Positions 1-64,000 of a stretch of DNA of 64,000 nt are shown here, piece after piece. How positions within the stretch are numbered: the first letter of the stretch is position 1; each line of letters begins with the position of its first letter. The position numbers and the translations under genes are program-made. This stretch comes from Candidatus Poribacteria bacterium (lineage in GTDB: Bacteria; Poribacteria; WGA-4E; WGA-3G): contig JAJDZB010000023.1 in the NCBI GenBank assembly GCA_022824835.1, forward strand, positions 14,461 to 78,460. Reading direction: 5' to 3'. The notes under the pieces are model-generated. The model was given only the letters and a program-made list of their open reading frames with translations. It made no database searches and was not told the DNA's origin.

Positions 1-298
1 CACGACTGAATTCGTTATTCTCTGCGCGTACACCGTTTTTTGACATACGCTCTTGTAGTTCTTCCGCTGGAATAGGTGTACCAGTTAATCCTATCTCTTC
101 AAATATGCTTTCAATGATCTTCGCGTTTTCCTGTTTGTTGGAAGCATAAAATGCGATTACTTCCTCACCAGACTTAAAATTCTTCTTGGGTTCATAATGA
201 GCATTCAAAAGTATGTCAATTTGTTGTCTTATATCCAACAATCCTTTCTCAAGTTGATCTAATCGTTTTGCAATAGATTCAATTTCTGTATTCTGCAT
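1..298 (-). CDS. Hypothetical protein, C-terminal part; the gene continues beyond the window start
   Basis: Open frame on the minus strand running to position 1. ATG at 296-298 is preceded by a GGGAGA Shine-Dalgarno site. The hydrophilic, coiled-coil-like product has no motif I recognise. Confidence 0.35.
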   Translation of the reverse strand, partial: MQNTEIESIAKRLDQLEKGLLDIRQQIDILLNAHYEPKKNFKSGEEVIAFYASNKQENAKIIESIFEEIGLTGTPIPAEELQERMSKNGVRAENNEFSR

Positions 299-565
299 CG
301 TAATATCTCCCTTCGATTTCACATAATCTATTTTTCTAATTTAATCCTAATATCGGTATTGACACCTTATTTGAATCTGACGTTTGTAGTAGCATAAAGT
401 ATTGGGCGTTCTTTGCGATATACGTGCAATTTATCGTGAAATCCAATTTTTTGCATAAGTCTTGCTATAGTATCAATTGCGTTCCTATCTGATTATACCA
501 CATCCCAAGGAATCATACCTCTAAGAATAATACATAACGCTCTATATCCATAGGCATATAGCAAT

Positions 566-1480
566 TTACGGCCAAGCTGTCTTGTAGTATCCCGTCAAAT
601 TTATTTCTTGACCAAAGGATAAATACATTATAACCCAGGTTGTGGGTTCAAATACACAACCACATGAACGAAGAGATTCTTCATACATTCCTCCCTCTGC
701 TGTTTGCCAAGCACGAGGTGCCAGTATTGCAGCCTGGACTGATGCAATAACTTCCATCGGATCTTCATCTGGCACGATAGGATCACGAATTAATCCGTGT
801 GGGTGATGTTCTGAAGGTTCATCCCATCTCGAATAACCGACAATATTCTGACCATGACGTAAAATTCGATAACCACTCATGTTGTACTGATGCACTTTAA
901 TGAATCTACGTTTTTTGACAATATCTTGCCGAACACACTCAATAGGAAAAATCTGTTTTGCCCATCTTTCATCCAATTGAGGTAAAATACTTAAGTCATT
1001 TAAATTGACAAGAGTCCATTTGAGTCGTGATGAATTTGGGCAAGGTGGAATTTGTGTCCCTAATTCTCTTGTAAACATATTATATCCGATCTTTTGATAC
1101 AATCCTATAGCTGCTTCTTCATCCGTATCAAGAATACTTCCCCGATATTCTTCTCGCTGGAAATATGAATGCAGTTCATGCATCAAGCGGGTTGCGATAC
1201 CTCGGCGACGCATGTCTGGATCAACAAAGACATGGGATACCCATCCGAATTTTTGAATTTTGCCCTCAATGTGCAAAGGAATAGGTTCACCGAGAACGTG
1301 CCCTACGACCCTTTCGTTGATAAGTGCTAAACGAATTGCTTCTGGTTCAATTTCAACATGCCAATCCTGAAACTTCGTTCGATAAGAGTCTTCACAGACT
1401 TGTTCAGCAGGGACTAACAATTTCAGAATTGCGTCATCATCACCAGGCTGCCAATGACGGTAAGTCAATGTATCTTTCAT
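566..1480 (-). CDS. GNAT-family N-acetyltransferase with a C-terminal domain of unknown function
   Basis: The ORF track gives 566..1822, but the first 114 codons translate repeat DNA (low-complexity junk). The plausible start is the ATG at 1478-1480 (MKDTLTYRHWQ), preceded by AAAGGA. The acetyl-CoA-binding motif HVFVDPDMRRRGIATRLM is present. Confidence 0.6.
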   Translation of the reverse strand: MKDTLTYRHWQPGDDDAILKLLVPAEQVCEDSYRTKFQDWHVEIEPEAIRLALINERVVGHVLGEPIPLHIEGKIQKFGWVSHVFVDPDMRRRGIATRLMHELHSYFQREEYRGSILDTDEEAAIGLYQKIGYNMFTRELGTQIPPCPNSSRLKWTLVNLNDLSILPQLDERWAKQIFPIECVRQDIVKKRRFIKVHQYNMSGYRILRHGQNIVGYSRWDEPSEHHPHGLIRDPIVPDEDPMEVIASVQAAILAPRAWQTAEGGMYEESLRSCGCVFEPTTWVIMYLSFGQEINLTGYYKTAWP

Positions 1481-1920
1481 ATATATCCTTTCATCTACAT
1501 AAGCTTTCTCGTTATAAACACCTATATGGATGCATCTAATGAAAAAAGGAATCAAAATAAAGAAAGGAATCAAACCTCTATGAATAATACACAACGTTCC
1601 AAAACAGAATCTGCTAAAACCAGTCGTTGATTTCGTTAAATAGCTTGAAAACGACTTTATCTTACCAAACACCCCTCCGCGTAACCCGCGTAATCCGCGA
1701 TTCAGAAGCTGTAGCACATTCATCCTTGATTGTGCTATAAAATGGTAGATCCCTAAAAATGACAAAAAATCCAAATAATCGATGATAAAACCTTGAAAAA
1801 GCAAAATTCTATACAAGGACACCCAAATTTGCGTAATTCCTGTTTCTTTTAAAAATAACCTTCAGATGTGCCAGAAACACCTTCCGCGCCCATCTATGCC
1901 AGTTTTGTTAACTGGGGCAT

Positions 1921-1953
1921 GTCCTCCGCGTAATCCGCGATTACGCGGAGGAC
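1921..1953. repeat. Perfect 14-bp-arm inverted repeat (GTCCTCCGCGTAAT-ccgcg-ATTACGCGGAGGAC)
   Basis: Seen directly in the sequence. A related degenerate copy, CCTCCGCGTAACCCGCGTAATCCGCGATT, lies at ~1671-1700. Confidence 0.7.
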
Positions 1954-2074
1954 ATGGAAGGGGTTTCTGGATCATTATATGACTTTGATCGGTTACAAAG
2001 CAGCACTATCTGGAAGAATGTGCTACGGCAAGGTATTATATTTCTCCCAGTTAAGTGGCAAAAACATCACGCAT

Positions 2075-2270
2075 CCGTTTAGATACATAGCACTCCGCTG
2101 GAGTGCAGCTCATTGACAATCCTTTTTCTATAGACATTTTGCTCCGCTGGAGCAAGGGGGCAGCGATCCTTTTTCTTAAGGGACAAAAACTTTACATACC
2201 CCTGATCGGCTACAAAGAAGCACAATCTAACAGAATGGGCTACAAAGAGGCACAATCTAACAGAATGTAC
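2075..2270. repeat. Cluster of dispersed short repeats
   Basis: Two reverse-orientation copies of the GCACTCCAGCGGAGTGC-TATGTCTATAGAAA hairpin repeat (~2086-2106 and ~2125-2158). Then GGGACAAAAACTTTACATACC (2180-2200). Then a 2x tandem of GGCTACAAAGA[A/G]GCACAATCTAACAGAATG (2208-2266), which is the reverse complement of the dispersed GTAGCACATTCTGTTAGATTGTGC repeat. Confidence 0.7.
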
Positions 2271-2416
2271 ATTATTTGGGAAGGTATTGAATGTTTAGTG
2301 ACAAAAACTTTACACACGCGACTGTATTATATATTTGCATTCATCTCCAAATTATGCTAATATAAATACAAATTTGAACGATAAAATGAAATAGTATTTG
2401 ATCGGTTTATCAAAAA

Positions 2417-3967
2417 ATGAAATACTTTACCTACTTCGGCAATCACCTTGTAAACGCAAAAATACCTGACAATTCAGAGGTGTTCTATGCCAAACCTCCG
2501 CTTCCAGGTATAAAGCGATCTGAACTCAGCGAACATACACAGCATGCTTTTGAAAATCCACTTAATATGGCACCATTAAGGGAGTTGGTAGATGGCAATT
2601 CTAAAGTGCTGATCCTATTTGACGACAACTGCCAACCTTTTCCACCAACCAAGAAACCTGACATGCGTCAGATAATGATTGAGACGCTTCTGAAACTTCT
2701 TTATGAATACGGTGTAGAAAAGAAAAACATTCAACTCATCTGTGCAGTAGCACTACACAGGAAGATGAAAGAGCATGAACTCACATTTATGTTGGGCAAA
2801 GACATTATGAACGAGTTCTATCCGCATCAACTTCGTAATTTTGATGCTGAAGATGCAGAACAGATAGTTGAGGTTGGGAAAACAGAACATGATGAAATCG
2901 TTGAGACAGACAAAGCTGCCCTTGATGTCGACCTGATTATATATGTGGACATGATACAGATTCCACTCAATGGAGGTCATAAATCTGTAGCAGTCGGATT
3001 AGGTACATATAACTCTATCGCGCCGCACCATTCACCACACATGACGTCAGAAAGTCCGCATGTGATGCAGCCAGAAGGTTCACACATGCATGCATGCATT
3101 GAGCGGATGAGTCGTCTTATACAGAAAGAGACTCCCATTTTTGTAATTGAAGCAGCCATGAACGGTGCTATCTATCCATTCCATCTTAAGTATGTTGGAA
3201 AACCGAACAGAGACTGTAATATTGCTGAAAAAATCATCAAGACTTTCACACCTGCAACACTGTCTATACTCCCTGAATCTGTAAGGTATAAAATCCTAAA
3301 GAGTGTGCAAACCGACTATGAACCGATGGCTGTCAATGGCGGTGATATTGATGCTGTTCACGCAAAAACACTCAAACTTATGAAAGATCAGTTAGCAATT
3401 GATATCCCTCGCCAATATAGCACGATGGTCTTTGGTCTGCCCGATATGAGTCCTTATGCAGTAGATGCTCGTATTAATCCCGTCTTAGTCGTAAGCGATA
3501 TTTTGGGATACGTATTTAACTGGTTCTATAATAAACCGATAATCAAGAAGGGTGGGGTTGTCATCATAATGAATCCTACTTATGAAATCTTCCATGAAGA
3601 GTATCACGTCGCCTATAGAATGTTCTATGATGAGGTGTTAGCAGATACAACTGAACCTTTTGAAATGCAAGAGAAATACCAAGAGAAATATGCTAAAGAC
3701 GAGTATCTGATTGACTGCTATAGAAACAGATATGCACATCACGGTTTTCATCCTTTTACGGTGTGGTATTGGGCAACCTATCCGCTGAAATACCTTTCGA
3801 AAGTCATTCTGGTTGGTCCGAAGGAACCGAGCGTTGCACAGCGGTTAGGTGTTGAATGGGCAAAAGACTTAAACGATGCACTGGCAATGGCCCGTGCCGT
3901 TTCAGGTGAAGATGATGTCGTCGCTTTGACAATGCCACCATTCTTCTATGCAAATGTGAAAGAGTAG
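2417..3967 (+). CDS. LarA-like (DUF2088 / lactate-racemase-family) protein
   Basis: 516 aa. His-rich central segments and overall size and composition recall the nickel-pincer LarA/DUF2088 family. The assignment is by pattern recall only. Upstream lies GTGACAAAAACTTTACAC...TATTATAT, a candidate promoter inside a repeat element. Confidence 0.35.
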   Translation: MKYFTYFGNHLVNAKIPDNSEVFYAKPPLPGIKRSELSEHTQHAFENPLNMAPLRELVDGNSKVLILFDDNCQPFPPTKKPDMRQIMIETLLKLLYEYGVEKKNIQLICAVALHRKMKEHELTFMLGKDIMNEFYPHQLRNFDAEDAEQIVEVGKTEHDEIVETDKAALDVDLIIYVDMIQIPLNGGHKSVAVGLGTYNSIAPHHSPHMTSESPHVMQPEGSHMHACIERMSRLIQKETPIFVIEAAMNGAIYPFHLKYVGKPNRDCNIAEKIIKTFTPATLSILPESVRYKILKSVQTDYEPMAVNGGDIDAVHAKTLKLMKDQLAIDIPRQYSTMVFGLPDMSPYAVDARINPVLVVSDILGYVFNWFYNKPIIKKGGVVIIMNPTYEIFHEEYHVAYRMFYDEVLADTTEPFEMQEKYQEKYAKDEYLIDCYRNRYAHHGFHPFTVWYWATYPLKYLSKVILVGPKEPSVAQRLGVEWAKDLNDALAMARAVSGEDDVVALTMPPFFYANVKE

Positions 3968-3974
3968 AGTCAAG

Positions 3975-4160
3975 CAAACAATTATAGTAAAACATACAAT
4001 TAATGAGGCATTCTTTAGCACAACCCTGGTAGGTTCGGTTTCCTAACCGAGCCGGCTTTGTGCCACTTGTGTTCATAAAGGTTTTCGCGTAGGATCTGGT
4101 TCGGTTAGGAAACCGAACCTACCGGCCTGGGAAAATCTGATTTATCAAACTCACGTTATA
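3975..4160. mobile_element. MITE-family copy 1, short variant in inverted orientation
   Basis: It ends with TTATCAAACTCACGTTA, the 17 bp terminal inverted repeat (TIR). It contains the internal palindrome GGTAGGTTCGGTTTCCTAACCGA...GGTTCGGTTAGGAAACCGAACCTACC shared with the copies at 39372-39600 and 54879-55076. The other end matches the fragment at 49741-49830. Confidence 0.6.
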
Positions 4161-4183
4161 CATCAAGCGTTATACGAAGGATA

Positions 4184-5779
4184 TTGAGATCAATGGCAAC
4201 AGACAAAAAACTCCCAACACAAGAAGAAATTGAAAAGGATTTCCAAGAGTTCTTCCAAAAAAAATACGGGGACGGTGTAAGTGTTCGTCTCGGATATGTA
4301 GGTGGACAACAAGCAACTTCTGAACAATCGGAAGCAGAAATACCGGAGCCACAGAAAACCTTCGACCTAAAATTTGACCTTAAACCGAAGGATATTAAGA
4401 AATACCTGGATAGGTATGTCATCAAACAGGATGAGGCAAAGAAAGCACTGGCAATTGCTGTGTGTGATCATTACAATCATGTCCGAGAGTGCCATGAAAA
4501 TCCTGACGCTACCGATACCGACTATTCCAAACAGAACATTGTCATGCTCGGTCCAACGGGTGTAGGTAAAACATACCTAATAAGACACATCGCTAAGCTG
4601 ATCGGTGTTCCTTTTGTCAAAGCGGATGCCACACGTTTTAGTGAAACAGGTTATGTCGGTGCAAATGTTGATGACCTAATACGTGAACTGGTGGCACAAG
4701 CGGAAGATAACCTGGAATTAGCACAATACGGTATCATCTATCTGGATGAAGCTGACAAAATCGCCACACCCCCAAATATCATAGGTCGAGATGTCAGCGG
4801 TCGAGGTGTTCAGATTGGACTCCTTAAGTTGATGGAAGAAACTGAAGTTGACCTCAACGGAGGAAACGATGTCGCATCACAAATGCGGGCAGTTATGGAA
4901 TTTCAGAAACGGGGAAAAGTTGATAAACAGATAATAAACACACGACATATCCTCTTTATCATCAGCGGTGCTTTCACAGGTATGGAAGATATTATCAAAA
5001 AGCGTATGCATCAGAGTAGAATCGGTTTTAATGTAGAAATTACAAGTCAAAAGGATGCTGCTGCAGAGTATTTCGCGCATGTCACACCCAAAGACTTTAT
5101 CGACTTCGGTTTTGAACCAGAATTTATCGGTAGACTCCCCGTACACGTCGTTTGTACGGAATTAGAAGTTGAAGACCTATTTCACATATTGAAACACTCT
5201 GAAGGGTCCATTATCCGACAATATGAAAGTGCTTTCAGGTCTTACGGGATTAATGTACTCTTTTCAGACAATGGTTTAGAAAAAATCGCAGAAAAAGCGA
5301 TTGAACAGAAAACCGGCGCACGCGCGTTGATGACCGTCTGTGAGAAAGTTCTACGGAACTATAAGTTCGAACTGCCATCTACAGGGGTTGTAGAGTTTGT
5401 AGTGACATCTAAGGTAGTTGATACACCAGATGAAGAACTCAAGAAAATCATGAGTGATCCTGAATATAACAGGGCATGTGTCATGAAAGAACAGATACGT
5501 AGATATGAATCAAAATTCCATGCAGACCACGACCTGAAAATTGAATTTGATGCCGAAGCAATTGAAGCAATCTGTCAGAGTGCTATCAAACAGGAACTCT
5601 CCATTCAACAGATTTGCGATGAGATTCTTAAAAGCTATCAACACGGGTTGAACCTAATTAAGCAGAATACAGGACAGACATCGTTCAGTTTGCCAAAACA
5701 GGTCGTGGATAATCCTGATCCCATACTTGAGAAATGGATTCGTGATTCTTATCACACCAAAGATGAAATAAAGGAATAA
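4184..5779 (+). CDS. ClpX-like AAA+ unfoldase lacking the N-terminal zinc-binding domain, with a C-terminal extension
   Basis: Walker A GPTGVGKTY, pore-1 loop GYVG, Walker B/sensor IIYLDEADKI and LDRYVIKQDEAKKALAIAV all match ClpX. The N-terminus has no C4 zinc finger and no clpP is adjacent. Confidence 0.65.
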   Translation: MRSMATDKKLPTQEEIEKDFQEFFQKKYGDGVSVRLGYVGGQQATSEQSEAEIPEPQKTFDLKFDLKPKDIKKYLDRYVIKQDEAKKALAIAVCDHYNHVRECHENPDATDTDYSKQNIVMLGPTGVGKTYLIRHIAKLIGVPFVKADATRFSETGYVGANVDDLIRELVAQAEDNLELAQYGIIYLDEADKIATPPNIIGRDVSGRGVQIGLLKLMEETEVDLNGGNDVASQMRAVMEFQKRGKVDKQIINTRHILFIISGAFTGMEDIIKKRMHQSRIGFNVEITSQKDAAAEYFAHVTPKDFIDFGFEPEFIGRLPVHVVCTELEVEDLFHILKHSEGSIIRQYESAFRSYGINVLFSDNGLEKIAEKAIEQKTGARALMTVCEKVLRNYKFELPSTGVVEFVVTSKVVDTPDEELKKIMSDPEYNRACVMKEQIRRYESKFHADHDLKIEFDAEAIEAICQSAIKQELSIQQICDEILKSYQHGLNLIKQNTGQTSFSLPKQVVDNPDPILEKWIRDSYHTKDEIKE

Positions 5780-5787
5780 ATCCGACT

Positions 5788-6543
5788 ATGAACACTTCAC
5801 AACAGAAACCATCGCGCCCAGAACCTTTAGACTTGAGAGAAGTCGGCACACCGATTGATGACAAACCGCAGGTAAGCGATAAACGACTCTTTTTTCAACT
5901 CCACGTTTTTTCGGATTGTTACCATCCAGAAGTTTTTATTGAGCATATCCAAAAGAGCAAATACAGTCCACTCGGTGCCGTTTTCTACGATGATTTAAAT
6001 AATCCTACAGGTTTCGGCGTGCTTCTTGGGGCACCGGATCCAGCATCCTTGTTGGATCAATCGCTTGTATTACGCGATATGCAACGCAAATTCGATCATG
6101 AGATCTCATATCGTCCAGAGATGACGATGATCGGTCGCACGTATTCAAGTGGAAGAGAACCTGATTTGGAAGAATGGCTCATCAACAGACCGATAAGGAA
6201 TGTTTTCAATCCAGAATTTCCCTGGGCAATCTGGTATCCTCTTCGCAGAAAACCGGAATTCTATCAACTTGAACAACGTGATCGTGGTAGAATCTTAGGT
6301 GAACACGCGTTGCTCGGTAGAAGTTATGCTGCTGGTGGATACGCAAGTGATATCCGATTAGCATGCTTCGGGTTAGATACAAACGACAACGAATTCCTTA
6401 TCGGGTTAGTCGGTCCAGAACTATATCCATTATCACGACTCATTCAAGATATGCGCCAAACAGAACAGACAACCAAATACATCGAATCCCTCGGTCCCTT
6501 CTTTATCGGCAAGGTGCGGAAGCGATGGGTGAATGAATCCTAA
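5788..6543 (+). CDS. Chlorite-dismutase-family (Cld/HemQ-like) haem protein
   Basis: 251 aa with ILGEHALLGRSYA...DIRLACFGLD, the pattern typical of the Cld/ChdC fold. It starts 9 bp after the clpX-like gene. Confidence 0.45.
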   Translation: MNTSQQKPSRPEPLDLREVGTPIDDKPQVSDKRLFFQLHVFSDCYHPEVFIEHIQKSKYSPLGAVFYDDLNNPTGFGVLLGAPDPASLLDQSLVLRDMQRKFDHEISYRPEMTMIGRTYSSGREPDLEEWLINRPIRNVFNPEFPWAIWYPLRRKPEFYQLEQRDRGRILGEHALLGRSYAAGGYASDIRLACFGLDTNDNEFLIGLVGPELYPLSRLIQDMRQTEQTTKYIESLGPFFIGKVRKRWVNES

Positions 6544-6557
6544 ATCAAAAAGCAAAA

Positions 6558-7280
6558 ATGAGAAATATACTTGCAGTCTGCACAAAAGAACTCTATACCT
6601 ACTTTGTATCTCCGATTGCATATTTTGTCATTATCGTGTTTTCAGCACTATCAGGCTTCATTTTCTCGGTCTGGTTAATAACCTACTCAGGAAAGATTCC
6701 AGGGGCAGATGTAATGCAAGTTGTATTCGGAAATCTCGCAATTATTCTGCTCTTTTTCACACCTGTATTAACAATGAAACTCTTCGCGGAAGAAAGAAAA
6801 TCAGGCACGATTGAATTACTGCTCACTTCTCCAATAACGGATGCTCAAGTCGTTTTAGGAAAGTTCCTCGCAAGTTGGACCCTCGTTCTGATTATGCTCG
6901 GATTTACACTCCTATTCCCATTCTTAACTTCACGGTTTGGACCCTTAGACATAGGTGTACTATGCAGTGGATATCTCGGTCTTATACTTATCAGTTCCTG
7001 TTTCCTTGCATTCGGTCTTCTCATGTCCTCAATGAGCAAAAATCAGATCGTTGCAGCCTTAACCAGCTTCGGTTTTTTTTTGACGCTATGGGTAATAGGC
7101 ATTCTGTCAAATAAATCAGGTTACATCGGTAAAATGTTAAGCTATCTCTCTTTTCTTGACCATTACAACGATTTTGCTCGCGGCGTTATCAAACTGAATG
7201 ATGTTATATATTATCTCAGTTTTTTAGGTGTATGTCTCTTCAGCACATTCAAATCAATTGAATCTTCAAAATGGAGATAG
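6558..7280 (+). CDS. ABC-2-type transporter permease (GldF-like)
   Basis: 240 aa with six predicted transmembrane helices. Its N-terminus, MRNILAVCTKELYTYFVSPIAYFV, is typical of the ABC-2/GldF family. It is directly followed by a GldG-like gene. Confidence 0.6.
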   Translation: MRNILAVCTKELYTYFVSPIAYFVIIVFSALSGFIFSVWLITYSGKIPGADVMQVVFGNLAIILLFFTPVLTMKLFAEERKSGTIELLLTSPITDAQVVLGKFLASWTLVLIMLGFTLLFPFLTSRFGPLDIGVLCSGYLGLILISSCFLAFGLLMSSMSKNQIVAALTSFGFFLTLWVIGILSNKSGYIGKMLSYLSFLDHYNDFARGVIKLNDVIYYLSFLGVCLFSTFKSIESSKWR

Positions 7281-7283
7281 GAT

Positions 7284-8894
7284 ATGACCGATAAGAAAAT
7301 GATTGGACCCGTATTCGGTTTTCTAACTCTATTTTTCTGCTTCTTATCAGTAGCTTGTGTTTTCCTGAGCACATGGCATGTCTTTTGGATATGTTTAGTT
7401 CTGTTCGTTACATCACTGTCAATATTCGTTGTCATCCGATTGAATGAAATACGACTTTTTTTTCATAGTAGACAACTGCGATATGGCACTAATGTAGCAA
7501 TAAGTATTCTCGGTGTGATAGGGATCGCAATCTTCGTTAATGTAATTTTTGCCCAAAGGTTCAATAAGAGATTAGATTTAACAGTATTTAAACGCCATTC
7601 ACTCTCTGAACAGACAAAACAAATTCTTAAATCACTTGATAAAGAAATGAACATTATCGCATTCTTTACAGATACCAACCGTTCTATACCACAAGTTAAA
7701 CACCTATTAAATTTATACGCACATGAAACAAAGAACATCACAGTGTCTCTTATTGATCCTGACTATGAACACAACTTAGTTGCCAAATACGGTATTGAAA
7801 GAGATGGATATACAGTTTTTGACGATGGTGAAAGGTACGAAATAACGTCTATAGTCAGTGAGCAAGCATACACAAGCACTTTACTCAAGGTCATCAAGAA
7901 TGAGACGAAGAGAGTTTATTTTCTGACCGGACACGAAGAACGCAGCATTGATGACTTCAGTAGGAAAGGGTATCAACAGGTAAAAACGGAATTACAGAAA
8001 ATCAATTACGAAGTCCTCTCACTTTCACTCTTAAGAGAACAACAGATACCTACGGATTGTGATGCACTTGTTGTCGCTGGTCCAACCAAACCGTTAAGAA
8101 AGGATGAGATAGAAACAATTGAAAGATATTTAGACAGAAGCGGTAAGATGCTGTTATTATTGGACCCTTCACATAATTCTCCTATAGACGTGAATGATGG
8201 TCTGGTCCAGCTTATGAAGAAATGGGGCGTGAAGGTAGGGAATGACTTAGTTCTTGATAGGGTAAATGCGTTTCTATTATCGGGGGGACCAAGTGCTTTG
8301 GCTTTACAGATTGAACCCCATGAAATAACCCGTAATTATATGCAATTACAGACACCTTTTGTCTACTGCCGATCCGTCACACCGCTACAAGAAATACCCG
8401 ATAATTTAAGTGTTAAAACCATAGCAAAAACAAAGAGTCCAAAAGGTGTCAGTTGGGCAGAAACGGAACGTCAAGCAGATGGCAGCTTCAGTAATAATGG
8501 GTACACACCGAATGTAGATATCCCCGCGCCCGTTTCTGTTGCTGTTGCAGTTGAAACGGATATAAGTGGTACAACGGCTGATAAAGAACTATCAACACCG
8601 ACACGCATTGTTGTCATCGGAGATTCAGATTTTGCTTCAGATGCGTTTTTTGCATCAAACAATCCTAATGTCCCTGCATATCCGCCTATTTTTAACGCTA
8701 TCGTAAACTGGTTGACATTAGAAGATGATCTTGTCACCATCACTGAGACTGATCCCAGCAAACGCAATTTGCGCAGTCTAAATAACCATCAAGCGCGACT
8801 TGTTCAAATACTATCAGTGTTTCTCATACCTCTAATTGTATTTAGCACAGGAATAGTTGTGTGGTGGTTACGGAGAGAAGGAGGTACAGGGTGA
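7284..8894 (+). CDS. GldG-like ABC-transport-associated protein
   Basis: 536 aa with N- and C-terminal transmembrane segments around a large extracytoplasmic domain. This is the usual partner of an ABC-2 permease, and the start is 3 bp after the permease stop. Confidence 0.55.
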   Translation: MTDKKMIGPVFGFLTLFFCFLSVACVFLSTWHVFWICLVLFVTSLSIFVVIRLNEIRLFFHSRQLRYGTNVAISILGVIGIAIFVNVIFAQRFNKRLDLTVFKRHSLSEQTKQILKSLDKEMNIIAFFTDTNRSIPQVKHLLNLYAHETKNITVSLIDPDYEHNLVAKYGIERDGYTVFDDGERYEITSIVSEQAYTSTLLKVIKNETKRVYFLTGHEERSIDDFSRKGYQQVKTELQKINYEVLSLSLLREQQIPTDCDALVVAGPTKPLRKDEIETIERYLDRSGKMLLLLDPSHNSPIDVNDGLVQLMKKWGVKVGNDLVLDRVNAFLLSGGPSALALQIEPHEITRNYMQLQTPFVYCRSVTPLQEIPDNLSVKTIAKTKSPKGVSWAETERQADGSFSNNGYTPNVDIPAPVSVAVAVETDISGTTADKELSTPTRIVVIGDSDFASDAFFASNNPNVPAYPPIFNAIVNWLTLEDDLVTITETDPSKRNLRSLNNHQARLVQILSVFLIPLIVFSTGIVVWWLRREGGTG

Positions 8895-10723
8895 GTTTCC
8901 GATCAACCTTTCTCATAATTGTAACGCTAACGATAGTTGCAGTATGTTATTTTCTATTCTTTAACAAGCCTCTTGATGACAGTGCAAAAAGCGAGAAACC
9001 GAGGATCTTTCAAGTATACGATATACCCGCTGAAGAAATTAATAAAATCCAAATCTCTTTCTCAGATGAATCTTTTCAGAAGTTTACTATTGAGAAAAAC
9101 GATAAGAATACCTACATGTTTACAGCACCTATCAATGCACATGCAGATAACGAAAAGGTCAAGTTACTGTTAGATGATTTTCTCAATAAACGCATCAGGA
9201 AAACCCTTAACGTATCAGATTATGTGCAATACGGTTTAGGTGAACCTACGATAACTATTCAACTATGGAAAAACCCATCAAGTGAGCCGAAAACCTTTTT
9301 TATTGGACAAAGAGGTGTAAATTTTTCTGTCTATATTAAAGAGAAGTCAGAAAAGCATGTATTTCAGATTGAATCCAGTGCGCTTGATGACCTGTCAAAG
9401 TCCCCATCAGATTTACGTGATAAAGCAATATTTACGTATGATCCTGACGCAATCACAGAAATCAAGTTTGAAAAACCTGAACAGATACACTGTATGAAAG
9501 AGGGTGATAGATGGGTCATGACACTTCCACTCTCGGAAAACGCTGATACACAGAGAATTCAACACATACTTAGTGAGTTAAGTAAAGCACAAGTCCTCTC
9601 GTTTGAAGCAGATGGTGAAGATGTAGCACCCTTGTTAGATAAATACGGGTTAAAGAAACCACGTATCGTGTTTTCACTAAGTGATGAGAAAACGACTTAC
9701 GGACTCAAAATAGGATCAGATGACCGTTCTGCTGAAAATTATGAGGGGGCATATAGAAAAGTCTATGCACAGTCAATACATCAAGGTGGCATATTTAAAA
9801 TATCAGGCAAAATTGTCCAAATTCTAAACAGATCAGTATTTGATTTACGTGATAAACGCTTGATTGATTTTCAGAGAACGGATACAACGAAGTTTGAAAT
9901 TCAATATGGGACACAGAAGTTAGAAGGCATCAAACTGGGTCAGGATAGATGGCAACTCAACACCCCGAAAAAACGCAAAGCAGATCCAGTAGCTGTTAGC
10001 GATCTACTTTTCGGTGTAGACTCACTGAAAGCTGTAACGTTTGTATCGGACGGAACAAATAAGCTGAGAAAGTTTGGTTTGGACCCACCAAGAATGCAGG
10101 TCTCATTCACGGTACAGGGGGAAAATGAGCCTGCTGTTCTTCTCATCGGAAAGAATACAAATAACGACACAGTATACGTGAAAGCAAAAAACAGTGAAAA
10201 AGTCGCCACTGTTAAACGGAACCTAATAGATAATATCTTTAAAGGTGCTGCATGGCTAAGAGATAAAAAAATATTTCATTTTAGTATTGAAGATCCAACC
10301 CGTTTAACAGTAAAATATAATGACGAAAAAGAACCGGATAAAAGTCTCAATTTCACATGTCAACGTCTCGGTAGTGAGTGGAGAATAACTTCACCCGTTA
10401 AAGAAAATGCAAACAGTGCAGCAGTCAATGAAATTCTATACGAAATGATTGACCTAAATGCGGATGAGTTTATTTCTGGAACATTGATGGATAACAAAAA
10501 CAGACTTACAAGTGATAAAACAGGTCTGAATTCACCAGTCATACAAATTACAGTAGAATTGAAGTCAAAAAACTTACAATCAATTCAGATAGGCAAAGCT
10601 GATTCAACGGGACGTTATCATGCACGTCTAAGCAATGATCCGAATCAGATTTTCATGATTAACTCAGAAGTAATTCCGAGATTAAAAGCACAACTTAATT
10701 GGCTTCGCACGACAGAGAATTAA
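8891..10723 (+). CDS. DUF4340-type repeat protein, third gene of the GldF/GldG-like operon
   Basis: GTG at 8891 overlaps the gldG-like TGA and is preceded by GGAGG. The product has an N-terminal transmembrane helix and repeated ~90 aa beta-rich modules, the usual architecture found after GldG. Confidence 0.5.
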   Translation: MSFRSTFLIIVTLTIVAVCYFLFFNKPLDDSAKSEKPRIFQVYDIPAEEINKIQISFSDESFQKFTIEKNDKNTYMFTAPINAHADNEKVKLLLDDFLNKRIRKTLNVSDYVQYGLGEPTITIQLWKNPSSEPKTFFIGQRGVNFSVYIKEKSEKHVFQIESSALDDLSKSPSDLRDKAIFTYDPDAITEIKFEKPEQIHCMKEGDRWVMTLPLSENADTQRIQHILSELSKAQVLSFEADGEDVAPLLDKYGLKKPRIVFSLSDEKTTYGLKIGSDDRSAENYEGAYRKVYAQSIHQGGIFKISGKIVQILNRSVFDLRDKRLIDFQRTDTTKFEIQYGTQKLEGIKLGQDRWQLNTPKKRKADPVAVSDLLFGVDSLKAVTFVSDGTNKLRKFGLDPPRMQVSFTVQGENEPAVLLIGKNTNNDTVYVKAKNSEKVATVKRNLIDNIFKGAAWLRDKKIFHFSIEDPTRLTVKYNDEKEPDKSLNFTCQRLGSEWRITSPVKENANSAAVNEILYEMIDLNADEFISGTLMDNKNRLTSDKTGLNSPVIQITVELKSKNLQSIQIGKADSTGRYHARLSNDPNQIFMINSEVIPRLKAQLNWLRTTEN

Positions 10724-10941
10724 ATACTTGGAAGTCAACTACCCTAAGCTAAAGCATAGGGCTTGTGTATAGCGTAGCCAAACGTTCCCTGCATAGGACT
10801 AAACGGTTTTCTACAGTAAAATATCGGGTATTCTGGGCGTGGCAGCCCAGAGTATGTTTCGGATGCTCCCCAAGTCCGATTCCGCTACGAATACCTGATC
10901 TGGATGGGGAAACATACAACCCGTAAGGGAGATTACAAACT
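10724..10941 (+). ncRNA. Candidate omega-RNA (OMEGA guide-RNA scaffold) of the downstream IsrB
   Basis: 218 nt non-coding leader directly upstream of, and abutting, the isrB start. It contains local hairpins such as CTGGGC-gtggca-GCCCAG. The position and size fit IscB/IsrB omega-RNAs. There is no covariance evidence available. Confidence 0.4.
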
Positions 10942-11967
10942 GTGTTTGTTCCAGTAAAAAGTAAGTCTGGCAATCAAGTAATGCCGACAAATCCTAACAA
11001 AGCAGGTGTGCTAATCAAAAAAGGATTAGCAACACCTTATTGGTCTAACGGTATCTTTTGCATTCGGCTCAATTACGAAACAGAAGAATACACACAGGAT
11101 ATAGCAGTAGGTGTTGATCCTGGTTCAAAGAAAGAAGGATTTACAGTAAAGTCTGCATCTCATACCTATCTGAATGTGCAAGCAGATGCCCATAACAAGG
11201 TTGGTGACAAGATTGAAAAGCGACGTGAACTTCGTAGAAGTAGACGTACCCGTAAATGCCCGAATCGTAAGAATAAGACTAACCGTCTTGCTAACAGAGA
11301 ACGCATCCCAGCAGGCACACGTGCAAGATGGGATTGGAAACTACGAATACTTGAATGGCTGTCAAACCTTTATCCTATCAGCCATGTATGTGTAGAAGAT
11401 ATTAAGGCAGGGACACATAAAGGTGCTAAAAAGTGGAATCAAAGTTTTAGTCCCCTTGAAGTTGGTAAGCAATGGTTCTATACTGGAATCAAAAAACGGT
11501 GGAAGTTGCTGACACTACAAGGATGGGAAACAAAAGAGATTAGAGATAGATTGGGTCTCAAGAAGTCCAATAAGAAGTTATCAGAAACGTTTGATACACA
11601 TTGTGTTGATAGTTGGTGCTTAGCACATCATACAGTTGGTGGCGATAGTATTCCTGATAACACAGATATATTCTGCGTTTCACCTATACCGATTAAGCGT
11701 AGATGTTTGCATAGAAAGCAAGAATCTAAGGGCAGAAGACGGACTAGATATGGTGGCACTATCTTAAAGGATGGATTAGTCAAAAACACATTGGTCAAAC
11801 ATATTAGATATGGACTGACTCGACTGTCAGGTGTTAATGCCAAAGGTTTATTTTCACTTTACGATATGTGCGGGCAACGATTAACGACCAGTGCCAAACG
11901 CACAGATTTTCAAGTGCTTACACGTATGAATTTTCAATATAGGAGCGGGCATTCCTCCCCGTGCTAA
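10942..11967 (+). CDS. isrB: IsrB, the HNH-less IscB-family RuvC-like nuclease (OMEGA effector)
   Basis: The N-terminal PLMP-like domain is VFVPVKSKSGNQVMPTNPNKAGVLIKKGLA. RuvC-I is IAVGVDPGSKKEGFTV. The Arg-rich bridge helix RRELRRSRRTRKCPNRK carries the RRXRR motif. RuvC-II is HVCVEDIKAG and RuvC-III is THCVDSWCLAHH. There is no CxxC...HH HNH insert. It is 341 aa with a GTG start. Confidence 0.75.
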   Translation: MFVPVKSKSGNQVMPTNPNKAGVLIKKGLATPYWSNGIFCIRLNYETEEYTQDIAVGVDPGSKKEGFTVKSASHTYLNVQADAHNKVGDKIEKRRELRRSRRTRKCPNRKNKTNRLANRERIPAGTRARWDWKLRILEWLSNLYPISHVCVEDIKAGTHKGAKKWNQSFSPLEVGKQWFYTGIKKRWKLLTLQGWETKEIRDRLGLKKSNKKLSETFDTHCVDSWCLAHHTVGGDSIPDNTDIFCVSPIPIKRRCLHRKQESKGRRRTRYGGTILKDGLVKNTLVKHIRYGLTRLSGVNAKGLFSLYDMCGQRLTTSAKRTDFQVLTRMNFQYRSGHSSPC

Positions 11968-12004
11968 AGCAGCGAGGTCTCCTGCCCGAAGACTGATAAA
12001 TACC

Positions 12005-13207
12005 ATGACGACTTATATTCTTGTCATTACTTACATTCTCTTTATTCTTGAAATGTTGTTGGTTAGTCCATCTTTTTTCTATACACGACGTGAACGGAAA
12101 ACCAATAGACCCGCATATACGCCAAAAGTAGCGATTATTGCACCTCACTACGGTTGGGATAACGAAACAGCTGAACATGTAAAAACCCTACTTGATCAGG
12201 ATTACGAAGGAGACTTTACAATACACTTCGTTACACACGATAAAGTCGGTACGGGGTACGATGTGTCATATCCACATTTACAAGAAATTGCAGAAGATGT
12301 CCACAACGCGGATGTCCAATTAGCACCTAATATCGTTGATAACAACCTACCACGTTCACAGAAAGTTCAGAACCTTATCACAGTGATAGAGAGTTTACCC
12401 GAAGATGTAGAAGTAATTGCATTTGTAGATGCTGATGTAGCAATTCAGATCGACTGGCTACGTCTTCTCGTGACACCACTCCAAGACGACACAATTGGCG
12501 CGACCGTTGGCGGCAGATTCTATTTTCCACAAACATGGAATTTCGCATCACTCGTTGAAGCCACTTGGGTCAATTTTCAGATGTCATTACAACGAGACCA
12601 TTGGCTCACAATGGTATGGGGTGGTTCTAACGCTTTTCGTCGTGAACTACTTGAAAAAGGACAAATACTGGAACGTTGGGAACATGCCACAATCGAAGAT
12701 CTAAACACAACCCGTGCAGTGCGAGATGTCAAGCTTAAAATTCATTTTGTACCCGATTGTGTTGCAGTCACCAGGACTACAAATCGCACATGGAAACAGA
12801 TACTTGAATTCACAAATAGACAGATGATAATGACGAAGCACATGGGGTTATGGGCACAATGGTTCGGTAGTTTATTTCTCTTCTTACCAAAAGCAGTTCT
12901 GATTTTTGGCGCGATTCCATTTATTGGCATACAACCGGGACTACTACCCGTTGTTTTCATACCCTTTCTTGAGGCGATGAGTTTCGGTCTCTGTAGTCGA
13001 AATCTCCCCAAGTGGCTTCGAGACATGCCAAGGGTTCAGGACACACTCCGCATTAGTAAATACGCTGCACCATTTGGCATTATCCTTGCCGGTATCAACG
13101 CATTTTATGCAATATTTCAACGAAAAATCGTATGGGGAGGCGTCGAATACAAGATTCTGTCTGCTACGACATGCAGAGTATTAGGTCCAGTGAAAAAGGT
13201 TGAATAG
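12005..13207 (+). CDS. Membrane-bound family-2 glycosyltransferase (GT2/GT21-like)
   Basis: DxD-type motif FVDADV. Transmembrane helices at both the N- and C-termini. General similarity to ceramide-glucosyltransferase-like and hopanoid-associated GT2 enzymes. Confidence 0.55.
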   Translation: MTTYILVITYILFILEMLLVSPSFFYTRRERKTNRPAYTPKVAIIAPHYGWDNETAEHVKTLLDQDYEGDFTIHFVTHDKVGTGYDVSYPHLQEIAEDVHNADVQLAPNIVDNNLPRSQKVQNLITVIESLPEDVEVIAFVDADVAIQIDWLRLLVTPLQDDTIGATVGGRFYFPQTWNFASLVEATWVNFQMSLQRDHWLTMVWGGSNAFRRELLEKGQILERWEHATIEDLNTTRAVRDVKLKIHFVPDCVAVTRTTNRTWKQILEFTNRQMIMTKHMGLWAQWFGSLFLFLPKAVLIFGAIPFIGIQPGLLPVVFIPFLEAMSFGLCSRNLPKWLRDMPRVQDTLRISKYAAPFGIILAGINAFYAIFQRKIVWGGVEYKILSATTCRVLGPVKKVE

Positions 13208-13291
13208 CCTCTTAAATTAACTGACAACTTAAAACAAACTTGCTTTTTTTCTGAAAATGTGGAATAGTATACAGTACATTAGGAGAGAAAT

Positions 13292-13711
13292 ATGGATACA
13301 GAGAAAATAACCAAATCTGACAAAGAATGGAAAGACCAACTTTCACCTGAAGAATATAAGGTTACCCGAAAAAAGGGAACTGAACCTGCTTTTTCAGGGC
13401 AATATCATGATTGTAAAGAGCAAGGCACATACCACTGCATCTGTTGTGGGAGTCCACTTTTTACATCACAGACAAAATACGATTCTGGTACTGGATGGCC
13501 CAGTTTTTGGGACCCAGTTGCACCTGAAAATGTTAAGACAAAAGCAGATTTCAGTATCTTTTTCATGCCACGCACAGAAATTGTATGTAGTCGGTGTGAC
13601 GCACATCTTGGACACGTATTCAACGACGGTCCAGAACCGACAGGAAAAAGGTATTGTCTCAATTCCGTAGCACTTACACTTATTAAATCTGGTGAAGAAA
13701 ACGAAGTATAA
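13292..13711 (+). CDS. msrB: Peptide-methionine (R)-S-oxide reductase MsrB
   Basis: Zinc motifs CxxC...CxxC and the catalytic region GTGWPSF...RCDAHLGHVFNDGP. Confidence 0.85.
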   Translation: MDTEKITKSDKEWKDQLSPEEYKVTRKKGTEPAFSGQYHDCKEQGTYHCICCGSPLFTSQTKYDSGTGWPSFWDPVAPENVKTKADFSIFFMPRTEIVCSRCDAHLGHVFNDGPEPTGKRYCLNSVALTLIKSGEENEV

Positions 13712-13725
13712 CAAAAGGAGTATAA

Positions 13726-14946
13726 ATGGCACTAAGGAGTAGAGTTTCATCGCGGTTTCTTGTAAATCAACTTGCAACCGCGGTAAAAGAGGACTGGAGC
13801 ACATCGCGCAAATTCATGCGATACCAACTGGCAAAAGAAACCTTCAACATGCGGCACCCATTCGGGGCAAAACACGGTAAAGGGGACGATATCCAGTTAG
13901 TGAGTCTTCGCATAACAGATATGTGTAACCTCCGTTGTCATTCTTGTGGTCAATGGGGAGATAACGGATACCTGCTCGGTAAATCTCTCAAAGAACTGAA
14001 ACAACGCGAAGTCCCAGTAGAAATATATAAAAACCTTGTTGATCAAATAGTTGATGAAGGTTGGTCCCCTGTCTGGTATATTTGGGGTGGTGAACCTATG
14101 CTATATCCCGGCATCATAGAATTAATGCATTATATCAAGGAGAAAGGGATGCCTATCTCTCTTGTAAGTAACGCAACCAACATTGCCAGAAAAGCAGATG
14201 ATATACTGGAAACCTGCAAAATAATTTACCTTAGCGTAGATGGTCCAGATGAGGACATTCATAACACGCAACGTCCCGGTGTGTCAAAAAACTACGACAA
14301 CTTCAAGGATGTAAAAGCAGCATTGGAAACGTTAAGTGCTGAGAAGGAACGTCGGAACGTCTCATTTCCATACATAATTCCGCTCAGTTGTGTCACGATG
14401 TATAACATTGACGTTGTAGTTGACCTATATAAGTTCACCAGTCAATTCGCAGACGCACAGATATTCTATCTCACATGGTGGATAGATGCCGAATCAGCTC
14501 AGGAACATTCAGAGGACTTTGAGAGCCGTTTCGGCTTCAAACCGCAAACGCACTTTGGATGGATAGGAACTTGGAAAGACTTTGATCACGGTGTCATCTT
14601 AGACCGGTTTGCGGAGATGGAAAAGTTGTCTGATGAACAGAAACGATGTCCACCTGTTATGATGCCGAGATTGAATTCAAAAGGTGAAATACAGCGATAC
14701 TATACCGAACATCAAGAAACCTTCGGATACAACCAATGTGTCAGCATCTACATGACATTAGAAATTGACAGCAATGGCGATGTCAGTTTATGTAGAGACT
14801 ACCACGACTACATCATCGGCAACATCAAAGATGACAAGGTCGTTGACATGTGGAACAACCAAAAAGCATTGAAATTCCGTCAGTCAATAAGCAGCGATGG
14901 TCCAATGCCGGTCTGTCGCCGTTGTTGTGGATTAATGGGATTCTAA
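13726..14946 (+). CDS. Radical-SAM protein with a SPASM domain, similar to anaerobic sulfatase-maturating enzymes
   Basis: The CNLRCHSCGQWG segment gives CX3CX2C. The C-terminal SNGDVSLCRDYHDYIIGNIKDDKVVDMWNN...PVCRRCCG is SPASM-like. Confidence 0.7.
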   Translation: MALRSRVSSRFLVNQLATAVKEDWSTSRKFMRYQLAKETFNMRHPFGAKHGKGDDIQLVSLRITDMCNLRCHSCGQWGDNGYLLGKSLKELKQREVPVEIYKNLVDQIVDEGWSPVWYIWGGEPMLYPGIIELMHYIKEKGMPISLVSNATNIARKADDILETCKIIYLSVDGPDEDIHNTQRPGVSKNYDNFKDVKAALETLSAEKERRNVSFPYIIPLSCVTMYNIDVVVDLYKFTSQFADAQIFYLTWWIDAESAQEHSEDFESRFGFKPQTHFGWIGTWKDFDHGVILDRFAEMEKLSDEQKRCPPVMMPRLNSKGEIQRYYTEHQETFGYNQCVSIYMTLEIDSNGDVSLCRDYHDYIIGNIKDDKVVDMWNNQKALKFRQSISSDGPMPVCRRCCGLMGF

Positions 14947-14960
14947 TTGCGGTTCTTCTG

Positions 14961-15040
14961 GCACTCCAGCGGAGTGCTATGTCTATAGAAATAGGATAAG
15001 GTCTTTCTTGCACTCCAGCGGAGTGCTATGTCTATAGAAA
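14961..15040. repeat. Two tandem copies of the hairpin repeat GCACTCCAGCGGAGTGC-TATGTCTATAGAAAT
   Basis: Seen directly. The same unit recurs at 27651-27730 and, inverted, at 2086-2158. Confidence 0.8.
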
Positions 15041-15099
15041 TATGTGAAAACAGCAAAACGATAGGTAAATAACACAATTTGTGAGGAAAGAAAGAATAT

Positions 15100-15963
15100 A
15101 TGAAAATAGGATTACGTATACCCGGCACCGCACGTCAGATGCCATTTCCAGACTTCTGTAAATGGTGTGCGGACAACGGATTTGAAGCAATTGACATTGG
15201 TGAAGTAACCCCTGAGATCGTAAAATCAGCACGAGATGCAGGATTAGAGATCGGGTCAGCAGATTTACCCGGCACCCGCGAACTCCTCAGCGCAAAAAAA
15301 TCAACCCAGAAATCAGGTGCAGAAAAAGCAAAAGCAGCAATACAGGCAGCAGCTGATAACGATGTTCACATTATGTTCTGTGTTTTTGTGCCTGAAGATG
15401 CAAGTCTTGGGCGCGGTAAAAACTTTGATATATGGAAAGACACCGTTCCACCCATAGCAGAATTTGCAGCTTCAAAGGGCGTTACCATAGCAGTTGAAGG
15501 TTGGCCCGGTGGTGCACCAACGTATCCCGCCCTTGGCTGTACACCTGAAATGTGGCGTGCCATGTTTGCAGAATGTTCACCAGAAGGATTAGGACTTAAC
15601 TATGACCCTTCACATCTTGTCAGAATAGGGATTGACCCTATTCGTGCACTCTATGAATTTGCGTCTTCCGTGAAACATGTGCACGGAAAGGATACCGCTA
15701 TTGACGAGGAAGCTCTATACCTACACGGAAATTTAGGACCGAGTTTTCACAGTCCACGCGGTTTCGGTGAAGACTGGTGGCGTTACACAATCCCTGGTGA
15801 TGGTGTAGTCGACTGGTTAAGAGTCGTTCAGATTTTGGAAGATGAAGGTTTTGATGGCATCGTCAGCGTTGAGCTTGAGGATTACCGTTACTGGCGAACC
15901 TGGGAAGCAGAATCTGACGGACTAATAAGGTCCCATGAATTCTTGTCCTGTTTTGTGCGATAA
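15100..15963 (+). CDS. Sugar-phosphate isomerase/epimerase (xylose-isomerase-like TIM barrel)
   Basis: 287 aa with the typical AP-endonuclease-2/TIM-barrel pattern (HVHGKD...E...). Paralogues lie at 38554, 56612 and 57422. Confidence 0.65.
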   Translation: MKIGLRIPGTARQMPFPDFCKWCADNGFEAIDIGEVTPEIVKSARDAGLEIGSADLPGTRELLSAKKSTQKSGAEKAKAAIQAAADNDVHIMFCVFVPEDASLGRGKNFDIWKDTVPPIAEFAASKGVTIAVEGWPGGAPTYPALGCTPEMWRAMFAECSPEGLGLNYDPSHLVRIGIDPIRALYEFASSVKHVHGKDTAIDEEALYLHGNLGPSFHSPRGFGEDWWRYTIPGDGVVDWLRVVQILEDEGFDGIVSVELEDYRYWRTWEAESDGLIRSHEFLSCFVR

Positions 15964-15971
15964 ATTACTAA

Positions 15972-16196
15972 ATGAATAAACTAAAGATGACATATTTTGA
16001 TACAGAAGATATTTTATATCTTCTGTATTCTGAAGGGCCTCAAAGTGGTAGCTTGGAATTAACGCCTGATATCACTGCTGATTTAAATGAGAACGGTAAT
16101 CTCATAGGTATTGAAATACTTAATGCCAGCAGTTTTATTGAGGGTGTTATATTAGAAGGTAAATTAGCAAAAGAGTTAACACTTGCCGAGTCCTAA
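15972..16196 (+). CDS. DUF2283-family small protein
   Basis: 74 aa with MNKLKMTYFDTEDILYL...IGIEILNAS. It is ~75% identical at the DNA level to the second copy at 18036-18227. Confidence 0.6.
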   Translation: MNKLKMTYFDTEDILYLLYSEGPQSGSLELTPDITADLNENGNLIGIEILNASSFIEGVILEGKLAKELTLAES

Positions 16197-16240
16197 TTGA
16201 CTGATAATTAATGTCAGTAGGTTTATATACTGTGCTAAAA

Positions 16241-16337
16241 TAGGTTGAGCTTGAGGATTAATGTTGTTGGCGAACATGGGAAGCAGAATCTGATGGTTTG
16301 CTGCGTTCTCACGAATTTCTTTCCTGCTTTATTCGAT
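16241..16337 (+). pseudogene. Decayed duplicate of the 3' end of the isomerase gene at 15100-15963
   Basis: 16241-16337 matches 15871-15963 at ~85% identity. It translates as VELED*CCWRTWEAESDGLLRSHEFLSCFIR*, against VELEDYRYWRTWEAESDGLIRSHEFLSCFVR* in the intact gene. Confidence 0.7.
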
Positions 16338-16413
16338 AAAAACTCTTTACTTAATTTCTGATATACTGTGAGGGGAAAACTCCATAAAATATTAAAAGGA
16401 AAAGGAGACTTTA

Positions 16414-16965
16414 ATGTTTAGCAAAACTTTAGTAATGTTTGGGATATTGTTATTTTTAGTATCTTTGTTTACAGGATGTACTAGTTTGGTAAATAGCATA
16501 TCAGAAGAAGAGAAGTTTGCAGAAACTATGAATGCATGGAAAGGACATCATATTTCAGGTGTTATTCAAAGATTGGGGCCGCCTGATAATGTAGTTTCTG
16601 ATGAAGCGGGGGGTAAGATTTATGTGTGGATTGAACACAAACAAACGTCTGTTCCTCAATATAGTTATGAGTCTGTTCCTCAAAATAATCCAATTTATGT
16701 GCCTCCAGTCACTCTACCACAACGCACGACCACAAAAGGTGAAATGCGTTGGAATCCATATTTAGAAAAATGGGAATGGAAATCAGAATCCACTACGCAG
16801 TCAAAAAACACACCGGATCCTCTTGGAGCAATCCTGAAGGCTCAATCTACTACTCCTCAGAAACGATTAGTAACAAAATATGCAACAAGTACAAGGAGTT
16901 CTCATCTTATGTTTTTTGCTCGACATAATGGCACAATTTATCATTGGAATCTTATAAAAAAATAA
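16414..16965 (+). CDS. Hypothetical lipoprotein
   Basis: Signal peptide with a lipobox (LFTGC). GGAGA Shine-Dalgarno site. No motif I recognise. Confidence 0.5.
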   Translation: MFSKTLVMFGILLFLVSLFTGCTSLVNSISEEEKFAETMNAWKGHHISGVIQRLGPPDNVVSDEAGGKIYVWIEHKQTSVPQYSYESVPQNNPIYVPPVTLPQRTTTKGEMRWNPYLEKWEWKSESTTQSKNTPDPLGAILKAQSTTPQKRLVTKYATSTRSSHLMFFARHNGTIYHWNLIKK

Positions 16966-17101
16966 AATCTTGATTGAATTGGTAAGAGCGAATACTATAA
17001 GTGTTACCAAACGTATACATTTGGATGCATTTATAAATGAAAGCAATTTTCGGTTCCATTAAGTAAAACTGTCTGCTCCTAAGGGAATTCTTGGAGTAAT
17101 A

Positions 17102-18040
17102 ATGCCTATATTTAAATTAGAAGGTGAAAATACTAACTCAAAGCTTATCCTTGCCAAGGCAACAAACTTGGAATTTGAAAGCGATCTGGAGGATTGGCTT
17201 GAGAATAGTCCTTGGGCACTGGTTCAAGACGAACTTATTCTCTGGGTTGATAGACAACCAAAAGCTAAAGAAGAAGAGAGTACAATCTTCCCTGACCTGC
17301 TTGGTGTTGATGCTGAAGGAAATCTTGTCATTGTTGAATTCAAAAGAGGAAAAACTCCACGGAAGGTTGTAGCACAACTTCTTGAGTATGCAGCTTGGGC
17401 AAAAAAACTCTCTGAAGAAGATATTCAGGAAATTAGCGGGAAATACTTTGAGAAACGTGAGGAATTCAGAGGAAAACATTTTAACGAAGTATTTAAGAAA
17501 GTTTTTGAGATCCCTGATAATGATGATGTTCCACCGTTAAAACATAACCTACGTTTGTTTATCGTAGCTGAAGAAATTACAGACAGAATTGTGAGTGTTT
17601 GTCGATTTCTTCGAACTTCATATAGAATTGATATTAGTTGTATATCGGTTTCACTATTCCAAACTGATGAATTTGGAGAAAAGTTCGTCAGCATGGAAAC
17701 TAAAGTTGGAGATGAAAACCTATTTGCACCTGCGCCTATTGTCGCAGACGGTCCTAAGATCATAGAAGTAGTCCGTGAAGCAATAAAGGAGATAACGGGA
17801 GAGAAAACAAACGTTGAATTTGCACCAAAAGATGTAAAGAAAATATTATCAGAAAAATATCCTGGTTTCAAGTTAGCAGGTGTGAATTTTAACATAGGTA
17901 CGGACACTGTAAATCAGAATACGTATGATGTCATTCCTAAATCTGAACGGAAATTATGGCGAGTAGCTCAAGGAAAGTATCGTCTGCATGATCCAGAAAA
18001 GGACAAAGTGGAAGGTAATGGGATACCAACCGATGAATAA
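17102..18040 (+). CDS. PD-(D/E)xK nuclease-fold protein (NucS/DUF91-like motif)
   Basis: PDLLGVDAEGNLVIVEFKRGK gives D...D...ExK, followed by VVAQLLEYAAW. This is characteristic of restriction-endonuclease-like fold nucleases. Confidence 0.5.
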   Translation: MPIFKLEGENTNSKLILAKATNLEFESDLEDWLENSPWALVQDELILWVDRQPKAKEEESTIFPDLLGVDAEGNLVIVEFKRGKTPRKVVAQLLEYAAWAKKLSEEDIQEISGKYFEKREEFRGKHFNEVFKKVFEIPDNDDVPPLKHNLRLFIVAEEITDRIVSVCRFLRTSYRIDISCISVSLFQTDEFGEKFVSMETKVGDENLFAPAPIVADGPKIIEVVREAIKEITGEKTNVEFAPKDVKKILSEKYPGFKLAGVNFNIGTDTVNQNTYDVIPKSERKLWRVAQGKYRLHDPEKDKVEGNGIPTDE

Positions 18041-18227
18041 GCCAAAGATGACATATTTTGATAAAGAAGATATTCTACATCTCGTAATTTCTGATGAACT
18101 ACAAAGCGGTAGCATGGAGTTGAGTCATAATATCACTGCTGAATTGAATGATATCGGGCAACTCATCGGTATCAAAATACTTAACGCAAACACTTTCATT
18201 CAGAAGAAGCAAACACCTTTTCCATGA
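18036..18227 (+). CDS. DUF2283-family small protein, second copy
   Basis: MNKPKMTYFDKEDILHL...IGIKILNAN. The ATG overlaps the stop of the upstream nuclease gene. Confidence 0.55.
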   Translation, partial: NKPKMTYFDKEDILHLVISDELQSGSMELSHNITAELNDIGQLIGIKILNANTFIQKKQTPFP

Positions 18228-18300
18228 ACTTTACCAACTGATTTCTCAGAAATGTAAATCAATTACACAAGGATTGGTAATCCGTTAAAAGGAATATTCT

Positions 18301-19143
18301 ATGAATAATCTAAATCCATACAAAGATTTCATTGATCGCTTTAAGTTATTGCTCAGCAAGCATCGTCAACTGATAACTACCACGCTCAGTAATATTTTTA
18401 CGATGAGACTTATTGGAAATAAAACCCATGGTGATTTAGCAGAGATTGCAATTTCTGAATTTATTAACCAGTATATGTATGATTTTCGATCAGTTCACGT
18501 TGGTAAGGACCTGTATCGAGCGAAGTCAAAAGAGGAAGACATAAAAATCATCAATGAAATCACAAAAGATGAATTCCCTGTTAGTCTAAAAGCATACGGA
18601 CTCGGTCCTCTCCAACTCTCCACTGACAAGAATTTTCGCATGTTTCCTAGACTGCAGCAAGAAGGGACAGATATAAAGGAACTAGATACTATTCGTATTC
18701 TTTTTGAAGATACTGCTTTCACAGAATTCAGCTACATCAATGTGTTACCACTAATCTATAATGAAAAGAAAAAATGCTGTAATATACTTGTTTTTGACTG
18801 GGAACGTGCAGTTAATGAAACTTCGCGCATCACTTGGGTAGGGCCAGGAAAGAGAAGAAAACATCCAGTTTATAGGTTTTATAATAATAGTGGTAGTTAT
18901 ATCTGTGAAGTACGTTATGGTGATGCTGAAGCAAATGCATTACAACGAGGTTTGTGGACCCATACAAAGAATGCTGAGAAGTATTTTGACAGCATTACGA
19001 GTGGCTGGATTGACTATTCACATAATTTGCTACTTGTTAAGCTTTTCTCACATGCCCTTGTATCTTCAGAAGATGGTCACAAGTTAGCTCTTGAAAAAAT
19101 AAAGGAAGATATTATGGTTTTAAAACAACAATCGGGAATATAA
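18301..19143 (+). CDS. Putative type II restriction endonuclease, cognate to the adjacent methyltransferase
   Basis: 280 aa with no motif I recognise. The call rests on context: it ends 3 bp before a D12-class Dam-like methyltransferase, and its size matches DpnII/MboI-type restriction endonucleases (R genes). Confidence 0.35.
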   Translation: MNNLNPYKDFIDRFKLLLSKHRQLITTTLSNIFTMRLIGNKTHGDLAEIAISEFINQYMYDFRSVHVGKDLYRAKSKEEDIKIINEITKDEFPVSLKAYGLGPLQLSTDKNFRMFPRLQQEGTDIKELDTIRILFEDTAFTEFSYINVLPLIYNEKKKCCNILVFDWERAVNETSRITWVGPGKRRKHPVYRFYNNSGSYICEVRYGDAEANALQRGLWTHTKNAEKYFDSITSGWIDYSHNLLLVKLFSHALVSSEDGHKLALEKIKEDIMVLKQQSGI

Positions 19144-19145
19144 AC

Positions 19146-20297
19146 ATGATGCAAATGCAGACACTTTTTGATGATTGTGTAACGGAAATTCCTCTCACAC
19201 AAAGCATAAAATACACTGGTTCCAAACTAAAACTCATTCCACAAATACTTGAACTCACCAGAAAAGTTGATGCAAAGACAATATTAGATGGTTTCTCAGG
19301 TACAACCCGTGTCTCACAAGCATTTGCAAAACTTGGCTATAACGTGATATGTAACGACATCTCCGCGTGGTCAAACGTACTTGGCACTTGCTACCTTCTT
19401 AATACAAAATCGAGATCTGAATACCAACCTCTAATTGACCATCTAAACGCACTTCCTCCAATTGATGGATGGTTCACAAAACACTATGGCGGAGACACTA
19501 ACGGCGGTTCAGCAATCCAAACAGATGGACTGAAAAAACCGTGGCAAAGACATAATACCCGCAAATTAGATGCTGTCCGACAAGAAATTGAAAATCTGAA
19601 ACTTGATAGTGTTGAAAAAGCCGTAGCACTCACAAGCTTAATTCTGGCATTGGATCGCGTTGACAGTACACTCGGTCATTTTTCCGCTTACCTTAAAGAT
19701 TGGTCCCCGCGTTCCTACAAAGAGCTTGTACTTGAAGTGCCAATGGTATTTAGGTCAGAAGGTCATCATGAAATCTATCAATCCGACATTTTTGAACTCG
19801 TTCCACAAGTATCAGTAGACCTTGCCTATTTTGATCCACCCTACGGTTCAAACAACGAAAAGATGCCACCCTCACGTGTAAGATACGCGGCATACTACCA
19901 TATCTGGAAAAGTATTATCCTTTATGATAAACCGCAACTCTTCGGTAAAGCAAAACGTCGTAAGGATTCCTCCGATCAATCCTCCGCATCTGTCTTTGAG
20001 GAATTTCGTAGAAATGCAGATGGACGTTTCATCGCAGTTGAAGCAATCGAAAAGCTAATTAAGATGACACAAGCACGTTGGATTCTTCTGTCATACAGTT
20101 CCGGTGGACGTGCCACTGCTGAGGAACTAAACACAGTCATGCAATCAAACGGTAAACTCCTTGCTATTACTGAGATAAATTACAAGCGAAATGTTATGGG
20201 AAATATGAAATGGTCAAATGAATGGACACCTTCCACTACAAAACCAAATCAAGAATACCTTTTTCTACTTAAAAAGAAATGTAGCACATTCTGTTAG
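19146..20297 (+). CDS. D12-class N6-adenine DNA methyltransferase (Dam/DpnM-like) with a C-terminal extension
   Basis: N-terminal KYTGSK, the SAM-binding region LDGFSGTTRVSQ and the catalytic DPPY (AYFDPPYGSNN). The last codons, CSTFC*, are encoded by a copy of the dispersed GTAGCACATTCTGTTAGATTG repeat. Confidence 0.75.
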   Translation: MMQMQTLFDDCVTEIPLTQSIKYTGSKLKLIPQILELTRKVDAKTILDGFSGTTRVSQAFAKLGYNVICNDISAWSNVLGTCYLLNTKSRSEYQPLIDHLNALPPIDGWFTKHYGGDTNGGSAIQTDGLKKPWQRHNTRKLDAVRQEIENLKLDSVEKAVALTSLILALDRVDSTLGHFSAYLKDWSPRSYKELVLEVPMVFRSEGHHEIYQSDIFELVPQVSVDLAYFDPPYGSNNEKMPPSRVRYAAYYHIWKSIILYDKPQLFGKAKRRKDSSDQSSASVFEEFRRNADGRFIAVEAIEKLIKMTQARWILLSYSSGGRATAEELNTVMQSNGKLLAITEINYKRNVMGNMKWSNEWTPSTTKPNQEYLFLLKKKCSTFC

Positions 20298-20470
20298 ATT
20301 GCGCTTCTTTATTCCTCTTATCCTGAAAATCCTGGTCCAGATTGTGCTTCTTTAAATCTCTTATCCTGGTCAAAATCCTATAATCCTGAAAATCCTGGTC
20401 CAGATTGTGCTTCTTTGTAGCCTATCAAAGTCATATAATGATCCTGAAAACCCTTCCATGTCCTCCACGT
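20298..20470. repeat. ATCCTG-rich low-complexity repeat tract
   Basis: Units such as CTCTTATCCTGGTCAAAATCCTATAATCCTGAAAATCCTGGTCCAGATTGTGCTTCTTT repeat. The same family recurs at 22946-23130 and 32440-32530. Confidence 0.8.
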
Positions 20471-20626
20471 AATCTGAGATTCAGACAAATAGAGTGACAA
20501 AATATTTACACATACATATTTCGAAAAAAGTTGACAGATGCCAAAAATGACTGTAGAATAGAGTACAATTTAATACAATTCGCTTACAAGCAAAAACGTT
20601 TGCTGCAGAAAGAGGACAATTAACCG

Positions 20627-21769
20627 ATGAATAATAGGTTGTTTCCAATTCTCATAGTACTATTTACGGTATTCACTTTTACATCCAACAGTATTACCCA
20701 AGACCTACAGGATGATCCACAACAAGATGATTCCTATGATGGTGTGAAAGTCCACCCAGAGAAAATCCTTCCCAAGGATGTCCTCGTCTATGATATAGCG
20801 TTTTCCCCTGATGGCAATCATCTTGCAGTGGTGGGAGACTTCGGTATTCTGCTCTACGATACTCGGATAGTTGATAAACCTATCAAAGTAGCAGGGAATA
20901 TAGGCTCAGTGATTAGGATAGCGTTTACTCCCGATGGAAAGGTAATAGCATGTGTTGATTTCCATGGCAGAATTCGTCTTTTGGACGCCAACACGGAAGA
21001 ACTTTTACGAACAATCAATGCACAAATCCGCAAAGAGGATAAGAAACCATTGATAATCGGTGTTGCATGTAGTCCTGACAGTAACACGATTATAAGTAGG
21101 CAGAATGGACTTAACTCTTTTGGACTAGTGGACAATACCATCCGTATGTGGGACATAGATACCGGTAAACTTTTGCGCACATTATCTGGACATTCGCAAC
21201 ATGTCAACGACATGGCGTTTAGTCCGGATAATAAAATAATCGCTACAGGAAGTTATGACCAAACCGTCCGTCTGTGGGATGCTGATACAGGCAAACTTCT
21301 ACACATACTATCCGAGCATACGGATCGAGTCAAAAGCGTGGCGTTTAGTCCGGATGGTAGGGTAATTGTAAGTGGAAGTGGAAGTTTTGACAGAACTCTC
21401 CGTCTGTGGGATGTGAACACGGGATATCTTCTTCATTCACTGACAACTGATAGATCATCGTTCACCTATAGTGTAGCGTATAGTCCGGATGGCAGGACTA
21501 TCGCAAGTTATGACGGATTTGAAATTGTCCTATGGGATGTGAAAACAGGACAGATACTACAGAAATTCAGAGAACGGTATAATGTTACGAGTGGCTGGAA
21601 GATTGTATTCAGTCCAGATGGCAAGACTATCGCATCTTGGGGATACAATGAAGTCAATCTATGGAATGTGAATCCAGGCAGACACCTAAGAACACTCATT
21701 TCAGGCAAACATTACGAACCTTCTGATGTGATACGTTCACTAAACGTAATTGAATCAAAAAGTAATTGA
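20627..21769 (+). CDS. Secreted WD40-repeat beta-propeller protein
   Basis: Signal peptide, then about seven WD40 units (AFSPDG...WD). Confidence 0.75.
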   Translation: MNNRLFPILIVLFTVFTFTSNSITQDLQDDPQQDDSYDGVKVHPEKILPKDVLVYDIAFSPDGNHLAVVGDFGILLYDTRIVDKPIKVAGNIGSVIRIAFTPDGKVIACVDFHGRIRLLDANTEELLRTINAQIRKEDKKPLIIGVACSPDSNTIISRQNGLNSFGLVDNTIRMWDIDTGKLLRTLSGHSQHVNDMAFSPDNKIIATGSYDQTVRLWDADTGKLLHILSEHTDRVKSVAFSPDGRVIVSGSGSFDRTLRLWDVNTGYLLHSLTTDRSSFTYSVAYSPDGRTIASYDGFEIVLWDVKTGQILQKFRERYNVTSGWKIVFSPDGKTIASWGYNEVNLWNVNPGRHLRTLISGKHYEPSDVIRSLNVIESKSN

Positions 21770-21802
21770 AGAGACTCTTAATCCAAAATAAAAGGAAAAA
21801 CC

Positions 21803-22945
21803 GTGAAATTTGTCAACACCTTTCTGTTCACTACACTATTTCTTATTACAGTCGTGCAATTCGGTTGTGTATCACTTAATCTAACACACCGTGCAGAGAG
21901 ATTAGTTAATGAAAAGGATTACAGTGGTGCCATAGAAGTCTACCAAAGCATAGTTGAGAGTCACCCCGGCACTGTTAATGCGCGCAAAGCACAACTCGCT
22001 ATCGGTAAACTCTACACTGAGCACCTGAATCAACCTGAAAAAGGGATTGATGCTTATGAAGCGATTATTGCTGAAGCACCCACCAGTGACGAATCTGCGG
22101 AGGCACGGTATCGTATCGGAACCCACACCTATCACAACGAAAAATACGACACAGCACAGCTCTATTTTGAAATAATCGTTAACCAATTTTCACATCTAAA
22201 ATTGAGCCACAACGCACAACTCCTGTTAGCGAAAAGTTATGAAGCAGGAGAAAAATTTGAACAAGCTGTAGAAACCTATGAGAACCTTATGACCCGTTAC
22301 CCGTATAGCAAACGCACACCACAAATACTGACTAATAAAGCACGTATACAACGAGAACACCTTAACGATAATGAAGAAGCGATACGAACATTGGAATTAT
22401 TAGTCAGGAAATACAATAAAAATGAGGATGCTGAATCGTACGTGAATGAAGCCAAGAAAACATTGATTGAATTCAACCGCTCTCCCTTTGGGTTTGGTCC
22501 ATATCCTGAAATTCCTTCTGATTTTCCTTTTCGCGAAGGTATTCTGGGGTGGGATAGTCCCACCCCAGAACATGAATTGGCATATAGAGTTCATATTAAG
22601 TTGTGGGAACAGGGTACACAGTTGACAAGTGTTTCGATTAGTGGTAATGGTCTCATTTATCCCTATATGCCTGGGGTAATTTATGTAGAATGGACTACCC
22701 TTCCAGACGATGACCCAGAATTCCCAGGTCAAAGGTATGCCTCACATATATCGGGTCACCCCGAAACAGCTAAAAAGTGGCAATCTTTATACCTTGTCAA
22801 CCGAAGTTATGAACGCACAGGCATAACACCTAATGAAATTGAGGAATCCGGTATAAAGGTTCATGTTTACCCAGATGGCACAAAAGTCTATCCGTTCCCA
22901 GATGCAGGAATTGACCCTTATGAATTCCTCGGTTTAACAAAGTAA
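21803..22945 (+). CDS. Secreted TPR-repeat protein
   Basis: Signal peptide. An N-terminal TPR-like helical region is followed by a C-terminal domain of unknown function. Confidence 0.5.
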   Translation: MKFVNTFLFTTLFLITVVQFGCVSLNLTHRAERLVNEKDYSGAIEVYQSIVESHPGTVNARKAQLAIGKLYTEHLNQPEKGIDAYEAIIAEAPTSDESAEARYRIGTHTYHNEKYDTAQLYFEIIVNQFSHLKLSHNAQLLLAKSYEAGEKFEQAVETYENLMTRYPYSKRTPQILTNKARIQREHLNDNEEAIRTLELLVRKYNKNEDAESYVNEAKKTLIEFNRSPFGFGPYPEIPSDFPFREGILGWDSPTPEHELAYRVHIKLWEQGTQLTSVSISGNGLIYPYMPGVIYVEWTTLPDDDPEFPGQRYASHISGHPETAKKWQSLYLVNRSYERTGITPNEIEESGIKVHVYPDGTKVYPFPDAGIDPYEFLGLTK

Positions 22946-23130
22946 AAAGATTGTGCTTCATTATACCTCTTATCCTGGTCAAAATCCTATAATCTTGTAA
23001 ATCCTGGTTCAGATTGTGCTTCTTTATCCCTCTTATCCTAGTATAATCCTGTAATCCTGAAAATCCTGGTCCCTCTTATCCTGGTCAAAATCCTATAATC
23101 CTGAAAATCCTGATTCAGATACAGTTGTTG
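22946..23130. repeat. ATCCTG-rich low-complexity repeat tract, second locus
   Basis: GATTGTGCTTC...CTCTTATCCTGGTCAAAATCCTATAATCCTG units. Confidence 0.8.
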
Positions 23131-23189
23131 TTTCAAATCCAAAAATGTTATAATTGTTCAGACAAATTACACAATAGGAGTGAAATACA

Positions 23190-23921
23190 TTGAAGCCAAG
23201 AATTGCAATTACATGTAAGAGAAGCAGTGATATGACAAACTACATAAATACTGTTAAAGAGTATGGCGGAGAACCTATCGTACTTCAATCTCTACAAATT
23301 CCAGCTCACCAACACAACGCATTGATTCCTGAATTCTTGAAGGATAATGACGGAATCCTACTAACAGGCGGTGGAGACATTGATCCAACGCATTACTATG
23401 AAGAGAGACATTCTGCAACTCATGTGAGCAGATCACGTGATGCTTTAGAGTTACGATTGTGTCAAACAGCTCTGGAAACAGACATTCCCGTATTCGGTAT
23501 ATGCCGCGGCATCCAAGTGATGAGTGTCGCCATGTGGGGAAACCTATATCAAGATATAGACACCGATCATCCGAAACCCGTGCTCAGACATCCAAAGGAT
23601 AATGATGGGGATTCTCAACATCAAATCAAGATTAAATCAGGTAGTTTGTTAAATGAAATTATTGGTAAGAATGTAGACGAAGTGAATTCAGCACACCATC
23701 AAGCAGTTAAAGATGTAGGTAAAGATTTTGTTATAACTGCACGTTCATCTGATAAGGTTATTGAAGCGATAGAAGACCCATCAAAAGACTTTGTACTCGG
23801 TGTACAATATCACCCAGAACGGATGACTGCCACAGACGATTTTCTTGAACACAGAAGTAAACTCTTTAGTGCATTCATTGAAAGTGCTAAAAACTGGCAA
23901 TCAAAGAAAAACGGTTTGTAA
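23190..23921 (+). CDS. Class I glutamine amidotransferase-like hydrolase (peptidase C26 / gamma-glutamyl hydrolase family)
   Basis: TTG start after AGGAG. Catalytic GICRGIQ, plus conserved HH...QYHPE. Confidence 0.65.
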   Translation: MKPRIAITCKRSSDMTNYINTVKEYGGEPIVLQSLQIPAHQHNALIPEFLKDNDGILLTGGGDIDPTHYYEERHSATHVSRSRDALELRLCQTALETDIPVFGICRGIQVMSVAMWGNLYQDIDTDHPKPVLRHPKDNDGDSQHQIKIKSGSLLNEIIGKNVDEVNSAHHQAVKDVGKDFVITARSSDKVIEAIEDPSKDFVLGVQYHPERMTATDDFLEHRSKLFSAFIESAKNWQSKKNGL

Positions 23922-24819
23922 GTCCTAAATCACCGTAAGGCACAAGTGCATAGTCAATCTGGAAACGTCGCAAGGTCAGTCCAAATCCTGCTCTTAATCC
24001 CGACATTGCACCTAAACCATTACCACGGAATGTATATAGGTAACCAGACCGAAGTTGCAGAATATTCAAGATTGTATATCCGAGACCTACACCGAAGGAA
24101 TTGTGATTATCTGTAGGACGAATGAAATCCATTGTAATCAGAAATGACTCACGCCATAATCTATAGGCTGCACCGATTCTCAATGTAAACGGTAGCAGAA
24201 ATGCTTCTTCAACATACTTGATTCGCGGTCCAATGTGTTGTGCATTGATTCCAAATGAGAGAGGTAAATCAGGCACAGTATACATCCCACCGAAATCAAA
24301 TGCAAATCCACTACCGTTTTCATCTGCGATCTGTTCACGTAAGAGTTTCGCATTCACACCGACTGCTAAAGAATCTCCAAAACCGCGTGCATAAGAGAGC
24401 ACCATCGCTAAGTCGTATGCGTTGAATAATTCTGTTTCATTTCCTTCTGGGTCTCGTCCCTGCATTTCACCATAAGACTGATAATTGACGCTGACACCCA
24501 CACTGTTTTTCTCTCCTAATGGAAACGCAACACCGATATGTTCATAGTTGATGTCAGCGAATCGTTCGTTGTGCATGAGTGCCAGTTGCGGTTTCTGTAG
24601 CTTAACGAGACCTGCAGGATTCCAATACGAAGCATACAAGTCATCAACAGCTGCGACCTGCGACTCACCCATGCCTATGGCTTTTGCGCCGATGCCAATC
24701 TTGAGGAAAGTCATAGCACGGGTGCCAGCGTTTTCGTGAATATCAGAGTTATCGGCAGCATCTGATAAGGTTGGTAGAATACAAACTAAGATAAACAGTA
24801 GCGTGAAAATGTATTTCAT
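23887..24819 (-). CDS. PorV/PorQ-family outer-membrane beta-barrel protein
   Basis: Start trimmed to the ATG at 24817-24819 (MKYIFTLL), preceded by AGAGAGGA. Signal peptide. GAKAIGMGESQVAAVDD..YWNPAGL is typical of this family. The product ends in an aromatic residue. Confidence 0.55.
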   Translation of the reverse strand: MKYIFTLLFILVCILPTLSDAADNSDIHENAGTRAMTFLKIGIGAKAIGMGESQVAAVDDLYASYWNPAGLVKLQKPQLALMHNERFADINYEHIGVAFPLGEKNSVGVSVNYQSYGEMQGRDPEGNETELFNAYDLAMVLSYARGFGDSLAVGVNAKLLREQIADENGSGFAFDFGGMYTVPDLPLSFGINAQHIGPRIKYVEEAFLLPFTLRIGAAYRLWRESFLITMDFIRPTDNHNSFGVGLGYTILNILQLRSGYLYTFRGNGLGAMSGLRAGFGLTLRRFQIDYALVPYGDLGLTNRFSLIASF

Positions 24820-24896
24820 TAATCCTCTCTTATTTCGGTTGTTAGTGAGGGTTCTTCCACTCTTCCATTCTTCCACTCTTCCACTCCTCCAATCTT

Positions 24897-26474
24897 CTAA
24901 CTCGTCTCTGATTCTCCATATCCCCCGCCCCCTGGCGTTCTAATCTCAATAATATCACCTTCCTGAATAGCCATAGTCGCTTTTGCTGAAATAGGTTGTT
25001 CCTTATCATCTCTTATGAGGACATTCGAACCTGACTGACCATTTGCACCCCCTTGTAATCCATAAGGACTGAAAACACGCCGTTCAGAGAGTATGGTTAC
25101 TTCAGCATCAGTTAAGAGTCGTAAGGAACGGACTATCCCGTCCCCTCCTTTAAATTTCCCTTCGCCTCCAGTTCCCTGTCGAATAGCGTATTGTTCTACT
25201 TGCATCGGGTAGCTTGTTTCAATTGCCTCAATAGGCGTATTCATAGTGTTCGTCATGTGTGTGTGTATAGCGTGTATCCCATCACAGGTTGGTCTTGCTC
25301 CCATTCCTCCAGCGATAGTTTCGTAATAGGTAAAATCACGATCCCTTTCACTGTCATATCCACCGATAGTGATATTACTCATGGAACCCGAACTTGCAGC
25401 TGGAATTTGTTCGGGACAAGCTTTTGCCAAAGCACCAAATAATACATCAACAATCCGCTGTGATGTCTCAACATTTCCTCCCGCCACAGCAGCAGGAAAA
25501 TTCGCATTGATAACTGTACCCTTCGGTGCGATAACTTGGATAGGTTCAAGACATCCAGCATTTGAAGGCACATCTTCACCAGCAATACATCGGAATGTGT
25601 AGAAGACAGCAGATACTGTAATGGCGTATATAGCGTTTACAGAACCCCGAACCTGTGCAGAAGTTCCCGTAAAATCTACAACCGCCGTCTCACCTTTGAT
25701 TTCAATTGCCACACAGATTTTGATAGGCGTATCTGTAATACCGTCGTTATCCATATAGTCAGAAAATTCATATTTCCCATCAGGTATATTTCGCAAAAAA
25801 GCACGAACCATCCGACTCGCATAAGCACAGAGTTCTTGCATATATGAATTAATCTCTTCTATACTGTATTTTTGCGTAATCTCCTGTAATCGTCTTTCAC
25901 CTATACGGTTCGCGGCGAGTTGCGCCTCAATATCTCCTTGTCTCTCTATCGGTGTCCGTACGTTCGCGAGAATCAACTGCAATACATCTTCGTTTATTTC
26001 ACCCGCTTGTAATAACTTAACTGGCGGTATGCGGATACCCTCCTGTATCACACTTGTCGCAAGTGGCATTGAACCGGGAGTCATGCCCCCAACATCAGCG
26101 TGATGCGCGCGGTTAGCAACATAGAAGTCCGGTTCACCATTAGAAGTGTCGCTAAACACGGGTGTGACCAATGTAATATCAGGTAGGTGTGTTCCGCCAC
26201 GAAATGGATCATTCAAAACAACGACATCTCCTTGAGCCATCTGGATGTTTTCAATTGCTGCTAACACAGAGAGCGGCATTGATCCGAGATGTACAGGAAT
26301 GTGTGCAGCTTGTGCAACCATACCACCATTCGCATCAAAGACAGCACAAGAAAAATCCAGTCGCTCTTTGATGTTCGGTGAAAATGCAGTCCTCTGCAGC
26401 GTAACACCCATCTCTTCAGCAACTGAGGTGAGTATGTTTTTATAGAGTTCTAATTTTATCGGATCAAATTTCAT
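24897..26474 (-). CDS. Hydantoinase B / oxoprolinase-family protein (HyuB-like)
   Basis: 525 aa with family-typical segments (DFSCAVFD, GGGGYG C-terminus). No HyuA partner is present in the window. Confidence 0.7.
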   Translation of the reverse strand: MKFDPIKLELYKNILTSVAEEMGVTLQRTAFSPNIKERLDFSCAVFDANGGMVAQAAHIPVHLGSMPLSVLAAIENIQMAQGDVVVLNDPFRGGTHLPDITLVTPVFSDTSNGEPDFYVANRAHHADVGGMTPGSMPLATSVIQEGIRIPPVKLLQAGEINEDVLQLILANVRTPIERQGDIEAQLAANRIGERRLQEITQKYSIEEINSYMQELCAYASRMVRAFLRNIPDGKYEFSDYMDNDGITDTPIKICVAIEIKGETAVVDFTGTSAQVRGSVNAIYAITVSAVFYTFRCIAGEDVPSNAGCLEPIQVIAPKGTVINANFPAAVAGGNVETSQRIVDVLFGALAKACPEQIPAASSGSMSNITIGGYDSERDRDFTYYETIAGGMGARPTCDGIHAIHTHMTNTMNTPIEAIETSYPMQVEQYAIRQGTGGEGKFKGGDGIVRSLRLLTDAEVTILSERRVFSPYGLQGGANGQSGSNVLIRDDKEQPISAKATMAIQEGDIIEIRTPGGGGYGESETS

Positions 26475-26608
26475 AAGTCGTAAATACTCTAAAATGTATG
26501 CAAATATGTCTCATGATACATCTACAATGATTTTCACTAAAAAGTCTGTTGCATTTTAACACTTTCTCTTGTAATATACAAGAAAAACCGACTAAAATCA
26601 GGTGAAAG

Positions 26609-27568
26609 ATGAAAAAAATTGATATAGCACTAATCGGTGCAGGGGGTATGGCAAATAGCGTCCATTATCCCTCCCTAACTGAGTGCAAGGATGTTAATAT
26701 CGTAGGTTTATGCGACTTAGTAGAAACCAAATTAAATGCCACTGCTGAAAGGTTTGAGATTGAAAATACATTCACAGACTATAAACAGATGCTTGAGAAA
26801 ACAAGTCCTGATGCTGTCTATATCCTTATGCCGCCTCAACACCTATTTCCATTGGCAATTCACTGTTTAAATCAGAAACACCATGTTTTTATTGAGAAAC
26901 CACCAGGGATAACACTGCATCAGACAAGGGAAATGGCTTTAGCATCCGAAAAAAATGATTGCAAGACCATGGTTGGTTTCAATCGTCGCTTCATCCCGCT
27001 TATGCAACACGTCAAGAATATAGTTGAAAAACACGGTCCGATTATTCAATGTTTGTCTGCATTCCACAAAAATTCACCGAATGCTCTCTACTATGATGGT
27101 ATCATAGACGTACTAACTTGTGACGCCATACATGCAGTTGACACGTTGCGATGGCTTGGTGGTGGAGAGGTGAAATCTGTTGCAAGCGATATAAACAGTT
27201 TCAACTCTGAACGCGAGAATAGTTTCAATGCACTCGTGAAATTCAAAAATGGTGCTTCAGGAATACTATGCACAAATTGGGCAGTTGGTGGACGTATCCA
27301 TGTTTTTGAGATGCATGCCCACGGGGTTTCAGCTTATGTCAATCCAGATGCAGGCGGAAAAGCAATAATCCACACATCTGAAGGCATATCCGAAATCACA
27401 ACAGAAGAGGCAGCAAACTCTCACGAGACATACAAAACCTACGGTTTCTATGGAGAAACGCGACACTTTGTAGACTGTATTCAGAATGATCAGAAACCCC
27501 TGACGTGTTTTGCTGATGCAGTAAAAACAATGGAATTGATTCAAGCAATATATCAGAATAGATTATAG
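26609..27568 (+). CDS. Gfo/Idh/MocA-family NAD(P)-dependent oxidoreductase
   Basis: The N-terminal Rossmann segment is IALIGAGGMA. EKP in the central region is typical of the family. Confidence 0.7.
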   Translation: MKKIDIALIGAGGMANSVHYPSLTECKDVNIVGLCDLVETKLNATAERFEIENTFTDYKQMLEKTSPDAVYILMPPQHLFPLAIHCLNQKHHVFIEKPPGITLHQTREMALASEKNDCKTMVGFNRRFIPLMQHVKNIVEKHGPIIQCLSAFHKNSPNALYYDGIIDVLTCDAIHAVDTLRWLGGGEVKSVASDINSFNSERENSFNALVKFKNGASGILCTNWAVGGRIHVFEMHAHGVSAYVNPDAGGKAIIHTSEGISEITTEEAANSHETYKTYGFYGETRHFVDCIQNDQKPLTCFADAVKTMELIQAIYQNRL

Positions 27569-27599
27569 GTGGATATGAGACAGAAAGGGTGGGGTGTGT

Positions 27600-28290
27600 A
27601 AAGTTTTTGTCCCCAAAGTTTGTTACTGTAGAAAAAGGACCGCTAAACCCTTGCTCCAGCGGAGCAATATGTCTATAGAAAAAGGATTGTTAACGGGCCG
27701 CACTCCAGCGGAGTGCTATGTACATAAACGGACGTGTAAAGATTCTGACAAAAAAGGTGACAATAATTTTACATATCATAGAAGTCAATTTAGCGATTCC
27801 CAAGACCATGACTGTAGCACATTCATCCTTGATTGTGCTATCTTTCTCCAATCACCATAAGCGTCAATTTAAGGATATTCCCGCTTCTTGGCGGGTTATA
27901 TAAAACCAATTCTATCCTCATACCTTTCGCACCGCTGGTGCTTGGGTTTTCGTGGGATACGTTCTCTATACACCTTCCGCACCGAAATCAACGCTATGAA
28001 TGCGCGTATGGCATTCAGCGGGTGCTGATATGTGATTATCTAAAGCCTCAGAGAGGCGAAAGGTGTATAGTCCGCGCATTGATCCAACCAATAGCAAGCC
28101 CCAGAGGGGCGAAAGGTGTATCAAACACACTAACGTTATTCACTAAATTGACACCAATAGTGACAATTCTGGAATTTCATAAGCTCTTAATAGTAGTAGG
28201 CACTCTCCGAGTGCCGTCAGATCTTCATAGTAGTAGGCACTCTCCGAGTGCCGTCTCTTCTTAAAAAGGTGACAAAATACTAACACGTCT
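27600..28290. repeat. Repeat-dense intergenic block
   Basis: In order: inverted GGGGACAAAAACTTTACACACCCC; two GCACTCCAGCGGAG(T/C)GC hairpins; GGTGACAATAATTTTACATATC; the 29-mer TGTAGCACATTCATCCTTGATTGTGCTAT, identical to 1710-1738; GC hairpins with a GGTGTATAG tail; two GGCACTCTCCGAGTGCC hairpins; GGTGACAAAATACTAACAC. Confidence 0.8.
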
Positions 28291-28421
28291 GATAGAAATT
28301 CAGCATTGAACTAAGCAAAGAAATGTGATATAATCTATAATTGTATATGTAGTCAGATTGACACTTGATTGGTAGTATAATAACATGAAAAGTATAATAA
28401 CATGAAAGAAGGAAACATTTA

Positions 28422-29369
28422 ATGAATCTTAGGAATATTCCAGGAGTTGATAGGGAAATATCACAATTGATCCTGGGAACGATGATGTATTCACCTGACT
28501 CATACCACCATGACGCAAAAATGCTTGATACCTTCTTTGAGAAGGGCGGAAATGCACTTGATACTGCACATATATACGGTGGCGGCAATAGTGAAAGGTT
28601 AATCGGACAGTGGATGCAAGAACGCAAAAACCGAAATGACGTCTTTCTTATAGACAAAGGAGGACACCCTCACGGCGGAGTTCCAAATAGAGTCTCGCCT
28701 GAGTATGTAAAGCAAGACCTTGATGAGAATCTGAAAAGACTTAACACAGAGTACATTGACCTTTATATGCTCCATAGAGATGACACATCTATTCCAGTCA
28801 GCACAATTATTGATTACCTAAACGAGGAGATTCATAAAGGACGTATCCGAGCGATCGCTGCTTCTAACTGGGAACCCGCACGGATTGATGCAGCAAACAG
28901 ATATGCATCAGAAAACGGTCTACACGGTTTTGTCGCATGCAGCAATAACATAAGTCTTGCTGTTCAGAAAGAACCAATCTGGGGTGGTTGTGTCATTGTT
29001 GACGATGAAGCGCGTCAATGGCATAAAGATACGCAGTTTCCACTGATGCCGTGGTCTTCACAAGCACGAGGGTTTTTTAGCGGAGCATTTACACCTGAAA
29101 ACCGCACTGACAGCAATATGGTACGGGTCTATTACAATGACGACAACTTTGAAAGATTTGAACGAGCGAAAAAACTGGGTTCAGGATACGGATTTTCTGC
29201 TATTCAAGTTTCACTCGCTTATTGCGTTCATCTTCCTTTTCCAATATTTCCAATCATAGGACCCGCAAACTTAGGAGAGATGGAGTCTTCACTTGGGGCA
29301 TTAAAACTCAAACTATCCGATGAAGAAATGGAGTGGTTAAACCTCGAATCTGACAAAATTAATTTCTAA
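28422..29369 (+). CDS. Aldo/keto reductase
   Basis: ALDTAHIYGGGNSERLIG plus the overall aldo/keto reductase (AKR) pattern. Confidence 0.8.
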   Translation: MNLRNIPGVDREISQLILGTMMYSPDSYHHDAKMLDTFFEKGGNALDTAHIYGGGNSERLIGQWMQERKNRNDVFLIDKGGHPHGGVPNRVSPEYVKQDLDENLKRLNTEYIDLYMLHRDDTSIPVSTIIDYLNEEIHKGRIRAIAASNWEPARIDAANRYASENGLHGFVACSNNISLAVQKEPIWGGCVIVDDEARQWHKDTQFPLMPWSSQARGFFSGAFTPENRTDSNMVRVYYNDDNFERFERAKKLGSGYGFSAIQVSLAYCVHLPFPIFPIIGPANLGEMESSLGALKLKLSDEEMEWLNLESDKINF

Positions 29370-29396
29370 CTGGCACAACCCGAGGAGTTAACATAA

Positions 29397-30494
29397 ATGA
29401 AAAACAGAATAATCACCACCGCACTGATACTCTCTTTACACCTTCTACTTTTTGGATGGGTCTATGACGTTGTCGCACAAGAGAGTTGAGGCGCGTGAAG
29501 CAATCCCGCAATTCCACGCGGTGGGATAGGTGAAGTCGGTCTGGCTTCAGAAAACAAAAAATTCCAACTATCAATTAGCACGATGCGATGGTTTGATGCC
29601 CAAGGTGGACATTTTGAAGATAAGGGAATTTTCCCAAATGCTGAACAAAAAATACAGAAAGTACCTAATCATAGACATCACGTTAATCTAAACATATATC
29701 GTACTGACATCGGAATCAAATACTACTTGACCCCTCGGTGGATTCTGGAGGCGAATCTACCGTATGAAACCAAAATACAGGAAGCACGTGTAGAGAAAAT
29801 CGATCCTGTCACTGAAGAACAGTGGAATGCTATAAAGCTTAATGGTTATATCCATCATCGTAACGAGACCTACACAGGACTCGCAGATGCCGACATTTTT
29901 GTTGGACACTATATCCGAGGAGTCTTTAAAGAAAACGACTTCCTCATGGGACGTATAGGTTCCACGATTCCATTTGGTAAAACGGAAGAAAACCCTTGGC
30001 CCCTCGGAGACCAAGGACGGGAACATCAACATCTTCAATTCGGAACAGGTACATTCAATCCTGTCGGTGATATACACTATAGTTATCCGATCTATAAAGG
30101 TTTAGCAACCCAAACAAGTCTCCGCGTTAAGTTCCCATTTTATGAAAACGCTAAAACATATCGCGGTTCCAGGGAACTAACCTATACGGCTGGACTGAAC
30201 TATAGATTGAATGATTGGCTTGCGTTCCAAGCAGGTTATCTCGGCTTTTATCAGAGCTATGCATATTGGGATGGTGAATTAGATATAAATACGGGTCTGA
30301 CTTTTGGGATGGCATCCTTTAGCTCTACGGTTACTACACCGCTGAATATTCCGCTATCTATTGCACTGATGTTACCATTACATCAGCAGACAATGTATGA
30401 TGACGAAGATGCACTGACAGGTACGAACTATCAAGAAAGCGATGCATTTAAGTTTGGACCCCTTCTCTCTATAACTGTAATGTATTTCTTTTAA
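29397..30494 (+). pseudogene. Outer-membrane beta-barrel protein gene interrupted by two in-frame TGA codons
   Basis: ATG at 29397 with a GAGGAG Shine-Dalgarno site encodes a signal peptide, MKNRIITTALILSLHLLLFGWVYDVVAQES. TGA at 29487-29489 and 29496-29498 follow in the same frame. The frame then continues without interruption into the 303 aa ORF (29583..30494), which ends in F like a beta-barrel outer-membrane protein. Confidence 0.5.
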
Positions 30495-30517
30495 ATTATG
30501 GAGTGTAAATCAGAACT

Positions 30518-30973
30518 TTGATGATAGAACAGAGCAGAAGCGTTCAAATTTTCCAGGGTATTATTAGTGTAATTTTGGGAGGTGTCAGTATACTACTGGC
30601 GATCTTCCTACATCAATCCGCCTATCCCATAGTAACACTCATTACATTCTTTTTGGTTGGATTGACACTGATTTTTTCAGGAGATTACCTTATTAACCCT
30701 TTCAGGTTATCTGTCAACCCGATCAGACAACAGTTCTTTAGCGAAATGTGTCTTATTGCTTATGGAGCTTTCTACGTAAATATCGGTTTTTCCAGATTGC
30801 TCCAGCCTCTTTCACTGTTTGACATATCGCAATTCATACCACCTGTCTGGATAAGACGTGGTATAAGCAGTATAGGTATCCTATTGATTATTGGCGGTAT
30901 CTATGGAATCGCTGGATTATTGATGGAACAGAATTCTCAGGAAAATGGGGAAAATACCACTACAAACCAATAG
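30518..30973 (+). CDS. Hypothetical integral membrane protein
   Basis: 151 aa with about four transmembrane helices and no motif I recognise. Confidence 0.4.
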   Translation: MMIEQSRSVQIFQGIISVILGGVSILLAIFLHQSAYPIVTLITFFLVGLTLIFSGDYLINPFRLSVNPIRQQFFSEMCLIAYGAFYVNIGFSRLLQPLSLFDISQFIPPVWIRRGISSIGILLIIGGIYGIAGLLMEQNSQENGENTTTNQ

Positions 30974-30989
30974 TGTCTTCTAAACTTGT

Positions 30990-31295
30990 TCACTTTGCGA
31001 TGATAACAGCGTAGCGGAGCGGGGTCTTTCCGACATTCGTAATACCGTGCAATACGGTACAGTCAACATGCACTGCTTCGTTGTCCTTTACATTATGTGT
31101 CTGTTCTCCGAACAGAACTTCACCTTCACCTGAAAACACGTAGAAAATCTCTTCTCCATCGTGGGTATGTGGTGGATGCGCGCGTTCTCCCGGTCCCACT
31201 TCTGAAATATGAAGACTGAGTCTACTCCGATCCATACCACCTTCAAATACAAACCGGTCAATACCTTTGATGTCAGTTCTAATCGTTTCTGTCAT
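30990..31295 (-). CDS. Cupin-domain protein
   Basis: 101 aa with the two-His cupin motif (HPPHTHDGEE...H). Confidence 0.6.
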   Translation of the reverse strand: MTETIRTDIKGIDRFVFEGGMDRSRLSLHISEVGPGERAHPPHTHDGEEIFYVFSGEGEVLFGEQTHNVKDNEAVHVDCTVLHGITNVGKTPLRYAVIIAK

Positions 31296-31453
31296 TGATA
31301 TACCTCCATATCTACTTATATACTATCACAGTTTACGGTTTTCTATCAAGATCTAAAACCGCAGACTCAAAAATTGCAAGTATAATCCCAGTGTGTTATA
31401 CTTTATGACAAATATCAAAAACAATTATACACTTCATCCACAATAGGAATTTT

Positions 31454-32362
31454 ATGCGTAACAGATTTATAGATACAATTGCCTATCTCGCTGTTGTATG
31501 TTTGAGTTGGTTTTGTCGTATTATCCCTAAAAAATCGGCAATGATATTCGGTTCAACGCTTGGAAAGATACTATATCGAATCCTCAAAGAACGACGGAAG
31601 ATTGCACTTAAAAACCTACAGATTGCCTTCGGGGATTGTATTGATGCAAGGGAACAAGAAAAAATCTGTATAGGTAGTTTCGTCAATTTCGGCAAAACCT
31701 TCATTGAATTTCTACGTTTCAAAAAACTGAACAGTAAAAATATCTGGAATGAGGTCACTGTTTACGGATCGGAAAACATAAAGGAAGCATTGACTTACGG
31801 TAAAGGGGCAATTGTCTTTCTACCACACTTTGGGAATTGGGAACTGTTATCTCTGGTTTATGGTGCTCTTATTCCTAATCAAGCAAAAGCAATCGCATTC
31901 CCGCTGAAATACGATCGATTGAATGCCTATCTGTGGCAAATACGCGAACATTTGAGTCTAAAGATAATTCCGAGACAAAACGCAATTCGGGCAACGTTGC
32001 GAGCCTTAAAGAACAATGAAGCTGTTGGGTTCTTTGCTGACCAGAATGCTGGGGATCAAGGTATTTTCATTGAATTCTTCGGAAAACCTGCATCTTCCTC
32101 ACGAGCACCTGTAACCCTTGCATTAAAAACAGAGGCACCTATACTCTTCTCATTAGCCATACGGCAACCAGATGACAAACACCACGTCTACATATCACCA
32201 CCCATTCACTTAGAATCATCAGAAAACGTTGAGAAGGACATAGAATCATACACAGCACAACTTATGAAAGAACTGGAAAGTTACATAAGAAAACATCCTG
32301 AACAGTGGTTGTGGATTCACAACCGATGGAAAACACAACCAATTCAGTCAAAACAAGCATAG
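31454..32362 (+). CDS. LpxL/HtrB-family lysophospholipid or lipid A acyltransferase
   Basis: N-terminal transmembrane helix. HFGNWE is the HX4D/E acyltransferase motif. Size and layout match lipid A lauroyl acyltransferases. Confidence 0.6.
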   Translation: MRNRFIDTIAYLAVVCLSWFCRIIPKKSAMIFGSTLGKILYRILKERRKIALKNLQIAFGDCIDAREQEKICIGSFVNFGKTFIEFLRFKKLNSKNIWNEVTVYGSENIKEALTYGKGAIVFLPHFGNWELLSLVYGALIPNQAKAIAFPLKYDRLNAYLWQIREHLSLKIIPRQNAIRATLRALKNNEAVGFFADQNAGDQGIFIEFFGKPASSSRAPVTLALKTEAPILFSLAIRQPDDKHHVYISPPIHLESSENVEKDIESYTAQLMKELESYIRKHPEQWLWIHNRWKTQPIQSKQA

Positions 32363-32379
32363 ATTCACACCAATTAAGG

Positions 32380-32560
32380 TTGTTCTTCCACCCTTCCACC
32401 CTTCCACCCTTCCATCCTTTCCTCTTATCCTGGTATAATCCTGTAATCCTGAAAATCCTGGTCACCCTTCTACCCTTCCACCCATCCCCTCTTATCCTGG
32501 TATAATCCTGTAATCCTGAAAATCCTGGTCAACCTTCCACCCTTCCAATGACATTTCTTC
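32380..32560. repeat. CTTCCA and ATCCTG low-complexity repeat tract
   Basis: CCACCCTTCCACCCTTCCATCC...CTCTTATCCTGGTATAATCCTGTAATCCTGAAAATCCTGGTCA, twice. Confidence 0.8.
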
Positions 32561-32563
32561 TTG

Positions 32564-33958
32564 TCAATCCGACTCCAAATCAAAACAGATGAGTCGATCT
32601 TTCCCACGAATATAGAGATATCCATCCGATAATACAGGAGCTGCCCAAGCGGGATAACTGATCAACTGTTTACCATTCTCATCTTTCACCACGCATTGAG
32701 AAACTATCACAGGTTTTTCGGGAGTGCATTTCAACAACATCAATCTGCCATACTCTCCAAGATATATGAAGTAGTCGTTAACCCAGAGCAGAGATGCGCG
32801 TTCATTGACACGTTGACGCCACATCACTTTACCACTCTTTACCGCCACGCATCTAATATCAGCACCGCCAGAATGTTTTCCACTGCTACCATAAAGAAAA
32901 CCTTCATGGTGTATAGCCGTGTTCCAATGTAACGCCATTGACATATTGCGAGAATTCGCTTTGTCCCTCCAGATCAAGTCATATCCACCCGGTCGCACCC
33001 GTATAACAGAACTGCCGATACCGTAGGATTCACTGATGAAAACAAGATCACCTATCACAACAGGAGAGGAAGCGTTCACCGATTCAACTTTCTGACTACG
33101 CCACGGATAATGAAAATCTATCTTGCCAGAATTCGGTTCAAAACCGACCAATCCACCACGAAGAAATGCAAATCCCCAACGTCTCCCATCAATCTCTGCA
33201 AATACGGGACTTGCATAACTGGCTAATTCATCTGCAATCTGATAAATTACTTCACCCGTCCGTTTGTTGAAGGCAACAATTCCAGAACCATCCGGTTTTG
33301 GATTACCATCAGAGTCCCAGATGTTTCTTGATGTTCCTTGTGGAGACCCTCCAATATGGACGACAAGCAACTCACCCTCAACGGTAGGTACTGATGCGAC
33401 ACCGAAGAAGTTCTGAACGACATTAAACCTCTCTACAGTATCTACTCTCCATAACCGTTCACCATCTTCTGTGCTGACACAGTGCAGTTCCCCCTCTGCC
33501 CCAAAGATATAGACACGATCCCCATCCACTACAGGACAACAACGAGGTCCGTTGTTGTATCCGTACATATCCTCATAATCTGTAGCATACTCGTACCTCC
33601 AGATTTCATCACCGGTCGTCCTTTCTAAACAGCTTAGCCGTGCTAAATCTGCATGTCGGGCAAAGACATAGACCCGTCCATTCGCGACAGTAGGAGAACC
33701 GTAGCTTGTGCCAATTTCTCTGACCCAAACAATCTTTGGTCCAGATTTTTCCCACGGAACGATCTTGATCTTCTCTTGTGATTTTCCATTTCGGTCTGGA
33801 CCAAGAAAATCATTCCAATCCAATGCACAAGATACATCAACGAGCACCAGATTTAACAAGTTGAACACTATCAAGAGGCTTGTTCGAACAGTCCTGTCCG
33901 TAAATCTCCGATAGTTTTTATTTGAGCATGATGACATATTTGTTCTATATTTATGCAA
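32564..33958 (-). CDS. PQQ-like beta-propeller repeat protein (BamB-like fold)
   Basis: N-terminal transmembrane/signal segment. Repeated G..Y.......G.L.a.d..tG..W modules. Confidence 0.6.
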   Translation of the reverse strand: MHKYRTNMSSCSNKNYRRFTDRTVRTSLLIVFNLLNLVLVDVSCALDWNDFLGPDRNGKSQEKIKIVPWEKSGPKIVWVREIGTSYGSPTVANGRVYVFARHADLARLSCLERTTGDEIWRYEYATDYEDMYGYNNGPRCCPVVDGDRVYIFGAEGELHCVSTEDGERLWRVDTVERFNVVQNFFGVASVPTVEGELLVVHIGGSPQGTSRNIWDSDGNPKPDGSGIVAFNKRTGEVIYQIADELASYASPVFAEIDGRRWGFAFLRGGLVGFEPNSGKIDFHYPWRSQKVESVNASSPVVIGDLVFISESYGIGSSVIRVRPGGYDLIWRDKANSRNMSMALHWNTAIHHEGFLYGSSGKHSGGADIRCVAVKSGKVMWRQRVNERASLLWVNDYFIYLGEYGRLMLLKCTPEKPVIVSQCVVKDENGKQLISYPAWAAPVLSDGYLYIRGKDRLICFDLESD

Positions 33959-34140
33959 TAAAGGAATAATGTTGATTTACTAAAAAACTTCATAACACAC
34001 AGAAGTTGTTGCAGCATACCACAAACAAGTGTTAGAATAGTTGTTGTTTTAGCAGATGTCACATTACATTATGCACCAAATATATCACCATTGCAACACT
34101 TTTTTGACATACATGCAATAATGCCTCAAGACAGGTAAGA

Positions 34141-35490
34141 ATGAAAAATAGACGTTTTCACGCTGCAATCATTTCACTACTCCTACACATCCTCTTCGCT
34201 GCCATTATCGCTCTCTTTATATCAGATCACTACTTGTCATTGAATGAAAAGGCAATAGATGTGAAGTTTGTCAAACCCGAACCGGTCAGGAATACAGTGC
34301 GACGACCACACAGAACCGCTGTACTTCCCACTACTCGGCAAACGCCCCAGCAAACGACAAAGGCAATCCAATTTCAGATACCGAAAGCAGATCATCTTCC
34401 AAAAACAGAAAACCGTATTCAAAATCCAACGTCTTCGCAAGAATATGCAACAGATGTATTCGATCCAACCGAAGTCTCCATCCCTAACCCGCAATTAGAA
34501 AAGGATAGACGTTCTATTACGACTACACCGAGAACAACGACTGCTGCGCCAACTATCCCGACAACTGAAAAAATAAAAAAGACACGACATATCCCAGTTA
34601 TCAGTCCAAAACAAAACACAACTACCACAGGAATATTTGATGATATTCTTGACAGTCAATTACAACCGGGAAACCTAACTTACGATACAGATAACAAATT
34701 GCAAAACCCCGTTATGTTACCGCAAGGCACATTAGGAGCAATTTTAGAAGGCACTGGAGACGAAATACGCGGACATATACGAATTATAAGACTGAAACAT
34801 ACGCTCTCTGATTGGTGGCAAGACCCAACTGCTCTCCCCGCATTGATGAAATGGATGGATAAATGGACAGCAATACGTGTTGACATGAGCTTCGAAGGAG
34901 GTGCTTTGCCAATAACAGACCCGAAAATCTTTGATGCACCTCTCATCGTTATGACGGGACATGATAAAGATATTACCCTCGGACGTGGACTGGCAAAAGA
35001 CGGTCCAATACAGAACAGTTTTACACCCGAAGAACGCGCTGCACTACGGAAATACATCGTAGATGAAGGAGGTATGCTCTTTTTTGATGACTGTGGATTT
35101 CGTGGACTGTTCGCACATATTGTTGCTGAAGAGTTGAAAGAAGTTTTTCCTGAGTATCCGCTTGAGATTCTACCCCACGATCACGAAATATATACCATTC
35201 ACTTCCATCTAACAAAACCCCCGACAGGAGGTGATGTGTTTTGGGGAAACGAAAACAACGCGCAACCTACACAATTCCGTTTTCAAAAAGGAATAACAAT
35301 AGACAACCGTCTCGCTGTCGTCTTCAATCGCAAGGATTACATGTGTGCAATGGAGACAGCAGAAATTGAAAGCAGAACAATGCTACGATTGAGACGTTCA
35401 CCAGATGTCTATCGGTTCATGACAAATCTCCTCATCTACGCATTGAAGTATGGAGGAAATACAGACAGGACAAATTATAGAGAAAAATAA
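34141..35490 (+). CDS. Membrane-anchored protein with a Pro/Thr-rich linker and a DUF4159-like C-terminal domain
   Basis: N-terminal transmembrane helix and a low-complexity P/T/Q linker. The conserved C-terminal ~230 aa (LIVMTGHDKD...FFDDCGF) is assigned to DUF4159 by recall only. Confidence 0.4.
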   Translation: MKNRRFHAAIISLLLHILFAAIIALFISDHYLSLNEKAIDVKFVKPEPVRNTVRRPHRTAVLPTTRQTPQQTTKAIQFQIPKADHLPKTENRIQNPTSSQEYATDVFDPTEVSIPNPQLEKDRRSITTTPRTTTAAPTIPTTEKIKKTRHIPVISPKQNTTTTGIFDDILDSQLQPGNLTYDTDNKLQNPVMLPQGTLGAILEGTGDEIRGHIRIIRLKHTLSDWWQDPTALPALMKWMDKWTAIRVDMSFEGGALPITDPKIFDAPLIVMTGHDKDITLGRGLAKDGPIQNSFTPEERAALRKYIVDEGGMLFFDDCGFRGLFAHIVAEELKEVFPEYPLEILPHDHEIYTIHFHLTKPPTGGDVFWGNENNAQPTQFRFQKGITIDNRLAVVFNRKDYMCAMETAEIESRTMLRLRRSPDVYRFMTNLLIYALKYGGNTDRTNYREK

Positions 35491-35589
35491 CCTAAAAACT
35501 GATCATGTTTAGCTTATGCTAATCTTTCATCACTATTTTCCAGAATATATCCTTATTTCATTTCTAATTGACAAATTGTCATAATATAT

Positions 35590-35675
35590 CGTAGGTCGGG
35601 TAGAGGAACGAAACCCGACAGGACGCAATAAAAAGTCGGGTTTCGCTGCTGCTTCTACCCGACCTACGATATAAT
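35590..35675. repeat. Long imperfect hairpin (19 bp + internal loop + 10 bp stem) between convergent genes
   Basis: ATATCGTAGGTCGGGTAGAGGAACGAAACCCGAC...GTCGGGTTTCGCTGCTGCTTCTACCCGACCTACGATAT. Confidence 0.7.
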
Positions 35676-35780
35676 GTAATGTTTTCATATAGAAATGGTA
35701 TTATTTCCCATGAAATCAATACCTTCGCCAAAATAAATGCTTTATATTAGCCAACAAACCATTTTGAATAATGTCGAACA

Positions 35781-35860
35781 GCCCCAGCGGGGCGACAGGT
35801 GTATAGAAAATGACTATCCTGCTGAATATAAGCCCCAGCGGGGCGACAGGTGTATAGAAA
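35781..35860. repeat. Two copies of the 30-bp hairpin repeat AGCCCCAGCGGGGCGACAGGTGTATAGAAA, separated by 22 bp
   Basis: Seen directly. Variants GCCTCAGAGAGGCGAAAGGTGTATAG and GCCCCAGAGGGGCGAAAGGTGTATC lie at 28040-28130. The pair sits inside 16-nt inverted repeats (35714-35729 and 35983-35998). Confidence 0.8.
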
Positions 35861-36159
35861 CACACAGAAATAAAAAACACATCAGCACAAACTGAAGTTA
35901 TTTTTAATCATAATATCATCCAACATTCCAGATAAATGCGTGATATTTGTTGACTAAACAATCAATACAAACTCAGAAAAATGGCGAAGGTATTGATTAA
36001 ATCAGAGTTTATTATAACCCAAGTTGCCACCTAATGTAGCACATTCTGTTAGATTGTGCCTATGAGGACATAAACTGGAAGCAGACGCTACAATATTGCC
36101 CAAAAGAGGTTGTTTCCAGACCTAAGTCTTGATAGGTAACAACTTGAGTTATTATAGTA

Positions 36160-38283
36160 TTATCTCTGTCCTTTGATTTTGTTGATCAGTTCGTTGAGAT
36201 ATTGTGATGGAATAGCAAAATTAAGATTTTGACCCTCTGTAATGGTTGAAACTGCAACGCCTATAACCTCTCCTTTGCTATTTAGCACAGGACCGCCACT
36301 GCTACCTTTGGAAATTGGTGCAGTAATCTGTATCCGTTTTTGCCCGATGCGGAACTCACGCACACCACTTACAATCCCATCCGAAAATGTACCTTCCAAA
36401 AATCCTATTGGATTTCCGGATACGTAAATAGTTTCACCTACTTGAACGTTGTTGCTATTGCCGAGTGGAAGGTTCGGCACATCAAAATCTGAAACATACA
36501 GAATGGCGAGGTCCTGCTTTGAATCCATAGCGGCAATACCTAATATAGAGTACTTTTTGTTGGTGCCGACCTGTTTGACATACCCATTGAAAACACCTTC
36601 AACGACGTGTAGGTTGGTGGCGATCATACCTTGTCCAATATAGAAACCACTCCCGGAACTGACAGCCTTGCCATTTGCATCTTGCATGACGATGAGTACT
36701 GTAGAAGTGAGTGAAGTTTTTGCGATCTGTTGAGGAGTTTTTGAAGTTCGGATGTTGGAGGTGACTGCTGAGATGTCTGGCGGCATTTCAATATCTAACG
36801 TAGGTATATCCCATAAGAGAACTGTACCATCCGTACCCCCACTTGATATGGTGTTTCCATCCGGACTAAACACTACACTCTCGACCCAACCCGAATGTCC
36901 GGTAAATGTTCTGAGATGCTGTCCCGTGTGTGCGTTCCACATACGGATAGAGCGGAACAGACCCCCACTTGCGATGGTGTTTCCATCCGGACTGAACACT
37001 ACACTCTCGACTGGACCTGTATGCCCAGTAAGTGTTCTGATGTGTTGTCCTATATGTGTGTTCCACAAACGGATGGTCTTGTCCACACTCCCACTTGCGA
37101 TGGTGTTTCCATCTGGACTAAACGCTACACTTTTGACGCAATCCGTATGTCCAGTAAGTGTTCTGATGTGTTGTCCCGTGTGTGCATTCCACAAACGGAT
37201 AATGTCATCCAACAGACCCCAACTTGCGATGGTGTTTCCATCCGGACTAAACGCCACACTCTTAAGCGTACCCGTATATCCTGTAAGTGTTCTGATATGT
37301 TGTCCTGTGTGTGCATTCCACAAACGGATGGTCTCGTCCCAACTCCCACTTGCAATGGTTTTTCCATCAGGACTGAATACCACACTATCGACCGTACTCG
37401 TATGTCCTGTAAGTGTTCTGATATGCTGTCCTGTATGTGTGTTCCATAAACGGATGGTCTTGTCATATCCCCCACTTGCGATAGTTTTTCCATCCGGACT
37501 GAACACTACGCTCGTGAGTGTATTCGTATGTCCTGTAAGTGTTCTGATGTGTTGTCCCGTGTGTGTGTTCCACATACGGATGGTGTCGTCCCAACTCCCA
37601 CTTGCAATGGTTTTTCCATCAGGACTGAACACTACGCTGTCGACCGAACCCGTATGTCCTGTAAGTGTTCTGATATGCTGTCCTGTGTGCGCATTCCATA
37701 AACGGATAATGTCGTCTAAACACCAACTTGCGATGGTGTTTCCATCAGGACTGAACACTACGCTGGTGACCGAACCCGCATCTCCAGTAAGTGTTCTGAT
37801 ATGCTGTCCTGTGTGCACATTCCACAAACGGATGGTCTTGTCCCAACTCCCACTTGCGATGGTGTTTCTATCAGGACTGAACACTACGCTGTTTACCTGA
37901 CGCGTATGTCCGGTAAGTGTTCTAAGATGCTGTCCTGTGTGTGCGTTCCACAAACGGATGGTCTTGTCCGAACACCAACTTGCGATAGTGTTTCCATCCG
38001 AACTAAACGCCACACTTTCAAGCTTACCCGTATGTCCCATGAATATGAATAGGGCAAGTTCCTTACCTGTCTGTGTGTTGTATATCCAAATGCCAATACT
38101 ACTTGCGACTGCCAACTTAGTGCAATCAGGTGAATATTTTATCTCATGAATTATACCTTTCCCAAGTCGGACTCTCACACCTTCGGGTAAACCCCATTTT
38201 GTGTAATCTTGTGCGGAGGTGTTCAGTAGCCATGTTGTACAAGTCAATAAGAGTGTTATTATGGCAAAGTTTAATTTCTTCAT
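36160..38283 (-). CDS. Secreted WD40-repeat (about 14 units) protein fused to a C-terminal trypsin-like serine protease domain
   Basis: Signal peptide. Near-identical 42-aa WD40 units ([38 protein letters not shown]). The C-terminal [18 protein letters not shown]...[17 protein letters not shown] carries the His and Ser elements of the S1 catalytic triad. Confidence 0.75.
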   Translation of the reverse strand: [707 protein letters not shown]

Positions 38284-38553
38284 TTATATTTCCTATCTTT
38301 TGCGGATTTTACAATTGCTTTGATACTGTTAGGTATAGGAGGGAACTCCGATTTACGATTATCCAATTGTACCAGCATCTAATAGAAAAAGCAACTTCGA
38401 TATAAGGTGTTAACGGACGATATGTTTGTTGTTTTTGGAATTCCTAACACCCTAAATACAAAAAATACGAAATTCTATTTGAAAATCTCCAATAAAACAT
38501 GTTAAAATTTGAAACATGTCAAAATTCAGAATCAACCTTACAGGAGGAGCAAT

Positions 38554-39318
38554 ATGAAAGTAGGTATTAGAGACGGAATGATACCCGTTTCGTTCGAAGA
38601 AAAGTTTAAGAAGGCAAAAGAAATCGGTTTTGATGGAATTGAACTTTGTATGGGTGGTAATTACCGAGAACATATACTCTGGCAAGAAAACGGTATTGAC
38701 ACGGTAAATAAGCTCGCAGAAGAAGCGGACATTGAAGTATCATCACTTTCACCGGGAGGTTTTACCGCATATTCCTTCATGCATCCAACCGATAGTGTCC
38801 GCACTGAAGGCATCGCAAAACTACAATATCTCGCTGAAACATGCCCCAAATTAGGATCAAATGTGATCCTCGTTCCGTTCTTCGGTGGTGGTCAGATAAA
38901 AGATGAACATATCTCCGCGCCACGTTTCCTTGACGGTCTAAAGGCAGCCGCAGAAACCGCTGAAAATGAAGACGTCTATCTCGCAATTGAATCCACACTC
39001 TCTGCTGATCAACATCAACAGATAATTGATCAAGTCGGTTCAAAACATGTCGGTGTCTATTACGATATGGGTAACGCAACAGGTCTCGGCTTCGACTCAC
39101 CAGCAGAAATACGAAGCTTAGGCAAATCAATCGTCCAAATGCACATCAAGGATACAGGAGGGAACCACGCTGGAGAAGGCGATGTTGACTTCACCGCTGT
39201 CTTTGAAGCCGCACATGCAATCGGATACGACAGCTGGTTCGTTTTGGAAACACCAGGTAAAGATGATCCTATCGCATCAGCAGCAAAGAACATGAACTTT
39301 GTCAGAGAGAGCTACTAA
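38554..39318 (+). CDS. Sugar-phosphate isomerase/epimerase (xylose-isomerase-like TIM barrel)
   Basis: Start set at the ATG at 38554 after AGGAGG. MKVGIRDGM... follows the family pattern. Confidence 0.65.
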   Translation: MKVGIRDGMIPVSFEEKFKKAKEIGFDGIELCMGGNYREHILWQENGIDTVNKLAEEADIEVSSLSPGGFTAYSFMHPTDSVRTEGIAKLQYLAETCPKLGSNVILVPFFGGGQIKDEHISAPRFLDGLKAAAETAENEDVYLAIESTLSADQHQQIIDQVGSKHVGVYYDMGNATGLGFDSPAEIRSLGKSIVQMHIKDTGGNHAGEGDVDFTAVFEAAHAIGYDSWFVLETPGKDDPIASAAKNMNFVRESY

Positions 39319-39371
39319 ACTCGGCAGATTCAGCCTGTAGGACGATGTGCATGTCGTCCTGCACAGACTAA

Positions 39372-39600
39372 ACTGAACTAACGTGAGTTTGATAAATCAG
39401 ATTTTCCCAGGCCGGTAGGTTCGGTTTCCTAACCAATTCAGAATACCAAACGCGTATTCTGACGGATCCTGCGCGAAAACCTTTATGAACGCAAGTGGCA
39501 CAAAGCCGGTTCGGTTAGGAAACCGAACCTACCGGGTCTAAGCAAGTGATATTTTGAGGAAAATGAAGTCCATATATCTATCATCAAACTCACTTAAACT
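39372..39600. mobile_element. MITE-family copy 2 (~200 bp, terminal inverted repeat TAACGTGAGTTTGATAA)
   Basis: The left end is TAACGTGAGTTTGATAAATCAGATTTTCCCAGGCCGGTAGGTTCGGTTTCCTAACC. Internally it has the inverted copy GGTTCGGTTAGGAAACCGAACCTACC. The right end is ATCAAACTCACTTAA. It has no coding capacity. Confidence 0.75.
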
Positions 39601-39665
39601 ACAAGAATTACATTAGCTAAAGAAATACAAAGCGATACCTCGCAATACATACCGGGAGGATTGGT

Positions 39666-40472
39666 ATGAGCAGTTCCAATAAATTGGTTATTCCACAATC
39701 AGAAGTCAATAAACTACTATCACTCCCAACACGTGAAGCAGAACAACTCTTTCAAAGCTACGAAAAAGACCAACAACTTGATATTATCCGCGCAACCCGA
39801 AACCCGAAACAGAGAGAAGAATTATACTACCTGGTTCCAGATTGTACAGAACTCATACAGGAAAGTCCGACTGAGGATGTCTTACAGGTGTTAGACACGC
39901 TGCTTGGTACAGGTCTTGCCTGCGGACTCTTACCATGTTTATCAAACGAACAATTTGAAGAGATTATTGACATCGCTATCTGGCATGAAGGAGAGATAGA
40001 TGAAAATTCACTGAATCTATGGCTCTATGAACTTTCTGAGTGTGATAGAGAAGACCTAAGTCGGTTCATGGGACAGATGGATATGCGGATTTTCGCTGCA
40101 CTCCTAAAGGATAGGGTAAAACTAAAAGGTGCCCTCGGTGCGATGCTCATAGAAGAAGGTATCATCGATCCAAACTCTCCATCAATTGAATGTAAAGATG
40201 AAAAGGCAAAAGCAATACTCAACGCAATTTGGGAAGCTGATGGAGAACTCTTCATGCTCCTTATGAGAGAACTATTCGTTATAGATAAAGAAGCTGATGT
40301 AGATAAAGCACTCGTCACTGCATTAGAGAAAGCAAGAGCAGAAAGAGATGAACGTATCAGGGAACGGGATAAGAAAGCAGGAATCAAAGTCACAGAAAGT
40401 GAAATACAACAGAAAGTTGACTTAGATTCAATTGAACTTGTTGAGGACGAAAAAGACAATGCAGACCAGTAA
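39666..40472 (+). CDS. Hypothetical acidic protein
   Basis: 268 aa with a coiled-coil-like C-terminus and no motif I recognise. It is translationally coupled to the next gene. Confidence 0.4.
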   Translation: MSSSNKLVIPQSEVNKLLSLPTREAEQLFQSYEKDQQLDIIRATRNPKQREELYYLVPDCTELIQESPTEDVLQVLDTLLGTGLACGLLPCLSNEQFEEIIDIAIWHEGEIDENSLNLWLYELSECDREDLSRFMGQMDMRIFAALLKDRVKLKGALGAMLIEEGIIDPNSPSIECKDEKAKAILNAIWEADGELFMLLMRELFVIDKEADVDKALVTALEKARAERDERIRERDKKAGIKVTESEIQQKVDLDSIELVEDEKDNADQ

Positions 40473-41433
40473 GTTCTCACTTGTTACCGACGCAACCCTT
40501 GATGGTAAATCCTTCTTGGCGCGTACATTAGCACACGGCGATGATATCGGAAAAATCGACTCTGAAAAAGCAGAAACATTTTCCGACGACATCGCCGCGC
40601 TAACACATAAACTCATTACGATGAAAGTGGTTGACCTATCTGATGAAGCAGCACTCCGAACACAGATACAGACATCCTTTGCACTGACCAGCATCGGTTT
40701 AGAATACGGTAGTAAAGGGAACTTAGACAAAGCTGTAAAGGTACTAATTGCAAACCCTATCGTCAAATTTTACCAGATCGGAAATACGCTTACAGATAAA
40801 CTGCTGCAGAGAGCTAATCACATTCTGGAGAACGCACACATTGAACCCGACGATGCCCTGATGCATCTTGACATTGACAACATCCATATCTATAATCATA
40901 CAGAAGCAAAATTCTTGGATGCACTATCTTCATACAACACTACCATTTCTAATGCACACCTTATACTTAAAGATAGCCATGCACCCAGGACATTTACCAA
41001 CCTATCTGATATGGAAATAATCCGCCAACAATTGGATTACCTTGAATCAAGGTGGCTCTATGTTCAAGCATTACCACTTGACCAAGTCTTTTCTGTTGAT
41101 CCACCATTTAGTATAGCAATAGATCCAATTCAAACCTTAACACTTAGTCTGATGGCTAATTTGGCGTTATACTATGAACCAGACCTACAGTTAGAACCAG
41201 ACACACTATCAGAGTTTCGGAACATTATTATAGATGAAAACAGTAAACAGGTCCGACAAGAACCACGCCAACGGTTACTCGATTGGATTGAGAGTTATCT
41301 TGAACAAGACAACCAGTCAGATACGGTAAAACAGTATACCGTCGCTTATTGGGATGCTTGTCTACAAGAATTAATAAACCCAGATTCTCAATTAGAAATA
41401 CTGCAATTTCACTTAGAACCTGATAACTACTAA
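40459..41433 (+). CDS. Hypothetical protein
   Basis: The ATG at 40459 sits in ATGCAGACCAGTAA, overlapping the upstream stop. It is 324 aa with no motif I recognise. Confidence 0.4.
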   Translation: MQTSKFSLVTDATLDGKSFLARTLAHGDDIGKIDSEKAETFSDDIAALTHKLITMKVVDLSDEAALRTQIQTSFALTSIGLEYGSKGNLDKAVKVLIANPIVKFYQIGNTLTDKLLQRANHILENAHIEPDDALMHLDIDNIHIYNHTEAKFLDALSSYNTTISNAHLILKDSHAPRTFTNLSDMEIIRQQLDYLESRWLYVQALPLDQVFSVDPPFSIAIDPIQTLTLSLMANLALYYEPDLQLEPDTLSEFRNIIIDENSKQVRQEPRQRLLDWIESYLEQDNQSDTVKQYTVAYWDACLQELINPDSQLEILQFHLEPDNY

Positions 41434-41546
41434 TTTGCAAACACATAATATTTGTGCTATCATACATCTACTTGTCAAATTTTTCTAAACCATAGGAGCA
41501 TTACGGTATCCTTCAACATATTGTGAGGAGAACCGTATAAAATAAA

Positions 41547-42083
41547 ATGCAAACAGAAACGACCACATTCGGGGCAGGATGTTTTTGGTGTGTTGAAGCA
41601 GTCTTTCAACAGGTAGAAGGTGTTCATAAAGTCATCTCCGGCTATACTGGTGGAACGACAATCAATCCAAACTATCGTGATGTGTGCACGGGAACGACAG
41701 GACATGCAGAAGTAGTTCAGATTGAATTCGATCCCAAAGTCATCTCTTTCAACGAGTTGTTGGAAATCTTCTGGCACACACACAACCCAACAACACTAAA
41801 TAAGCAAGGGAACGATGTTGGCACACAGTATCGTTCCGCTGTCTTCTATCACTCAGAGACACAACGCGAAATCGCTGAAAAATCTAAGAGAGAGATGGAC
41901 AACTCTGGCACATGGGATGACCCAATTGTCACTGAGATAACAGAAATTGATGTTTTCTATACTGCTGAAGACTACCACCGAAACTATTTTGAACTAAATC
42001 CCGGACAACCATACTGCCAATTCGTAATTCATCCTAAAATCAAGAAGTTCACCAAAGATTTCAAGGATAAACTAAAACCTTAA
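41547..42083 (+). CDS. msrA: Peptide-methionine (S)-S-oxide reductase MsrA
   Basis: Active site GAGCFWCVEAVF and the conserved GYTGG. Confidence 0.85.
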   Translation: MQTETTTFGAGCFWCVEAVFQQVEGVHKVISGYTGGTTINPNYRDVCTGTTGHAEVVQIEFDPKVISFNELLEIFWHTHNPTTLNKQGNDVGTQYRSAVFYHSETQREIAEKSKREMDNSGTWDDPIVTEITEIDVFYTAEDYHRNYFELNPGQPYCQFVIHPKIKKFTKDFKDKLKP

Positions 42084-42087
42084 TTGG

Positions 42088-43707
42088 ATGGAGGAGAGAG
42101 TATTGAAACCCAATTCTATTAGATTTATACTGTTTGTTTTACCTTTACTGTTCCTAAATCCACTGATCATAAAGACAAGCGATACATCCGCACAGGGAAC
42201 AGAGCAACTGACGACTGTGAAAACGGAAACGCCAAGGAAAGTCACAATCGTCTCAGAAAAGAGTTATAACGGCGTGCTAAAACCGCGGGTAGAAGCGAAA
42301 GTATATGCAAATATATCCGCAAAAATCGTTAGCCTTAATGTAGAAGCAGGACAAACTGTAGCAAAGGGTGATGTAATCGCGCAAAGCAGTGCACGTGAAG
42401 CAGGAATCGCTGCCATAAAAGCAGAAGTCTCACTAAGTGTTGCAAAATCACAGCTGACAACAACCGAGGCAAACGCGCAGACGCGCATCGAAACGCAGCT
42501 TGAAACAGCTAAGGAATCGGTCGCGGAGGCTGAAGCGAAACTTGAGGATACAAAATCACTCGCTGAAATGCGTATCAGAAACCAACTCATACAAGCAGAA
42601 GTGGCATATAAAGCCGCAGAGGCAAATCTGGAACGCGCAAGCGTAAGCGCAACACAAGGATTAGAACGGGCAAAAGCTGAATTCACAAAAGCCACCTCAG
42701 ATTTTGAACGTGATAAGGAACTACACACGCAAGAACTCATCAGTGACAGTGCTTACGAATCTTCTGAAACACGATATAAACTCGTGCAAAGTCGACACGA
42801 AGAAGCTGTCGCCGCAGCAAAACAGTTTGAAGACGGTTCAGCACAACTGACAGTTGAAAAAACAAAAGCAGAAGTGGCAATAGCAAAGAAGATAGTAGAA
42901 AACAGAGGATGGGAACGAGAAATCGCCGCTGCGCAATCAAAAGTCACACAAGCAAAAGCAAACCTAATTACCGCACAGAAATTGGTAGAAGCAAAGGCAT
43001 GGGAACGAGAAATCGCAATCGCAAAATCTGCTGTCAGTGAAGCTGAAGAACAACTCAAACTCGCACGAGAACAGGTCAATCAAGCAGCTATCGTTTCTCC
43101 AATAAACGGTGTTGTCGCTGAACGGCATCTGGAAACAGGAGACTATGCCAAATCCGCCGCTTCACAAGGACAACCCGTATTTACGATCATAGCAGTTGAT
43201 GTGCTAAAAGCCGTTTGGACAGTCCCAGTCAGTGAGATTAGGCGAATACAAATCGGCAATATGGTCCTCATTTCTACCGCATCAGGAATACGGAACATTA
43301 TAGGAACAATTGATTTTATCAGTCCCATCGTCAAAGCGGGAGAGAATGTTGTCACGGTTCATGCTACACTGCAAAATCTGGAAAACAGTGATCCTGATAA
43401 TCCGCTCTCTGTATCAGAACAAAACAACGCACTAAAACCTGGCACTTCCATAACAATTTCTATCAAAACGGGTGAACGCAAAGACGTGACCTTACTACCG
43501 CAACGCGCAGTACTACAGATCCAGAATGGAAAAGGCAATATCTTTGTCGTTGAGCAGAATATAGCACGTCTAAAACAGGTCAACATAGGTAGTGTATATG
43601 GTAGTGAAATCGAGACTCAGACGAAACTCCCTCAGTCAACACAAATAATAGTCGAAAATCAACATCTGCTAAAAGATGGTATGTCCGTTTCAGTCGCACA
43701 AGATTGA
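42088..43707 (+). CDS. HlyD-family membrane-fusion protein (periplasmic efflux adaptor) with a very long coiled coil
   Basis: N-terminal transmembrane segment, a biotin-lipoyl-like segment (VEAGQTVAKGDVIAQ), about 250 aa of Ala/Glu-rich coiled coil, then a C-terminal beta-barrel part. Confidence 0.6.
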   Translation: MEERVLKPNSIRFILFVLPLLFLNPLIIKTSDTSAQGTEQLTTVKTETPRKVTIVSEKSYNGVLKPRVEAKVYANISAKIVSLNVEAGQTVAKGDVIAQSSAREAGIAAIKAEVSLSVAKSQLTTTEANAQTRIETQLETAKESVAEAEAKLEDTKSLAEMRIRNQLIQAEVAYKAAEANLERASVSATQGLERAKAEFTKATSDFERDKELHTQELISDSAYESSETRYKLVQSRHEEAVAAAKQFEDGSAQLTVEKTKAEVAIAKKIVENRGWEREIAAAQSKVTQAKANLITAQKLVEAKAWEREIAIAKSAVSEAEEQLKLAREQVNQAAIVSPINGVVAERHLETGDYAKSAASQGQPVFTIIAVDVLKAVWTVPVSEIRRIQIGNMVLISTASGIRNIIGTIDFISPIVKAGENVVTVHATLQNLENSDPDNPLSVSEQNNALKPGTSITISIKTGERKDVTLLPQRAVLQIQNGKGNIFVVEQNIARLKQVNIGSVYGSEIETQTKLPQSTQIIVENQHLLKDGMSVSVAQD

Positions 43708-43717
43708 AAGGAGTCCT

Positions 43718-44221
43718 GACGTGTTTAGAATAAGAACTTATCAGCGAAATTCCATTCTGTGCTGTATCTGTGTACTCGTATTCTTAGGGTGTGGAACGGG
43801 TGAAATCCAAAACTTTGAAGGTATACAGATTCTTTCTGAACCACGTTTAGATCGGTTGGATATTATAATATATCTCACAGACCAGAACGGTATTCCACTC
43901 ATCTGGAATCAGAGCATACTCAGTCCAAGCGTTGGTGTTAGCACGATTTCAGAAGCAGAATTCATCACGAATGCTAAAGTCTATTCCTTGCGCGATGGTA
44001 AGCAACATCAAAAAGTTTATGACGGTAGGCTTATTGATGTTCGATGGTCACAAGAACCGAATAGTCTTGATAGACTCTTGAGCGCAGAAATCCCACGCAG
44101 ACTCATTGAAGACGACCCCGAACGCGATACAAATTTAGGTATAATTACAATTGAAATTAAAACCAATAAACAGGGACCTTTCACGGATACGCTGGAAAGC
44201 ACAGAAATCTATAGGAACTAA
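43718..44221 (+). CDS. Hypothetical lipoprotein
   Basis: GTG start after AAAGGAG. Lipobox LGCG. No motif I recognise. Confidence 0.4.
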   Translation, partial: DVFRIRTYQRNSILCCICVLVFLGCGTGEIQNFEGIQILSEPRLDRLDIIIYLTDQNGIPLIWNQSILSPSVGVSTISEAEFITNAKVYSLRDGKQHQKVYDGRLIDVRWSQEPNSLDRLLSAEIPRRLIEDDPERDTNLGIITIEIKTNKQGPFTDTLESTEIYRN

Positions 44222-44223
44222 AA

Positions 44224-45087
44224 ATGCCTATTCACACACAAGACTACAGACACTGGGACGGAACACTGCAACTAAAAAAATATAAAAGGTGGTGGATAAT
44301 CGCAAAGGCAGAACTGAAACTACTTGCACAACGCAAAATTATCCGACTCATTGTCGCTGTACCCCCTGTAATCTATATTTTAGTTCATGCAATACTAATT
44401 TATATGTTCAATTATCTTGATGGTACGTCATTCCCATTTGACGAAATAGGCGAAGGCTTTTTCCAGAAATTCATATTTAGCACACACCCATTCCCATCAG
44501 TGTTCTTAATCGCTCTCGTCGTCGTTTTCGGGGGTTCAGGTCTCATTTCAAACGACCTCAAATACAACGCACTTTCACTGTATCTATCTAAACCCATTTC
44601 CTGGGTAGACTATCTCATTGGAAAATTTATTGCAATTGGAATTCTGCTTGCATCAATGACGTTAGTTCCGGGACTTCTTCTATTTCTTGAGCAGGCGTTG
44701 TTAGCTGATATTTCATTCTTTATAGAGAACTTTTGGCTAATCTTCTCAATTATCATCTATTCACTTGTTGTCACGACAGTAACGAGTTTACTCATGTTGA
44801 CATTCTCATCACTAACAAAAAACCTGCGTTTCGCAACAATCGGTTTCTGTGCAGTATGGTTCGGATTGTCAGTGATTCAACTCATACTCACACAGGTTCT
44901 CCAATCCAGTACAGTTGCAATAGTTTCAGTTTGGGCAAACTTGGAGCTCCTTGGTGAAGTATTGTTCGGTTTAGATAGAAGTTACAACTTACACCTGTCT
45001 TGGACGATACTCCTATTAACAGCCCTTACTGTATCTTGTATCTTGGTGCTTCGTCATCGTATACGTGCTGTTGAGATTGTCACATAA
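44224..45087 (+). CDS. Polytopic membrane protein, possibly an ABC-2-type permease working with the upstream adaptor
   Basis: 287 aa with about six transmembrane helices. It starts 3 bp after the lipoprotein gene. Confidence 0.35.
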   Translation: MPIHTQDYRHWDGTLQLKKYKRWWIIAKAELKLLAQRKIIRLIVAVPPVIYILVHAILIYMFNYLDGTSFPFDEIGEGFFQKFIFSTHPFPSVFLIALVVVFGGSGLISNDLKYNALSLYLSKPISWVDYLIGKFIAIGILLASMTLVPGLLLFLEQALLADISFFIENFWLIFSIIIYSLVVTTVTSLLMLTFSSLTKNLRFATIGFCAVWFGLSVIQLILTQVLQSSTVAIVSVWANLELLGEVLFGLDRSYNLHLSWTILLLTALTVSCILVLRHRIRAVEIVT

Positions 45088-45094
45088 TACCATC

Positions 45095-45955
45095 TCACTT
45101 TAGCCGTACCCCATTCGCATCCCACATCTCCAGTTCCGAATAAACCTGCGGTGGCTCAATCGGAGATAATGTCGGCTCCCATGAATCGTTAAACTGTTGA
45201 ACCAACCGAACAGCATTCTGATAAGCTATTTTCTCTTTCGTCTCATCATCAAGACTAGCATTTTCAATCTGCGCTTGAACAAGACGAAAATCGTAATAAG
45301 GCAAGTCACTTCCGAACATCAGCCGATCCTTATTGAGATTGTTAACCAAGTGGACTAAGTCCCAACTTTCATCTGCCCCCTCCGGTTTCTGTGCAACATC
45401 ATACCAGATATTATCATACTTTGCACAATGCTGGATAGCATCAAGATGGCCACCTTTATTCATTGAGACATGTCCGATAATAAAGGTAATTGAAGGAAAC
45501 CTTCTTGCATAAGCAGCAATATTGCTTGTAGAACCTGCTTGATGCAGCAGACACAACCCGTTATGCATTGCAACCACCTCCAAGAATGCATAGAGCTCAC
45601 CACCAAGCGAATGTCCAGATAATCCCGGATGACATACAAATCCAACTAAACCCTCATCACACATAGCTCTATCAAGCTCATCAACGCCTGCTTGTTCATG
45701 TCGCACCTCTACGATCCCAAGTCCAATTGGGAAACGTTCAGGATATTTCTGGCAAGCCTTCGCGATTACCTCATTCTGTGAACGTGTATCCAATACCCCA
45801 CGTGCTTGTGGACTACCTGCAGTCGGACACGGAATCGCACCAATAACATCTGCAGAAGCCATCCGTGCTAAACACCTACCAACACTCTGTCCAACGACAG
45901 GTGCACGAGAAACCGTCATACCGATATGGCAGTGAACATCAAAATAGGGACGCAT
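45095..45955 (-). CDS. Amidohydrolase-2 family metal-dependent hydrolase
   Basis: Its N-terminus, MRPYFDVHCHIG, is typical of TIM-barrel amidohydrolase_2 and ACMSD-like enzymes. Confidence 0.55.
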   Translation of the reverse strand: MRPYFDVHCHIGMTVSRAPVVGQSVGRCLARMASADVIGAIPCPTAGSPQARGVLDTRSQNEVIAKACQKYPERFPIGLGIVEVRHEQAGVDELDRAMCDEGLVGFVCHPGLSGHSLGGELYAFLEVVAMHNGLCLLHQAGSTSNIAAYARRFPSITFIIGHVSMNKGGHLDAIQHCAKYDNIWYDVAQKPEGADESWDLVHLVNNLNKDRLMFGSDLPYYDFRLVQAQIENASLDDETKEKIAYQNAVRLVQQFNDSWEPTLSPIEPPQVYSELEMWDANGVRLK

Positions 45956-45997
45956 AGATTCTCCTTAATGTATTTCTAAAGCTATGGGTTTTTACTC

Positions 45998-46771
45998 TCA
46001 ATCATCTAAATTCGGTATGGATGCATACCTATTATAACCACCTGTTTTATCTTCACCTTGCACAAGATATATATCGTGTGTACGACGCCAATTTGCACCG
46101 TGAAACCGTACATTCGCTGGCATATAGCGCATCGTATACCCACATCTACGTTTTTGCGAGACATTCGGACTGGAATTATGGATCGTCCATGCATCGTGAA
46201 AATGACATTCACCTACTTCCAATTCAAGATCAACCGCTTTTGAGGTATCTATATCCTCATCCACTACTTCACTCCCGAACAGATTGTTATCTCTTTTTAC
46301 AGGTTCGTAACGTCTGTCCTGTTGCGTGTGACTCCCGGGTATAACACGCATACAACCGTTTTCGATCTTTGATTCATCAACCGCGAGCCACATCGTAATT
46401 ACGTGCATCGGTTCTAACATCTTACCCCAATAGACACCGTCCTGATGCCACGGTACTGCCATACCATCATTCTCACGCTTACTGATAAAATGACTTGACC
46501 AGAGCAATATATCCGGACCAATAAATCGCGCAATCACATCTAACACGCGCGGATGTGTCAAGTACTTGAACAGATACGGATGCTCAAAATGCGGAACATC
46601 CATCTGCTCAGGACGTTTACCTTCTGGTAAGTTCTCAATCATCTTGTCTACATATTCACGTAACGCGTTTAATTCTGCTTCGGTAAATATTCGTCCGAAA
46701 GTAAGATATCCATTTTCTTTTTAGAAATTCACCTGTTCATCAGAGACTGTCGTATTCAGTTGCCAACTCAT
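45998..46771 (-). pseudogene. Phytanoyl-CoA dioxygenase (PhyH)-family gene with an in-frame TAA
   Basis: From the ATG at 46769-46771 the minus-strand frame reads MSWQLNTTVSDEQVNF*KENGYLTFGRIFTEAELNALREYVDKMIENLPEG... and continues in the same frame into the 214-aa ORF. The TAA is at 46721-46723. Confidence 0.55.
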
Positions 46772-46950
46772 GAATCACCTATCTTCATTATATTCGTAAG
46801 AAACTCACTAAATCCTATTGGATAGAGTATATCATATCACATCTTTCTTTTCTATACATTCATCCATGATTGTGCCCCAGTAATTGTTCCTCTTTGTAGC
46901 ACAAACTTTCCAGTTTGTGTCCCTCGTAGCACATTCTGTTAGATTGTGCA

Positions 46951-47030
46951 AATTCACCGTCCTTCCATCCTTCCACCCTTCCACCCTTCCATTCTGCCAT
47001 CCTTCCATTCTTCCATTCTTCCAGTGCTGG
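46951..47030. repeat. CTTCCA-type microsatellite-like tract
   Basis: CCTTCCATCCTTCCACCCTTCCACCCTTCCATTCTGCCATCCTTCCATTCTTCCATTCTTCCA. A related tract lies at 24841-24900. Confidence 0.8.
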
Positions 47031-47137
47031 TAGTTTCGGTTTCCTATCTTGTTGTTATTTTTTAAAAACAGACGTTATATAATCAAAACTCGCAACTACA
47101 ACATATAGAAACATAATGTGTTCTCATTGAGGAGACC

Positions 47138-48217
47138 ATGCGCCATTTCATAACACTGGACGATTTTTCAAACTTTGAAATAGAACAGATCTTCAGATTA
47201 GCAGCAGGAATGCAAACACAATTAGAAACCTGGGCAGGAATCTGCCGTAGCAAACTCTTAGCAACCCTTTTCTATGAACCGAGCACACGTACCCGACTCT
47301 CCTTTGAAAGCGCAATGGAAAGACTCAATGGCGGAACATTAGGATTCGCTGACCCAAATTCTACATCCGCAGCCAAAGGCGAAACGCTCGCGGATACCGC
47401 AAGAATGGTAACGAACTATGCCGACATCATTGTAGTACGGCATAACTGGGCGGGCTCCGCACGTGTAATCGCAAAACATGCAAGTATACCCGTCATCAAC
47501 GGAGGAGATGGAAGCCACGCACATCCAACACAAGCTCTCACCGATCTATATACAATCATTCGCAGAAAATCAAAAGTTCAAGGTTTAACTGTCGGAATCT
47601 GTGGAGACCTACAATACGGACGCGCTGCACATTCCTTCGCTTTAGCAGTCGCAAGATTCGGAGGTAAACTGGTACATATCGCACCAAAAGGTCTACAAAT
47701 GCCAACGTGGCTCCTCACACGATTAACAAAATACCACAAACATCAACCACTTGAGGTGGAAAACATCAAAGACGTAATTGAGAAACTTGATGTAATCTAT
47801 GTAAACAGATTGCAGGAGGAGAGATTGCCACCCTCTGTAGATGCGGCGACAGTTCGAGGAAGTTATCTATTGAATGCTGAAGTGATGAAAAATGCTAAAC
47901 CTGATGCTATGATTATGCATCCGCTTCCTCGTGTAAACGAACTCGCTTATGAATTGGATGATGACCCGCGCGCTGCATATTTTGAACAATCCGCAAATGC
48001 AGTACCCATCCGTATGGCACTTATCTCAAGTCTTATGGGATTACAACAACTCATCTTAACCCAACCGCCAAAACGCAACATAACTGAAGCATCACATCGG
48101 TGTGAAAATCCAAACTGTGTCACAAATCACGAAACGTATCTATTACCTGAACAGGAAACGTTTAATGGCGATACGACAATACAGACCTGTGCATATTGTG
48201 GTAGTTTGATTAAGTGA
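47138..48217 (+). CDS. Aspartate/ornithine-carbamoyltransferase-family catalytic chain fused to a PyrI-like C-terminal zinc domain
   Basis: Carbamoyl-phosphate motif STRTR (FYEPSTRTRLSFE) and HPTQALTDL. The C-terminal CENPNCVTNHE...CAYCG resembles the Zn domain of the aspartate carbamoyltransferase (ATCase) regulatory chain. GAGGAG Shine-Dalgarno site. Confidence 0.6.
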   Translation: MRHFITLDDFSNFEIEQIFRLAAGMQTQLETWAGICRSKLLATLFYEPSTRTRLSFESAMERLNGGTLGFADPNSTSAAKGETLADTARMVTNYADIIVVRHNWAGSARVIAKHASIPVINGGDGSHAHPTQALTDLYTIIRRKSKVQGLTVGICGDLQYGRAAHSFALAVARFGGKLVHIAPKGLQMPTWLLTRLTKYHKHQPLEVENIKDVIEKLDVIYVNRLQEERLPPSVDAATVRGSYLLNAEVMKNAKPDAMIMHPLPRVNELAYELDDDPRAAYFEQSANAVPIRMALISSLMGLQQLILTQPPKRNITEASHRCENPNCVTNHETYLLPEQETFNGDTTIQTCAYCGSLIK

Positions 48218-48223
48218 AAATAC

Positions 48224-49717
48224 CTACTCTTCCTCATCTTCTTCAGCATTAGGCACCTTAGAGATCAATCCATCTTTTTCAATGACTGCCTCACGTGTTG
48301 GCCAATGTGTATCCGCATTTTCCCCAGACGACTGCCAACCACCTTCAAAAAAGGTCATTGTGACAAAATCTTTTTCTGTATCGGGTAAGTTGTCAGGAAA
48401 AGGATTATAAGTTGTCCAATTGGTATAAGTAACCGGTTCACCGCTATCCCATTGCCATACGCCTTCCTTCTCAACATCGTTGAGTCCTATCCAAAACGAA
48501 TGCCTCTGAAATATTGTCTCCACCCAAAACTGTTCCTCTTCGTTGTTTATTGATACGAGATGTGCACCTTCTTTAATCGCTTTCTGTTGTGCATCATACC
48601 AATTTTCACAACTGACTTTTGCATAAGCATGTCCATTCGCGGGGTTAATGATCCAGACAATGTTTTCCGGTTTCCATTCAAGCCGACGAACATTAGGATT
48701 TATTTTTACGTGAGGACGAGCATTTCTTTTTCCCAATAACCCTTGGACAATACTCCGTGCTTTGTCCTCATCAAACTCCTTACTAACTTCCTTCGGTTTT
48801 TTCTTTACCGTAGGACTCCCATTAAGTTTTATGACAAGCTTCTCAGGTTCTTTGTCTTCTGTTAGAACGAAGGGACCTGCACCACCAGTAAATCCTCTAT
48901 GCTCTACAGACAGCGTATAATATCCAGCATTATCTCTATACTCTATGAAATACCCTTTCGCGTCGGTAAAATTATTAGTTCCATAAGAACCACCTTGCGT
49001 TCCAATATCTCCGGTTTCAACGTCCATGTCAAGATCGATTTGTGCATTTGCAACGGGTGTACCATCTGAATACACGACCTGGGCATAGATCTTCATTCTC
49101 TTCTTCACAGTAATTTTAACGTCTTTGATTTTCGCCTTCGGTTTAAGTCCAAACCGAAGGCTCTCAAAAGGTCCATGTCTCTCTTCTGGATAGAAAAAAA
49201 TAAGTTTATTCAGTCGAATAGAAACTAATTTGATACCAGATTCTCCTTTACCAAACATCAGGTGTCTGGGAAAATGAGCAGCTACTTGTGCATTCTGTGC
49301 CTTATGCTCCTGTGGTTCCTTGCTAACTTCAGGTAATGGCATTATCTGGATCTGACCAGGTATGATATTGGGAGCATCAAATTTTCCATCTGCATCTGTT
49401 TCCACCGACAGAAACCTCTGAGGTGTACCCTTTTGAGCGTTTCCTCCTTGCAGTTCTATCCATTCACCATCCTCGCCTCTTACTTCTAATTTAGGAGCAG
49501 GAACTACAAACTGCAGTTGTCTATTTCCATTGTTGGATTCGGATGAATGAATAGAAAACTTGAAACCCGGTAAGGGTTTTCCTTCACTGTCTACAACTAT
49601 TCCAGACAGTCCACACGTTGCACTTTGTTCTGGTTGTTGAATTATCTCTTCAACACTAATGCTTTGCACTGTAAAGCATATTGTAAAAATACAGACTAAA
49701 AGTATTAATTGTTTCAT
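48224..49717 (-). CDS. Secreted protein with carboxypeptidase-regulatory-like beta-sandwich domains and a C-terminal C-type-lectin-like domain; paralogue 4 of the array
   Basis: Start trimmed to the ATG at 49715-49717 (MKQLILLV) after AAGGAG. Signal peptide. The C-type-lectin-like domain motif is WIINPANGHAYAKVSC...EGAHLVSINNEEEQFWV...FWIGLND...W.W.DGEPVTYTNW. Confidence 0.65.
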   Translation of the reverse strand: MKQLILLVCIFTICFTVQSISVEEIIQQPEQSATCGLSGIVVDSEGKPLPGFKFSIHSSESNNGNRQLQFVVPAPKLEVRGEDGEWIELQGGNAQKGTPQRFLSVETDADGKFDAPNIIPGQIQIMPLPEVSKEPQEHKAQNAQVAAHFPRHLMFGKGESGIKLVSIRLNKLIFFYPEERHGPFESLRFGLKPKAKIKDVKITVKKRMKIYAQVVYSDGTPVANAQIDLDMDVETGDIGTQGGSYGTNNFTDAKGYFIEYRDNAGYYTLSVEHRGFTGGAGPFVLTEDKEPEKLVIKLNGSPTVKKKPKEVSKEFDEDKARSIVQGLLGKRNARPHVKINPNVRRLEWKPENIVWIINPANGHAYAKVSCENWYDAQQKAIKEGAHLVSINNEEEQFWVETIFQRHSFWIGLNDVEKEGVWQWDSGEPVTYTNWTTYNPFPDNLPDTEKDFVTMTFFEGGWQSSGENADTHWPTREAVIEKDGLISKVPNAEEDEEE

Positions 49718-49740
49718 CGTCAATACTCCTTGTATATGGT

Positions 49741-49830
49741 TATGTAGTAAAACATACAATTAATGAGACACTTTTGTAGCACACCCCGGTAGGTTCGGTT
49801 TCCTAACCGAACATAATGTCCAATTAATTC
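49741..49830. mobile_element. MITE-related fragment (short variant)
   Basis: GTAAAACATACAATTAATGAGACACTTTTGTAGCACACCCCGGTAGGTTCGGTTTCCTAACCGAAC matches 3975-4050. Confidence 0.55.
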
Positions 49831-49850
49831 TAACTTCTACTATATATTAG

Positions 49851-51128
49851 TTATTCCGTGTTTTCCTCTGATTCAGGTGTGCCTATCATAAGATCAACTT
49901 TTTCTAAAATTGCTCTTTTAGTGATATTCACGAGATGACCATCACTACGCGTTCTTTGCCATTTGCCAGTCACACCGATCAGTACACTGTATTTTGTCTG
50001 ATCTTTCTTTTCTGTATCCTTATCACTTTCAGATATCAGATTATTATCATCCCAATTTGTATAAGTGAGTGGATCCCCATCATCCCACTCCTTATCGTTT
50101 TTCTTTATACCGTCTGTGAATCCTATCCAATAGTTTTCTGCGCCAAAAACACTAAGCAACCACGTCTGTTCAGCTGCATCATTAATTGAAACGAGATGTG
50201 CACCTTCCTCTTTAGCTCTTTCTATCGCTTCTTCTGGAGTCTGACATTCGATCCTTTTGTATGCATGTCTATTGGCTGGGTTGATTGCCCACACACCTTT
50301 GCGTCGACGCTCGTGGAATGCTTGTCTACGTTCAAAATTAGGTTGTCCCTGAATTTCTTGTTTAACCTCTTCTGGTATTTTAGGTTCTTCTATTTTCTCT
50401 TTCAGTTTTAGGGTGAGTCCTTCAAGACGTTGTCCCTGTTCAAGCAATATTTCCTTGGATTCCACAGTCTGCCCCTGATATGTCACAGAAACAGTATAGT
50501 ACGCAGGAGAACTTACATAACGTGTAAACTTTCCTTCTGCATCAAGTGTTCTTGTTCCACCACTACTACCGCCGCCCCCGCTTAATCTTCGTCTTTTGAC
50601 CATCATGTTAACATGAGCATTGCTTAGCGGCACACCATCTGCATCAAGCACTTGTCCACTAATCTTCATACGTAGACGAACGGTAATCTTTACATCCTTA
50701 ATATCGCTCTCCTCTTCAATACCAAAAGGAAATCCTTCATGCATCATACGTCCCAGATGAGACATATAGAAACTAATACCTTGCATCTCTATTGAAATAA
50801 ATTCATAATCTGACTCAAAGCCACCGAACAATTGTAATGCATTCACTGTGGGTGATGTAATATTGTCAATAGAGAACTCACCATTAGCATCACTCTCTGC
50901 AGGTTGCGGGGGAGGGAACACACGTTCATTCATGTTAAACCGGTGCCTATCAGGAATAAACTTTCCTTTATATGAATCTATTGATACCTGCACATCTGGA
51001 ACAGGATTTCCCTCTACATCAACGATTTTACCTGAAAATTTCGCTGCTGAGCAGTAAGGTGCTGCCATCAACATAACAACAAAACTTACGATGGATACAT
51101 AAAATATTGTGAACCCTAAACGACTCAT
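49851..51128 (-). CDS. Secreted carboxypeptidase-regulatory-like plus C-type-lectin-like domain protein; paralogue 3
   Basis: GGAGGAG Shine-Dalgarno site and signal peptide. C-terminal WAINPANRHAYKRIEC...EGAHLVSINDAAEQTWL...YWIGFTDG...W.DGDPLTYTNW. Confidence 0.65.
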   Translation of the reverse strand: MSRLGFTIFYVSIVSFVVMLMAAPYCSAAKFSGKIVDVEGNPVPDVQVSIDSYKGKFIPDRHRFNMNERVFPPPQPAESDANGEFSIDNITSPTVNALQLFGGFESDYEFISIEMQGISFYMSHLGRMMHEGFPFGIEEESDIKDVKITVRLRMKISGQVLDADGVPLSNAHVNMMVKRRRLSGGGGSSGGTRTLDAEGKFTRYVSSPAYYTVSVTYQGQTVESKEILLEQGQRLEGLTLKLKEKIEEPKIPEEVKQEIQGQPNFERRQAFHERRRKGVWAINPANRHAYKRIECQTPEEAIERAKEEGAHLVSINDAAEQTWLLSVFGAENYWIGFTDGIKKNDKEWDDGDPLTYTNWDDNNLISESDKDTEKKDQTKYSVLIGVTGKWQRTRSDGHLVNITKRAILEKVDLMIGTPESEENTE

Positions 51129-51257
51129 CTGATCTCCTCCTCTGGTTATATTAGGTGGGTAAACAAGGGAATTAAATCAATATGAGTATTATACACTATG
51201 GGGAAAGAATAGGCAATAGTAAAGTAGGAGATAGATCAGCGACATGCTGACAAAAAA

Positions 51258-52667
51258 TCATTTCTTTTTGATTGATGCCTTTTCGATTGTTGTAAGTATC
51301 TTAATGTCTCCTTTTTCAATAATTGCAAACTTAGTCATTTGCACAATAACACTCTTAGGACTGACAGCATACCATTTTCCATCAGCAAAAGTAGTAACAA
51401 CGTGCTTTCTTTCAGCGGCATCCCATGTTTCAGAAAAGTAATCATTGGGTAACCAGTTTTTGTATGTGATAGCTTCACCGTTCTGCCATTGCCATCCTGT
51501 CTTATTTTCATCTTTACTGAGTCCTATCCAATAGAATTCATTGCCAAAGACAGAACTTAACCACTCCTGTTCTATCGCATCGTTAATCGTGACAAGATGT
51601 GCTTTCTCTTTGATGGCTTGTGCAATAGCATCGTCACGAGTTTTGCAACGAACTCTCTTATATGCATGCCGGTTTACTGGATTCACAATCCATACTTCGT
51701 TAGATTCAGGTTGTTGTGTTTCCTGTGTCTCTTTCGGATTGGTTTTAGCAGGTTTTACCTCTGTCTTAGGAGGGAGTGGTTTGGGTGCAATCGGTTTACT
51801 ATTAAATGTAAACGACAAACCTGCCAATCTCTCTCCTGGTTCAAGTCGAATAGGTTTGGCAGTTGCTACAAGACCTTGATATTTCACTGAAAACGTGTAG
51901 ATTCTTGTATCTTTTTCTTCGTCAAGATAATAGACAAAACTACCATTACTATCTGTTCGAGGTGTGCCAGATATACGTCTCCTATCATTTTCAAGACTAA
52001 ATTGTGCTTGCATCTCCAACAACGCATTAGAAAGTGGCGTACCATCTTCAAAAACAACCTGTCCTTGAACACGCATACGTGGTTGTACTGTAACCACTAC
52101 GTCTTTTATATGGGAACCCGGCTCAATCCCGAATACAACTTCCCCGGCATCACCAGCTGGATAGAAGGTGATTCCTTTGACGTTAAGAGATAGGATCTCC
52201 ACGTCTGGCTCAAAATCATCGTAACCGAAACCGAAATTATTCGCAATAAAAACATCAATATAGTCTGGATGGAGCATTGCATCATCCAAAGACAGAAATT
52301 CTTCAAGTTTTTTTTCATAGTCAGGTGGTAAACGCTCATCTATGTTGTAGGAGAGTGTCCCGAAGTAAAATGATCCTTTTGGTATACCGGTTATAGAAAA
52401 CTGACCTTTTTCATCAGTCTGAGCCCGACGCAACAAGAAAAAGTCATTAGGCAAATTTACCTTTGATCCCCAACTATTATTGATGATTTCCAAGGGAGCG
52501 ATAAATAGTGGCAAATTCTGAACAGGATGTCCATTTATATCAACAAAACGTCCACTAACGCTTGCAGTGCCTTCCTGATCAATACTATATGAAGTAAGTC
52601 CAGGGACATGTATCAGAATTGGCATGAGCAATATAGTAACGCTGAGTCTAAAAAATAAACGTATCAT
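51258..52667 (-). CDS. Secreted carboxypeptidase-regulatory-like plus C-type-lectin-like domain protein; paralogue 2
   Basis: Start trimmed to the ATG at 52665-52667 (MIRLFF) after GAAGGAG. It starts ~60 bp below the stop of the sigma-fusion gene. C-terminal WIVNPVNRHAYKRVRC...KAHLVTINDAIEQEWL...YWIGLS...W.W.NGEAITYKNW. Confidence 0.65.
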   Translation of the reverse strand: MIRLFFRLSVTILLMPILIHVPGLTSYSIDQEGTASVSGRFVDINGHPVQNLPLFIAPLEIINNSWGSKVNLPNDFFLLRRAQTDEKGQFSITGIPKGSFYFGTLSYNIDERLPPDYEKKLEEFLSLDDAMLHPDYIDVFIANNFGFGYDDFEPDVEILSLNVKGITFYPAGDAGEVVFGIEPGSHIKDVVVTVQPRMRVQGQVVFEDGTPLSNALLEMQAQFSLENDRRRISGTPRTDSNGSFVYYLDEEKDTRIYTFSVKYQGLVATAKPIRLEPGERLAGLSFTFNSKPIAPKPLPPKTEVKPAKTNPKETQETQQPESNEVWIVNPVNRHAYKRVRCKTRDDAIAQAIKEKAHLVTINDAIEQEWLSSVFGNEFYWIGLSKDENKTGWQWQNGEAITYKNWLPNDYFSETWDAAERKHVVTTFADGKWYAVSPKSVIVQMTKFAIIEKGDIKILTTIEKASIKKK

Positions 52668-52730
52668 ACGGTGTTCTCCTTCAAAAGTATTTGTAAAGTG
52701 GTGCAATAAATCAGATTCCATAAAACCAAA

Positions 52731-54794
52731 CTATTCCTCATCTGACCAATTTTCCTTCTCAAGTAGTGTAGTTTGTACCCATCGCCATTCTATACTCTCA
52801 GGACCAATATCCACCCATCCTTGCATAGTTAGAATAACATAATCCTCATCACCATTGTCAGAGTCATCGGGTTCATCCTCTGCCCAATTAGTGTATTCTA
52901 CAGATTCGCCATTGTGCCACTTCCACACTCCTTCTTCTTCAATATCGTTGAGACCAATCAGTATTCTGTCTGGTAGGAAAACTTTCTTTATCCACTCCTG
53001 TTCTGCCTCATCATTAATTCTGACCAGATAAGCACCTTCTGCTGTGCTTTGGAGAATAGCATCCTCAGGACTACGAGACCGGATTTTTTTGTATGCATGA
53101 CCATTTAATGGATTTACTACCCACACGTCTTGTGCGTCAAGACCGCTATAGACTGATGCACTTGCTTGTAATCTGTTTGGAACGTCCTTCGGTGATGGCG
53201 GAATGACGGGTGAATTGAACATAAAGACAGCGTTGTGAGTTCTATATCCAGGTTTAACCACAATTGGTTTCAACATTGCACGCTGCCCTTGATAATCCAC
53301 AGACATTATGTAAAAAGCGGGTCCATTGATATGGGATGGAACATATTGTATGAAATTCCCTTCAATATCTGTCCTTGTTCCAAAACCAATATTACTCTCT
53401 CCCATTCCATCCAGACCTAATTGATTTACATTGAATTCTATGTGTGCATTGGCTACTGGCGTTTCGTCCATGTGTAAAACTGTCCCTTGGATTCTTAGAA
53501 AGTGTGTGACCGCCACTTCTATGTTTTCAATCTTTTCTATTGATTCCGGTGCAAACACAATCCCAGAACCGATCATATTATCGATTGAATAAAAAGAAAT
53601 ACCACCAATCTTTAACTTCAATACTTGAGCTATCGGTTTATAATAGGGTAATACGCCAAATGCGTATGGACCTTGGTTGATTGCCTTGATGGTGAAATCT
53701 CCATTGGAATTAACCTCCGCAGGGAACGCTAATGGGTCATCGGGCCAGTCCTGGTCCTCATCTACAGGTATTGGAAACCACCCTCCATTGTTATATTCTA
53801 CAGGGATTATAGCTAACTTGACATCGCTCGCTGGATTCCCGCTATCATCAACTACATGACCGCTTGCTGAGAAGGATGAGTCCACATTAGGTTCCTGAAT
53901 TGTACCTTCGCTCTCATTAGGTGCATCCGCATGACCAATCTGATTTTGCACATCAGGATCAGATGGCAGATTTGTCATTACAGATGCATCAACAATGTCA
54001 ACTGTCAGTTCAGTTGTCGTGTCAAGACTGTAGGGTTGCTGAAAACGGGCAGAATGTTGGGCACCAAGTCCAAGCATCAACACCACCAAAACAAAAGTTG
54101 AAGTAGCAACTACCCACGGTATAAATGGTTTGCTACCGGAAGGGTTAGTGGGGTCAATCTGTGCACCAGTTTCGTTGATGGTTCGGATTATGTTTTCTGT
54201 CAAATTTGTTGATGGTTGATAACTTCCTAAGGTTTCCCTTATCATGTGTTCCTCCTTTTGTAATCGCTGTCGGGCACGATGGAGACGGCTTTTCACCGTA
54301 TTCAACGATACACCCAAAAAATCACTAATTTCTTTAATCGAACTCCCAGCGAGATAATGCAGCGTTATGACGACCCGTTCACTCTCAGGTAGTTTTTGAA
54401 GAAGCCGGTCAACGAGATCAATTCGCCTCTCTAATGCTCTCTCTTCAAGCTGTTGATCCATATATTCTGAATAGCGTTGTCTTTCAAGTTCTACTTCAGG
54501 CAAGTCTTCTAAGGACTGCATTTCTACGCTTCTTTTTTCAAACCAAGTCTTACACAGACGATTCGCTATCACATAAAGCCATCCTGCAAATAGATTTGGA
54601 TTCTTCAATTTACCAAGATTCCTGTAAGCTCTGAGGAAGGTATCTTGCGTAATCTCTTCAGCTATATGAAAATCTCCGATTTTACGCCACGCAAGGGCAT
54701 GGACACGTTCTTGGTATCTCTGCACAAGCTCGGTAAAAGCGTTCTGATCACCAGATAACGTACGATTGATCAGATCATAATCAGTGGTTTCCAT
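52731..54794 (-). CDS. ECF sigma factor (regions sigma-2 and sigma-4) fused through one transmembrane helix to two carboxypeptidase-regulatory-like domains and a C-type-lectin-like domain
   Basis: Sigma-2 is FTELVQRYQERVHALAWRKIGDFHIAEEITQDTF...WLYVIANRL. Sigma-4 is LPESERVVITLHYLAGSSIKEISDFLGVSLNTVKSRLHRAR. The transmembrane helix is IPWVVATSTFVLVVLMLGLGA. The C-terminal WVVNPLNGHAYKKI...EGAYLVRINDEAEQEWI is paralogous to the three downstream genes. GGAGAAG Shine-Dalgarno site. Confidence 0.7.
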   Translation of the reverse strand: METTDYDLINRTLSGDQNAFTELVQRYQERVHALAWRKIGDFHIAEEITQDTFLRAYRNLGKLKNPNLFAGWLYVIANRLCKTWFEKRSVEMQSLEDLPEVELERQRYSEYMDQQLEERALERRIDLVDRLLQKLPESERVVITLHYLAGSSIKEISDFLGVSLNTVKSRLHRARQRLQKEEHMIRETLGSYQPSTNLTENIIRTINETGAQIDPTNPSGSKPFIPWVVATSTFVLVVLMLGLGAQHSARFQQPYSLDTTTELTVDIVDASVMTNLPSDPDVQNQIGHADAPNESEGTIQEPNVDSSFSASGHVVDDSGNPASDVKLAIIPVEYNNGGWFPIPVDEDQDWPDDPLAFPAEVNSNGDFTIKAINQGPYAFGVLPYYKPIAQVLKLKIGGISFYSIDNMIGSGIVFAPESIEKIENIEVAVTHFLRIQGTVLHMDETPVANAHIEFNVNQLGLDGMGESNIGFGTRTDIEGNFIQYVPSHINGPAFYIMSVDYQGQRAMLKPIVVKPGYRTHNAVFMFNSPVIPPSPKDVPNRLQASASVYSGLDAQDVWVVNPLNGHAYKKIRSRSPEDAILQSTAEGAYLVRINDEAEQEWIKKVFLPDRILIGLNDIEEEGVWKWHNGESVEYTNWAEDEPDDSDNGDEDYVILTMQGWVDIGPESIEWRWVQTTLLEKENWSDEE

Positions 54795-54878
54795 GCATCT
54801 TCTCCAAAATTGGATACTTTAAAATATAAAGACTCTGATATTAGTGGCAAAGGTTGCATAAAATGAATTAATTCTAAA

Positions 54879-55076
54879 CGTGAGTTTGATAAATCAGATT
54901 TTCCCAGGCCGGTAGGTTCGGTTTCCTAACCGAACCTGATCCTACGCGAAAACCTTTATGAACGCAAGTGGCACAAAGCAGGTTCGGTTAGGAAACCGAA
55001 CCTACCGGGTCTATGCAAGTGATATTTTGGGCAAAATGAAGTCCATATACCTATTATCAAACTCACGTTAATTCTA
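54879..55076. mobile_element. MITE-family copy 3, full length with perfect 17-bp terminal inverted repeats TAACGTGAGTTTGATAA
   Basis: Left end TAACGTGAGTTTGATAAATCAG... and right end ...TTATCAAACTCACGTTA. The internal long palindrome is present. It lies in the promoter region of the ECF-sigma fusion gene. Confidence 0.8.
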
Positions 55077-55269
55077 ACAATTCTAAAAAAATGAAGAAGA
55101 TAGGAATAATCCCAAGGATAACTGTAAAGAAGTGATTTTCTGAAAAAAGATAAACTTCGTTAATTCTCCCATTTAGAACGTATTTCTTATTTTACACTAA
55201 CCGCAATTTTACATGAGTGGGTAACATATAGCAATAGAAAATGTGTGGTCGTTGGTGTAAAATGTATGG

Positions 55270-55350
55270 GATTTCATAAGCTCTTAATAGTAGTAGGCAC
55301 ACTCCGAGTGCCGTCTCTTATGAATAAAGATGACAAAACATTTACATACC
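55270..55350. repeat. Composite repeat: GGCACACTCCGAGTGCC hairpin plus GATGACAAAACATTTACATACC motif
   Basis: TTCATAAGCTCTTAATAGTAGTAGGCACACTCCGAGTGCCGTCTCTT is near-identical to 28171-28260. It sits ~90 bp upstream of the dehydratase gene. Confidence 0.75.
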
Positions 55351-55435
55351 CCAACTGAAAAACAGATTGACATAATCTGTATATGATGTTATTATAGGTA
55401 ATCATTTTTCCAAATATGATAAAGGTAAACTCGTA

Positions 55436-56539
55436 ATGAAAATAACAAAATTAGAAACCTTCCTTGTGCAACCGCGCTGGCTCTTTCTAAAAATTCATAC
55501 CGATGAAGGTTTAGTCGGACTCGGCGAACCGATTTTAGAGGGGAGAGCAAAAACATGCGCACAAGCAGTTGACGAACTCGCGCCATATCTCATCGGTCAA
55601 GACCCAACACGCGTCGTCCATCATTGGCAAGCCATGTATCGGCATGCATTTTACCGAGGCGGACCTATCCTCACAAGTGCATTAAGTGGCGTTGAACAAG
55701 CTCTCTGGGATTTAGCAGGTAAATCACTCGGCGTTCCTATATATAAACTTTTCGGTGGTCCCACACGTGACCGTATCCGACTATACAAAGGTGGCGGCGA
55801 TCCAGATGGCATCAAAGAATGGATAGATAAAGGATTCACCGCCTTCAAAACGGGAGTTGCTGGAGGAAGACCCGCACGAATTATTGAAAATAAAGCATTC
55901 ATTGATAAAGCCGTCAATCATTTTGCCGCACTACGTGAGGCAGCCGGTACTGAGGTAGACTTGGCTATCGATTTCCACGGGGCGGTAAGTCCACAGACCG
56001 CAAAAGTATTGATTAAAGCGTTAGAACCCTATCAACCGATGTTTGTTGAGGAACCGATACAGTGTCAAAACGTGGACACACTCGCAGAAATTGCACGCAG
56101 CACACATCTACCCATCGCAACAGGAGAACGAATCTTCACAAAATGGGGATTCCGTGAAATCTTGGAGAAACAAGCCGCATCAATCCTGCAACCAGACCTG
56201 TGTCATGCGGGAGGTATAAACGAAGTACGAATCATCGCTGGTATGGCAGAAGCATACTATGGCGGTATCGCACCACACAATCCGCTTGGACCTATCTCTT
56301 TAGCAGCCTGCATCCAGTTAGATGCATCTATCCCAAATTTCGTCATGCAAGAACACACAACACTCGGTGAAGGTTATCTCAAGAATCCATTCGTTTTCAA
56401 AGACGGTTTTGTTGAACTACCAACAGAACCCGGATTAGGCATCGAGTTAGACGAAGATGCTCTTGAAGATAAAATTGACCACGATTGGAGAAACCCAGAA
56501 TCCTACCATCCTGATGATGGTTCTGTCGTGGATTGGTAA
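55436..56539 (+). CDS. Enolase-superfamily sugar-acid dehydratase (D-galactonate dehydratase family, MR/MLE)
   Basis: The N-terminus, MKITKLETFLVQPRWLFLKIHTDEGLVGLGEP, is typical of DgoD-family members. Metal-binding region DFHG...EEP. Confidence 0.7.
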   Translation: MKITKLETFLVQPRWLFLKIHTDEGLVGLGEPILEGRAKTCAQAVDELAPYLIGQDPTRVVHHWQAMYRHAFYRGGPILTSALSGVEQALWDLAGKSLGVPIYKLFGGPTRDRIRLYKGGGDPDGIKEWIDKGFTAFKTGVAGGRPARIIENKAFIDKAVNHFAALREAAGTEVDLAIDFHGAVSPQTAKVLIKALEPYQPMFVEEPIQCQNVDTLAEIARSTHLPIATGERIFTKWGFREILEKQAASILQPDLCHAGGINEVRIIAGMAEAYYGGIAPHNPLGPISLAACIQLDASIPNFVMQEHTTLGEGYLKNPFVFKDGFVELPTEPGLGIELDEDALEDKIDHDWRNPESYHPDDGSVVDW

Positions 56540-56611
56540 GGGATAGTAGTTAACAGTCAGCAGCCAGTTGAAAACTGAAACGAATAACTAACAACTGAAA
56601 GAATATCTATT

Positions 56612-57412
56612 ATGAAATTTATAATGTTCACAAAACATCTACAAGGGTTAGAATTACCAGAAATAATCACTGCATTACAGACAGTTGACGTTGAAGGTGC
56701 TGACCTTTGTGTGCGTCCCGGATATCCTGTAAACCCTGAAAACGCAGAAAAAGAACTACCCGCAGCATCAAAAATGTTTGCAGAAGCGGGTTTGTCTATT
56801 CCGCTTGTCACTACCCCAGGTGATTTTTTAAACCCATCAAAAGACGAAACAGAACGAGTCTATGCTGCTGCTGGCGAAGCAGGAGTCGAAAACATCAAAC
56901 TCGGTTATTGGCATTGGCACGCAGATAATGGCGGTTACTGGTCACAGGTTGATTACATCAGAAGTCAACTCGACGGTTTTGCGAAACTCTCTGAAAAACA
57001 TGGACCCCGAACCTGCATCCACAACCATTCAGGTACATCTATGGGGTTAAACTCGTGTGCAGTGATGAATCTGGTGAAAGGGTTTGACTCACAACATATC
57101 GGTGTATTTGCTGATACTGGACACCTGTCAATTGTCGGTGAACCGATTAACATGGCTCTTGATATTGTACGATCCCATCTTGCTGTCATCGCCTTCAAAG
57201 ACCTTGCACGCTCTCCTGGGATGCGTGGTGGAAAAGTCGTCCGGATGGGGAAAGGATTTGTTGATTGGGAAACAGCTCTTAACACGCTAAAGTCAATGGA
57301 CTATTCAGGTCCTATCAGTTTTCATAGCGAATACAGTGGGGAACCTGTTGATAGTGTGATTGATCTTGCCCGCGTAGATGTGAGATTTATACGGAGTTTG
57401 ATAGAAAAATAA
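56612..57412 (+). CDS. Sugar-phosphate isomerase/epimerase (xylose-isomerase-like TIM barrel)
   Basis: 266 aa with the family-typical pattern. Confidence 0.6.
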   Translation: MKFIMFTKHLQGLELPEIITALQTVDVEGADLCVRPGYPVNPENAEKELPAASKMFAEAGLSIPLVTTPGDFLNPSKDETERVYAAAGEAGVENIKLGYWHWHADNGGYWSQVDYIRSQLDGFAKLSEKHGPRTCIHNHSGTSMGLNSCAVMNLVKGFDSQHIGVFADTGHLSIVGEPINMALDIVRSHLAVIAFKDLARSPGMRGGKVVRMGKGFVDWETALNTLKSMDYSGPISFHSEYSGEPVDSVIDLARVDVRFIRSLIEK

Positions 57413-57421
57413 GGAGACAGA

Positions 57422-58240
57422 ATGGCACAATTTCAGTTAGGATTAAATACAAGTACAATCCGTCCGGTTGATCTGATGGATAAAATTCGGATTGCTGGAG
57501 AAACAGGATATTCAGCCATAGAGTTGTGGAATAACGATCTGACAGATTACGAAGAACAAGGGGGATCACTCACTGACGTAAAGAAGGCATTGGACGATCA
57601 TGGACTATCAGTTCCTACCGTTATTGCCTTGCATGGTTGGCTCAATGCAACGGGTGTTGAGCTGCAAAATGCATTGGAGGATGCCAAAAAACGGATGTCA
57701 CAAGCTTCCGCGGTCGGTGCAACCTATATCATCTCAAGTCCTCCGCGTGAAGTCGCTAACCTACAATTAGGTGGTGAGAACTATCGTAAACTCCTTGAAC
57801 TCGGTCGCGAATTCGGCGTCAAACCTGCAATGGAATTCCTCGGCTTCGTTGATGGTGTAAATCAGGTGAAACATGCTTGGGAGGTTATGGAAGTCGCTGA
57901 TCATCCTGACAGTACGATTGTCCTTGACCCATTCCATATCTATCGTGGTGGTGGAGAAATTGAGGATATGGAAGGCATACCTGGTGATAAGATTGCAGTC
58001 TTCCACTTTAACGATGCACCCGCCGAACCTGCACGTGAAGAACAAACCGATGCGGATAGAGTCTATCCAGGTGATGGTATCCTTGATCTTAAGAAAATGA
58101 TCTCTATTTTGCAAGACGCAAATTATAAAGGTGTAATCTCGTTAGAACTATTCAATCCCACTTATTGGGAGGAAGATCCCGTAGAAGTTGCACGTATTGG
58201 GTTAGAGAAGATGAAGGCTGTGATAAAAGACCTCTCATGA
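57422..58240 (+). CDS. Sugar-phosphate isomerase/epimerase (xylose-isomerase-like TIM barrel)
   Basis: 272 aa. AAGGAG Shine-Dalgarno site. Tandem with the previous gene. Confidence 0.6.
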   Translation: MAQFQLGLNTSTIRPVDLMDKIRIAGETGYSAIELWNNDLTDYEEQGGSLTDVKKALDDHGLSVPTVIALHGWLNATGVELQNALEDAKKRMSQASAVGATYIISSPPREVANLQLGGENYRKLLELGREFGVKPAMEFLGFVDGVNQVKHAWEVMEVADHPDSTIVLDPFHIYRGGGEIEDMEGIPGDKIAVFHFNDAPAEPAREEQTDADRVYPGDGILDLKKMISILQDANYKGVISLELFNPTYWEEDPVEVARIGLEKMKAVIKDLS

Positions 58241-58411
58241 TTGCAGGTTTATTCATAATTATGATAAAATATATAAATGGTAGATATGATCTGTGCAGAT
58301 GAATTCAAAAAAGCCATAAATGACACCAACGAAAATCACGAATGAACATCCATATACTCTTAAACCATTTAGAATTAAAAATGGAACTATAATGAAAATA
58401 GGATAAGTCAA

Positions 58412-59560
58412 ATGAACTACATTAATGGATTATTATCATCTTTAACACAGGTAAAAGACGCAAAAACCCTACGCGCATCCTCCTGGGATACCACAGGACG
58501 CAATAACGATGCTTGGAATATCGCTCCCGGAGAAACACGTGTCCTCGCAGACATCAAAGGTCCGGGATGTATCAATCATATCTGGATGACACAGCCGAAC
58601 GGATATCGTAATGTACTAATTCAGATGTTTTGGGATGATGAAGAACATCCGAGTGTCTTATGTCCGTTAGGCGATTTTTTCGGACTCGGAAACGAAATCG
58701 TTAACTCCTACGATTCCATACCCTTCTCAGCTTCTACACACAGCAACAATCACTTCAATACTGGATGTGCACTCAACTGCTATCTACAGATGCCGTTTAA
58801 CCGATCAGCACGAATTGAACTCCTCAACGAGGGAGATTCACCACACATGCAATACTTCTATGTAGATTACGAACTCTATCCAACAAAACATGATGAGAAT
58901 ATCGCTTATCTACATGCACAATTCCATCGTGAGAATCCTTGTGATGGATGGGGACACGAAATCACAGTCAACACACCGGAAGCAAATATCGTTAATGCTG
59001 AACGGCTTGCATGGGAAAACAACTATCTAATTTTAGATGCAGAAGGGAAAGGACATTACATCGGATGCAACCTATCTGTCACTAATTTTCAAGGAACATG
59101 GTGGGGTGAAGGTGATGATATGATATGGATTGACGGATATAAATGGCCACCAGACTTACACGGAACAGGTTCAGAAGACTACCTCAATCAGGCATGGGGA
59201 ATGCAACGTAATGCATTCGCACATAACGGTTCATCTATTCATGAAAGCAATACTAACGGGTATCAGACATCCTATGTGTATCATCTTGAAAATCCAATAC
59301 GCTTTGAAAAGGAAATTCGGGTTACAATTGAACACGGACACGGAAACCATCTCAGCAACGAGACATCATCGGTGGCATACTGGTATCAGTTAGAACCCCA
59401 TAGACCGTTCGGTATACTACCCGTTGAACAACGTAAACCTGTCCTGAAGGATGAAGATGGCAATTGGATTGTTGACAAAGCAAACCAAACACCATCCCCA
59501 GACCTTGTTCTAAATGATGAAATGAAAGAAAATAAAAAACAGTGGCAGGAAACTCATTAG
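58412..59560 (+). CDS. DUF2961 / glycoside hydrolase family 172-like protein
   Basis: N-terminal SSWDTTGRNNDAWNIAPGETRVLADIKGPGCINHIWMT matches my recollection of the DUF2961 signature. Confidence 0.5.
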   Translation: MNYINGLLSSLTQVKDAKTLRASSWDTTGRNNDAWNIAPGETRVLADIKGPGCINHIWMTQPNGYRNVLIQMFWDDEEHPSVLCPLGDFFGLGNEIVNSYDSIPFSASTHSNNHFNTGCALNCYLQMPFNRSARIELLNEGDSPHMQYFYVDYELYPTKHDENIAYLHAQFHRENPCDGWGHEITVNTPEANIVNAERLAWENNYLILDAEGKGHYIGCNLSVTNFQGTWWGEGDDMIWIDGYKWPPDLHGTGSEDYLNQAWGMQRNAFAHNGSSIHESNTNGYQTSYVYHLENPIRFEKEIRVTIEHGHGNHLSNETSSVAYWYQLEPHRPFGILPVEQRKPVLKDEDGNWIVDKANQTPSPDLVLNDEMKENKKQWQETH

Positions 59561-59601
59561 ATGTCGCTGTGTGACATTAATTTGACCAAAGGAGATTTAA
59601 G

Positions 59602-62600
59602 ATGCAGACTTTTTTCCAACATTCTCATACCGATAAAATGGAAGAAGATACACACAACGGTGAGGAGGTAGATGATCAGGACCAACCAGAGTCTGAACAC
59701 TCACATGAAACAACAGAACCAACTACTACAGAACCTGACGAAGAGAATATAGATGCGGATACATCTGATGACACGCAAGAAACAAATGAAACTGAAACAG
59801 CTCCTGAAGAAACAACCCCAGCTGTTCCAGAAGATGAACCACCAAAACAAGATAATGAAACAGACGAGGTAGACAAAACATCGGAATCTGAGGAAGAAAC
59901 AGAAGAAATTCCTCAGGCTAAGGACGAAAATACTAATGAAGTTGACCAAACAACCGATGCTGAACAGACAGATGCTACACAGAACACGACAGAAGAACCA
60001 ACAATAGCAGAAGTTTATGAAGTGTCAGATGTTGAAGAAGCAACCGTAATAGAAGATACAGCCGAAACGCTCGAAACATCAGACGAAGTTGAAGATAAAA
60101 CAGACGAAGTTGAAGATATAACAGAACCGCCTGAACCACAAATCCAGTTTTCTCTCGGTGAAAGTGAAGAATTGTATGATTTTGTGGCTACGTTCAAGGA
60201 AAGTGAATGCACCGGATCAGAAAATATTTCGGTCAACATGGCAGATTCATCTGGGGGTATCACAAAACCTGCTATTCTTGAACATCCACCATCAAACGGT
60301 GTGTCGCGTATCATCTATGAATTAGATTTGCCGCCGACTGAAGAAAATGCGAATCTCCACCTCTATTTCAATATTGGTCTTAGAGATGGTGTCGTATTTG
60401 ATGATCCGAATAGACACCCTGACGGCGTCAAGTTCTCTATTGAGATCGCAGGTGAAAAGTGTTTTGAGTCCATATCCACAGAATGTCAGTGGACACCCTA
60501 TAACGTAGATATTACCCGTTTTGCTGGACAGAAGGTTCAGATCGTCCTTATGACTGAATGCAATGTTGAGGGTAATAGCAACTACGCCTGGGGATTGTGG
60601 GGACACCCAAAACTTATCAAGCTCACTAAACCTGACAGACAACAGGAACACCCTTCAGTAATCCAATGTGGAATTGCATTTGCGACTTTGCCTGAAGATC
60701 GTACAGCTCTGATCGAATTCAATGTTGATAAGTTGACACCAACACACGAAATAATGGCTATCATCCAACAAGAATTAGAAGTAGAGCCTACCGAAATAAC
60801 ACTCTATGTAGCACAACCGAAATTAGAGATCGTCAGTGTAGGATCGACAGCAGCAGTCGTCAGTACGGGAGAAGCGTTTGAAGTCCAATGCACAATCAGA
60901 AACATCGGGGTAGGCCCCCTCTTAGCGAACAATAAGACTCGACTAAGTATCAGCGATATTAAGTTACGTAGGGGTAGATCATCACAAAACGTTAAATCTA
61001 TCGCTCCAGGTGAGACAACTACCCTTATCTGGTACGCACGTGGTGTTTCACGACCAACTACGCTCAATTTTAACGTCTCACTCAAATCTCGTCATGTCCA
61101 AGGTAAAGGGAAAAAAGAGGGAACCATTGAAATTCGACCAGCAGTTCCAAAACTTGAAGCACAAGTAGAGACCGAATTACATACTTATATGCATAGAGAA
61201 CATGCTGTCATCGGGAATAAGTATCTCAGAGTCGTTCTTGTCCATAGTGGTGACATATTCCAATCCATCAATAGAAGACCAAAAAAGAACCTACCAGAAA
61301 AACATGAAACGGGATACGAGTTTTATGCTATTTATGTGGCAAAAGGAAGTACATATCAACAGGTCGCAACATCTAAAATGATCGCAATGGCGACATACCT
61401 ATCAGATGGAACAAGGCATAACCTACAATTTGTTCCCGATAACATTCAACTGTCTGGGAACAGTCTGGGAGAAGCCATCATCCGTTTATCTGGTGAGCAC
61501 CAAGACATAGATGGCGTAACCTGGAAATTGCAGCTACAATTTGTTCTTACGGAGGAAGCAAAACGAATCAAAGCGACATATAATTTGCAGGTTGATGCTG
61601 AACGCGAGCTTCTTGCATTCCATGGCACAGAAATATATGCTGGACACAAGAGTACTCGCGAAAAGAAAACAGCAGCTCTATTCCCCGGACTGGAGTTCCT
61701 TCAGGAAGACGAACCTTCATCAAATACACGGGATGCAGCACCTCCTATAAACAATAGGTTAGTTCCTCATCCCTATAAAATCACTATTCCTGTGATGGCG
61801 GTTGAAATGCAGAAGTCTGTAGTTGGTATCGCTTGGGATCCTATGGAAAGTTGGGACGGAAATGAACAGAATCTGTCCGCTATTTTTGCTTCCCCCAACT
61901 GGCACGATCATCAGAGAAACCATCTGATGGGTCTATTTCTGCCCACCGTACCAAATTGGGTTAATGAGAATGAACAGTTCGCTGAAAACACATATCAGAT
62001 GACACCAGAACGTCCAATCTCACTTACATGTGAAATTATAGCGGATGGGAATGCTTCAATTCTCGATGTAATACCACATTGGATTACTGCCTACGGAATC
62101 CCTAAACCGGTTGAACCTCCACGGGATGATGTAGAGGAGATTGAACTCTCACGACACGGTTTTATGCACACTGTCTGGGATGCAGAAAAAAGGCAATCCA
62201 GACACTGTGTAGATTGGGATTCACGAAACGAACCGAGTTTCGCAACTTTACTCTGGTACGATTACCTTGTGACACAGGCTGAAGATGTAAAACAACGTGT
62301 GGCTGAGATAGCTGACAAAACAATTGCAGATAGTGGTGCCGTTGGTTTAGCTGGACGCGGTTCATGTCATATCCTCGGTGGTGAGTTTCCGTTCTATTAT
62401 GGACATTTAGATGCGGCGTTAACACGGTATGAAGCCGAAGTTCAACCACTACTTGAATCGCAAGCGAAGGACGGTAGTTGGAGTTTTCAACCCGCTTCCG
62501 AGAGAACGAAAAGTCTCGGTAAAACCGGTGATGCTGTTCTCGGAACATGTGCAGCGAACGCACTTAAACTGCTCAAACATGCACGCATCACACGACACAA

Positions 62601-63492
62601 CACCTCTCTTGATGCTGGTAGAAAAGCACTCTCTTTTATGGACCGATTTTTTGTTCCCCGCGGCGCACAAGCCTGGGAATGTCCCTTGTATCAACCGGAT
62701 CTCCTCGCAGCTGCACATGCAGTTGGTGCTTATGTGGAAGCACATCAGATAACTGGTAATAAGTCGTATCTCAGACGCGCAGAATACTGGGCAAACGCGG
62801 GACTCCCATTCCTCTATCATTGGCATCTACCAGATCGTCCGGGAATGCTCTACGCTTCAATACCTGTTTTTGGAACAACCTTTTATACACACCCCTGGTT
62901 CGGTGTCCCAGTTCAATGGAACGGGTTAGTCTATGCATACTATCTACAACGGCTCAATCAATACGCAAAAGACGATAAATGGCAGAAAATCGCTGAAGGA
63001 ATTACCACCAGTGCAATGTATCAGCAGTGGACAGATGGTGAGCTAAAAGGAACATATCCCGACGGATTCTACGGGTTCTGTACTGAAGGGAAAGGCCCAC
63101 ATCTTAATCCAGAAGATATTATGGCTAATGTCTACTCGCTACGGGGTCTCGATCCGGGTGTTAAGACCGTAATTGCAGGTTCTATTCATCTCAGTTCTGG
63201 GGCAATACCTGATGCCGTCTCAACTTCTCGGAACGGAACAGTCAATTGGTCTCTAAACTATGCTGAAAATGAGACAAGCCACACGTTGATTGTAGGTTAT
63301 GATAAACCCCCATCTGCTATCACCGCACGCGGAACCAAGAGTGATGAAACTGACAATTCAGAATTTGAAATACCACAAGTTGACGTTTTAGAAGAGGTCA
63401 CATCGGGATGGCAATATATCACAGAAAAAGACGCAATCCTGATTAAACAGATTCATACCACAACTGATATGCAGTTTCAACTAAAAAAATAG
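59602..63492 (+). CDS. Large multidomain protein with an acidic disordered N-terminus, beta-rich middle domains and a C-terminal (alpha/alpha)6-toroid-like region, possibly a glycoside hydrolase or lyase
   Basis: 1296 aa. The first ~180 residues are D/E/T-rich low complexity with no signal peptide. AAAGGAG Shine-Dalgarno site. The C-terminal helical repeats are rich in W, Y and G (WANAGLPFLYHWH...). Confidence 0.4.
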   Translation: MQTFFQHSHTDKMEEDTHNGEEVDDQDQPESEHSHETTEPTTTEPDEENIDADTSDDTQETNETETAPEETTPAVPEDEPPKQDNETDEVDKTSESEEETEEIPQAKDENTNEVDQTTDAEQTDATQNTTEEPTIAEVYEVSDVEEATVIEDTAETLETSDEVEDKTDEVEDITEPPEPQIQFSLGESEELYDFVATFKESECTGSENISVNMADSSGGITKPAILEHPPSNGVSRIIYELDLPPTEENANLHLYFNIGLRDGVVFDDPNRHPDGVKFSIEIAGEKCFESISTECQWTPYNVDITRFAGQKVQIVLMTECNVEGNSNYAWGLWGHPKLIKLTKPDRQQEHPSVIQCGIAFATLPEDRTALIEFNVDKLTPTHEIMAIIQQELEVEPTEITLYVAQPKLEIVSVGSTAAVVSTGEAFEVQCTIRNIGVGPLLANNKTRLSISDIKLRRGRSSQNVKSIAPGETTTLIWYARGVSRPTTLNFNVSLKSRHVQGKGKKEGTIEIRPAVPKLEAQVETELHTYMHREHAVIGNKYLRVVLVHSGDIFQSINRRPKKNLPEKHETGYEFYAIYVAKGSTYQQVATSKMIAMATYLSDGTRHNLQFVPDNIQLSGNSLGEAIIRLSGEHQDIDGVTWKLQLQFVLTEEAKRIKATYNLQVDAERELLAFHGTEIYAGHKSTREKKTAALFPGLEFLQEDEPSSNTRDAAPPINNRLVPHPYKITIPVMAVEMQKSVVGIAWDPMESWDGNEQNLSAIFASPNWHDHQRNHLMGLFLPTVPNWVNENEQFAENTYQMTPERPISLTCEIIADGNASILDVIPHWITAYGIPKPVEPPRDDVEEIELSRHGFMHTVWDAEKRQSRHCVDWDSRNEPSFATLLWYDYLVTQAEDVKQRVAEIADKTIADSGAVGLAGRGSCHILGGEFPFYYGHLDAALTRYEAEVQPLLESQAKDGSWSFQPASERTKSLGKTGDAVLGTCAANALKLLKHARITRHNTSLDAGRKALSFMDRFFVPRGAQAWECPLYQPDLLAAAHAVGAYVEAHQITGNKSYLRRAEYWANAGLPFLYHWHLPDRPGMLYASIPVFGTTFYTHPWFGVPVQWNGLVYAYYLQRLNQYAKDDKWQKIAEGITTSAMYQQWTDGELKGTYPDGFYGFCTEGKGPHLNPEDIMANVYSLRGLDPGVKTVIAGSIHLSSGAIPDAVSTSRNGTVNWSLNYAENETSHTLIVGYDKPPSAITARGTKSDETDNSEFEIPQVDVLEEVTSGWQYITEKDAILIKQIHTTTDMQFQLKK

Positions 63493-63615
63493 TGTTGATT
63501 TATTTCACGATTTTTCGTAAAGTGTTAAAACCACTATAAAAGAGTATAGACTTTGTTCCATTCTTATACATCAATAAACTCTCATTAAAGGGTCATCATA
63601 CCCTTAGGAGGAACC

Positions 63616-63957
63616 ATGAAAGCTAAAAGAATCGTATCACTCACATTCGCTTTAGTTATGATATCAGTCATAGCTTATGCTATATTTGCTACACAAGCAA
63701 TAGCACAAGATGCAGAAGCTGGTGCAGAAGATACTGCACTGTTCCCTTGGAAGGTTATTGCTACAGATATTATCTTAGTGGCAATCTTCAGCATAGTCGG
63801 GTTAATCATCCTCATGATCGGATATAAGGTATTTGATCTCGCAACACCTTATGATCTAAACAGGCAAATCGCAGAAGAAAACAACGTAGCCGCAGGTATT
63901 GCTGTCGCGGGTGTCATAGTTTCACTCGGAATAATCGTTCACGCTGCCATGGGTTAG
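63616..63957 (+). CDS. DUF350-family small membrane protein
   Basis: 113 aa with three transmembrane helices and the characteristic C-terminal ...EENNVAAGIAVAGVIVSLGIIVHAA. Confidence 0.55.
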   Translation: MKAKRIVSLTFALVMISVIAYAIFATQAIAQDAEAGAEDTALFPWKVIATDIILVAIFSIVGLIILMIGYKVFDLATPYDLNRQIAEENNVAAGIAVAGVIVSLGIIVHAAMG

Positions 63958-64000
63958 ACGTTTTCGTGCTATGTAGCGGATAGATATGCTGTCCGCTACT

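Follow-up and report, generated by a model that had tools for sequence, protein, structure and literature searches.

A RuvC-type gene with a noncoding leader lies between a DUF4340 gene and a GT2 gene in a 64-kb stretch of Candidatus Poribacteria DNA (the window, in which all coordinates given here are positions), and the question it raises is whether the locus is an RNA-guided mobile element, the relic of one, a gene taken over by the host, or a RuvC protein of some other kind. A sequence-only reading had proposed a solo and intact pair of an IsrB nuclease and its omega-RNA, carried by a nonautonomous passenger of the IS200/605 type. At a probability of roughly 0.88, we consider positions 10734 to 11995 to be a nonautonomous IS200/IS605 element of the ISC1/IsrB type, with an intact gene for IsrB, an ancestor of Cas9 that lacks HNH, and an omega-RNA, which would work in an RNA-guided manner. 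The element is a real and tidy member of an already known kind of mobile element and not a new kind of system. Its parts are listed in the table.

Table. Parts of the element and adjoining host sequence
Feature	Position	Strand	Description
Whole mobile element	10734..11995	+	1,262 bp; ISC1/IsrB-type, nonautonomous, IS200/IS605 family
Guide-equivalent host flank	10714..10733	+	AGAGAATTAAATACTTGGAA; putative 5' guide of the omega-RNA
Omega-RNA scaffold	10734..10949	+	about 216 nt; alignment A1, 54 distinct copies
Scaffold helix S1	10737-10740 with 10805-10808		
Scaffold helix S3	10823-10831 with 10891-10899		
Scaffold part SL5	10859-10864 with 10874-10879		further parts: SL1, SL2, S2, SL4
First RNA stem-loop	10742..10761	+	CCCTAAGC-TAAA-GCATAGGG; compensatory changes in 4/7 pairs
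SL2-SL4 loop-loop pseudoknot	10777..10780 with 10840-10843	+	GCCA with UGGC; helix 97.7% paired
SL5-linker pseudoknot	10868..10872 with 10905-10909	+	CCCCA with UGGGG, before the SD hairpin; 99.3% paired
Two hairpins of the scaffold 3' part	10920..10949	+	SD hairpin CCC-GUAA-GGG (10920-10929); start-codon hairpin ACAAAC-UGU-GUUUGU (10935-10949)
isrB gene	10942..11967	+	341 aa, GTG start; PLMP domain, RuvC-I (D59), Arg-rich bridge helix (R94-R104), RuvC-II (E152), short linker replacing HNH, RuvC-III (H220, D223), C-terminal TAM-interaction domain
Structured other end (left end, TnpA convention)	11942..11995	+	conserved, 76 aligned copies
TAM/transposase target-site position	11996..11999	+	ATAA in the window copy

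Ends, insertion site, and relatives of the element

Blastn similarity to 80 Poribacteria copies began at 10732 to 10734 and stopped at 11992 to 12003, with unrelated flanks, and a 1.26-kb element with sharp boundaries was found again in these 80 fetched loci. The exact ends were set by empty sites in three related lineages (four contigs, L083 to L086), whose GT2 genes were 95%, 90%, and 84% identical to that of the window. Where the empty sites read TTGGA(T/A) joined to ATGAATACCATG, the window reads TTGGAA, then the element from GTCAAC to its left-end terminal sequence GAAGACTG, and then ATAAATACCATG. The element was thus inserted directly 5' of ATGA, at TTGGA(T/A)-ATGA in the spacer between the DUF4340 and GT2 genes, without target duplication. 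This spacer measures 10 nt and belongs to one conserved co-directional gene cluster, so that the proposed location between these two genes was right, while its description as a boundary between two operons was not. Other copies had been named by the sequence-only reading as the means to define the ends and the guide-adjacent flank, and the empty sites in relatives bear out its view of a nonautonomous passenger of the IS200/605 type.

As in ISC1-type members of the IS200/IS605 family, insertion between N and ATGA was sequence specific and left no target-site duplication (empty sites compared with the window), and, in place of terminal inverted repeats, either end carries a subterminal imperfect hairpin. 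At the omega-RNA end, the DNA of the stem-loop at 10742 to 10761 provides this imperfect palindrome, 8 nt inside the boundary. At the other end, an outer stem of CGGGCA (11946-11951) with TGCCCG (11983-11988) covaries among copies (CGGGCA/TGCCCG, CGGTGT/ACACCG, and CGGGCT/AGCCCG) and surrounds an imperfect inner hairpin (11957-11977) with the stop codon of isrB in its TAAA loop. Each of the two end hairpins has an internal mismatch; their distances to the element ends are 8 nt and 18 nt, and they covary within elements, with a left/right identity of 0.83 within one element versus 0.71 across elements. In the TnpA convention the omega-RNA end is the right end of the transposon, and not the left end (Meers et al., bioRxiv 10.1101/2023.03.14.532601).

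A profile of the end at 11942 to 11995, called the right-end profile in the search, gave a single match in the window (nhmmer, E 1.8e-22), and neither a second copy of the element nor a stand-alone omega-RNA was found in the 64 kb with an exact or near-exact seed, nhmmer profiles of both ends, or tblastn. The word "solo" is therefore apt for the window and not for Poribacteria, in whose genomes at least 324 relatives were found, with at least 9 to 10 in single genomes. Hundreds of family copies occupy unrelated contexts; a 93%-identical copy sits in a different gene context, and in one case an identical protein was found behind two different flanks. Because copies 93 to 96% identical occupy other loci, the subfamily of the window copy has been active recently. 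The recurrence and covariation features of the element are far above chance. Its G+C content is host-like (0.39 to 0.43), and the composition profile gave no signal of recent foreign origin. As the sequence-only reading had stated, TnpA is absent nearby: no Y1 TnpA was present among the Pfam-annotated genes of the 23.9-kb contig (about 6.8 kb upstream to the contig end, and 10 kb downstream), and a weak motif scan found no TnpA match in 647 kb of window and loci. Current mobility is, for this reason, suggested by copy polymorphism only.

The TAM position carried ATGA in all four empty sites, and A/G-TGA adjoined the element end in nearly all other copies, in agreement with the NTGA and NTG TAMs measured for IsrBs (PMC9581776). 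In the window copy this flank has decayed from ATGA to ATAA. The same G-to-A change also deletes the upstream ATG that is called as the GT2 start in relatives, where the called length is 403 to 404 aa compared to 400 aa in the window. With ATAA, the element can probably neither be excised by TnpA nor self-home at this locus, and the term "intact" fits the protein and RNA of the window copy, not its own homing site.

In about half of the family copies, the insertion falls precisely between the ribosome-binding site and the start codon of a host gene, and the family TAM is usually the start codon (ATG or GTG) of a co-oriented host gene.

The HNH-less nuclease and its leader RNA

The 341-aa frame carries the motifs of the IscB family in the order that had been proposed, all at conserved family positions: a PLMP-type motif that reads VMP in the window (L13V, a minor deviation), GVDPG with D59, the Arg-rich helix RRELRRSRRTRK, VCVEDI with E152, and HCVDS with H220 and D223. 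In a 33-sequence alignment reaching down to 29% identity, E152 was invariant, D59, H220, and D223 were at least 90% conserved, and the Arg-rich helix was conserved in relatives equally distant. Pfam assigned RRXRR alone (E 5e-28, residues 3 to 160) and no HNH family at E ≤1, and E152 and H220 are separated by only 67 residues. The window protein alone matched the IsrB of Desulfovirgula thermocuniculi (DtIsrB, 8DMB) with an E value of 1.1e-30 in phmmer, aligning from DtIsrB residue 8 onward, and the family profile did so with 1.9e-41 over residues 3 to 285; the alignment was collinear and gap-poor, and D59, E152, H220, and D223 fell on the D, E, H, and D of DtIsrB, as expected for the catalytic RuvC residues.

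An AlphaFold model built on a diverse alignment (A3) reached a pLDDT of 85.5, with the N-domain modeled as four strands and a helix (above 90) and the C-terminal beta domain at about 90. An earlier model from 31 close homologues (alignment A2) was discarded with a pLDDT of 39.9. Chain P of DtIsrB (8dmb_P) was the top Foldseek match and spanned the whole length (E 1.3e-26, TM 0.77/0.79, 347 aligned columns), making DtIsrB the best solved relative. In the model, a C-terminal TAM-interaction domain is present; taken alone, these last 84 residues showed no sequence similarity to DtIsrB, giving chance matches only against PDB sequences. From this fold and the conserved flank only, we infer that the window IsrB reads a TAM. 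The family carries T316 where distant relatives have the Q of an R-x-x-Q motif, which we would guess to correspond to R323/Q326 of DtIsrB, with R313 and T316 as the candidate replacements. With a PLMP domain and Arg-rich helix, a split RuvC, and no HNH nuclease domain inserted in it, such as defines IscB, the protein is an IsrB; its predicted structure has the IsrB fold, and the RuvC nuclease encoded by the element is intact.

The leader had been placed at 10724 to 10941. It is indeed noncoding and structured, but its conserved part starts at 10734 and runs to about 10949, and 10724 to 10733 is host flank. On its own, the window leader is not convincingly structured by calculation (single-sequence z-score of only -1.47), and the evidence for structure is the covariation across the 54 copies. 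RNAalifold on A1 found compensatory changes in 19/33 pairs. In a 63-pair model, 94.6% of cells pair and 32/63 pairs change on both sides, above 500/500 shuffles and every slid control (32 to 42% paired). In the pseudoknot between SL2 and SL4, which defines group-A IsrB omega-RNAs (PMC9581776), columns 48/144 are G-C in 24 copies and A-U in 29, that is, 100% canonical. Likewise, SL5 of group-A RNAs pairs with the S2/SL7 linker (PMC9581776), and the same pairing is seen here, with columns 174/208 being U-A in 28 copies and A-U in 24. Of the helices tried, one joining columns 79 to 82 to the linker after the pseudoknot was rejected by eye for A-C mismatches in several A1 copies, and columns 4 to 7 with 79 to 82 were supported in its place.

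Toward the 3' end, the Shine-Dalgarno sequence GGGAG (10927-10931) lies in a hairpin with compensatory changes in 3/4 pairs, and the GTG start codon (10942-10944) is enclosed by a second hairpin that is 92.6% paired, with mostly one-sided changes, as its 3' arm is part of the coding sequence. The PLMP domain of DtIsrB touches the terminal hairpin and SD (PMC9581776). Fixed G-U wobbles occur at columns 166-176 (U-G in 54/54 copies), 42-58 (G-U in 46), and 126-199 (G-U in 33 copies, G-C in 21); they fit a plus-strand RNA, and not a DNA hairpin or a minus-strand transcript. The Rfam HEARO model (RF02033) matched the window at 24 bits and 6/9 other copies at 23.6 to 36.4 bits, each time over its full length and from the first base of the element, so that the leader is related to HEARO but not a member by the gathering criterion of 83 bits. 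The first helix of HEARO (GUCAACUA with UAG--GAC) uses bases specific to the window copy and was not adopted for the family. Covariation shows the predicted leader RNA to be conserved and double-pseudoknotted, with the topology of group-A IsrB omega-RNAs. As had been suggested, it is encoded 5' of the frame and overlaps its start.

In IscB and IsrB systems the guide lies 5' of the scaffold, beyond the transposon boundary (PMC9581776; bioRxiv 10.1101/2023.03.14.532601). The corresponding flank here directly adjoins the conserved scaffold start, shows no relation from one copy to another, and takes in the 3' end of the DUF4340 gene with its stop codon (10721-10723); its length of 20 nt is borrowed from DtIsrB. 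The upstream frame was on the same strand in 42 copies and on the opposite strand in 10 (p 9e-6), a bias also reported for IscB (bioRxiv 10.1101/2023.03.14.532601) and one that favors transcription from outside the element. A scan of 10300 to 12300 found no promoter-like sites above the shuffled expectation and no terminator-like sites.

Proposed mode of action and alternatives

By homology with characterized systems, transcription would come in from the upstream host operon, and the resulting omega-RNA would bear, at its 5' end, a guide derived from the host flank (about 10714 to 10733) and be bound by IsrB. The complex may recognize guide-matching DNA and then an NTGA-type TAM, that is, the empty or excised site, where nicking of the nontarget strand by IsrB would help recombination to restore or spread the element. 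To move at all, the element would depend on a Y1 TnpA acting in trans. The one feature here that points to such RNA-guided, TAM-dependent nicking of the nontarget strand, otherwise drawn by analogy, is the conserved A/G-TGA flank, and the protein and RNA of the window copy look functional.

A possible extension, which we hold to be doubtful, is that docking at start codons is an adaptation, beyond a by-product of the ATGA target and the purging of harmful insertions. The element would then take over the host promoter and 5' UTR to produce the guide-bearing omega-RNA, and the conserved terminal ...CCCGAAGA(N2-6) would restore translation of the displaced gene, by acting as a weak ribosome-binding site or by coupling this translation to the isrB stop about 30 to 37 nt upstream. 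The window copy would represent docking at the GT2 start, with the ATG/TAM lost later. If true, this would explain why insertions are tolerated even before genes such as that of ribosomal protein S10.

The locus could, as an unlikely alternative, be an immobilized relic, stuck in place with its RNA-guided activity unused and its protein and RNA intact merely for lack of time to decay. The ATAA in place of the ATGA of empty sites and the A/G-TGA of nearly all copies would fit this, as would the GTG start, where most relatives use ATG, and eight departures of the protein at positions at least 90% conserved, including K89D and E182G. However, the frame is full length, eight such deviations fall within the family range of 1 to 15, and the RNA retains 62/63 pairs, among the best in the family. 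The near-identical copies at other loci speak for a recently active subfamily, and a bad TAM at its own site leaves the complex free to act in trans elsewhere.

Far less probable is domestication as a guide-RNA-directed regulator or repair factor of the GldG/DUF4340/GT2 cluster, comparable to nuclease-dead TnpB derivatives. Although the gene is co-directional with and embedded in this conserved cluster, and TAM loss would hold the element where it is, none of the four catalytic residues has been lost, the site is free of the insertion in the host's close relatives, and the hundreds of copies in unrelated contexts show no specific link to the cluster. Finally, an HNH-bearing IscB or a simple RuvC-like resolvase, with the leader a mere DNA hairpin region of the transposon end, would accord with "guided_IscB" as the best NCBIfam model, with the RuvC resolvases among the fold matches, and with the first hairpin being a transposon-end palindrome too, but this reading is refuted by Pfam, by NCBIfam (86 bits versus a cut-off of 175, covering residues 5 to 160 and model positions 1 to 162 of 314), by the fold comparison (TM 0.64 to 0.69 for six full-length IscB chains and 0.58 for 9k2z and 9lir_D, versus 0.77 for IsrB, with RuvC structures spanning about a quarter of the model), and by the leader, where helices covary over some 200 nt and where two pseudoknots and G-U pairs at fixed positions go beyond any TnpA-binding hairpin.

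The preferred reading, a nonautonomous ISC1/IsrB element, adds a new and well-defined pair of IsrB and omega-RNA, and the Poribacteria lineage that it comes from is represented solely by metagenome-assembled genomes. For this pair the element ends are exact, the empty site supplies a natural target, the TAM is inferred to be A/G-TGA, and covariation backs the RNA structure. The element belongs to a large expansion of IsrB elements within Poribacteria that was active recently, and it is a clean natural example of the OMEGA logic of guide, TAM, and empty site. With its scaffold of about 216 nt, shorter than the 262 nt of DtIsrB, it offers raw material for compact nickases, and hundreds of natural variants could be used for design. 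Existing knowledge of how OMEGA systems work is unchanged by the element; start-codon docking could lead somewhere new.

Comparison with known systems

IscB and HEARO systems (RF02033; OgeuIscB, 7XHT; ISGst IscB of Geobacillus stearothermophilus) are homologous to the window IsrB in the N-terminal half, and they share the guide 5' of a scaffold that begins at the transposon right end, the co-orientation with the upstream gene, and the lack of TnpA in most copies. Read as its reverse complement, the TAM of Gst, TTCAT, corresponds to the ATGAA of the window family (bioRxiv 10.1101/2023.03.14.532601). Unlike IscB, the window IsrB has no HNH and is therefore expected to be a nickase rather than a double-strand nuclease, and its family scores only 24 to 36 bits with HEARO.

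As an element, the window copy resembles ISC1-1_MA of Microcystis aeruginosa (Kapitonov et al. 2016, PMC4810608), which is also nonautonomous, about 1.3 kb long, and carries a Cas9 homologue gene, with a 5'-GTCA terminus and subterminal imperfect hairpins (PMC4810608); it too inserts between N and ATGA without target duplication, as defined by empty orthologous sites (PMC4810608). ISC1-1_MA belongs to another phylum, is diverged in sequence, and is present in 4 copies per genome, versus at least 9 to 10 for the window family.

DtIsrB (Hirano et al. 2022, PMC9581776) has the same domain order from PLMP to the TI domain, a similar size (about 350 versus 341 aa), and an omega-RNA 5' of the frame with two pseudoknots, an SD-containing hairpin, and an NTGA-type TAM. 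The two proteins are only 27% identical in the structural alignment, and their hosts differ, DtIsrB coming from a thermophile. In the RNA, the window family joins SL2 to SL4 and SL5 to the linker (group A), whereas DtIsrB joins SL2 to SL5 and SL4 to the linker (group B), and most window-family copies lack the SL3 of DtIsrB.

The closest likeness in RNA wiring is to the group-A IsrB omega-RNAs (CsIsrB, K2IsrB, and BbIsrB; PMC9581776), judged by their described topology only. Loss of SL3 in most copies recalls subgroup A2 (PMC9581776), and the TAM is of the NTG type found with group-A IsrBs. Two features differ from group A: a 25-nt hairpin insertion at the SL3 position in two copies (L005 and L078), and a 6-bp start-codon hairpin in a region, beyond SL7, for which the description of group A gives no pairing. 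The pseudoknot wiring is the same, and was found here independently by covariation.

Ends and insertion site of the element

When positions 10400-12300 were compared by blastn with the 80 Poribacteria loci carrying copies, similarity started at 10732-10734 and ended at 11992-12003 in almost every copy. Both flanks were unrelated between copies, and the left boundary was sharp at GTCAAYWACCC. The GT2 gene downstream has orthologues at 95%, 90%, and 84% identity that lie in the same gene cluster (ABC-2, GldG-like, DUF4340, GT2, MsrB, and radical-SAM), there without isrB. The junction of these empty sites, ...GAATTAAATATTTGGA(T/A) joined to ATGAATACCATG..., when set against the window junctions, ...GAATTAAATACTTGGAA followed by GTCAAC... 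on the left and ...GAAGACTG followed by ATAAATACCATG... on the right, delimits the element; it was inserted 10 nt past the DUF4340 stop codon, on the 5' side of ATGA, and no target sequence was duplicated. Both ends were thus fixed by a comparison of other genomic copies, as the sequence-only reading had proposed, and by empty sites; the latter also bear out the IS200/605-type insertion it suggested, but not its placement between two operons, since DUF4340 and GT2 lie in one cluster.

Features of the isrB element and open reading frames displaced by its copies
Feature	Location	Strand	Description
Guide-equivalent flank	10714-10733		End of the DUF4340 gene plus spacer; length that of the 20-nt DtIsrB guide
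Whole mobile element	10734-11995	+	1,262 bp; ends from empty-site comparison
End hairpins, CCCC..-TAAA-..GGGG	10742-10761 and 11957-11977		Internal mismatch in each
isrB ORF	10942-11967	+	341 aa; GTG start, preceded by GGGAG
Ribosomal protein S10	Locus L042		Displaced ORF with domain from model start
Aconitase-family protein	Locus L079		Displaced ORF with domain from model start
Sulfatase	Locus L008		Displaced ORF with domain from model start
Phosphorylase	Locus L071		Displaced ORF, via DUF3417 domain

The similarity of the two end hairpins was higher when both came from one element (0.83) than when they came from different elements (0.71). The last isrB codons (..RSGHSSPC; window 11942-11967) are coded by the transposon-end hairpin stems, with the stop codon TAA in the loop, and this C terminus is probably constrained by DNA structure and not by protein function; similar ..SSP. 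C termini occur in some distant homologues (P0269 and P0388).

Recent movement was evident from a 93%-identical copy located between unrelated genes, and from one identical protein with two differing left flanks. Within 3 kb of their main copy, four loci (L053:3-901, L044 near 5778, L029 near 4659, and L074 near 4333) contained another, partial copy or a second right-end motif with TGA after it, which suggests clustered or nested insertions. Seed, profile, and tblastn searches found no second copy in the 64-kb window. As had been noted earlier, no TnpA lies near isrB: none was present among the Pfam-annotated genes of a 23.9-kb contig covering about 6.8 kb on the upstream and 10 kb on the downstream side, or in 647 kb of window and loci in a rough motif scan, and the constant unit length shows that the 80 copies are too short to hold one. 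About 8 kb downstream of the element lies a D12-class N6-adenine methyltransferase gene (window ~19150-20300; L087:15047-16189), accompanied by several ORFs without Pfam matches and two DUF2283 genes; judged by gene content, the region could be a restriction-modification or other defence or mobile cluster.

The IsrB protein and its omega-RNA

All protein motifs quoted in the sequence-only reading were found in the 341-aa translation. A Pfam search returned RRXRR (PF14239) as the single family (residues 3-160, E 5e-28) and no HNH family at E<=1. The NCBIfam IscB equivalog matched residues 5-160 only (model positions 3-162 of 314), scoring 86 bits against a cut-off of 175, as would be expected from the N-terminal half of an IscB without HNH. 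The IsrB of Desulfovirgula thermocuniculi (DtIsrB, PDB 8DMB) was the top match among all PDB sequences (E 1.1e-30, collinear over residues 3-274), while matches to IscBs were confined to the first ~110-120 residues; a profile of 31 family members extended the DtIsrB match to residues 3-285 (E 1.9e-41). The motifs align with those of DtIsrB (GVDPG/AVDPG, VCVEDI/IVTEDV, and THCVDS/THANDA), showing that D59, E152, H220, and D223 are retained. When representatives as distant as 29% identity were aligned, E152 was invariant, and D59, H220, D223, and the bridge-helix arginines were at least 90% conserved. With just 67 residues between E152 and H220, an HNH domain would not fit.

AlphaFold with a diverse alignment gave a model with pLDDT 85.5 and pTM 0.81 (pLDDT 39.9 from close homologues alone). 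Foldseek ranked DtIsrB first (E 1.3e-26, TM 0.77/0.79, 347 aligned columns), with IscB structures below it at lower TM, and RuvC resolvases covering the core alone. The C-terminal domain sequence by itself had no match in the PDB sequence search; it is IsrB-like by its predicted fold. Pfam, NCBIfam, DtIsrB alignment, and fold therefore agree with the earlier assignment to the IscB family without HNH, i.e., IsrB.

The leader 5' of the ORF gave a full-length but sub-threshold match to HEARO (Rfam RF02033) at 10734-10917 (24 bits, E 0.029), with its start on base 1 of the element; the match lay in the same position in six of nine other copies (23.6-36.4 bits). Folded alone, the window leader was unconvincing (z -1.47). 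In an alignment of 54 distinct leaders, RNAalifold identified 33 pairs, 19 of them with compensatory changes, and long-range partners were added from a column-pair scan. The resulting 63-pair model was 94.6% paired, with 32 pairs altered on both sides, and beat all 500 shuffles. Slid controls paired just 32-42%, a comparison flattered by part of the model having come from the same alignment; the margin was nevertheless large and spread across all 12 helices. A structured omega-RNA leader is thus upheld by covariation, while single-sequence folding and the covariance model were weak, and its start moves from the proposed 10724 to 10734.

Two pseudoknots covaried, SL2 loop GCCA with SL4 loop UGGC (G-C in 24 copies, A-U in 29) and SL5 loop CCCCU with linker AGGGG (U-A in 28, A-U in 24). 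These correspond to the wiring of group-A IsrB omega-RNAs, in which SL2 pairs with SL4, and SL5 with the S2/SL7 linker (Hirano et al., PMC9581776). G-U pairs at fixed positions point to a plus-strand RNA and not a DNA hairpin. The final two hairpins contain the Shine-Dalgarno sequence and start codon, an arrangement consistent with the PLMP domain reportedly contacting both the terminal hairpin and the Shine-Dalgarno sequence (PMC9581776). A conserved hairpin, ACAAAC-NNN-GUUUGU, carries the start codon in its loop and the first base of its stem. Two copies (L005:2768-3019 and L078:2769-3019) carry a hairpin-capable 25-nt insertion (CTTTGCGAATGCCACACGCGCATTCGC; alignment columns 93-117) between S2 and S3, where some published IsrB omega-RNAs have SL3; all other aligned copies have seven unpaired bases there.

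Putative guide, TAM, and start codons

IscB and IsrB take their guide from the sequence 5' to the scaffold, beyond the transposon boundary, and transcription from outside is needed (bioRxiv 10.1101/2023.03.14.532601; PMC9581776). We give the flank preceding the element as the putative guide, with its length borrowed from DtIsrB. Of the 52 copies that could be scored, 42 had the upstream ORF on the same strand (p 9e-6), a bias also reported for IscB. At the other end, A/G-TGA follows the element immediately in almost every copy, in agreement with measured IsrB TAMs (NTGA and NTG); the reverse complement, TTCAT, matches the G. stearothermophilus target. Excision would join the guide-matching flank to the TAM, the homing logic of OMEGA systems. 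Distant homologues share an R-x-x-Q motif (e.g., GKRLTQSAK; residues 313-316, window ~11878-11889), whose spacing recalls the DtIsrB TAM readers R323 and Q326 as a candidate correspondence; the Poribacteria family has R313-L-T-T316 instead, and the fourth TAM base (A) is nonetheless kept in its flanks.

In this Poribacteria family, the TAM very often doubles as the start codon of a host gene oriented like the element. In 42 of 78 copies (window 11996-12007; L002-L082, right-end junctions near 4050-4060), an ORF of 80 codons or more began with its ATG/GTG, compared to 18.6% of control A/G-TGA sites (p 3e-12), although some copies are orthologous insertions, which makes the counts partly dependent. 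Empty sites were rebuilt for a stricter set of 65 copies, and 31 of the 32 long-ORF cases among them had no more than 41 open codons upstream. A Shine-Dalgarno sequence and spacer close the left flank (e.g., AGGAGGAATAAA before ATGA), and in four of eight ORFs tested a Pfam domain started within the first 2-13 residues, at position 1 or 2 of its model. The window's own site was the annotated start codon of GT2. The pattern may be explained by an ATGA target together with purging of intragenic insertions; the ISC paper (PMC4810608) and a full-text literature search gave no mention of it.

The window copy is odd in its start codon (GTG at 10942-10944, where almost all 53 other aligned copies have ATG) and its ATAA flank. 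Empty sites read ATGA, so the TAM decayed after insertion, and we regard the element as having lost the ability to excise at its own site or to home to it. The omega-RNA is intact, retaining 62 of 63 pairs, and the element's G+C is host-like. The protein deviates at eight positions that are at least 90% conserved (family range 1-15), mostly conservatively; from sequence, the RNA-protein pair is probably functional. The G-to-A change also removed the ATG called as GT2 start in relatives (403-404 aa); the window ORF starts 9 nt later, at 12005 (400 aa), and an obvious ribosome-binding site is absent.

Hosts and relationship to known elements

An identical protein is present on an ENA metagenome scaffold. 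A word-indexed search gave E<1e-5 for 3,334 homologues; identity was 74-100% in the best 120, and the few of these with a named source were Candidatus Poribacteria. A scan of one genome per species gave 324 relatives. All 80 fetched loci were Poribacteria MAGs, and single chromosomes hold at least 9-10 copies. Against a 50%-identity representative library, 1,160 sequences matched at E<=1e-3, 149 of them at E<=1e-30, and many were full-length (330-350 aa), showing that IsrB-type proteins are common; the Poribacteria copies are one subfamily among these. The practical interest of the element is moderate: it is of a known kind, with well-defined anatomy, in a family described in 2016-2022. The ISC1 pattern comprises a 5'-GTCA terminus, insertion between N and ATGA, subterminal imperfect hairpins, and non-autonomy (Kapitonov et al., PMC4810608), and the window element is ISC1-like in all four traits.

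Follow-up and report, generated by a model that had tools for sequence, protein, structure and literature searches.

The locus is a fairly typical small defence locus, in which an ordinary two-gene restriction-modification (R-M) system lies next to a separate, fast-changing nuclease gene from a candidate family of anti-phage genes. As we read it, this strain-variable site of a Candidatus Poribacteria chromosome would carry two independent defence-type modules, namely a cassette of a putative type II restriction endonuclease (REase) and a DNA methyltransferase (MTase), and a stand-alone nuclease, gene i, predicted to combine a NucS-type PD-(D/E)xK core with a C-terminal winged helix; we hold this two-module reading to be probable. 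Within the window, by which we mean the whole stretch of 64,000 nucleotides that was analysed, the islet is preceded by genes for a radical-SAM protein and a TIM-barrel protein. The four co-directional genes described in an earlier note on this DNA are all present as open reading frames on the forward strand, and the layout of the locus is as follows:

15972..16196, + strand: DUF2283a (Da), a paralogue of gene ii directly 3' of the TIM-barrel gene (Pfam DUF2283, E=1.4e-15)
16244..16340, + strand: 97-nt second copy of the TIM-barrel gene's 3' end, displaced from the original at 15868-15964 (direct repeat D3)
16414..16965, + strand: predicted lipoprotein of 183 aa (lipobox FTGC, Cys22), upstream of gene i
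17102..18040, + strand: gene i (N), 312 aa, NucS-like PD-(D/E)xK nuclease core and C-terminal winged-helix DUF7669
18033..18227, + strand: gene ii (D), DUF2283, 64 aa from the ATG at 18033 (alternative start at 18048, giving 59 aa)
18301..19143, + strand: gene iii (R), putative type II REase of 280 aa (PADLOC REase_II, PDLC03568)
19146..20297, + strand: gene iv (M), D12-class (alpha-type motif order) N6-adenine DNA methyltransferase of 383 aa
20296..20416, + strand: intergenic repeat tract with ATCCTG-bearing units of ~43 and ~63 nt, immediately 3' of the MTase gene (families D6, D8, D10 and D12)

Only 2 nt lie between the stop of gene iii and the start of gene iv. The GC content of the MTase gene (40.5%) is close to that of the window (41.3%), as would suit a resident gene, whereas the REase gene, gene i, the DUF2283 gene and the lipoprotein gene have 35-38%. 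A scan for promoters and terminators gave nothing above chance.

The restriction-modification pair

Genes iii and iv had been proposed to form a type II R-M pair, which both profile matches and gene linkage bear out: judged from sequence, they form a genuine, orthodox type II R-M cassette in which the MTase is the predicted cognate of the REase. The REase matches the PADLOC profile REase_II (PDLC03568) with E=1.3e-131 over profile positions 5-279 of 281, and the MTase matches both MTase_II (PDLC03342, E=3.5e-158), over its full length, and Pfam MethyltransfD12 (E=2.6e-26), with the SAM-binding motif FSGTT at residue 50 and the catalytic motif DPPY, which had already been noticed, at residue 230. 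EcoRV and DpnII exemplify the orthodox kind of type II R-M system in which the m6A methyltransferase is of the D12 class (alpha type). The present pair shares with this type the two adjacent, co-directional genes for a separate endonuclease and methyltransferase, a D12 domain with motif I before DPPY, obligate linkage and mobility as a unit, whereas its REase family has no Pfam model, solved structure or source-given name. With regard to linkage, we surveyed 80 metagenome loci from other environments, and in all 72 that had contig room downstream of the REase, this D12 MTase follows; gene i and DUF2283 are absent from all those loci. Further examples are L085, L086, L088 and L089, the last of these being a Poribacterial locus with the R-M pair in the same place and neither gene i nor DUF2283. 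A contig from Phycisphaerae carries the same pair, and a different genome has it between the two carbamoyl-phosphate synthase subunit genes, which shows it to be a mobile two-gene unit. Family membership, obligate linkage and intact conserved residues can be read directly from this module; for its activities and its recognition site, we infer that the D12 MTase would place m6A on a short recognition sequence in the host DNA, and that the REase would cut the same sequence when unmethylated, as in incoming phage or other foreign DNA.

The REase belongs to a large and unusually conserved family of 3899 homologues, the best 120 of which have identities of 73% or more and bear labels such as Phycisphaerae, Spiribacter and Poribacteria; from a single characterised member, specificity and fold could be assigned across thousands of genes. 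The window copy is full length and retains every family-invariant residue. In line with the earlier impression that gene iii has no recognisable motif, a Pfam scan gave no match, PDB sequence and profile searches gave chance matches only (the family has no solved structure), an exact-sequence look-up returned no names, and a comparison of the REase-family profile with that of the gene i family found nothing. An AF2 model built on a 22-sequence alignment had a pLDDT of 55.7, a quality at which its Foldseek matches are meaningless. The putative assignment as an endonuclease is thus drawn from the PADLOC profile and the gene linkage, and not from a nuclease fold or catalytic motif. Among 72,556 plasmids the REase has no match, and those of the MTase are below 34% identity and labelled only 'DNA adenine methylase'; a PHROGs search gave generic methyltransferase matches only.

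The suggestion that the pair belongs to the GATC family had to be given up. With the Dam model TIGR00571, the MTase reaches 12.8 bits where the cut-off lies at 114.85, and a DpnII/MboI-type partner was rejected as the REase matches no Pfam model, DpnII-type included; GATC is present at similar observed/expected ratios in loci with the MTase (0.58-0.62) and without it (0.66). We sought the recognition site from palindrome avoidance. CTAG occurs at 7 sites in the window against 149±11 expected, and its observed/expected ratio is 0.03 in MTase-bearing Poribacteria versus 0.61 in deep lineages without the MTase, a contrast that tracks phylogeny, so that only a small number of independent comparisons stand behind it. 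Among the R-M hosts of other environments, the ratio is no lower (0.28 versus 0.36 in a small control set). For these two reasons CTAG is kept only as a weak lead, i.e., as a weak candidate for the recognition site of the pair. CATATG has no site in the window where ~17 are expected; this depletion is seen in Poribacteria only, and another system is its probable cause.

We surveyed 80 species loci holding gene i, about 70 of them from Poribacteria and six labelled as other phyla. Gene i is followed by the MTase in 43 of these, by DUF2283 in 23 and by the REase in only 4, and from the counts of 43 and 4 the MTase emerges as a well-conserved gene that usually stands without a REase in Poribacteria. 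Since 39 of the 43 related MTase-bearing loci have no REase, as read at the locus alone, the MTase in this phylum is mostly an orphan. Dam and CcrM are known examples of solitary methyltransferases that stem from R-M systems; like these, most Poribacterial MTases are kept (74-92% identical, about 78%) without an adjacent REase and form a single clade of their own, whereas in the window the REase is still there. In Poribacteria, the MTase has long been resident and is passed on vertically; it mostly persists in the absence of its endonuclease and may have a housekeeping role in REase-less relatives; the REase appears to be a sporadic passenger in the phylum, present and apparently intact in this genome. 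REase-linked MTases are scattered within the clade, and no REase remnants were found in the REase-less loci except in L016, where the gene is split by an insertion of ~900 bp.

These data bear on an alternative that we consider possible but rather unlikely, namely that the MTase is a phylum-level orphan housekeeping m6A methyltransferase like Dam or CcrM, and that the REase here is a recently re-imported or decaying passenger and contributes little restriction. Besides the REase-less majority of 39 loci and the vertical descent of MTases that remain ~78% identical without a REase, this would fit the REase gene itself: of the 7 CTAG sites in the window, 2 lie within it, and its GC content is below that of the MTase gene, suggesting a different history. 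The closest relative, L044, has flanks of ~95% DNA identity and lacks the REase and most of gene ii (DUF2283b); that L044 and the window diverge within the first ~17 codons of the MTase gene, consistent with a recombination breakpoint at that point, would also fit. However, the full-length window REase has kept all its invariant residues, Poribacterial loci fall into the same two groups by REase identity and by MTase identity, and CTAG is lacking from the REase genes of five other Poribacteria, as if these genes had resided there for a long time. An orphan methyltransferase, which the earlier note had named as the finding that would speak against an R-M pair, therefore describes most relatives, but not the window. 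Under the preferred reading of a genuine R-M cassette, the Poribacteria provide a clean natural example of R-M decay into a conserved solitary methyltransferase, with a REase that is polymorphic between near-identical genomes; this extends known patterns to a symbiont phylum and leaves current concepts unchanged.

The nuclease gene and its DUF2283 neighbour

For gene i, the restriction-endonuclease-fold motif that had been recognised by eye is supported by conservation and by structure prediction. The motif PDLLGVD...VEFKRGK supplies D65, E79 and K81; these and the further PD-(D/E)xK residues Q92 and Y96 do not vary among 31 homologues. The nuclease core spans approximately residues 60-200 and is joined by a linker to a winged-helix domain, DUF7669, at approximately 218-300 (Pfam, E=8.3e-9; Foldseek likewise finds winged-helix matches for this C-terminal domain), which probably selects the DNA target. 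We found no mention of DUF7669 in the literature. In the AF2 model (pLDDT 78), the top Foldseek matches are NucS/EndoMS with a probability of 0.99-1.0, and the best PDB sequence match is 2vld (E=0.019), of which residues 159-203 align with residues 64-108 of gene i. With NucS/EndoMS, gene i shares the PD-(D/E)xK core and the D...ExK...Q...Y residues; it differs in the flanking domains, and the global TM-score is low (0.25-0.34). Membership of this family was rejected on its scores, being 28.2 bits against 216 for NF003270 and 18.2 against 24 for Pfam NucS_C. Shedu (SduA) was rejected as well, with 14.4 bits against 27 for SduA_C (E=0.042) and only a weak Foldseek match to 8ps4.

R.DpnI-type enzymes consist of a PD-(D/E)xK domain and a C-terminal winged helix. 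The two domains predicted for gene i stand in this order as well, but DpnI is not among its top 50 Foldseek matches, and methyl-dependence of gene i would be pure speculation. Gene i also lies near a candidate defence family: the N-terminal half of gene i matches five PADLOC PDC-S11 profiles, the best with E=5.9e-34. Full membership was rejected, as the match covers only profile positions 13-179 of 358 (47%) and residues 14-197 of 312, and gene i differs in that its C-terminal half is the DUF7669 winged helix. PDC-S11 is itself a candidate system without a demonstrated mechanism, to whose N-terminal half gene i appears to be related; in the literature we found it in surveys only, and the mention found is correlative (10.1101/2025.11.08.687337).

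Outside Poribacteria, three of the five gene i homologues whose surroundings were examined adjoin defence-type genes, i.e., Dcm, HEPN and GmrSD_N genes at one locus, an AAA_5 ATPase gene that we read as McrB-like at a second, and a gene for another NucS_C protein at a third; the other two (L070 and L071) have no defence-type neighbours. Between the window and L044, the flanking proteins are 99% identical and the MTases 92%, whereas gene i is only 51% identical. Its divergence is thus decoupled from that of its flanks, as is frequent among defence genes. The syntenic position of gene i is, however, held in ~70 Poribacteria species, which looks more core-like than mobile-defence-like and counts against a defence reading. 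What we find next to the decaying R-M system is a candidate defence nuclease that is exchanged as whole alleles.

Gene ii is a DUF2283 gene, as had been proposed (Pfam, E=1.7e-8), and its ATG at 18033 does overlap the end of gene i, lying within the string ATGAATAA that holds the gene i stop codon (18038-18040); the public gene call starts at the ATG at 18048 and gives 59 aa. Similar overlaps, of 4 nt, are found in L003 and L004. Considering that DUF2283 lies directly 3' of gene i in only 23 of the 80 species loci, gene ii is an optional accessory of gene i and not an obligate partner. The proposal of a second module consisting of gene i and DUF2283 can therefore be kept for the nuclease, given its proximity to PDC-S11, but not for a fixed pair. 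The pairing of DUF2283 with DUF4258 that is known from putative toxin-antitoxin modules does not apply either: DUF2283 is present here, but a scan of eight genes of the locus gave no match to DUF4258. Gene ii is possibly a regulator or an antitoxin-like partner of gene i. The function of DUF2283 is unsettled between two papers, one describing YuzE, a DUF2283 protein, as a predicted antitoxin (PMC12521503), the other describing DUF2283 as a domain of the transcriptional activator FseA (PMC4755241).

Several other ways of grouping these genes were weighed. That gene i is a toxin nuclease neutralised by DUF2283 seems quite unlikely to us: the overlapping genes in the window, L003 and L004, the 23 species with the two genes in succession and the antitoxin prediction for YuzE would suit such a pair, but gene i does without a downstream DUF2283 in 57 of the 80 species, from which we conclude that it is independent of DUF2283. 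Moreover, DUF2283a stands behind an unrelated gene, that of the TIM-barrel protein, the scanned genes of this locus gave no DUF4258 toxin, and the domain also occurs in an activator. We are more doubtful still about a functional unit of gene i, an optional DUF2283 and the MTase, with gene i as an alternative restriction enzyme or methyl-directed nuclease. The MTase is indeed the next gene on the same strand in 43 of the 80 loci, often after a gap of only ~46-76 nt where DUF2283 and the REase are lacking, and in L004 the three genes are packed like an operon, with 4 nt of overlap at the first junction and 4 nt of spacer at the second; however, 37 of the 80 loci have no MTase nearby, including all six labelled as other phyla, gene i alleles are exchanged independently of the MTase, outside Poribacteria the MTase is invariably partnered by the 280-aa REase and not once by gene i, and gene i is missing beside the R-M pair of L089. 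Equally doubtful is the broader idea that gene i, the optional DUF2283 and the MTase are a phylum-wide Poribacterial operon, in which an orphan m6A MTase cooperates with a NucS-like nuclease whose winged-helix domain changes fast; by analogy with MutH or DpnI, the nuclease might then read the methylation mark and so recognise DNA as foreign or a strand as newly made, with the REase as an occasional add-on. Finally, we think it very improbable that gene i serves in routine DNA repair, as a NucS/EndoMS-like housekeeping nuclease, rather than in defence. NucS/EndoMS proteins are its best matches in sequence and structure, and its synteny across ~70 species would agree with such a role, but it scores far below the NucS cut-offs (28 versus 216 and 18.2 versus 24 bits), is 49% divergent between relatives with 99% identical flanking proteins, and has some homologues in defence-type contexts in other phyla. 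In addition, its C-terminal winged-helix domain is, to our knowledge, not part of NucS.

Repeats, flanks and the closest relative

The repeats had been thought to bound the islet, an interpretation that we rejected. A second repeat tract, missed by the earlier note, lies at 22948-23115, and L044 lacks the block of WD40 and TPR genes that lies between the two tracts; the tracts thus flank the neighbouring WD40/TPR insertion and not the islet.

DUF2283a, which had likewise been missed, is 77% identical in DNA to 18033-18203 (family D1). It is bracketed by the original and the displaced copy of the TIM-barrel 3' end, the two copies of repeat D3 being 78% identical and the displaced copy, which is also present in L044, translating to a sequence that ends in WEAESDGLLRSHEFLSCFIR and a stop. 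The adjoining segment 16341-17100, which holds the lipoprotein gene, has no counterpart in L044. The lipoprotein has no Pfam match; its homologues, with 34-38% identity, are found at the same locus in L003, L014 and L032.

The islet and its genes

Two separable modules, both of known kinds, make up this small defence site. All four open reading frames of the earlier note were found in the window sequence, together with a second DUF2283 gene that had been overlooked and that shares 77% DNA identity with gene ii:

15972-16196, forward strand: DUF2283a, the overlooked paralogue
17102-18040, forward strand: gene i, NucS-like nuclease of 312 aa with the motif PD65LLGVD...VE79FK81RGK
18033-18227, forward strand: gene ii (DUF2283b)
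18301-19143, forward strand: gene iii, predicted restriction endonuclease (REase) of 280 aa
19146-20297, forward strand: gene iv, D12 methyltransferase

A lipobox protein is encoded upstream of the islet and a repeat tract lies downstream. The possible ATG of gene ii at 18033 falls within ATGAATAA, a string that also contains the stop codon of gene i, while the public gene call starts at the next ATG, 18048. Gene iv begins 2 nt past gene iii and matches the D12 family in Pfam (E=2.6e-26), carrying the motifs FSGTT (residue 50) and DPPY (residue 230); a Pfam search with gene iii gave no match. The GC content of the methyltransferase gene is genome-like (40.5% vs 41.3% for the window), and that of gene i, DUF2283, the REase and the lipoprotein gene is 35-38%. 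Judging from the names of homologues and related loci, the source organism is indeed a Candidatus Poribacteria bacterium.

The restriction-modification pair

The proposal that genes iii and iv form a type II restriction-modification (R-M) pair was borne out by full-length matches to PADLOC profiles (gene iii to REase_II PDLC03568, E=1.3e-131; gene iv to MTase_II PDLC03342, E=3.5e-158) and by linkage: among 80 loci obtained by scanning metagenome contigs with an REase alignment, the REase was followed by the methyltransferase in all 72 of the 72 with room, and neither gene i nor DUF2283 was present at any of the 80. Of the 3899 members of the REase family, the best 120 are at least 73% identical and carry labels including Phycisphaerae, Spiribacter and Poribacteria; all source-given names in the homologue listing read "hypothetical protein". 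Since the pair is also found on a Phycisphaerae contig and, in a 4.4-Mb genome (L088, 5001-6982), between the genes for the small and large subunits of carbamoyl-phosphate synthase, it moves as a two-gene unit. At the same radical-SAM/TIM-barrel locus of a Poribacterial genome, L089, the pair is present without gene i or DUF2283. Judged by these sequence comparisons, genes iii and iv would constitute a genuine type II R-M cassette that stands on its own. PDB searches with the REase gave no match, and its AF2 model was poor, making its Foldseek matches meaningless.

The guess that the pair belongs to the GATC family did not hold: a Dam/GATC system was rejected, as gene iv scored 12.8 bits against TIGR00571 (cut-off 114.85) and no DpnII-type match was found. 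CTAG is a weak lead for the recognition site, and we consider it rather unlikely to be the correct one. It occurs 7 times in the 64-kb window (11744, 16481, 18647, 18682, 21125, 23038 and 45255) against 149±11 expected; of these seven, five lie in the strain-variable stretch at 16.3-23.1 kb, two of them within the REase gene. The observed/expected ratio is 0.03 in methyltransferase-only Poribacteria vs 0.61 in deep lineages without the methyltransferase, a contrast that tracks phylogeny, and R-M hosts of other environments (0.28) are no different from a small set of controls (0.36). CATATG is absent from the window, where about 17 copies are expected, and GGCC is likewise low; the scarcity of all three points to several long-resident restriction pressures.

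The methyltransferase is the stable gene of the pair in Poribacteria, and the REase occurs sporadically. We mapped the window proteins onto 80 species-representative loci, fetched with gene i as query, about 70 of which are labelled Poribacteria. Among the related genomes, many are metagenome assemblies at chromosome level, possibly built from long reads; L008, L017, L084 and L086 are examples that bear the REase.

Genes found downstream of gene i at the 80 loci
None (gene i alone): 32/80
Methyltransferase: 25/80
DUF2283, methyltransferase: 14/80
DUF2283: 5/80
DUF2283, REase, methyltransferase: 4/80

The methyltransferase orthologues are 74-92% identical, and those of Poribacteria form one clade, outside which fall two from other taxa (66-67% identical to that of the window). 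Those linked to an REase are dispersed within the Poribacterial clade, and REase and methyltransferase identities fall into the same two groups, the window and L089 versus the rest. In L016 (8235-9969), an insert of about 900 bp separates codons 1-24 of the REase orthologue from codons 24-276, splitting the gene. Together, these observations are consistent with an ancient R-M system that has repeatedly lost its REase.

Such presence and absence extends to very close genomes. The closest relative, L044, has flanks of about 95% DNA identity and radical-SAM and TIM-barrel proteins 99% identical to those of the window; it retains the methyltransferase (92% identity) and a 55-nt 5' remnant of DUF2283b (92.7%), yet has no REase, showing that REase presence is polymorphic between near-identical genomes. 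The segments that vary relative to L044 are approximately 16341-19196 and 20334-23071, separated by the conserved methyltransferase gene.

Gene i and DUF2283

That gene i is a nuclease, as had been proposed, was upheld by the residues D65, E79, K81, Q92 and Y96, invariant in 31 homologues, and by its AF2 model (pLDDT 78), for which the top Foldseek matches were NucS/EndoMS (probability 0.99-1.0), followed by N.BspD6I, SduA, HamA and FokI. Profiles of PDC-S11, a PADLOC candidate defence system, matched the N-terminal half only (best E=5.9e-34), and Pfam NucS_C and SduA_C both stayed under cut-off. Residues 222-295 match Pfam DUF7669 (E=8.3e-9), and Foldseek matches of this C-terminal domain are winged-helix proteins, among them forkhead, Fur, Rok and the MCM C-terminal domain. 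Three homologues of about 420 aa (P0029, P0102 and P0111) carry this winged helix doubled in tandem.

Outside Poribacteria, three of the five homologues examined have defence-type neighbours: a Dcm methyltransferase, a HEPN_MAE_28990 protein and a GmrSD_N protein in Methylomonas lenta, a 952-aa AAA_5 ATPase that we read as McrB-like in an Alkalihalobacillus MAG, and a second NucS_C protein in a Desulfobacteraceae MAG. The other two (L070 and L071) have no such neighbours. The divergence of gene i is decoupled from that of its neighbours: between the window and L044, the whole protein shares 51% identity, its nuclease half 63% and its winged-helix half 41%, with flanking proteins at 99%, and its identity to more distant species reaches 64%. 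Whole-allele replacement is typical of defence genes, and here it argues against a housekeeping role and against co-evolution with the methyltransferase. At this locus in some Poribacteria (L032, 7001-11215; L003, 6001-11465), gene i or a fragment of it occurs twice, with DUF2283 and a lipoprotein homologue in between; L003 additionally has an HTH gene of IS630 type and an isolated DUF7669 fragment. The layout resembles a cassette array.

DUF2283 directly follows gene i in 23 of the 80 species, overlapping it by 4 nt in L003 and L004. The toxin-antitoxin analogy drawn for this pair was not sustained, given that a scan of genes at the locus turned up no DUF4258 partner and that 57 of the 80 species have no DUF2283 downstream of gene i. 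DUF2283 is associated with the REase, being present in 6 of 6 loci with gene i and an REase vs 14 of 39 with a methyltransferase and no REase (Fisher's exact p=0.005, uncorrected for phylogeny), which may reflect mere joint deletion, as in L044. The two publications located give conflicting accounts of its role, with DUF2283 described as a predicted antitoxin (PMC12521503) and as a transcriptional activator domain (PMC4755241).

Repeats and duplications

The ATCCTG-containing units of 20296-20416 reappear at 22948-23115; one example of this intergenic repeat, AATCCTGGTCCAGATTGTGCTTC, has 3 copies vs 0 expected. The two tracts bracket a 2.6-kb block that is absent from L044 and carries a WD40-repeat gene plus an ORF of 380 aa that we call TPR-like. 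The repeats therefore flank this insertion and not the islet, contrary to the boundary first assigned to them.

Another DUF2283 copy, DUF2283a, lies behind the TIM-barrel gene, the last 97 nt of which occur on either side of it (15868-15964 and 16244-16340, 78% identity), with the distal copy still encoding the C-terminus of the TIM-barrel protein. This arrangement, common to the window and L044, looks like an insertion scar at the 3' end of the gene; no integrase is nearby. Between the radical-SAM and TIM-barrel genes, a 43-nt unit with an internal inverted repeat is present in tandem at 14951-15042 (93% identity, 49-nt spacing).

Follow-up and report, generated by a model that had tools for sequence, protein, structure and literature searches.

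A membrane-tethered ECF sigma factor with a C-type-lectin-like ectodomain in Candidatus Poribacteria: a candidate one-polypeptide sensor

The gene sigF lies in a 64,000-nucleotide stretch of DNA (the window) from Candidatus Poribacteria, a sponge symbiont, and encodes in one polypeptide an ECF sigma factor, a single transmembrane (TM) helix and an ectodomain of two beta-sandwiches and a C-type-lectin-like domain (CTLD). Judged by sequence, it belongs to a family that joins one signalling module with many sensor domains, so far found in Poribacteria only. We consider it fairly likely that sigF is a transmembrane sensor made of one polypeptide, which controls its own transcription and is probably switched on by proteolytic release, a reading drawn from sequence features and from analogy with known systems.

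All four of the reverse-strand ORFs named in a preliminary description of this DNA are present (4/4). The largest, sigF, is a single uninterrupted ORF of 687 amino acids with the following parts:

52731-54794 (-): sigF, membrane-tethered ECF sigma factor with an ectodomain of two beta-sandwiches and a CTLD
54528-54728 (-): sigma region 2, aa 23-89 (Pfam Sigma70_r2, E 1e-12)
54255-54416 (-): sigma region 4, aa 127-180 (Pfam Sigma70_r4_2, E 2e-18)
54123-54254 (-): cytoplasmic linker of 44 aa, aa 181-224, with a conserved helix LTENI(I/M)R and a PSGSKP motif
54057-54122 (-): single TM helix, aa 225-246 (Kyte-Doolittle peak and invariant columns)
53895-54056 (-): juxtamembrane motif, predicted periplasmic, aa 247-300, RFQxPYSxDAxSEMTVEIV(E/D)A...NLPSxPxVRNQxG
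53214-53882 (-): two beta-sandwich domains, aa ~305-415 and ~420-527 (AF2 pLDDT 75-93)
52749-53132 (-): CTLD, aa ~555-682 (Pfam Lectin_C, phmmer, Foldseek)

The sigma part is that of an ECF (group 4) member of the sigma-70 family and is SigW/RpoE-like. Matches to Sigma70_r2, Sigma70_r4_2 and Sigma70_ECF all exceed the Pfam cut-offs, the Sigma70_r4_2 match spanning aa 127-178, and TIGR02937 (sigma70-ECF) scores 89.4 bits against a cut-off of 42.9; the best NCBIfam equivalog is SigW (113 bits, under its cut-off of 209). Foldseek matches to this part are AlgU, SigW and sigmaE. Column identity in region 2 is 0.76-0.88 across 88 aligned homologues, and region 4 is modelled with a pLDDT of 80-92 in the N-terminal AF2 model.

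The search proposed earlier for other proteins combining an ECF sigma domain, a TM helix and a CTLD returned at least 88 homologues with the full-length architecture (35-100% identity), drawn from independent assemblies that include complete chromosomes of 5-6.7 Mb. Because they share this architecture, a frameshift artefact is excluded and the continuous frame described previously holds. The suspicion that a sequencing error joined a sigma gene to a secreted lectin-like gene, or that the fusion is an annotation artefact or a decaying pseudogene, has nothing in its favour beyond prior doubt. It is already refuted by this conservation and by the strongly conserved linker, TM helix and juxtamembrane segment, and we give it practically no credence. 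In the alignment the TM helix falls on the signal peptides of the secreted paralogues, which offers a way in which evolution could have produced such a fusion.

Hydropathy, Pfam and AF2 together bear out the preliminary view of a single protein comprising sigma-2, sigma-4, a TM helix, sandwiches and a CTLD, with the sigma factor tethered by one membrane pass and the CTLD extracytoplasmic. TM and signal-peptide calls were based on hydropathy and conserved AxA motifs. The Kyte-Doolittle profile has one peak only (2.2, at aa 225-243), which lies between sigma-4 and the sandwiches as the topology check required, and P223, P226 and G242 at the helix ends are invariant. The structure predictions likewise show two confident sandwiches at aa 308-525 and the CTLD at aa 558-680. 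They place helices at aa 179-190 and 196-209 in the linker region (N-terminal model), but the linker, TM helix and juxtamembrane segment lack confident structure (pLDDT < 50), and for this reason neither a cleavage site nor docking can be assigned. In the juxtamembrane segment pLDDT is ~30 with no predicted fold, and its ~50 aa are too short for a SEAL domain of ~120 aa.

At 44 aa the linker is below the size of a class-I anti-sigma domain. Pfam searches recognised no anti-sigma domain between sigma-4 and the TM helix, with no match in sigF to zf-HC2 or RskA at E <= 1 and none to FecR, and sequence inspection found no Cys or His cluster in the linker. Tethering is thus the only apparent hold on the uncleaved sigma.

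The juxtamembrane motif is common to family members with unrelated ectodomains and is without counterpart in the secreted paralogues. In a set of 1.84e9 representative proteins nearly every match to it falls at residues ~176-295 and follows a sigma domain, and the few others are short fragments. The module of sigma domain, linker, TM helix and juxtamembrane segment forms 236 clusters at 50% identity, so far in Poribacteria only; 174 ORFs in 81 loci bear it, with at least 14 copies in one chromosome. On this same module we found CTLDs, extra sandwiches, WD40, Sortilin/BNR propellers, Trypsin plus TPR, AhpC/redoxin and Big_5.

Within the ectodomain of sigF itself, the two sandwiches stand as previously described, but the name given to them, CarbPepD_reg, was loose: the first has no significant Pfam match, CarboxypepD_reg is matched in sigF only below threshold, and Foldseek finds both to resemble pilin/prealbumin-like sandwiches. 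The C-terminal domain is a genuine C-type-lectin-like domain. Lectin_C matches aa 586-649 of sigF with 31.1 bits against a cut-off of 22.6, and PF00059 is above this gathering score in all four proteins of the locus (31.1, 44.4, 41.5 and 50.1 bits). A phmmer search of the PDB gave the mannose receptor (E 5e-19), and Foldseek aligned the domain to the 2ox8 CRD (TM 0.79, rmsd 2.3 A, 32% identity). Where canonical domains have EPN...E...WND, sigF has EPD...DEDY...WVD, and across orthologues the fused CTLD shows E-P-x-D with variable x and W-[E/K]-D. The acidic Ca-site-like residues (E-P-x-D, E-D, W-x-D), whose retention in all four CTLDs had been raised as a question, are kept only in the sigma-fused domain; the motif is lost altogether in the three paralogues. 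The four canonical disulfide cysteines are all missing. With neither EPN/QPD and WND conserved nor the disulfides in place, sigF was not classed as a Ca2+-dependent carbohydrate-binding C-type lectin, and since the canonical EPN/WND triad is not conserved the ligand class cannot be read from the motif.

Three secreted paralogues of this ectodomain, here P+1, P+2 and P+3, follow sigF on the same strand:

51258-52667 (-): P+1, signal peptide, two sandwiches and CTLD; 63 nt 3' of sigF
49851-51128 (-): P+2, secreted paralogue of 425 aa with an AxA signal peptide; an orthologous clade
48224-49717 (-): P+3, secreted paralogue with an SD-supported ATG at 49717

The P+1 ORF is open to 52721 and that of P+3 to 49759 (TTG), but the better starts are 52667 (SD GAAGGAG) and 49717 (SD AAGGAG). 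With these starts, the three successive gaps from sigF to P+3 are 63, 129 and 133 nt, in keeping with the 60-130 bp first reported. The tandem arrangement of secreted paralogues was also confirmed: each aligns to the entire fused ectodomain (30-34% identity; phmmer E 1e-40 to 1e-56) and is hydrophobic at its N terminus, where orthologues keep AxA-type cleavage sites. In P+2, CarboxypepD_reg scores 50.6 bits and Lectin_C 41.5 bits. The CTLD of each paralogue has a separate loop signature.

Four further features of the locus concern its transcription and its mobile elements:

54831-54858 (-): ECF-type promoter of sigF, -35 TGCAAC(C), 16-17 nt spacer, -10 GAGTC
51188-51216 (-): sigma-70-type promoter of P+2, TTGCCT-17-TATAAT
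54877-55069 (no strand assigned): MITE copy, 193 bp, 16-bp TIR AACGTGAGTTTGATAA, flanked by TAGAATT
49745-49808 (no strand assigned): MITE-related fragment in the P+2/P+3 spacer

The putative sigF promoter lies ~35 nt 5' of the ATG. It reads TGCAACC-N16-GAGTC; the strict match is unique in the window (0.02 expected), and we found no target promoter there besides sigF's own. The form TGCAACC/TGAAACC/TGCACC...G[AC]GTC precedes 14 of 14 CTLD-type sigma genes of other species, and in 1.6 Mb of related loci 26 of the 33 strict matches are just 5' of family sigma genes, for which the motif is thus highly specific. The gap between sigF and P+1, 27-63 nt at this conserved locus, contains no terminator or promoter motif, and P+1 is probably co-transcribed with sigF. 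The P+2/P+3 unit has its own conserved sigma-70-type promoter, TTGCC[AT]-17-TATAAT being kept 5' of the P+2 orthologues in three related loci (L002, L004 and L006).

CTLD-type sigma genes occupy a syntenic locus with P+1, P+2 and P+3 alongside. A +1 paralogue is found in 13 of 14 CTLD-type loci (gap to the sigma gene 10-63 nt in the main group), and in L004 the pair of sigF and P+1 is duplicated as a unit. Because the sigma gene and each of the three paralogues form old orthologous clades in synteny, the four-gene set is, on these sequence comparisons, an anciently conserved cassette. The recent rearrangement suggested in the preliminary description is not borne out; the MITE insertions alone are recent. 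Across the syntenic loci compared we found no conserved protease gene, and four syntenic loci contain no receptor gene near sigF.

Both MITE sequences, the copy 5' of the sigma gene and the fragment between the last two paralogues, were found as described. The element is a MITE by its TIRs, its flanking TAGAATT, its several copies and the empty site in L005; further copies at 4018-4158 and 39379-39609 bring the window to three copies and a fragment. The upstream copy ends 19 nt 5' of the sigF -35 element, leaving the promoter intact, and is absent from L005 (module identity 93%), while the spacer fragment is absent from L004 (85%); these are the closest relatives fetched for the respective comparisons. 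In relatives without the fragment the P+2/P+3 spacer is only 27-34 nt.

The three secreted paralogues do not appear to be equivalent, P+1 being the conserved and apparently co-transcribed partner. Of the roles suggested earlier, simple decoys for the same ligand are argued against by the lost Ca-site-like residues and the individual loop signatures, and P+2 and P+3, with their own sigma-70-type promoter, are not obviously regulated output. The co-receptor role is retained as a proposal for P+1.

The idea of a sensor gains from two observations: in paralogues this N-terminal module is joined to a wide range of ectodomains, and a conserved ECF-type promoter precedes sigF. In the mechanism we propose, the cytoplasmic sigma domain would be tethered to the inner membrane through the single TM helix, with the juxtamembrane segment, the two sandwich spacers and the CTLD following in the periplasm, the CTLD as the sensing tip. 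By analogy with IutY, ECF52 and RsgI, a signal at the ectodomain would trigger a first cut in or close to the juxtamembrane segment and a second one inside the membrane, freeing the sigma domain to bind RNA polymerase. The next step has support from the sequence: the freed sigma would recognize its own conserved ECF-type promoter, a positive autoregulation that would drive sigF together with P+1. We infer that P+1 assists the sensor in the periplasm, as a co-receptor or as an RseB-like protector; P+2 and P+3, from their separate promoter, are more probably made constitutively and serve this system as lectin-like proteins of the periplasm or surface.

Two other readings of the locus were weighed against this one. 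Through homotypic or heterotypic contacts with its secreted paralogues, the fused ectodomain might report their amount or assembly state, and would then control a periplasmic or surface lectin-like complex homeostatically rather than sense an external ligand. Sensor and neighbours are indeed paralogues from end to end, all four lineages have stayed together since before species divergence, and P+1 accompanies the sigma gene 1:1 and was duplicated with it in L004. However, an adjacent sigma-less paralogue is absent for most BNR-propeller-type (84 of 104) and WD40-type (24 of 41) members, so that paralogue sensing cannot be the family's general mode, and transcription of P+2 and P+3 appears independent of the sigma. 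We regard such a self-monitoring circuit as unlikely.

Somewhat less probable still is that the sigma works from the membrane while still tethered, in the manner of ToxR or CadC, with ligand or oligomerisation altering the recruitment of RNA polymerase to nearby DNA. Oligomerisation is common among CTLDs and beta-sandwich stalks, and the undetectable anti-sigma domain in the linker and the lack of a conserved protease gene in the locus would both fit. A sigma factor, however, has to join the RNA polymerase holoenzyme and move through initiation, and the conserved Pro/Gly at the TM ends, together with the shared juxtamembrane segment, resemble a common processing module. The fused ECFs studied so far (IutY, SCO4117) also all indicate that loss of the tail activates them (PMC8999054, PMC5826349). 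Proteolytic release, our preferred reading, has precedents in IutY and ECF48/52/53 (PMC8999054), SCO4117 (PMC5826349) and RsgI (PMC10556640, PMC10328401).

Proteins of this architecture class, an ECF sigma with a TM helix and a sensor tail, have been described from other phyla. ECF52, exemplified by SCO4117 of Streptomyces coelicolor, resembles sigF in placing an ECF sigma, a TM helix, an extracytoplasmic spacer and a carbohydrate-binding-type sensor on one polypeptide, an analogy of architecture only; positive autoregulation and proteolytic excision have been proposed for it (PMC5826349, PMC8999054). Between sigma-4 and the TM segment ECF52 proteins carry a zinc-finger anti-sigma domain (pfam13490); their spacer is proline-rich, their sensor is a CBM, and the group is confined to Actinobacteria. 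The sigF linker, with neither a zf-HC2 match nor a Cys/His cluster, does not place it in ECF52, and the juxtamembrane motif, beta-sandwich spacers, CTLD, secreted-paralogue cassette and different phylum set it further apart.

IutY of Pseudomonas putida (ECF243) likewise fuses a sigma and a membrane-spanning sensor, and its release by site-1 (Prc) and site-2 (RseP) proteolysis was shown experimentally, the truncated sigma being constitutively active (PMC8999054). IutY is, however, a FecI-FecR fusion signalled by a TonB-dependent receptor, whereas sigF has no FecR by Pfam and no receptor gene in the four syntenic loci, and was therefore not assigned to this hybrid type.

For the CTLD, animal domains (mannose receptor family, SRCL, Endo180) give significant sequence and fold matches and have the WIGL core motif in common with sigF, whose E-P-x-D, E-D and W-x-D stand at their Ca2+/sugar-site positions. 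The animal domains have the four canonical cysteines that sigF lacks, and sigF orthologues have E or K in place of the N of WND.

The planctomycete ECF01-Gob group consists of phylum-expanded ECF paralogues with long C-terminal extensions bearing WD40 repeats (PMC8567305, PMC4937300). The poribacterial family shows a similar phylum-wide expansion and has many members with a TM helix and WD40, although sigF itself bears a CTLD; this comparison is one of published descriptions. Ectodomain diversity and a secreted cassette are unmentioned for ECF01-Gob in these two sources.

In the SigI/RsgI systems of Firmicutes, an anti-sigma domain, a TM helix and a juxtamembrane module are combined with interchangeable sensors in many paralogues per genome, and signalling proceeds by site-1 cleavage at the juxtamembrane domain and then by RseP (PMC10556640, PMC10328401, PMC12203970). 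RsgI is a separate anti-sigma for a sigma-I-type factor, whereas in sigF the sigma itself is fused, and the RsgI SEAL is a folded, autoproteolytic domain, largely of Firmicutes, in contrast to the short conserved segment of sigF. Both nonetheless pair a conserved signalling module with swappable extracytoplasmic sensors, a common design logic.

The four minus-strand open reading frames of the cluster are present as the preliminary description had them. The sigma gene, sigF, occupies 52731-54794 (-) and encodes 687 residues, in which the following features were found:

aa 23-89, Sigma70_r2 (Pfam match)
aa 127-178, Sigma70_r4_2 (Pfam match)
aa 225-246, sole hydrophobic stretch, FIPWVVATSTFVLVVLMLGLGA (Kyte-Doolittle 2.2)
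aa 586-649, Lectin_C (31.1 bits versus a cut-off of 22.6)

The general ECF model TIGR02937 scored 89 bits (cut-off 43), and CarboxypepD_reg gave sub-threshold matches only. The hydrophobic stretch begins 44 residues past sigma-4. In an AlphaFold2 model built with 90 family sequences, two beta-sandwiches (aa 308-525) and the C-type-lectin-like domain (CTLD, aa 558-680) were confidently predicted; sigma-2, the linker, the transmembrane (TM) helix, and the juxtamembrane part were not confidently modelled, either in the full protein or in aa 1-310, and the sigma domain as a whole came out poorly in the full-protein model. Foldseek searches against the PDB matched the N terminus to AlgU, SigW, and sigmaE (27-32% identity), the middle to Gram-positive pilin-type sandwiches, and the C terminus to the human scavenger-receptor C-type lectin CRD (TM 0.79, rmsd 2.3 A, 32% identity). 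An identical database entry exists, and the named relatives of sigF all come from Candidatus Poribacteria. Full-length sigma-TM-CTLD homologues range from 100% down to 35% identity, and the frame is unbroken, as had been proposed. Read from its sequence features, sigF very probably crosses the membrane once, with the ECF sigma factor in the cytoplasm and an extracytoplasmic sandwich-sandwich-CTLD ectodomain.

Some relatives share the first ~300-530 residues of sigF and then differ, ending in a WD40 propeller or in two extra sandwiches where sigF has the CTLD. We scanned species-representative genomes with the shared module (sigma-linker-TM-juxtamembrane; sigF aa 120-305) and obtained at least 570 confirmed matches. 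Of the best 78 loci, most are named as Poribacteria MAGs, and on the basis of these 78 and of the source names of sigF homologues the module is so far confined to Poribacteria. Across 81 loci, 174 ORFs carry the sigma, TM, and juxtamembrane parts, often two to five in tandem, and a single chromosome holds at least 14. Their ectodomains are most often Sortilin/BNR-type propellers (~89, the largest group), followed by WD40 (~43) and sandwiches with a CTLD (14), with smaller groups of Trypsin_2+TPR, AhpC/redoxin, Big_5, and CarboxypepD_reg alone.

An exhaustive HMMER search with the linker-TM-juxtamembrane segment only (sigF aa 176-300) against 1.84 billion representatives, which superseded a word-indexed protein search with that segment (10 candidates, 4 short matches), returned 236 clusters, 180 of them at E <= 1e-10. 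In nearly all 236 clusters the match falls at residues ~176-295, straight behind the sigma domain, a placement which argues that the segment is a dedicated piece of a sigma-linked signalling module. An alignment of 88 CTLD-type proteins showed where the module is conserved:

cytoplasmic helix LTENIMREI, conserved
PSGSKP motif ahead of the TM helix, conserved
P223, P226, and G242 at the ends of the TM helix, invariant
~45-residue periplasmic segment RFQxPYSxDAxSEMTVEIVEA...NLPSxPDVRNQxG, strongly conserved

This periplasmic juxtamembrane segment, for which AlphaFold2 predicted no confident fold, is absent from the secreted paralogues and present in family members with unrelated ectodomains. Pfam detected no anti-sigma domain in sigF, and a class-I anti-sigma domain would not fit into its 44-aa linker.

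Several related loci from other genomes (L numbers here and below) add to the picture of the family. At L016:3000-20536, L033, and L036, up to five genes for membrane-tethered sigma factors stand in same-strand tandem within 20 kb, with differing ectodomains (WD40, propeller, other). The ectodomain is a trypsin-like protease with TPR in the member at L031:9638-12634 and an AhpC/TSA redoxin in that at L051:9617-11788, which suggests sensing via catalytic-type folds. The window itself encodes a 707-aa WD40-repeat protein with at least nine repeats and a 126-nt DNA periodicity (36160-38283, -), and a 380-aa WD40-repeat protein with an adjoining TPR protein (20627-21769, +; 21803-22945, +). WD40 is a common ectodomain of the poribacterial sigma family; these window proteins lack the sigma module.

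Downstream of sigF lie three paralogue genes, P+1, P+2, and P+3 in that order. Their proposed paralogy was confirmed by alignment of each protein with the entire fused ectodomain at 30-34% identity (E 1e-40 to 1e-56). Each begins with a hydrophobic signal-like segment, and the signal peptides of all three paralogue clades are typical cleavable ones (e.g., HS[IV]AQ, C[SF]A|A). Shine-Dalgarno-supported starts at 52667 for P+1 and 49717 for P+3 give intergenic gaps of 63, 129, and 133 nt. The fusion gene holds a syntenic place in relatives whose fusion proteins are 71%, 56%, and 47% identical, flanked on one side by a mandelate-racemase-like gene and two xylose-isomerase-like TIM-barrel genes and on the other by an aspartate/ornithine carbamoyltransferase gene, with three to at least seven secreted paralogues per locus. 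A sigma-less paralogue follows directly on the same strand in 13 of 14 further CTLD-type fusions (gap of 10-63 nt in their main group), and L004 carries two sigma + P+1 pairs.

Other features of the locus were also noted. The carbamoyltransferase gene (47138-48217, +) and P+3 (end 48224, -) converge, their stop codons just 6 nt apart, and the junction (48217-48224) has no terminator-like hairpin. A 1296-aa ORF at 59602-63492 (+) has no Pfam match at E <= 1e-5, and in L001 the equivalent place, on the same flank of the locus, is taken by a 1323-aa gene for which no Pfam match is recorded. We rejected a conserved neighbouring protease; a Trypsin_2-PDZ gene lies 5 kb off in L001 alone.

A neighbour-joining tree of all ectodomains placed the fused domain, P+1, P+2, and P+3 in four separate cross-species clades. 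This topology argues that the four-gene set is ancient, and it refutes recent tandem duplication. One secreted paralogue (L003:7144-8397), 47% identical to the adjoining sigma-fused ectodomain, is nested in the clade of sigma-fused ectodomains and apparently arose recently as a copy of the sensor ectodomain freed from the fusion.

The preliminary description had taken MITE sequences near sigF as a sign of recent rearrangement. Both elements are real and belong to a 193-bp family with 16-bp terminal inverted repeats (AACGTGAGTTTGATAA) and an inner 30-bp perfect palindrome (CCGGTAGGTTCGGTTTCCTAACCGAACCTG), inserted at TAGAATT-like sites:

4018-4158, MITE copy
39379-39609, MITE copy
54877-55069, MITE copy upstream of sigF
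~49745-49808, MITE fragment in the P+2/P+3 spacer

The upstream copy stops 19 nt short of the -35 element; L005, the closest of the relatives compared (module 93% identical), has an empty site there. The fragment adds length to the P+2/P+3 spacer, which in relatives is short. The insertions are recent and incidental, and rearrangement of the cluster itself did not hold up against the ancient cross-species clades.

The window contains further intergenic repeats. A REP-like hairpin repeat, GGCAC(T/A)CTCCGAGTGCCGTC, occurs twice (28170-28255, 55267-55315), once in the sigF upstream region, and both copies follow a common sequence of ~30 nt. An 8-nt unit (CTTCCACC and variants) is repeated in short tandem arrays at 24851-24903, 32374-32500, and 46943-47027. 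Hairpin-containing repeat pairs of ~30-43 nt, 49-53 nt apart (e.g., AGCCCCAGCGGGGCGACAGGTGTATAGAAA), look like another small intergenic family with four sites (14951-15042, 27641-27732, 28044-28126, 35780-35860). A further family, CCTCTTATCCTGG...AATCCTGAAAATCCTGGTC (20276-20417, 22948-23131, 32421-32547), flanks the WD40/TPR gene pair, among other sites.

An ECF-type promoter, TGCAACC-N16-GAGTC, lies at 54858-54831, ~35 nt upstream of the sigF ATG, with the classic ECF design of a -35 AAC and a -10 CGTC-like element. It is the one strict match in the window, where the search for extra copies as regulon candidates gave chance-level matches inside coding regions only. The element (TGCAACC/TGAAACC/TGCACC ... 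G[AC]GTC) is conserved ahead of all CTLD-type sigma genes examined; of the 33 strict matches across 1.6 Mb of related loci, 26 sit just upstream of family sigma genes. Such a promoter indicates positive autoregulation of sigF. The short sigF/P+1 gap contains a ribosome-binding site only and no terminator-like hairpin. P+2 orthologues have a conserved promoter, TTGCC[AT]-17-TATAAT, and P+2 and P+3 are 27-34 nt apart in relatives. This layout of promoters and gaps suggests two likely transcription units, sigF-P+1 from the ECF promoter and P+2-P+3 from a housekeeping-type promoter. P+1 is conserved and probably co-transcribed with sigF.

Each ectodomain clade has a distinct signature in the CTLD long-loop region. 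The fused CTLD retains E-P-x-D, (D/E)-E-D, and W-x-D where animal lectins have EPN, E, and WND; in P+1 the acidic-site residues give way to NWLPNDYFSE...KWYAVSPKS, and in P+2 and P+3 to other conserved sequences. Among fused orthologues the third EPN position varies and E or K replaces the N of WND, and the canonical disulfide cysteines of C-type lectins are absent. Given these residues, classical Ca2+-dependent sugar binding cannot be assumed. The loop sequences are conserved inside each clade, and on that ground we rejected hypervariable DGR-type CTLDs.

How sigF might be activated can be considered by analogy with IutY, ECF48/52/53, and RsgI (PMC8999054, PMC5826349, PMC10556640, PMC10328401, PMC12203970). 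A signal at the ectodomain would permit cleavage near the conserved juxtamembrane segment, and intramembrane cleavage would then set the sigma domain free. We lean slightly towards this proteolytic release. P+1 could be a periplasmic partner of the sensor, either a co-receptor or an RseB-like protector. Of the roles first suggested for the paralogues, that of decoys for the sensor's own ligand is disfavoured by the differing loop signatures and the lost acidic site.

On rival readings, sigF could act while still tethered, in a ToxR-like manner, or it could form a self-monitoring circuit for the paralogues. A third reading, that the fusion is a frameshift artefact, is excluded by the full-length homologues at 35-100% identity. 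At its broadest, and rather improbably, the family may be a phylum-specific "plug-in" system, in which one sigma-TM-juxtamembrane module combined with dozens of sensors replaces much separate sigma/anti-sigma wiring, and the CTLD sensor with co-evolving secreted paralogues (P+1 obligate) reads glycans of animal type or matrix components from the sponge host.

Only a few groups are known to have ECF sigma factors that carry their own membrane sensor, and hardly any of these proteins have been studied; here one uncultivated, sponge-associated phylum reuses a single signalling module with many sensor types. The clear autoregulatory promoter of sigF would ease reporter assays. The CTLD branch adds a eukaryote-like lectin domain as a bacterial transcriptional sensor and ancient secreted sensor paralogues, one apparently co-transcribed. 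If these modulate the sensor, they would be a new means to tune regulated proteolysis, and should the CTLD read host glycans, there would be a concrete way into sponge symbiont-host recognition. Were both the plug-in and host-glycan readings true, sigF would be a direct circuit from host sensing to transcription, with a previously undescribed paralogue-assisted mechanism.

ECF sigma factors joined via a TM segment to an extracytoplasmic sensor are an established class, including ECF52 SCO4117 (with a carbohydrate-binding module), IutY, ECF48/53, and the WD40-tailed ECFs of Planctomycetes (PMC8567305, PMC4937300). Unlike ECF52, which is defined by a zinc-finger anti-sigma domain, sigF has none, and it has neither the FecR domain nor the TonB-dependent receptor that define IutY. 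At title and abstract level, the papers found on Poribacteria with sigma factors or C-type lectins dealt with neither sigma-factor fusions nor bacterial CTLD proteins of this phylum. Three aspects of the family appear new: a module with a conserved juxtamembrane motif and a broad ectodomain repertoire, so far in Poribacteria only; a canonical CTLD serving as the sensor; and an anciently conserved cassette of secreted ectodomain paralogues.
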